IMG/VR virus record: IMGVR_UViG_3300029258_004075 | Length of the DNA: 20,000 nt | Reading direction: 5' to 3' (one strand) | Origin: an uncultured virus (IMG/VR IMGVR_UViG_3300029258_004075) | Taxonomy: Duplodnaviria > Heunggongvirae > Uroviricota > Caudoviricetes | Program-made: the position numbers and the translations under genes | Notes under the pieces: generated by a model | The model's input: only the letters and a program-made list of their open reading frames with translations | Database searches by the model: none | Told to the model about the DNA's origin: nothing | Part shown: one piece after another, positions 1-20,000 of the stretch | Layout of the letters: the number at the start of each line of letters is the position of its first letter | Numbering within the stretch: the stretch's first letter is position 1

Positions 1-10
1 AGTAAATGTA

Positions 11-511
11 ATGTTGTTCTTATTAATATTCAATGTAGTTGTTAGTCTTGTAGGTGGTCTTAACATTTACAATATGGGAATGTCAAGTTCAGAATATGAC
101 TACGAAGAGTTAGCAGATGAAAGCACATCACCGCAAAGAGACGAAGATTCTGGTGGAGGATTATTTTCTGCTTTTACAGATGCTAACTTTGGTTTTAATA
201 CATTCTTTATTGGAGGAACAACTGTTGCCATTCTGATTGGTGGTGCTATAGCCGGTGCTACAATAGGTGGACTTGTAACAGGAGGGCGCTTAAAAACATC
301 AGAAGGAGCAGCATACGGTTTCTTTGGTTCTGTTATGACCATAACTTTTATTAGTTCCTATTCTATATTATGGACAATAGTAGAACAGATTCCAGATGAA
401 ATACAAACAGGAGCAGCAGTGGCAGTAGGTCTGTTCTTAGCAATAACTGGCTTCATGTTTATACTCGGATTCATGCAATTAATTGTAGGAGGAATAGCAC
501 AATATCAATAA
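11..511 (+). CDS. Multi-pass membrane protein (3-4 hydrophobic segments, acidic loop); putative minor virion membrane protein; 5' end may lie before the window
   Basis: ORF track. Hydrophobic Gly/Ala-rich helices. The frame is open upstream of the ATG to the window edge. Confidence 0.75.
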   Translation: MLFLLIFNVVVSLVGGLNIYNMGMSSSEYDYEELADESTSPQRDEDSGGGLFSAFTDANFGFNTFFIGGTTVAILIGGAIAGATIGGLVTGGRLKTSEGAAYGFFGSVMTITFISSYSILWTIVEQIPDEIQTGAAVAVGLFLAITGFMFILGFMQLIVGGIAQYQ

Positions 512-831
512 TAGCCTCAATATATTGTTTCATTGTTAGCGTAGCAGTAGACTACAACTTTACCAACTTTACTCTTGGTGGTATTATACGCTTTGCATTT
601 GACCCATACTATGCCATGTTTGGTAATTTGTCATGGGGAATCATATTAGGTTTCATAGGAGCAGGCATTTACGCGAATAATAGAAGTCTTGGTACAACAG
701 GAGTTTATCTTATACTTGTTGGTATTTTCTTTAGTATCATATTTCCAATTTGGTTCATATACTTGTTTGGTCTTCTATTATCATTTATCCTGACAACAAT
801 CTTTTATGTGACATTTGTAAAGAGTAGATAA
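508..831 (+). CDS. Small membrane protein (~107 aa if ATA start at 508; ORF track calls 616-831)
   Basis: The frame is open from 400. The extension IASIYCFIVSVAVDYNFTNFTLGGIIRFAFDPYYA looks protein-like (hydrophobic leader, two NFT sequons). AGGAGG at 487-492. ATAA overlaps the upstream stop. Three TM-like segments follow. Confidence 0.7.
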   Translation: MIASIYCFIVSVAVDYNFTNFTLGGIIRFAFDPYYAMFGNLSWGIILGFIGAGIYANNRSLGTTGVYLILVGIFFSIIFPIWFIYLFGLLLSFILTTIFYVTFVKSR

Positions 832-848
832 AAAGGAGAAAGGATATA

Positions 849-1118
849 ATGTTAGAAAGTGTATTTATTACAATGCTGGCAATGGGGTTCATTTCTTTTG
901 TGTTAGCTATAGAAAGGGACTCATTTATTTACTCAGCAATATCAATGCTGTTTTGGATAATTGTTATGGCAGGTCATCTTTATGTAGAAGTGCCTGGAGA
1001 CACATACTATTACGAAGTTGCAATGTTTCCCCTATCATTCGGTATGATAATGCTTAATGTCATTTGGTTGATAATCCAGTTTATGGTTAAGAGAAATAGG
1101 AAAAGGTATATTCGGTAG
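849..1118 (+). CDS. Three-TM small membrane protein with basic C-terminal tail
   Basis: AGGAGAAAGGA upstream; three hydrophobic segments; tail KRNRKRYIR. Confidence 0.8.
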   Translation: MLESVFITMLAMGFISFVLAIERDSFIYSAISMLFWIIVMAGHLYVEVPGDTYYYEVAMFPLSFGMIMLNVIWLIIQFMVKRNRKRYIR

Positions 1119-1127
1119 GTAAATACC

Positions 1128-1424
1128 ATGAATAAGATTATTTATCCATTGCGCCTAAGTACGCCAGAGCAAACTAAGAAAGCAATCCAGAGGTTGGTCC
1201 AACAATTAAAGAAAGATAATATTGCTATTTGTTCTCATCCTAGCGCCGTTCAACTTTTCTCCCGTAATATTCCAAAGTGTTATAAGGACAACGAAGTGAT
1301 ACTTATATCCAAGACAGTTGGTTTAACAAAGAGAAAAACTAAAAATATCATTTATCTAAAACCGGAATATACACTAAAGATAAACCGTGACTTTAGTTTT
1401 CGCATTACACCTAAACATAAATGA
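1128..1424 (+). CDS. Basic soluble hypothetical protein (98 aa)
   Basis: AGGT upstream; 9 nt after the previous stop; Lys-rich; no recognisable motif. Confidence 0.6.
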   Translation: MNKIIYPLRLSTPEQTKKAIQRLVQQLKKDNIAICSHPSAVQLFSRNIPKCYKDNEVILISKTVGLTKRKTKNIIYLKPEYTLKINRDFSFRITPKHK

Positions 1425-1534
1425 TTTGAAATATCGTCTTATTTCCTTCAAAAATCTTTAACTTGGCTATATGGAAGCGCACTACATATACCAAAACTTA
1501 AAGATTGTACTACGTATATATTGTGTATGTGTTT

Positions 1535-1586
1535 GTGAGAGAGGAACGTTCAGTTCCTCCTCTCTACACAAGAGTTCCTCTCTCAC
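1535..1586. repeat. Inverted repeat with two alternative right arms
   Basis: GTGAGAGAGGAAC (1535-1547) is the exact reverse complement of GTTCCTCTCTCAC (1574-1586). An imperfect copy GTTCCTCCTCTC lies at 1553-1564. Confidence 0.8.
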
Positions 1587-1737
1587 CTTTGAGTGTGTTA
1601 GATTTCAACTAAAGTTGAAAGTGTTTTTGGTTGCCCTTCCTTTTCTTCCATGCGTTAAATACCAATTATATATAGATTTTTTATGTAAGATATCAAGTTC
1701 TTATCCTAGAGTATATACTAACATACATTGAAGTACG

Positions 1738-1795
1738 TTTATATATGAGTAAGGCACATAGTAGTATACAAGAATTAAAAATTTAAAAGGAGGTG
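1738..1795 (+). promoter_or_regulatory. Archaeal TATA-box promoter and strong Shine-Dalgarno for the putative major coat gene
   Basis: TTTATATA at 1738-1745 in the largest intergenic gap; GGAGGTG at 1789-1795, 5 nt before GTG 1801. Confidence 0.65.
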
Positions 1796-1800
1796 TAGAG

Positions 1801-2058
1801 GTGAAAGCAAGCTATGGCTTTATCGACCCAGGTGCAATCATGGGCGTTGTCGTTTCATTAATCATTCTTGCCGTTGGTGTGTTTGCATTCTTTGTAACAC
1901 TCAGCGAAGTTGAGAATGTCACAGACAGTGAAATGATAGAAAACGCTGTTGGTAATGTTGGCGAAACTGGTAACAGTGTGTTCAACATCATCGGAATTGT
2001 GCTGATTATCGGTGCAATTATGTCCATCGTGGGTCTCGTCTATAACTACGTTCGATAG
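1801..2058 (+). CDS. Putative major coat protein of spindle-shaped-virus type (two-helix hydrophobic hairpin)
   Basis: 85 aa. Two long hydrophobic helices are joined by a polar loop with an NVT sequon, and the protein ends in a short YNYVR tail, which matches fusellovirus VP1/VP3-type architecture. It has its own promoter, strong SD and downstream hairpin. A VirB2/TedC-like pilin is an alternative reading. Confidence 0.6.
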   Translation: MKASYGFIDPGAIMGVVVSLIILAVGVFAFFVTLSEVENVTDSEMIENAVGNVGETGNSVFNIIGIVLIIGAIMSIVGLVYNYVR

Positions 2059-2086
2059 ACGCGAGAAGCCTCACACAATAAAATAG

Positions 2087-2107
2087 GTGTGGTGTTCTGC
2101 ACCACAC
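2087..2107 (+). terminator. Stem-loop after the coat gene
   Basis: GTGTGGTG-ttctg-CACCACAC, a perfect 8-bp stem followed by T-rich sequence. Confidence 0.6.
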
Positions 2108-2143
2108 AATTCTTATATTATTTAACTTTGGAGGAAACAAATA

Positions 2144-2458
2144 ATGGATGAAACAAGTACGCCTTTTTTGGTGTTAACAGTAACACTTGTAATGATTATA
2201 TTAGCAGTAGGAACCTTTGCGTTCTACGTTACAGTTAGTCAGACAGAACAGATTGTTGGTTCTGGAGTAACTAAGACAGAAACATTTACGGTGGATAATC
2301 CGAGCGAGGACCAGACATTTAGCATGAGTTTTCGTCCAGATTCCACAACAATAACAATACAACAATATACTGGTTTCGGATGGATTCCGGTTGATTCGAC
2401 TTACATCTCTGTCGATGGCAGAGATATCACTATAGAAGCAGAGGGTATGTTAGGATAA
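2144..2458 (+). CDS. Coat-protein paralogue, N-terminal half (helix 1 plus small beta domain)
   Basis: IILAVGTFAFYVTVSQTE versus IILAVGVFAFFVTLSEVE in 1801-2058; GGAGG SD; no second helix. Confidence 0.8.
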   Translation: MDETSTPFLVLTVTLVMIILAVGTFAFYVTVSQTEQIVGSGVTKTETFTVDNPSEDQTFSMSFRPDSTTITIQQYTGFGWIPVDSTYISVDGRDITIEAEGMLG

Positions 2459-2468
2459 GTGAACAATT

Positions 2469-5135
2469 ATGAGCCCAAAAAGAAAGAGATTAATTAGAGA
2501 TACAAAAGCAAAAGTTTTACCACTCACTATAGTAATGATATTAATAGTAGCAAGTTTAACTGCTACATTTGTAATTTTACCACAAGACAACATAATTGTA
2601 AAAGCATCAAGTCCAACAGTTTCCACTAACGCAACGACTTCTATAACAACAACAACTGCTACATTAAATGGATACCTTAGTAATGATGGTGGTGAAAATT
2701 GTAGTGGTTGGTTTGAATGGGGTGAAACTGATAGTTATGGAAACACAGTATATATTTTAGAAGATGATACCGAAGACTCTTTTTCTTCTTCTGGAGACCC
2801 TCCTAATTCAGGAAGCCTTGCTAATATGCATGATGAAGATTGGGGTACATCTGGAGGATTAAACTATGAAGCAGATGATGATGCAGGAGAAAAAACAATA
2901 ACTGTGTATGAAGAGTATGATTCAGTTCCTTTAGTAGATAAATTTGGAGTTACCGTAAAATTTGCCCAATGGGTGGTGAGTGGGGCTGGTTCAACTGTCC
3001 ATGATTTTGAGTTCTTTATTTATAATTTAACCTCATCAGAGTGGGAATCGAAAGTCCAGAGTAGTTATGGAAACAATGTGTATATAGAAGCTTTTGGAAT
3101 ATTGAACGCTAGTCATTATATAAATACCACTAACAATAATCAAGTAAAAACAAAAGTTTATATGAGAACAGTTTCTGACGACAACTTTATACTGCCTAAA
3201 AGTGGACACGTTGAATACTATGAAAGTAAATTAACAAGTTTTATTCCTACAGAAACATCTTTTAATGCGACATTAACTGGTCTTGACCCTGGTACGACCT
3301 ATCATTATCGTGCTGTTGCTAACAACAGCGACGGAACCTCATATGGTTCCGATATGACATTTACTACCGGTGGACTTCTCTCAGTGTCAACGAATGCTTC
3401 TTCAAATGTTGATGCGGATAGTGCAACATTGAATGGCTATTTATCTGATGATGGTGGTGAAGGTTGTATTGTTAGTTTTGAATATGGTTTAACTGATAGT
3501 TATGGGAGTACAGTATATCCATATCAACCAGATTTGAGTAGTGGCGAGCACACAATAGATAGTGGTTCTATTAATGCTCAGAGTATGTATGCCTGTGATG
3601 TAGATTCTGATGGTGATATTGATGTCCTTAGTGCATCATATTCTGATGGTTATATTACTTGGTATGAGAACGACGGAAGTGAAAGTTTTACGCAACATAT
3701 AATAGCAGATGATTTTAGTTATGCTCGTTCTGTTTATGCTATTGATATTGACTCTGATGGTGATATTGATGTTTTAGGTGTTTCTTATTCTGCTGGTGAA
3801 ATTACCTGGTGGGAGAATGATGGAAGTGAAGGTTTTACTGAACATACGATAAATGGAAGTTTTAATGGTGCTTGGGATGTGTATGCTTGTGATGTTGATT
3901 CTGATGATGATATTGATGTGTTGGGTGCTGCACTTGCTGGTGAAATTACCTGGTTTGAAAATGATGGTTCTGAGTCTTTTACAAAACATACAATTAATGA
4001 TTCTTTTGAAGAGGCATATGATGTGTATGCCACTGATGTTGATGGCGATTCTGATATTGATGTATTAGGTGCTGCTTATAGTGGTGATGATATTACTTGG
4101 TGGGAAAATGATGGTTCTGAATCATTCACTGAGCATACGATAGACGGGTCTTTTGATGGTGCTTATGAGGTGTATGCGTGTGATGTAGATGGTGATAATG
4201 ATATTGATGTATTGGGTGCAGCATATTCTGATGGTGAAATTACCTGGTGGGAGAATGACGGGAGTGAAAGTTTCACTAAGCATACGATAGATGCTTCTTT
4301 TGATGGTGCCCGCTCTGTTTATGCTTGCGATATAGATGGTGATGGTGATATTGATGTCCTTGGTGCAGCTTTTAGTGCTGATGATATTACGTGGTGGGAG
4401 AATGATGGTAGTGAGTCTTTCACGGAGCATACGATAGAAGGTAATTTTAATGGTGCTCAGGGTGTCTATGCCACTGATGTTGATGGTGATGATGATATTG
4501 ATGTTCTTGGTGCAGCATATTTTGATGATGAGATTGTTTGGTGGGAGAACAATCAATCAAAAAATAGTCCATTAGAATTTTCTTATTCGCTTACTGGTAT
4601 TTCTCCAAGTACAACATATCATTATCGTGCCGTGGCAAATAATTCTGTGGGAGAGTCTTATGGTTCTGATATGACGTTCACTACACCAGAGTTTAGTATT
4701 AATGGTCTTGATGCTAATACTCGCTTTCCCTTTTCTGGTTCTCCAGGTACTACTGTTTGGTCAACAGGAAATATTACAATGAATATTCATACTAATCTGT
4801 CTGGAACTTCTCTCAGCTGCACTGACATATACCTTGATTTCAAAGATGGTATAGACACAGATATCAATCAAAACCAATTCAGCATTGCTGTTATTAACAC
4901 ATCTGATGGAAGTTGGGCAAGTGTTTCTAGTGTATTAGACGTAACAGGTAACATGACTATCGATTCAACAACTTGGGCATCTGGTCTTAGTGCTGGTTGG
5001 GCTCACGGCACTAACCCGTTCCCAATTGATGATGTAAATACTACTATTGCAGTTCGAGCTCGTGTTTCTATTCCTGCAGGAAAAGACCTTGGAACATATA
5101 CTGCTGATGATTGGGAAGTTACATGGGACTATTAG
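2469..5135 (+). CDS. Secreted adhesin: two FN3-like domains each carrying an insert (the second insert is a 7-blade FG-GAP/VCBS propeller), plus a C-terminal Ig/pilin-like domain
   Basis: Signal peptide ending IVKA. Two copies of ATLNGYLSxDGGE...DSYGxTVY / LTGxxPxTTYHYRAVANNS...SYGSDMTFTT. Seven DxDxDxDIDVL...WxENDG repeats. Confidence 0.9.
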   Translation: MSPKRKRLIRDTKAKVLPLTIVMILIVASLTATFVILPQDNIIVKASSPTVSTNATTSITTTTATLNGYLSNDGGENCSGWFEWGETDSYGNTVYILEDDTEDSFSSSGDPPNSGSLANMHDEDWGTSGGLNYEADDDAGEKTITVYEEYDSVPLVDKFGVTVKFAQWVVSGAGSTVHDFEFFIYNLTSSEWESKVQSSYGNNVYIEAFGILNASHYINTTNNNQVKTKVYMRTVSDDNFILPKSGHVEYYESKLTSFIPTETSFNATLTGLDPGTTYHYRAVANNSDGTSYGSDMTFTTGGLLSVSTNASSNVDADSATLNGYLSDDGGEGCIVSFEYGLTDSYGSTVYPYQPDLSSGEHTIDSGSINAQSMYACDVDSDGDIDVLSASYSDGYITWYENDGSESFTQHIIADDFSYARSVYAIDIDSDGDIDVLGVSYSAGEITWWENDGSEGFTEHTINGSFNGAWDVYACDVDSDDDIDVLGAALAGEITWFENDGSESFTKHTINDSFEEAYDVYATDVDGDSDIDVLGAAYSGDDITWWENDGSESFTEHTIDGSFDGAYEVYACDVDGDNDIDVLGAAYSDGEITWWENDGSESFTKHTIDASFDGARSVYACDIDGDGDIDVLGAAFSADDITWWENDGSESFTEHTIEGNFNGAQGVYATDVDGDDDIDVLGAAYFDDEIVWWENNQSKNSPLEFSYSLTGISPSTTYHYRAVANNSVGESYGSDMTFTTPEFSINGLDANTRFPFSGSPGTTVWSTGNITMNIHTNLSGTSLSCTDIYLDFKDGIDTDINQNQFSIAVINTSDGSWASVSSVLDVTGNMTIDSTTWASGLSAGWAHGTNPFPIDDVNTTIAVRARVSIPAGKDLGTYTADDWEVTWDY
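3546..4553 (+). repeat. Seven tandem ~144-147-bp FG-GAP/VCBS coding repeats
   Basis: Seven D[VI]D[SG]DxDIDVL motifs spaced 48-49 aa apart, with strong DNA-level similarity (GATATTGATGT..., TGGTGGGAGAATGA). Confidence 0.9.
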
Positions 5136-5146
5136 GAGAAATAATC

Positions 5147-6520
5147 ATGCGTAAAACAATGATATTAATAAGCTTTTTATTATTCATTATACTATCATCA
5201 TATAGTATAAGTGCTGCGACATATACAGAGACATTTGGTGGCTCAGTTGAAGTTTCTTTTCCTGTTCAACCAAATCCACTTACATGGAGCAGTGAACCAA
5301 GTCCGGATAGTAGTTCTGCAATAAGTATGACAGCAACAACTGCGACAAGTGTCAACACGCCGTTAAGTTATCAGTTTAACGAGACATCTGGAAATGCAGG
5401 AGCAACAGATAGTGATTGGCAATCTGCTGATACAACCTACACTGATAGTGGTTTATCTGAAAATACACAATATACCTATAAATGCCGTGCAAAGGATAGC
5501 AGCGACAATATTGGCAATTGGTCATCTGAGGTAAGCGTTTATACACATTGTGATGCACCGGGAGACGCCGAGGTAACTATTCACAGTAGCGGTCTTGATT
5601 GGATAAAAGTTTATGTAGATGAACCTAATAACCCCAGCACTGCAGAGTGTTACATAGATTGCATTTCTGGTGGAGCAACAGATAGTGGATGGATATCTAC
5701 AAGAGAAAATAGTCATTTTTATCATAACTTTACAGGTTTGTCACAAGGAACAGAATATTGTTTTAAAGCAAAATATCGCAACGGAGATGATGTTGAAACA
5801 TCCTTGAACAGTAATGGGGAGTGCTATACTATTCCTGAACCACCAGAGCCACCAACAGATTTCACAGCAACAACACAGACTGACACAGAGATAGACCTTT
5901 CTTGGTTGCAAGGAATAGGAGCAACTCACACCTACATCGAATATAACAGCACCGGAACATGGGAACGAGGCGACGGAACAGAACTCTACAATAATACTGG
6001 TGAATCATTTAGCCATACTGGTCTGTCACCAGACACGCAGTATTTTTATCAAGCATGGAGTTATAACAGTACAACTGGTTTATGGAACGATACATATGCG
6101 AGTGATAGTAACACCACAAATGCACAACCACCAGTCAATACATCAGTTTCGCCAACAACATGGATAGGTGGTTCAAACAATGTAGAAACATCAATCAGAG
6201 AGAACTTCACATTCTGGCAGAATGGAACATCAAGCATCGATATAACCATAGGAGTCAATTCAACAAACTTCACATTTCAAGACTACGCAACATGGTCCAC
6301 AGGAGGATTCAATCAAATCTGTGCGAACTTCACCACAGACACATGGTCAACAGAAACAAACATTGCAGACACATCATATCCTTTTTCAACAGTCCTAAAA
6401 TCAGGCTTCACAACGGGCAATTTCAACTTTGGTGTTAGAATATGGATGCCAAAAACTCTTAGCAAAGAATCGCAAGAAGAAGAATTTGAAATTGTTCTTG
6501 CTGTAAGCGAGAGTACATAA
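5147..6520 (+). CDS. Secreted FN3-repeat protein with C-terminal Ig/pilin-like domain
   Basis: AGGAGA SD before ATG 5147 (ORF track starts at TTG 5111). Signal peptide ending ISA. FN3 motifs GLSENTQYTY, GLSQGTEYCF and GLSPDTQYFY. Confidence 0.85.
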   Translation: MRKTMILISFLLFIILSSYSISAATYTETFGGSVEVSFPVQPNPLTWSSEPSPDSSSAISMTATTATSVNTPLSYQFNETSGNAGATDSDWQSADTTYTDSGLSENTQYTYKCRAKDSSDNIGNWSSEVSVYTHCDAPGDAEVTIHSSGLDWIKVYVDEPNNPSTAECYIDCISGGATDSGWISTRENSHFYHNFTGLSQGTEYCFKAKYRNGDDVETSLNSNGECYTIPEPPEPPTDFTATTQTDTEIDLSWLQGIGATHTYIEYNSTGTWERGDGTELYNNTGESFSHTGLSPDTQYFYQAWSYNSTTGLWNDTYASDSNTTNAQPPVNTSVSPTTWIGGSNNVETSIRENFTFWQNGTSSIDITIGVNSTNFTFQDYATWSTGGFNQICANFTTDTWSTETNIADTSYPFSTVLKSGFTTGNFNFGVRIWMPKTLSKESQEEEFEIVLAVSEST

Positions 6521-6596
6521 TAACGGACAGGGCGTAATATAAAATCCTACCCTGTAAGGTAAAAATAACAAAACAAACGAAAAGAGGTAAAAAAAT

Positions 6597-7091
6597 ATGA
6601 AAAAAATATATGCAATACTGGTATCATTTATGCTTATAGCAGTATTATCGATGATACCAACAAGCTACGCAGACCAAACAGTTACCGGCGAATTCACAGC
6701 GAATGGAACGCTCACTGTGACAGTAAACAACACAAGTCCAAACTTTGATACTATCAATGTGAACGAAAACGCAACCGTCTCGTTAGAAGTAAACAATACA
6801 GGAAGCGTACGTGCAACGGTAACCCAAGACCAAGCAGAACATCACACAGGAAATCTTGAAATTGGAACAGTAGGCGGTCTTACCGAAGACCAATATAGTG
6901 TCGAAATGTCTAACGATACTGGTGTTTCTTGGACAGACATTGGACAAACCGTTGAAACATCTATATCAGATGACCTTGCTACTGGTGCAACACAAGCCTA
7001 CGAACTACGAGTAAATGTTTCTTCTACACTCACCTATCAATCAGACGCAAATCAATTCTATGCCAATGTAACCGTAGCAGCATACAGTTAA
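6597..7091 (+). CDS. Secreted 164-aa beta-sandwich; putative major fibre/pilin subunit (TasA/CalY- or WxL-like)
   Basis: GAGGT SD. Signal peptide ending SYA. Mature N-terminus TVTGEFTANGTLTVTV and the motif LEVNNTGSV recall the TasA/CalY motifs FxxGTLDL and xNxGSL. Confidence 0.65.
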   Translation: MKKIYAILVSFMLIAVLSMIPTSYADQTVTGEFTANGTLTVTVNNTSPNFDTINVNENATVSLEVNNTGSVRATVTQDQAEHHTGNLEIGTVGGLTEDQYSVEMSNDTGVSWTDIGQTVETSISDDLATGATQAYELRVNVSSTLTYQSDANQFYANVTVAAYS

Positions 7092-7104
7092 ATGAGTGAA
7101 GCAC

Positions 7105-7779
7105 ATGAAATACAAACTATTTGCAGTGACAGCATTAATGTCACTGCTATTTCTTTCGACACTGATGCCATCAGTAACACCTTCAGCAATATCAATTGGT
7201 CCTGCTATAGGTGTTCACACGTTTAATGACTTGAATGCAGATATTCTTGTCTCGGAAGGAAGTTTTTCTGTAAACAATAATGAGGACACTACAATTATAG
7301 TGCGTATTTCAACGCAAACTAACATAAAATCACAAGACCTTGACCACGAAACAGGAGAACCTAGAACACATACAGTTAATAAAACAGTTGTATTTCATGA
7401 ACAACCAAAAGATTGGATTACATTTGAACAGACATCCATAACAATACCACCAAACGAACAAGGTACTGTTGATTATACACTAAGAATACCTATCAAAGAC
7501 CTCCCTTCGTATGTCTCTAAAGAAGATGGTTTCCTATCATATATAACTGTTCAAGCAGAGGAAGAAGAGACAAATGCAGCAGTATCAATAAGTGAGCGGT
7601 ACGATTTTAAAGTATTTACAATTTTTGGCGCAAATCTTCCTTCAAGCAAGACCCTTGTGCCATTTAACCCATTCATTTACATAGTACTTATAAGTTTATC
7701 ATTATCATTATTAATTACATACGTAAATCAAAAATATCATTTATTCAGAAAGATAAAACAGAAGGCATTGAGACAATGA
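7105..7779 (+). CDS. Membrane-anchored DUF916/WxL-interacting- or PapD-like Ig protein; putative fibre assembly factor
   Basis: Signal peptide, then AISIGP...FSVNN...DWITFEQTSITIPPNEQGTVDYTLRIP...YITV. C-terminal TM helix and basic tail. GTG 7096 is an alternative start. Confidence 0.65.
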   Translation: MKYKLFAVTALMSLLFLSTLMPSVTPSAISIGPAIGVHTFNDLNADILVSEGSFSVNNNEDTTIIVRISTQTNIKSQDLDHETGEPRTHTVNKTVVFHEQPKDWITFEQTSITIPPNEQGTVDYTLRIPIKDLPSYVSKEDGFLSYITVQAEEEETNAAVSISERYDFKVFTIFGANLPSSKTLVPFNPFIYIVLISLSLSLLITYVNQKYHLFRKIKQKALRQ

Positions 7780-8384
7780 AGAAAATTATATCAATAGTTG
7801 TAATTATTATACTATTAACAACATTTTGTTATAGTGTTTCATCCGCTAGTATAACAGGCTCATTTACAGCATCTAATCCTTTCTTTACTTCAATAAGCAA
7901 CGAATACCCATCAAATGAGTCGACTGGAGTAGAAAGACCTCCTACGAATATTTCAGCGAATATCACTGGGAACGACGTAACGGTATACTTCTACTTTGTC
8001 AATATGTCTGGTGTAACAGACACATACACGCAATTATATCACCAAGAAAACGTTACCAATGAGATTGTGGAAATGACAGCTCTTGATAGTTTTGGGATTG
8101 GAAATGAGTTCGATTGGGGTAACACAACGTACACATGGAGCATCAATATATCGGATGAATTTGGTTGGACAAATGAGAGTTTTTGGTATAAGACAGAAGG
8201 AATAGCGTCAGGAAGCGATGCACGGTTAGATGTCAATAATGATGTTACCGTTGACATATTCGATGTTACTGTCATTTACAATTGGTATGATGAAGAAAAT
8301 TCATACAATGGATATTTTGATGTGAATGTAGACACACTAATTGACATCTTCGATTGTAGAGATGTTTATAATGGATATAATTAA
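7776..8384 (+). CDS. Secreted protein: N-terminal pilin-like strand, Ig-like domain and C-terminal dockerin-like domain
   Basis: ATGA overlap with the upstream gene. Signal peptide ending SSA, then SITGSFTAS. Duplicated Ca-binding loops DVNNDVTVDIFD and DVNVDTLIDIFD. Confidence 0.8.
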   Translation: MKKIISIVVIIILLTTFCYSVSSASITGSFTASNPFFTSISNEYPSNESTGVERPPTNISANITGNDVTVYFYFVNMSGVTDTYTQLYHQENVTNEIVEMTALDSFGIGNEFDWGNTTYTWSINISDEFGWTNESFWYKTEGIASGSDARLDVNNDVTVDIFDVTVIYNWYDEENSYNGYFDVNVDTLIDIFDCRDVYNGYN

Positions 8385-8399
8385 AAGAAGGAATAAGAA

Positions 8400-8615
8400 A
8401 TGTATGAAATAAGTGTTGGACCAAAGGGTAAACGCATTACAGTGGAAACATGTGATACAAAAGCAGAAGCCAACAAAATCTTACGAGAATTAAAAAAACA
8501 AAGGAAATCAAAATTTAACTATAATCCCCGAATCAAAAAAATATCATCAGAAAGAGAAAAGGAAATAAGAAAGCGAACAAAACACCTTGTTGAAAGAACA
8601 AAATCCCGCAGATGA
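8400..8615 (+). CDS. Small highly basic protein, putative nucleic-acid binding
   Basis: 71 aa, K/R-rich; TKAEANKILRELKK helix; fills the gap between two large genes. Confidence 0.7.
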   Translation: MYEISVGPKGKRITVETCDTKAEANKILRELKKQRKSKFNYNPRIKKISSEREKEIRKRTKHLVERTKSRR

Positions 8616-8632
8616 TTAATGAGGAATAAAAA

Positions 8633-11485
8633 ATGAGAGGAAAAAAAGCAGTAGGAATAATATTAGTTTGCTTAATGCTGGTAATTTCAATGCTATTCGT
8701 AAATGCAACGCAATTTACTGAAGATACAAATAATCCTATTTATGGTGCACATCTTGGTGATGGAAAAGCATACTATCCATCAGTGGTTTATGATTCTAAT
8801 CAATTCTCCGGTCACGGCAATACTTCATACTATAAGATGTGGTATGACCCCGGAGATGGAACACCACGACTTCTTCTTTCAGATGATGGTACAGATTTTG
8901 GTTCTTTTTCAGATTCAATAGCAATGACAAATTTAAGTACCGCATATCATCCTTCAGTTATCTACAACTCTGATGGTATTGATGGTACTGGTTATTATTA
9001 TAGAATGTATTATTGGGATGGTTCAACAGACCTTTCAACTCGTGTCGCTGAATCAACTGATGGTATCAACTGGGAGAACGACCAATTAATAACACAAAAC
9101 ACAACATATCATCTTCAAGAAACTGATGATGGGTTTTGGCATCAACATTATGGTCCTGGTAATGTGTATTATAATTCATCTGCAACAGACTCTGGCAGTA
9201 ATCCTTGGAATTATACATTCACTATGACATTTGACACATCAAGTGCTAATATCCTTGAACCTACGTATGGATACGAACATACAGGTCTTGCCTATTCATC
9301 AGATGGTTTCAACTGGACAAGATATGGTGATGAACCAATACTTACAGCAGATAATGACTCTGAATGGGATGCTCATTATTCTTATCATGGTGACATCATA
9401 AAAGTTAAAGAAAATGATTGGCGTATGTGGTACTCTGGTGGAGATGATGATGAAGACGGTGGAAAATATTATGCGGAAGGTGTTGGTGAAGCATATTCAA
9501 CGGATGGGTTAACATGGTATAAGAGTGATGACAATCCAATACTTCACTTTAGCGACAATCAATCAGACTCAAGCCTGGATTGGAGAGGTTACAGAACATA
9601 CACACCTAACGTAATTCGTAACGGAACATACATAATGATGTATTATACTGGTGATGATGGTGATAACCGTTCAATTGGTTATGCTGATGCATTTCTTACA
9701 GAGACAGAAGTAGAAATTATTGTTTCTCCATCTGTGATTGAAGTAGGAGATACTTTCAATTTTACTGAGTTTATTAATCAAGATGTTTCAATCCAAGCGT
9801 GTAAATTTACCGTGAACTTTACAACTAATATGAATGTTACTAATGGCTGGGTTGGAGAAGACCCGCTTTGGGATGATACATTCTTTACACTTGGAACTAT
9901 CTACAATGACACAGGAGACGGAACAGGAAGTGTGAATTATACTCAAAATGGTATTACCCATACAACAGAAAACGGTTCTCTTGCTGTCTTTAATGCAACA
10001 GCAATGAGCGTCGGACCATGTTACATCAATCATACGTATGTGAAAATAGGTTCTTCTGACCACGGAGATTGGTATATAGAAGATGTAGTTACTATTGATG
10101 CTGCTTTCACCATTTACCCACATAGTCCTTCTGGTCTTACAGCAACAATGACTACAGATACAAGAATAGACCTTTCTGGTTTTTCACCTGGTGATGGTGG
10201 AACACACACCGTTATTAGAAGAGCAACAGGTTCTTATCCTGCGACACCACAAGCAGGGACAGAAGTATACAATGGAACAGGGTCTTCTACTAGTGACACA
10301 TCATTAACTGCAAACACAACATATTATTATAGAGCATGGACATATAATACAACACAAAATGTGTTCAGTTATAATTATCAACAAGACACAGAAAAAACAA
10401 ATGAATATCCAATTAACGATAACCCATCACCCGCAGACGGTGCTGAAAATGTTGAACTAAATCCTGATTTATCAATTGACGTTTATGATTATGATGGACA
10501 AGACATGGATGTATCATTTTACACGAATGCGTCTGGGTCTTGGGTTCTTATAGGTTCAAATATGTCAGTATCTGATGGAACATATCAACAAAGCACATCA
10601 CAATTTGATTTATGGGAAACTGATTACTGGTGGAGCGTTAATACAACTGACGGTATCAATTGGAAGAACAACACATACACATTTGAAACACTTCCAAATG
10701 AACCAGCAACAGCAGAAAACCCAACCCCACATCAAGTTAATAAAGTAAACATATCACCTGTATGCGAGGTAGACATACTTGACAAAGAGCGGTCAACATC
10801 TATTATCGTTACATGGCAAGAGAACACAACGGGTTCATGGGTGACCAGAAGCGTAAACACATCAGTTGGTGATAACGAAACAGTTTCTTGGGTGTTTGCA
10901 GAGGCGGACACAATGGATACTGATTATTGGTGGCGTGTTTATGTTGATGATGGAATAAATAATGTATCATACGGACCTTGGAACTTTACAACACTATTCC
11001 TTAACGTTTCAAATGAATATCCGCTCAATAACGATGCGGAAGTAGAAAGAGAAGCAAATCTTAGTGCAGACTGTGATGGTTATGGTATGGATGTTTATAT
11101 TTATTTCTATAATATGACACCGAAAGTTCACACATGGTCTCTTGTTGATTCATGGACAGAAGAAAATTCAGATAGATTTGAAACAAATAGAGAATATGGA
11201 AACGATTTCAAATGGGGAAATACAACGTACACGTGGTCAGTAAATATCACTGACGGAACGAATTGGGTGAACAAAACATACACGTATGTCACAGAACAAC
11301 AAACAGCTGAAGGACATAATGCACGAATGGATGTTGATGCTGATAATACCCTAGATATATTTGATGCAAGAGACACATATAATAATTACAACCAAGGGCA
11401 TGAATTTGATGGAATATATGATGTTGATGAGAACGATGACATAGATGTGTTTGATTGTAGAACTATATATAATGAATATAATTAA
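8633..11485 (+). CDS. Secreted multidomain protein: five-blade GH43/32/130-like propeller, cohesin-like domain, FN3, Ig-like repeats and C-terminal dockerin-like domain
   Basis: GAGGA SD. Signal peptide ending VNA. Repeated PSV...Y[KR]MWY...AxSxDGxxW...NPIL blades. Cohesin-like region ~9713-10120. Dockerin-like loops DVDADNTLDIFD and DVDENDDIDVFD. Confidence 0.85.
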   Translation: MRGKKAVGIILVCLMLVISMLFVNATQFTEDTNNPIYGAHLGDGKAYYPSVVYDSNQFSGHGNTSYYKMWYDPGDGTPRLLLSDDGTDFGSFSDSIAMTNLSTAYHPSVIYNSDGIDGTGYYYRMYYWDGSTDLSTRVAESTDGINWENDQLITQNTTYHLQETDDGFWHQHYGPGNVYYNSSATDSGSNPWNYTFTMTFDTSSANILEPTYGYEHTGLAYSSDGFNWTRYGDEPILTADNDSEWDAHYSYHGDIIKVKENDWRMWYSGGDDDEDGGKYYAEGVGEAYSTDGLTWYKSDDNPILHFSDNQSDSSLDWRGYRTYTPNVIRNGTYIMMYYTGDDGDNRSIGYADAFLTETEVEIIVSPSVIEVGDTFNFTEFINQDVSIQACKFTVNFTTNMNVTNGWVGEDPLWDDTFFTLGTIYNDTGDGTGSVNYTQNGITHTTENGSLAVFNATAMSVGPCYINHTYVKIGSSDHGDWYIEDVVTIDAAFTIYPHSPSGLTATMTTDTRIDLSGFSPGDGGTHTVIRRATGSYPATPQAGTEVYNGTGSSTSDTSLTANTTYYYRAWTYNTTQNVFSYNYQQDTEKTNEYPINDNPSPADGAENVELNPDLSIDVYDYDGQDMDVSFYTNASGSWVLIGSNMSVSDGTYQQSTSQFDLWETDYWWSVNTTDGINWKNNTYTFETLPNEPATAENPTPHQVNKVNISPVCEVDILDKERSTSIIVTWQENTTGSWVTRSVNTSVGDNETVSWVFAEADTMDTDYWWRVYVDDGINNVSYGPWNFTTLFLNVSNEYPLNNDAEVEREANLSADCDGYGMDVYIYFYNMTPKVHTWSLVDSWTEENSDRFETNREYGNDFKWGNTTYTWSVNITDGTNWVNKTYTYVTEQQTAEGHNARMDVDADNTLDIFDARDTYNNYNQGHEFDGIYDVDENDDIDVFDCRTIYNEYN

Positions 11486-11496
11486 AGGTGCAAAAT

Positions 11497-13782
11497 ATGA
11501 AAAAGGCAAGAACTAAAACAAAAAGCACACTCCTTATGCTAATATTATCGCTTTCATTGATAATCTCTAGTATTGGTGTACGAGCAGCAAATGAACCAGA
11601 TTTATATCTCTATCTAAATGGAACTACAAGCACATCTGCTAACATAACAATCGGGGACACATTTAATTTCTCTGAATATATTGACCAGAATGGAGATGAT
11701 GCGCAAGCAGTAAAAGTATCAGTAAATTTCACTACTAATATGAATGTAACAAGTGGAGAAGAAGGACCAAATAATATATGGGGTTCTACCTTTCTTACAA
11801 TAGGGACAATAACAAATGATACTGGAGATGGAACAGGTTCAGTCAACTACACACAAAATGGTGTAACCTGTGAAGTAGACGATGGTGAAATTGCAAGATT
11901 TAATGCTATTGGCACTGAAGTTGGTGTTGCAACTATCAATTGGACATATATCAGATTGGACGATTGTGATGTAAACACGTTAGATGTTTTTATGCATAAT
12001 GCGACAGTTTTCATTCATCCAGAACATCCTTCTGGTTTCTCAGTTATATCAGAAACGACATCTAGTATAAACACATCATGGTCTTTTGCTCCTTATAGTG
12101 GTGTAGATAATTACGTTCTTTACGGCAGTACAACAGACTCTCCTACAGACCGTGACCCTGCAGAAGAACTTTACAACAGTTCAGACCTATCAACAGTTTA
12201 TTATAATCATACAGGACTTGACCCAGGACAGAAATGGTATTACACTTTGTGGGGATACAATGCCACAGAAAATATGTATTCAAATATATATGGAGAAAAG
12301 AATGCAACGACAGGAATACCAGATTATCCACCAGAAATTACCCTTATTAGTCCTTCCAACACAACAACACCAAAACTTGAATATACAACATCAGTAGACC
12401 TTCAAGTATCAATAGATGACCCAGAAGATGGCACGGTAACAACCTACATTGAATGTGATGGAAACAACGATACATTTAGCGGTGAAGGCACAAAAACAAG
12501 TACAGTGTCAGGACTCTCAGCAGGAACATACACATGGTATGTTAATTCAACAGATGGAGAATCTTATAATCGTACATGGTATCAATTTACAATAAATGCA
12601 AAACCATCAGGTGGCGGTGGTGGAGGGGGATATAATCCGACCCCATCAAATGGAGCACCCTCAGTCAGTATAACATCTCCACTATCAGTAAATGTAACTG
12701 ATGCTGACGGTGACGATATCACAGTAAAATTCTTTTGGCAAAACAATACTCAAATTGGCAGCGACCAAACAATCGTTGGTGGAGGACCTGAAACCGTATC
12801 GGTTTCACCATCTCTAACACACGGCGTCGAATACTTCTGGTACGTCACAGCAGCAGATGGGACTGACACCACAACAACAGATACTTGGTCATTCAATACA
12901 ACAACATTAGGAATCGACATTGATGCAGCATGGACAGCCGTACCAGCAAACAATACCATTTACAAATGGGTAAATGTCACCAATACAGGTTTAGAGAACC
13001 TCACAAATGTAGATATTTGGGATAGACCATCAGATTACTTATTACTCGATTCATATAACCATGGTGCCGACTTTTCAGCAAACGGACACTATGAATGGAC
13101 AATCCCATACCTTAACCACACAGGCGAGAATACCTATTACAACATTACAATGTGGTTTTCATTAGATAGTTTGCCAACCAACAATCAATGCTTCTACAAC
13201 CTTGTCAACGTATCACATCTTAGCCAAACAGATTCAGTGAATCTAACAGGGTTATGCTATTCATACACAGCAAACAAATCATCAAACATCACATATACTA
13301 ATGAAACAATAACGGAAGTGGGCTGGACAATCGAAATAGAGAACACAGGAGACTTTACACTAAACAATGTCTATGTAAATGAAACATACGACGATTGCGT
13401 AAACTATTCTTCATCAACCATTGCCCCAGAAAATCCAGGCACAGACACAGTATTCTTGATACCATCAATTGCACCATCAGCGAAATCAGAACTTATTATA
13501 AATACATCTATCACACCAGAATGCCCAGAAAATGGAACACTGCTTTATAATAATGCAACAGTGAATACATCAGAAACAGCATCGTCGATAACACTTTCAG
13601 AGTATACTCCTTATGGAGGCTATACAACGCAAGTAAAAATTAGGTATAGTTTACACATGAGTGATGTACAAACGTATGGTGATAGCGTTCTTTCTGTTTT
13701 GGGTGTATTACTTATCATTGGCGCAATATTACTTATTGTTGGTGTTGTTACACGTTATGGTTTTCTCGGTGGTAGCGAATAG
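11497..13782 (+). CDS. Membrane/coat-anchored scaffold: cohesin-like, FN3, Ig-like and two DUF11-like domains, with a C-terminal coat-protein helix 2
   Basis: AGGTG SD before ATG 11497. Signal peptide ending VRA. Cohesin-like domain paralogous to that of 8633. Poly-Gly linker. NTGxxxLxNV motifs. C-terminal GDSVLSVLGVLLIIGAILLIVGVVTRY. Confidence 0.85.
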   Translation: MKKARTKTKSTLLMLILSLSLIISSIGVRAANEPDLYLYLNGTTSTSANITIGDTFNFSEYIDQNGDDAQAVKVSVNFTTNMNVTSGEEGPNNIWGSTFLTIGTITNDTGDGTGSVNYTQNGVTCEVDDGEIARFNAIGTEVGVATINWTYIRLDDCDVNTLDVFMHNATVFIHPEHPSGFSVISETTSSINTSWSFAPYSGVDNYVLYGSTTDSPTDRDPAEELYNSSDLSTVYYNHTGLDPGQKWYYTLWGYNATENMYSNIYGEKNATTGIPDYPPEITLISPSNTTTPKLEYTTSVDLQVSIDDPEDGTVTTYIECDGNNDTFSGEGTKTSTVSGLSAGTYTWYVNSTDGESYNRTWYQFTINAKPSGGGGGGGYNPTPSNGAPSVSITSPLSVNVTDADGDDITVKFFWQNNTQIGSDQTIVGGGPETVSVSPSLTHGVEYFWYVTAADGTDTTTTDTWSFNTTTLGIDIDAAWTAVPANNTIYKWVNVTNTGLENLTNVDIWDRPSDYLLLDSYNHGADFSANGHYEWTIPYLNHTGENTYYNITMWFSLDSLPTNNQCFYNLVNVSHLSQTDSVNLTGLCYSYTANKSSNITYTNETITEVGWTIEIENTGDFTLNNVYVNETYDDCVNYSSSTIAPENPGTDTVFLIPSIAPSAKSELIINTSITPECPENGTLLYNNATVNTSETASSITLSEYTPYGGYTTQVKIRYSLHMSDVQTYGDSVLSVLGVLLIIGAILLIVGVVTRYGFLGGSE

Positions 13783-13785
13783 GCA

Positions 13786-13818
13786 GATTATGTGGTGGCA
13801 CTGCCCACCACACTAATC
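13786..13818 (+). terminator. Stem-loop homologous to that at 2087-2107
   Basis: GATTA-TGTGGTGG-cactgc-CCACCACA-c-TAATC directly after the stop at 13782. Confidence 0.65.
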
Positions 13819-13834
13819 ATATAAAGTGATTGCT

Positions 13835-15322
13835 ATGATAAGGAAATCAAATATGTACGATTTAGGCATTAGTCTACTCAGAAGACCTACTAGAACTTGG
13901 CTGAAAGACAAGAAGGACCTTACATATCCTGAAGCAAGAAGAATACACGGAATAGACCCTTTCTCCGACATTGACCAAGACCGCGTTCCTAACTGGAGAG
14001 ATTGTCATCCTTTCGACCGCTCTCGCCAAGATGACCCTTTACAACCTACATCACTTGTACCAAAAAATAATTTTATTTCAACAGACCTACGTCCTCCTTA
14101 CACTGGAGATATAGAACAAGAATATCGCGGGGTTGAAAATGCGAAAAGAGTAGGATATGATAAATTACCTCCTCAACCGAGTACACCCAAAGAAACACAA
14201 AAAGGACAAACTCCTAACTACACTGAAGGTTACTATGTGTATGCTCTTCTCGATGGAAAAGAGTCTGGATATGATAAAGATTATTGGACTAACTTTGGTA
14301 ATGTATCAGTAGAAGAAGCCCCTCAAAAATTACAACAGTATAAAAATTATCCATATGTAAAAAAAGTCTTCCTTGATAAAAGACCAAATCTTGAAAAAAG
14401 ACTTAATGCAAAACTCCGTGTCAAACAAGGAGCGTCCGGTGTCAAAAAAGTAGCAAAGCATATTTGGGACGAAGCAAGAGAATATAGTGATAAGCAGAAA
14501 TTTGGTGAACATATAAAAGAAGGATTACAAGTATCAGGTGAAGGAAGACAATGGATAAATCAAACCCGCTCCTACATCACCGGCTCTAGAGGAGCATTCA
14601 ATCCTCCATGGGACACCAGCAAGACTTCCGAAGTATCAAGAAGCGCAACAATTGGCTCTGGTGCTTGGGCACGACAGTCCAGTGAACCCCAACAACCTCT
14701 TCAAGGCTACTACTTACAAAACCTTCAATCAACTCCAAAACAGTCAATGCGCAGAAAACCAATCGGCTCTTCCACAATTCCAGAGCGACCATCCATTGGA
14801 GGAATAAACACATCTAGAAGTATGAGCAGAAGAACATATCAATCACGACCTCGCGTACAAACATATGATATGAACGAACCAACAACATACGATGAAGAAA
14901 CCATCCTTCCACGCCGTTCCATATCAGACCGTGCAGCAGACCTATCAACCTCGGTCAATTGGCAAGACCCAAGCAGAGAACCATCATCATTAGCGCCCAA
15001 GGTATTTCCACCAACAGACACTCCTTCCATTTACGGCTCGGTATCGCCGTTTGCACGACAAGACCGCAAACTCCCATCTGCCGGAATACCAGGAACCAAT
15101 GTCCAACGTTATTCTCCTGTCTCCGCCGACCAAGCAATACTCCATAAACCCCTTGTCGGAGCTCCAGACATAGCAGAATTCGGCACCCCACGTGGCTCCC
15201 GTGGCTTCGGCTTAACAACCCCACGAGAATATCAAAATTACGAGAAGCGACCACGAGGATTAGGACTCACAGGAGGTTTTCCTCCATTCCATAACAGAAC
15301 AGGTATGCTCACTAGAAGATAA
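13835..15322 (+). CDS. Basic, largely disordered P/S/T/R-rich protein with N-terminal D-rich tag
   Basis: Long ORF; start is GTG 13826, ATG 13835 or ATG 13853. Motif DIDQDRVPNWRDCHPFDRSRQD at 13967-14032. No signal peptide. Confidence 0.85.
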   Translation: MIRKSNMYDLGISLLRRPTRTWLKDKKDLTYPEARRIHGIDPFSDIDQDRVPNWRDCHPFDRSRQDDPLQPTSLVPKNNFISTDLRPPYTGDIEQEYRGVENAKRVGYDKLPPQPSTPKETQKGQTPNYTEGYYVYALLDGKESGYDKDYWTNFGNVSVEEAPQKLQQYKNYPYVKKVFLDKRPNLEKRLNAKLRVKQGASGVKKVAKHIWDEAREYSDKQKFGEHIKEGLQVSGEGRQWINQTRSYITGSRGAFNPPWDTSKTSEVSRSATIGSGAWARQSSEPQQPLQGYYLQNLQSTPKQSMRRKPIGSSTIPERPSIGGINTSRSMSRRTYQSRPRVQTYDMNEPTTYDEETILPRRSISDRAADLSTSVNWQDPSREPSSLAPKVFPPTDTPSIYGSVSPFARQDRKLPSAGIPGTNVQRYSPVSADQAILHKPLVGAPDIAEFGTPRGSRGFGLTTPREYQNYEKRPRGLGLTGGFPPFHNRTGMLTRR

Positions 15323-15355
15323 CAGCCTCAAAAGAAGTAATAGAGTGTTTGTAGA

Positions 15356-15814
15356 ATGAAAAAGGACATCTTTGATGAGAAGGGAATGCTTATTCCATTA
15401 AGCAAACGACTCAACATCGAAAAGACACCTATAGTAGATATCAATACCGGTAAAGTAATTCAAAGCATGAGAGAGAATAAATATGCACAAGTCTTCCGTG
15501 TACTCATACAACCTACCGGCGCATACGAAAATAAAATAGCAGAGGAATTTGAAGCCGAAGGACACGACTGGCAACAAGTGGCAGAAGACGCCCTTGAACC
15601 ATACATAATCATAATATACGTTAAAACAGATGACTTTGACATCGCCGAAAAGAAAGCAATCAAAACAGCAAAGAACATGTGGGATTTTCCATATTCATCA
15701 AAAAAGGAATATCGAGTACACACGATTCCACTTGACAATCCTCCTCGCTTTAGAGGAGAAATCAAAGTACTAACAGCATACGAAAAAAGGAACGAATGGA
15801 AATGGTTAAAGTGA
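15356..15814 (+). CDS. Hypothetical protein (152 aa)
   Basis: ORF track; same strand and tight spacing; GTGA overlap with the next gene. Confidence 0.75.
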   Translation: MKKDIFDEKGMLIPLSKRLNIEKTPIVDINTGKVIQSMRENKYAQVFRVLIQPTGAYENKIAEEFEAEGHDWQQVAEDALEPYIIIIYVKTDDFDIAEKKAIKTAKNMWDFPYSSKKEYRVHTIPLDNPPRFRGEIKVLTAYEKRNEWKWLK

Positions 15815-15972
15815 AAAAATTCAAGATAAAACATAATCAAAAAATGAGTGATTGGGAGCTGTCGAACAAAGACGCCGAGCGTGGACTCAATCAAATGAAG
15901 AAAGACGCACGTAAAGTTTACAGTTGGCTCAAAAAGCAAAGAGAGAAAAGTAAAGAGAAGAAGAAAATATAA
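15811..15972 (+). CDS. Small Lys-rich protein (53-58 aa), not in the ORF track
   Basis: Translated by hand: (M)KKFKIKHNQKMSDWELSNKDAERGLNQMKKDARKVYSWLKKQREKSKEKKKI*. It exactly fills the gap. In-frame ATGs at 15796 and 15802 are alternative starts. Confidence 0.65.
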   Translation: MKKFKIKHNQKMSDWELSNKDAERGLNQMKKDARKVYSWLKKQREKSKEKKKI

Positions 15973-15983
15973 AGGTGTTAAAG

Positions 15984-16313
15984 ATGAGAAATTATTGGTC
16001 AAGTAATTCTAATACAATAAACCCTTTCAAACCAATCAAGATTGGAAGAAGTTCAATAGAAAGGGAAAGTAGAGAGCAGAATCAAGCAGACAAAATATGG
16101 GAAGAGTTCTTCATGAATGATAAAAAGATGAAGAAACATATGAAATATATAAACAAGAAAGAAAACATTTTCAAAACTAAGAATAACATAAAATACCTAA
16201 TCAAACAAGTAAAGAAGGAATACGATATAGAACCACAAACAGAAGCAACACTTAGAATGTACCTTGAAGATGTAATAGGGGATTGGTACGACTATAACAA
16301 ATACAGCGAGTAA
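15984..16313 (+). CDS. Hypothetical protein with NYW...INPFKPIKI leader
   Basis: AGGTG SD at 15973-15977 favours ATG 15984. The leader is shared with 18225. Confidence 0.75.
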   Translation: MRNYWSSNSNTINPFKPIKIGRSSIERESREQNQADKIWEEFFMNDKKMKKHMKYINKKENIFKTKNNIKYLIKQVKKEYDIEPQTEATLRMYLEDVIGDWYDYNKYSE

Positions 16314-16424
16314 GAAATGAAAAGATTGATAGCACAAAGAAAAGGAGATTAGGAAAAATAAAAGCATGGGAGTTTTAACACTCATCCAATCATGGTATGA
16401 GAATAAACAATAGGAGGTGAAAAA

Positions 16425-16571
16425 ATAGCAGAACACGGACCGTTTAAAAATAAAGAAAACGCAAGAACGTTCGCAACTAAAATGCGAAAGAAAGGGTTCA
16501 ACGCTACTCTCTATCAAGCAAAGGGTACAACCCCTAGAAAACAATGGAAAGTAAGTGTTACTCGAAAATAA
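16425..16571 (+). CDS. 48-aa basic protein with SPOR-like beta-alpha-beta pattern, ATA start; not in the ORF track
   Basis: GGAGGTGA at 16413-16420, then ATA-GCA-GAA. Translation (M)AEHGPFKNKENARTFATKMRKKGFNATLYQAKGTTPRKQWKVSVTRK*. In-frame stop at 16404. A hairpin follows the gene. Confidence 0.7.
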   Translation: MAEHGPFKNKENARTFATKMRKKGFNATLYQAKGTTPRKQWKVSVTRK

Positions 16572-16579
16572 TACAAATA

Positions 16580-16603
16580 AAGGACAGACGAGATTCTGTC
16601 CTT
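16580..16603 (+). terminator. Stem-loop after the 48-aa gene
   Basis: AAGGACAGA-cgagat-TCTGTCCTT, a perfect 9-bp stem. Confidence 0.6.
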
Positions 16604-16630
16604 ACTATCTTTAACAATGAAAGAGATAAT

Positions 16631-16966
16631 ATGATACAATATGTAGTGATGATGGCTCTTGCATTTAGCGATGAAAACCCGTCAAGAGATATGATACCAA
16701 TAGACGATTTCTTTAATGAAAGAGATTGGGGAACACTCCACTATGTTATGCAATGGAAAACATTGCCAGGACATGGAGGAGAAGGAGGTCGTTCAGACGT
16801 CCTCTTCAAATGGAAAGGCACACCACAACAATTACAGAAACTAGCAGTACAACGATTTAGAATGGGACCTGATGCACCACGCTGGCTTGAAGATTATGTA
16901 GATAATAATAAAGACATCATACCTCCTGATGTCCTACCAAAATTACAAGCAATGAGGATGTGGTAG
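16631..16966 (+). CDS. Hypothetical protein (~111 aa)
   Basis: The ORF track start (16544) overlaps the previous gene and its hairpin. ATG 16631 has the same AAGAGATAATATGA context as ATG 17368. Confidence 0.7.
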   Translation: MIQYVVMMALAFSDENPSRDMIPIDDFFNERDWGTLHYVMQWKTLPGHGGEGGRSDVLFKWKGTPQQLQKLAVQRFRMGPDAPRWLEDYVDNNKDIIPPDVLPKLQAMRMW

Positions 16967-17015
16967 TATAGGATTATTTGATGACTTCTATAATGTAAAG
17001 CATAGTAAACCAACA

Positions 17016-17366
17016 ATGCAAACGGACTTGAGAGAATTTGGTCTTAAAGGAAGAGATGTTAATTATAGAGTTGTAATTCCAATTTCTGTTGAAGAAGAAA
17101 CAGGAGCAGAAAATGCATCCAATCAACTATTTTTCATAGATATGTTAGAAAGAAGATTATTCAATGAAAAAGGAGTATCATTTGATACTGGCTCTGCAGT
17201 AGACCGAGAAGGCAATGTAAGAGAAAGACATTGGGAATTGGACTGGTCACTAAGAGGACGATACTCTGCAGACGAAATTATGAGATATCTAGAAAAACAA
17301 GGTGTCCAATTCAAAGTAGTATTAAAACCTCGTCAAGATGAAAACGATTGGAGAGAGAAGAGATAA
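17016..17366 (+). CDS. Hypothetical protein (116 aa)
   Basis: ORF track; ends 1 nt before the next ATG. Confidence 0.75.
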   Translation: MQTDLREFGLKGRDVNYRVVIPISVEEETGAENASNQLFFIDMLERRLFNEKGVSFDTGSAVDREGNVRERHWELDWSLRGRYSADEIMRYLEKQGVQFKVVLKPRQDENDWREKR

Positions 17367-17367
17367 T

Positions 17368-18228
17368 ATGAAATTTCCAGATTATTGGGGAATAAAGAAA
17401 AACAAAATATCATTTAATTTAGATACAGACAGAGATGGAGTAAAAGATAAATTTGACTGTCAACCTTTTAATTTCTGGAAGCAAGATTCACTTTCTTATG
17501 AAAAATTCTTACAACAACTTGAACAAAACAAGAAAAATAAACACTTCATAGAAATTATAGGTGAATACGGTATATATAAAATGAAAGGACCAGACGGAAA
17601 GCAATATTACTATGCAATGAATTTAAATACAGGTTTAACAATTTTAAACAATTATTCATCTTTACAAGAAATTATAAATGAAGTTAAAAAAGGAACACCA
17701 CAACAGCTTATACAGCAAGGCATGGCTCCTGGCGACACAAGAACTGTATTTCAAGATATGCAAAGGATAGAAAAATACAGAACAAAATATGGTGATAAAG
17801 CTTTCAGATTTCAGAGACAGCCAGGACAAGTAGTACTTGACATTGGTGCTGGTTCACATCCAGACGTAAGAGCAACACATGCAATTGATAAAGCAAAACC
17901 ATATATTAATTTTCCAGATATTAATTACACATATGGACATGATTTAAGTAATCCTTCAATTACACTTCCTTATCCTAATAACAGTTTTCATGTTGTTGTT
18001 AGCTATGGTGCAATTGGAAGAAATTTTGAAACACCACAATTATATAAAGAAATCTATCGAATATTAACACCAAGTGGATATTATGAGACAAATGGGTGGT
18101 GGAATAAGCAAGGATATCAACGAGGAATTCAATGGATACAACAAGCAGGGTTTAGAAATATTCAACAATCATCTTATTATGATGAGCAATTAGGAGAAGA
18201 AATACCTATTTGGAGGTCTTTTAAGTGA
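17368..18228 (+). CDS. D-rich-tagged protein with a middle domain and a C-terminal class I SAM-dependent methyltransferase domain
   Basis: Start MKFPDYWG matches 18758. Tag at 17422-17487. Methyltransferase motifs VLDIGAG, LPYPNNSFHVVVS and EIYRILTPSG. Confidence 0.85.
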   Translation: MKFPDYWGIKKNKISFNLDTDRDGVKDKFDCQPFNFWKQDSLSYEKFLQQLEQNKKNKHFIEIIGEYGIYKMKGPDGKQYYYAMNLNTGLTILNNYSSLQEIINEVKKGTPQQLIQQGMAPGDTRTVFQDMQRIEKYRTKYGDKAFRFQRQPGQVVLDIGAGSHPDVRATHAIDKAKPYINFPDINYTYGHDLSNPSITLPYPNNSFHVVVSYGAIGRNFETPQLYKEIYRILTPSGYYETNGWWNKQGYQRGIQWIQQAGFRNIQQSSYYDEQLGEEIPIWRSFK

Positions 18229-18740
18229 AATACATCAATCCATTTAAACCATTAAAAATAAGGCGTATACATTTCAATTTAGACACTGATAGAGATGGTA
18301 TTAGTGATAGAATTGATTGTCAACCATTCAACCCTTTGAGACAAGATAAAAGAGTTCTTGATATAGGAGCAGGTTCAAGTCCAAATAAGTATGCGACACA
18401 TGCAATAGACCTCAGAGAACCAGAAAAGAACTTTCCAAACATTGACTATAAATGGGGATATGATTTTAACAAAGAAACAACAAATTTACCATACCCATCA
18501 AACTATTTCGATATGGTTATAAGTACAGGAGGACTTGCAAGAAACTTTGAATCAAAAAATGTTTTTAAAGAGATACTTCGAGTTCTTGTTCCTGGTGGTG
18601 TTTTAAAATTTAATGGAGATGTTATTTTTAAACAAGCAAAAATTAGTCTTGAGAAATTTGGTTTTAGAAATGTGAAAGAAGAAGATATTTATGAACCTTA
18701 TTTAAACGAGTATGTTACATATATTGTTGCTTATAAATAG
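18225..18740 (+). CDS. D-rich-tagged class I SAM-dependent methyltransferase (Methyltransf_11-like)
   Basis: GTGA overlap. Tag at 18282-18347. Motifs VLDIGAG, LPYPSNYFDMVIS and EILRVLVPGG. Confidence 0.88.
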   Translation: MKYINPFKPLKIRRIHFNLDTDRDGISDRIDCQPFNPLRQDKRVLDIGAGSSPNKYATHAIDLREPEKNFPNIDYKWGYDFNKETTNLPYPSNYFDMVISTGGLARNFESKNVFKEILRVLVPGGVLKFNGDVIFKQAKISLEKFGFRNVKEEDIYEPYLNEYVTYIVAYK

Positions 18741-18757
18741 AAAGAGGAGATAATAAT

Positions 18758-19438
18758 ATGAAATTTCCAGATTATTGGGGAGTAGGAAAAAGCAGAATGC
18801 ATTTCAATTTAGACGCTGATAAAGATGGTATACCTGACTTTGTAGACTGTCAACCATTTAACAGGAAGAAAAAAGGACACATAGATTTTGAGACATTAAA
18901 CTCTGTATATAGACTTATTTATGCTACACCACAAGAGTTTCCTAATATGCCTCCAAATTCTGAGCCTGAATGGGTTTTACAAAAACTACAAGGAAGGTCA
19001 CAAAGAATAAGAACAGGAACTGTTGCAGTTGCACCCAGAACAAGCGTTCCTGTCATACATAACGATATCTTATTCGTAAATCAATTTCACACATCAAAAC
19101 TTCTTAACCCAGAACGCGTACAAGCATTTATAGATGCAAATCAAAGAAGACCACCGCAAGTTCAACCTCAATACAGAACTGAAATAGCAGGAAGAGGCAG
19201 AAATCAACAGAATGCACAAATGATGAAATCATTTACAGGAGCACCATTAACATACGAGTATACTACAACAGCATATGACGTTGGTGGACATCCAATAGGA
19301 AATGTTAGAGTAGGAAGAGATGCTAATGGTCGTCTTTGTATAGAAGATGGAGCGTTTATACAAGGGCAAGAAATCAATGGTGAGATAATATACTTCTATC
19401 AAACACATAACGGAGTAATTGGAATAAAACAAAAATAG
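18758..19438 (+). CDS. D-rich-tagged hypothetical protein
   Basis: GAGGAG SD. Begins MKFPDYWG...HFNLDADKDGIPDFVDCQPFN; the remainder is unrecognised. Confidence 0.85.
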   Translation: MKFPDYWGVGKSRMHFNLDADKDGIPDFVDCQPFNRKKKGHIDFETLNSVYRLIYATPQEFPNMPPNSEPEWVLQKLQGRSQRIRTGTVAVAPRTSVPVIHNDILFVNQFHTSKLLNPERVQAFIDANQRRPPQVQPQYRTEIAGRGRNQQNAQMMKSFTGAPLTYEYTTTAYDVGGHPIGNVRVGRDANGRLCIEDGAFIQGQEINGEIIYFYQTHNGVIGIKQK

Positions 19439-19453
19439 AAAGAGGATAAAAGA

Positions 19454-19672
19454 ATGAGAAAAAGTGACGATGTTCATATAAAAAGCATAAAAGTTAATGG
19501 AAAAAGGTACTGGTCTAACTGGCGCTCGACTTTTATAAGCGATAATAAGAGACAAGCAAAAGAAGCAGCTTATAAATGGGCAGAAATGAAGCGTAAACAA
19601 GGTAAAAAAGCATTTGTGAGAAAAATAGAAGACGGAAGTGGATACAGAGTTTATAGAAAATTAAAAGTGTAA
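19454..19672 (+). CDS. Small highly basic protein, putative nucleic-acid binding
   Basis: GAGGA SD; NGKRY...NKRQAKEAA...RKQGKKAFVRK...YRVYRK. Confidence 0.75.
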   Translation: MRKSDDVHIKSIKVNGKRYWSNWRSTFISDNKRQAKEAAYKWAEMKRKQGKKAFVRKIEDGSGYRVYRKLKV

Positions 19673-19714
19673 ATTTGATGTTTATTAAAAGATTCTTGAA
19701 AAAATTGGTGAAAA

Positions 19715-20000
19715 ATGAAAAAGGAAACATTCTTCTTTGAAGGAGACCCGGAATTGGGAATTGAAAGAGGCAGATACAAAGCGACTCCAACAAAGTCTGG
19801 CATAGCATCATTAGTAAAAAACCTAACCAATGGAAAACAAGTTAAAGATGCAGCTAGAGTTGCAGATGATATTGAAGGAAGATATTCTGGTGGTTTTCCA
19901 GCATATGTTGAAATATGGAAAGGAAAATTTATAGGACCAAAAGTCTTTGTTATAAAAGGTTGTTATGATGAAGATACCGAAGCAGTTTTTGATAGTGACT
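19715..20000 (+). CDS. Hypothetical protein, truncated by the window end
   Basis: GGTGA SD. Translation MKKETFFFEGDPELGIERGRYKATPTKSG... is open for 95 codons to the edge. Confidence 0.75.
   Translation, partial: MKKETFFFEGDPELGIERGRYKATPTKSGIASLVKNLTNGKQVKDAARVADDIEGRYSGGFPAYVEIWKGKFIGPKVFVIKGCYDEDTEAVFDSD

Follow-up and report, generated by a model that had tools for sequence, protein, structure and literature searches.

In the window, i.e., the whole stretch of 20,000 nucleotides analysed here, the gene of an 85-amino acid alpha-hairpin membrane protein, p85 (1801..2058, plus strand), is followed on the same strand by the p104 gene (2144..2458), by seven genes whose products are surface proteins, either secreted or anchored (2469..11485), and by the gene of the 764-amino acid protein p764 (11488..13782). 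p85, a putative major capsid protein (MCP), is made up of helix 1 (residues ~10-36), a variable loop with an NVT sequon (37-56), and helix 2 (~57-83). In p104, a helix 1 of the MCP type (residues 7-34, nt 2162-2245) leads into a beta domain of six strands (residues 44-104, nt 2273-2455), and no helix 2 comes after it. The intervening products are p888 (FG-GAP/fn3), p469 (fn3), p164, p227, p202 (with a dockerin-like C terminus), p71b, and p950, the last being a paralogue of the p764 core with a p202-like end. p764 itself has a signal-like N terminus, an ectodomain with cohesin-like (residues 33-190), fn3/Ig-like and DUF11-like (~596-710) parts, and then a tail module on the plus strand: a putative donor strand, TTQVKIRY (residues 713-720, 13624..13647), an MCP-like helix 2 anchor (residues ~727-756, 13666..13755), and a short basic cytoplasmic or inner end. 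The start of p764 is either the GTG at 11488 or the ATG at 11497, and the Atlas record begins at the latter (residue 4). p85 carries two hydrophobic segments, p104 one at the N terminus, and p764 one at the C terminus in addition to its signal-like N terminus.

A search with p85 found 702 homologues, and in an alignment of 34 of them the helices are invariant and the loop is variable. The protein fits the form of the spindle-virus alpha-hairpin MCPs, i.e., about 80-100 amino acids with two hydrophobic helices and a short exposed loop, and the hairpin is also present in the AlphaFold model of a fused homologue (P0144, described below). No match to the Pfam families VP1_VP3 (PF06281) or His1_capsid (PF25665) was obtained for any of the 34 family members at E<=10, PHROGs gave no p85 match, and the PDB profile search returned nothing relevant for p85, with one unrelated match at E 0.15. 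Atlas feature scores of 0.88 and 0.84 point p85 to VP1_VP3 and His1_capsid, which we take as leads only; the Atlas clusters nearest to p85 are viral. The morphogenetic module of spindle viruses includes an AAA+ ATPase, according to the accessible part of one preprint (bioRxiv 10.1101/2025.02.15.638363). We found none in the 24 ORFs of the window or, at E<=1e-5, in the 40 upstream ORFs of five related loci (L002, L019, L073, L081, and L027), scans that cover the smaller part of a replicon of ~80 kb or more. We infer that p85 is a small alpha-hairpin coat protein, and that the source is a virus-like element of ~80 kb or more, probably an archaeal virus of the spindle-virus type from saline habitats.

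There could also be no virion at all behind these genes, p85 being a small two-helix membrane protein of holin-like or host-membrane-remodelling function, with p104 and p764 shown on the membrane of the infected or host cell instead of on a capsid. The missing sequence match to any capsid family, weak sub-threshold matches to generic two-transmembrane families (one of them a holin family), contigs as large as 200 kb, and a peptidyl-tRNA hydrolase gene adjoining the MCP genes in L019 all speak for it. It does not sit well, however, with helices that stay invariant whereas the loop varies and is rich in sequons, with 2-4 tandem copies in 42 of 82 sources, or with the origin of the relatives: the MCP alignment had 173 matches in metagenomes and 0 in genome_contigs (one genome per bacterial/archaeal species), one relative is classed as a viral contig, and the closest Atlas clusters are those of viruses. 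We consider a non-virion membrane protein rather improbable. The reading of p104 and p764 developed below would stand even then, a membrane replacing the lattice.

The two halves of the p85 hairpin are found again in p104 and p764, respectively. By BLASTP, p85 and p104 are identical at 15 of 31 positions of helix 1 (E 1e-08), and p85 and p764 at 16 of 34 positions of helix 2 (E 0.045). Local BLOSUM62 scores were compared with those of 5000 composition-preserving shuffles per pair: helix 1 against the p104 N terminus scores 80 (shuffles 24.6 +/- 4.7) and helix 2 against the p764 tail scores 82 (shuffles 26.2 +/- 5.0), values equalled by 0 of 5000 shuffles in both cases. The cross pairs are at background, with 403/5000 shuffles for helix 1 against the p764 tail, 3062/5000 for helix 2 against p104, and 1962/5000 for helix 1 against helix 2. 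A profile built from the 34 p85 homologues was run on all six-frame ORFs of at least 50 amino acids, and its only matches in the window are p85 (over the full length), p104 (helix-1 part, iE 9.8e-07), and p764 (residues 723-757 to the helix-2 part, iE 2.4e-06); nine further proteins of the window have hydrophobic segments and do not match it. The first-pass annotation had claimed that helix 1 of p85 recurs only in p104 and helix 2 only at the C terminus of p764, and it had named the comparison with shuffled transmembrane helices beforehand as a test; both recurrences are borne out. One may object that transmembrane helices have a common composition and that the BLASTP E value of the p85-p764 pair is just 0.045. 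A chance or compositional likeness is hardly credible to us, given the shuffle scores, cross pairs that stay at background, and a helix pattern that is found again in 14 loci.

For an overview of the relatives, loci were collected with the MCP alignment as query, giving 82 sources (the window plus 81 loci, some of them duplicates) with 2509 ORFs. Profile matches at iE<0.01 in these sources comprise 130 full hairpins, 68 helix-1-only ORFs, 21 helix-2-only ORFs, and no other pattern. The helix-1-only ORFs are nearly all 93-124 amino acids long, with the MCP genes directly upstream of them. We call the products of the helix-2-only ORFs tailed proteins; they have 205-1351 amino acids, and the match is invariably at the extreme C terminus. 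Among the representative clusters of p104-type proteins, 41 of 46 stand alone, with 81-115 amino acids covering helix 1 and the beta domain, and in many members of the family the N-terminal motif and helix 1 are nearly verbatim copies of those of the MCP. The last observation bears on another origin of p104, namely that it is an archaeal type IV pilin-like protein whose likeness to p85 is convergent. Archaeal pilins combine an N-terminal hydrophobic helix with an Ig-like domain, as stated in the part of the source available to us (PMC13700489), and the gross architecture of p104 matches this. Such near-identity to the MCP argues against convergence, as do the finding of no pilin family in Pfam and, by eye, the lack of a conserved basic-Gly/Ala cleavage motif ahead of the helix in a 42-sequence alignment, so a pilin is a very remote candidate.

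The genes of the two partners are close neighbours in most relatives. In 10 of 14 distinct loci having a tailed protein, the p104-type gene ends at most 10 nt away from the start of the tailed-protein gene, or the two overlap, which fits co-translation of partners. The stretch corresponding to 2469..11485 is missing between the partner genes in most relatives with a tailed protein; as abutting or overlapping genes are the usual state, the 9-kb gap of the present window is therefore a peculiarity of its lineage. Please note that for 48 of the 63 p104-type sources the fetched DNA, which mostly ends at the 10-kb flank or belongs to short contigs, has no tailed protein; in L076, 7.7 kb downstream of the p104-type gene are without one. 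Seven loci have two tailed proteins per p104-type gene. The tail module is then borne by two distinct large proteins, so that p104 resembles a socket used in common more than the half of a unique gene.

Both halves also occur in one ORF. P0144 (185 amino acids) and P0167 (212 amino acids, 79% identical to P0144) contain helix 1, the beta domain, a last strand, and helix 2 in this order; P0144 aligns with p104 at E 2e-17 and, colinearly, with p85 helix 1 and helix 2 at E 4e-4 and 2e-3, and it has a 'TTTKIKVVY' strand ahead of helix 2. These small fused forms make up two clusters only, on contigs of at most 2.1 kb. A third form, a 492-amino acid ORF of L014/L019, consists of helix 1, a ~390-amino acid ectodomain, and helix 2; it is without the strand, and its locus is without a p104-type gene. 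It had been proposed earlier that one ancestral gene was interrupted by the appendage cassette, and a search for homologues with both halves in one ORF had been suggested. The single-ORF architecture does exist in relatives; the interruption proved too simple a picture, the split being the common state of the family with genes mostly adjacent or overlapping (10/14). Either fission or fusion is compatible with these data. A permuted fusion, P0155, has the tail, helix 2, helix 1, and the beta domain in one ORF; as a singleton on one contig with no second example it was given little weight as a Rosetta-stone fusion. P0142 and P0161 were rejected as fusions, being repeat adhesins that share with p104 only a 'TKTETFTV'-like motif. 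Scans of viral_contigs with P0144 and P0155 gave no loci.

The short strand ahead of helix 2 is the part of the tail that would connect it to p104. In 22 tails a conserved strand pattern is shared at the position of TTQVKIRY. The AlphaFold model of P0144 (pLDDT 79.3) has a helix at 23-49, six strands within 56-109, and a helix at 147-174; between them, the segment homologous to TTQVKIRY is modelled as a seventh strand (125-131, block pLDDT 85). p104 aligns to residues 25-114 of P0144, which correspond to the six strands, and the seventh lies beyond the p104 end. Structure matches of the P0144 model are helical hairpins (17-180) and Ig-like phage tail or neck domains, which run from 51 to 131-136 and so include the seventh strand. 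From the DSSP assignment and these alignment ranges, the seventh strand appears to pair with the beta domain in the model. In the model of p764 residues 580-764 (pLDDT 82.6), model residue 130 is the last of the DUF11-like sandwich and the helix 2 anchor is at 148-177; GGYTTQVKIRYSLHMSD is modelled as coil with pLDDT 58-62, flanked by confident parts.

The strand also co-varies with the p104 beta domain. The strand segments of two tails from the same genome show 47% identity, compared with 23% for tails from different genomes (2/10000 permutations), and there is no same-genome excess elsewhere, i.e., in helix 2 (39 vs 41%) or in the upstream part (17 vs 22%). In Mantel tests, strand similarity follows that of the cognate p104 beta domain with r 0.54 for 22 tails (0/10000) and r 0.66 for the 13 large tailed proteins (0/20000), and for the latter the partial r is 0.60 once the tailed protein's own adjacent domain is removed (2/20000). 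Where the strand of a tail contains Cys, the first strand of the cognate p104 does so too (6 of 6 tails), and where it does not, the cognate p104 never has this Cys (0 of 16 tails). L001 and L016 have Cys-type pairs, and in L047 one Cys-type pair and one non-Cys pair stand side by side. These co-variation tests do not fully separate out shared ancestry, and the Cys pair perhaps reflects just one or two events. Similarity of helix 2 does not track that of p104 helix 1 (r -0.13), so helix-helix pairing draws no support from co-variation. On the two AlphaFold models and the co-variation, the strand before helix 2 behaves like part of the p104 beta domain, in agreement with the suggestion made from the sequence that TTQVKIRY belongs to this domain.

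We then have to consider whether p104 and p764 meet at all. Each might insert alone into the lattice or envelope of the coat via its coat-derived helix, with no mutual binding, and the likeness of the helices would reflect only the need to pack against p85. That both helices are MCP-like, that helix 2 and p104 helix 1 fail to co-vary, that one p104 faces two tails in 7 loci, and that in the 492-amino acid fused ORF the helices work with neither strand nor beta domain are all what independent anchors would give. What they leave unexplained is a strand that is conserved yet finds no partner in the model of p764 itself, the specific co-variation of this strand with the p104 beta domain (Cys pair included), the tight adjacency of the genes, and the fused P0144 with the strand modelled as the seventh of its domain. 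Independent anchoring is unlikely in our judgement, and it is the alternative that we take most seriously.

Our preferred reading, to which we would give a probability of roughly 60%, is that p104 and the last ~50 residues of p764 constitute a split second copy of the coat hairpin that anchors the p764 ectodomain on the outside, with p85 as the coat itself. From p104 would come helix 1 together with an Ig-like domain of six strands that faces outward; from p764 would come the short beta strand TTQVKIRY, filling the seventh-strand position in trans, and then helix 2. Docking of the strand would set helix 1 beside helix 2, and the resulting heterodimer may occupy the position of a coat protein in the lattice or envelope and enter the virion in this way. 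The ectodomain of p764 with its cohesin-like, fn3, and DUF11-like parts would thereby be kept outside, and p104 would act as a shared socket that serves up to two different tailed proteins in related genomes. By eye, the topology agrees with this arrangement: basic residues lie beside the inner ends, the MCP loop has NxT/S sequons, and the tailed proteins have signal-like N termini. The orientation equals that of VP1 of the fusellovirus SSV19, as far as the accessible text of that report goes (PMC9351363). We also entertain, with somewhat less than even confidence, the broader picture of widespread viruses with ~80-kb circular genomes that use a universal two-gene socket for interchangeable adhesins, with the joint disulfide-locked between the two chains in some lineages.

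One of the closest systems for comparison is SSV19 (VP1 lattice, tailspike VP4, adaptor B210), with which the present one would share a hairpin coat and C-terminal hydrophobic helices as anchors. In the sections of the SSV19 report that are accessible, an 84-residue hydrophobic alpha-hairpin forms the coat lattice, its termini inside and its loop outside, and large glycosylated host-binding proteins are anchored by C-terminal hydrophobic helices on which the coat protein stacks (PMC9351363). There, each tail protein has its own Z-shaped three-helix bundle, in a sevenfold tail only (PMC9351363), whereas here two polypeptides would each hold part of a coat-like hairpin, with a beta domain on the outside as the joint. 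The PDB profile search and the VP1_VP3/His1 Pfam comparison found no sequence relation between the two systems.

In chaperone-usher pili, another polypeptide contributes the final strand that an Ig-like domain lacks. The proposed joint is similar to this donor-strand complementation in that the missing last strand would come from a second chain, here as judged from models and co-variation; chaperone-usher pili, however, are bacterial, periplasmic, and polymer-forming, whereas a membrane- or lattice-embedded pair with one helix per partner is proposed here. In MCP-derived minor structural proteins of archaeal viruses, a duplicated coat module with an extra domain likewise enters the coat, but these are single polypeptides, whereas here two genes and a bridging strand would be involved. 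In engineered filamentous-phage display, a foreign ectodomain is borne on the particle by the membrane helix of a coat protein. The 492-amino acid ORF of L014/L019 looks like a natural loop-insertion version of such display; the p104/p764 pair differs in being natural, in having two chains, and in belonging to a different virus architecture. In the literature outside subscription papers, we came upon no account of a split coat-protein anchor with a bridging strand.

For the tiny-hairpin coats of the lemon- or spindle-shaped archaeal viruses, structural detail on how variable host-recognition proteins are attached exists for one fusellovirus tail only, and a split coat-protein anchor, closed through the exchange of a strand, would add another answer of a different kind. 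In what is probably an archaeal virus, large surface adhesins seem to be attached to the coat through such a split copy, and the division over two genes may amount to a natural plug-and-socket phage display. If this is true, any secreted ectodomain gaining the ~50-residue tail would plug into the capsid lattice; phage display would then exist in nature in a modular form split over two chains, which would explain the free swapping of host-binding proteins by these viruses. The anchor reading predicts which of the large proteins in these uncultured viruses would be carried on virions. The parts would be portable, i.e., a ~50-residue tag and a ~100-residue socket, and they could be of use at high salt, where a module is wanted that displays or tethers proteins on membranes or lattices.

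As for the protein to be displayed, the first-pass annotation had described p764 as a cohesin scaffold, which finds support in the predicted fold and not in the sequence. In the Atlas predicted model, which we treat as a lead only, residues 33-178/190 match cohesin clusters at TM 0.76-0.79, with three rows meeting the naming bar; the cohesin-like parts of p764 and p950 give 0 families at E<=10, Pfam Cohesin (PF00963) included. p202 matches Dockerin_1 (PF00404) at E 0.004 with 17.7 bits, under the Pfam cut-off of 22.9. A cohesin-like fold in p764 together with dockerin-like ends on p202 and p950 would be a putative pair reminiscent of a cellulosome scaffoldin, except that the anchoring here would be to a virus coat and not to a cell wall. 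Both p202 and p950 end in dockerin-like repeats, and p202 aligns with the p950 end at E 8e-35.

All plausible genes in the window are on the + strand. The putative coat gene p85 (1801-2058), whose 85-aa product has two strongly hydrophobic segments, precedes p104 (2144-2458), encoding 104 aa with a single, N-terminal hydrophobic segment; seven + strand genes, whose products are secreted or anchored and have FG-GAP, fn3 and related domains, then separate p104 from p764 (11488-13782), a large surface protein whose N-terminus is signal-like and whose extreme C-terminus carries one hydrophobic segment. By BLASTP, helix 1 of p85 matches the p104 N-terminus (15/31 identical, E 1e-08) and helix 2 matches the p764 C-terminus (16/34 identical, E 0.045). 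When 5000 composition-preserving shuffles were made per comparison, the scores of 80 (helix 1/p104; shuffled 24.6 ± 4.7) and 82 (helix 2/p764 tail; shuffled 26.2 ± 5.0) were reached by 0/5000 in both cases, and the cross pairs (helix 1/p764 tail, helix 2/p104, helix 1/helix 2) stayed at background level. A profile of 34 p85 homologues, searched against the six-frame ORFs of the window, matches besides p85 only p104, in its helix-1 part, and p764, in its helix-2 part (residues 723-757). The first-pass annotation had noticed that helix 1 recurs only in p104 and helix 2 only at the p764 C-terminus; this observation is confirmed, and the likeness is significant against shuffled helices. Just upstream of p85, an 86-aa ORF (1471-1731) is Cys-/Leu-rich and of low complexity; it is probably not a gene, and the structural operon may have its promoter in the 370-nt stretch there.

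The p85 family comprises 702 proteins at E<=0.01 among 718 candidates, with 75-100% identity among the 120 matches listed. Across 34 aligned members hardly a residue changes in either helix, and the loop is variable and rich in NxT/S sequons; two to four tandem p85-type copies occur in 42/82 sources. The metagenome collection yielded 173 relatives, and 80 loci were retained from them; one relative is catalogued as a viral contig, and the genome_contigs collection, which has one genome per bacterial/archaeal species, gave none when scanned. None of the 34 members matches a Pfam capsid family at E<=10, PHROGs gave no match to p85, and PDB nothing relevant; the closest clusters in Atlas are viral and, of those with names, VP1_VP3 (0.88) and His1_capsid (0.84) come nearest, as leads only. 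As p85 has no sequence link to capsid families, its coat identity is read from analogy with SSV19 VP1, for which PMC9351363 describes 84 residues and two helices with the termini inside and the loop outside, and we infer that p85 is an alpha-hairpin coat protein of the spindle-virus type. The first 12,447 bp of a 92,906-bp metagenome contig (its ends are loci L047 and L048) are repeated at its end at 99.97% identity, which implies that the replicon is ~80.5 kb long and circular or else redundant at its ends. For a virus with such a coat protein, this would be a large replicon. Just upstream of the coat genes of locus L019 there is a peptidyl-tRNA hydrolase gene (8979-9530, the same as L014 4654-5205; Pfam E 4.6e-48), and L073 3152-5215 encodes a C25 (gingipain-type) peptidase.

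The split of the two helices is family-wide. ORFs of at least 50 aa were called in the window and 81 loci, and the resulting 2509 were searched with p85 and p104 profiles (domain iE<0.01); locus L002 matches window 1-12055 at 100% identity, so it counts as the window's own sequence, not as an independent relative. Both helices were matched in 130 ORFs, helix 1 alone in 68, nearly all of 93-124 aa and directly after coat genes (three are cut coat genes), and helix 2 alone in 21 ORFs of 205-1351 aa, in every case at the very C-terminus; none of the 2509 had any other helix pattern at this threshold. With a tail profile the tailed set grows to 22 tails, all distinct, from 14 distinct loci. All 22 share one module, a strand (T-x-hydrophobic-x-I/V-x-Y/G), ~8 residues and then helix 2, and all tailed proteins have, by eye, a signal-like N-terminus. 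The p104-type beta domain (profile ~30-98, without the helix) is also seen inside large proteins encoded upstream of coat genes (L002 5612-8182, L027 482-2794, L036 2-2578, L044 3-3092 and L046 3202-7293; iE 1e-7 to 2e-3). Proteins of ~205 aa adjoin a p104-type gene at L060 1016-1633 and L074 10310-10924 (= L076 5502-6116); they have an N-terminal hydrophobic anchor, no helix 2 and a donor-strand-like end, '...PTIRYQ(A/Y)Y', and the N-terminus of the neighbouring p104-type protein in L074 is signal-like, not MCP-like. Here the pair may exist in an altered form, its anchor at the opposite end.

Gene order bears on how the split arose. The first-pass annotation had proposed a coat paralogue interrupted by the appendage cassette. 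In 63 sources a p104-type gene comes after one or more coat genes, and in 10/14 tailed loci (L001, L006, L016, L035, L036, L043, L047, L053, L061, L080) the gene for the tailed protein overlaps the p104-type stop or begins no more than 10 nt from it; otherwise the two are separated by 1.4 kb in L040, 3.4-3.6 kb in the first pair of L047 and in L065, 4.9 kb in L037 and 9.0 kb in the window. Two tailed proteins stand behind a single p104-type gene in seven loci. No tailed protein was found in 48 p104-type sources, most of them short contigs or with a cut ORF at the 10-kb flank; in L076, 7.7 kb of downstream sequence contain none. Since the partners adjoin in most tailed loci, the 9-kb adhesin block is a peculiarity of this lineage and is not the event that created the split; the interruption story should be replaced by a family-wide two-gene socket-and-tail system whose partners happen to lie 9 kb apart in this genome.

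Both halves do occur in one ORF, a form proposed earlier as a check. An exhaustive p104 search gave 46 representative clusters, 41 of them stand-alone proteins of 81-115 aa. P0144 (185 aa) holds in a single chain helix 1, the beta domain, 'TTTKIKVVY' and helix 2; it matches p104 at E 2e-17, both p85 helices in order (E 4e-4 and 2e-3) and, weakly but colinearly, the p764 tail (E 0.24). A second fused protein, P0167, is 79% identical to it; its 2.1-kb contig also encodes the cognate coat protein, P0168, in which helix 2 is almost the same as in P0144. A 492-aa ORF, identical on two contigs (L014 8440-9918 = L019 12765-14243), runs from the coat N-terminus and helix 1 through a ~390-residue ectodomain to helix 2 (profile iE 7e-11 and 3e-10); it lacks the strand, its locus lacks a p104-type gene, and it represents loop-insertion display in natural form. 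After its helix 1 stands 'TETFETD..DPSD', a remnant of the first strand of a p104-type domain. The singleton P0155 (1188 aa; tail, helix 2, helix 1, beta domain) was given little weight. Long repeat proteins make up three of the 46 clusters, and the two inspected have only a short motif in common with p104.

Structural models address the strand itself, TTQVKIRY in p764 (residues 713-720). The single-chain model of P0144 (alignment A5, mean pLDDT 79.3) predicts a helix at 23-49, six strands within 56-109 at pLDDT 94-97, a seventh strand at 125-131 (block pLDDT 85) and a helix at 147-174. Because the seventh is a seven-residue DSSP strand and the model has no strands besides those of the beta domain, it is likely to pair with that domain. 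Structure matches include Ig-like domains of phage tail and neck proteins at middling Z (6.3-7.6), which span ~51 to 131-136 and so include the seventh strand, and helical hairpins spanning ~17 to 180. In the single-chain model of p764 residues 580-764 (alignment A6, mean pLDDT 82.6), the DUF11-like sandwich stops at model residue 130, GGYTTQVKIRYSLHMSD is predicted as coil (pLDDT 58-62) and helix 2 is again confident. Coil here and strand in P0144, the segment thus seems orphaned in its own protein, and the models give the conserved strand a place only in the presence of a p104-type domain.

Co-variation points to the same partner, with the reservation that shared ancestry remains in all of these tests. 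Strand identity is 47% within genomes (eight tail pairs) versus 23% between genomes (223 pairs; 2/10000 label permutations), and no such excess is seen for helix 2 (39 versus 41%) or the end of the preceding domain (17 versus 22%). Strand similarity follows that of the cognate p104 beta domain (Mantel r 0.54, 0/10000; helix 2 r 0.07, upstream part r 0.17). Among 13 homologous large tailed proteins, strand and beta domain correlate at r 0.66 (0/20000), compared with r 0.41 for the protein's own adjacent domain; the partial r is 0.60 once that domain is removed (2/20000), and the reverse partial 0.24. Six tails have a Cys in the strand, and the first strand of the cognate p104 has one in 6/6, versus 0/16 for Cys-less tails, a pairing that may trace to few events; L047 has one Cys-type and one non-Cys pair, each tail beside its matching partner. 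Helix 2 and p104 helix 1 do not co-vary (r -0.13), so pairing of the helices is supported by geometry alone. A second matched cysteine pair may exist in L043: 'HHC/NHC' follows the strand in both tails, and an additional Cys ('VDC') precedes the first strand of the p104-type protein; the closely related L053 has neither.

The best-supported reading, to which we give a probability of roughly 0.6, is that the two coat-paralogue halves re-pair, with TTQVKIRY as the missing strand. In such an arrangement, p104 would be inserted such that the N-terminus is inside and the beta domain faces out; p764 would be exported, its C-terminal helix spanning in the sense opposite to the p104 helix; the strand would dock in the seventh-strand position of the p104 domain, joining both helices as a coat-protein-like hairpin; and the pair would fill a coat-protein position with the p764 ectodomain displayed. 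Strand complementation is known in bacterial pili. In a literature search with subscription journals and bioRxiv supplements outside its range, we found no description of a coat hairpin split over two genes with a shared beta domain as the bridge. Among solved cases SSV19 comes closest: its tailspike and adaptor each have a three-helix bundle on which coat hairpins stack (PMC9351363). Coat-derived minor structural proteins are described for adnaviruses (PMC13700489).

What p764 would display had been called a cohesin scaffold, and this stands in part: residues 33-190 (window 11584-12057) have a predicted cohesin-like fold (Atlas TM 0.76-0.79), with no Pfam match. Another window protein, p950, shares this core (region 9737-10150, E 8e-47), and the ends of p202 (8181-8381) and p950 (11249-11482) have in common a dockerin-like double repeat (E 8e-35; Pfam Dockerin_1 E 0.004, below cut-off). 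A cohesin-dockerin set in the cassette is therefore possible, as is a lattice-anchored cohesin recruiting putative dockerin-tagged partners. D-rich double repeats of a similar kind terminate many large proteins in related loci. Further downstream, the consecutive p296, p171 and p226 (17338-19438) share the N-terminal motif F-N-L-D-T-D-R-D-G-x-x-D-x-x-D-C-Q-P-F-N, of which p498 (13826-15322) has a looser copy; it may be a common targeting or calcium-binding module. p296 and p171 also have a methyltransferase-like core.
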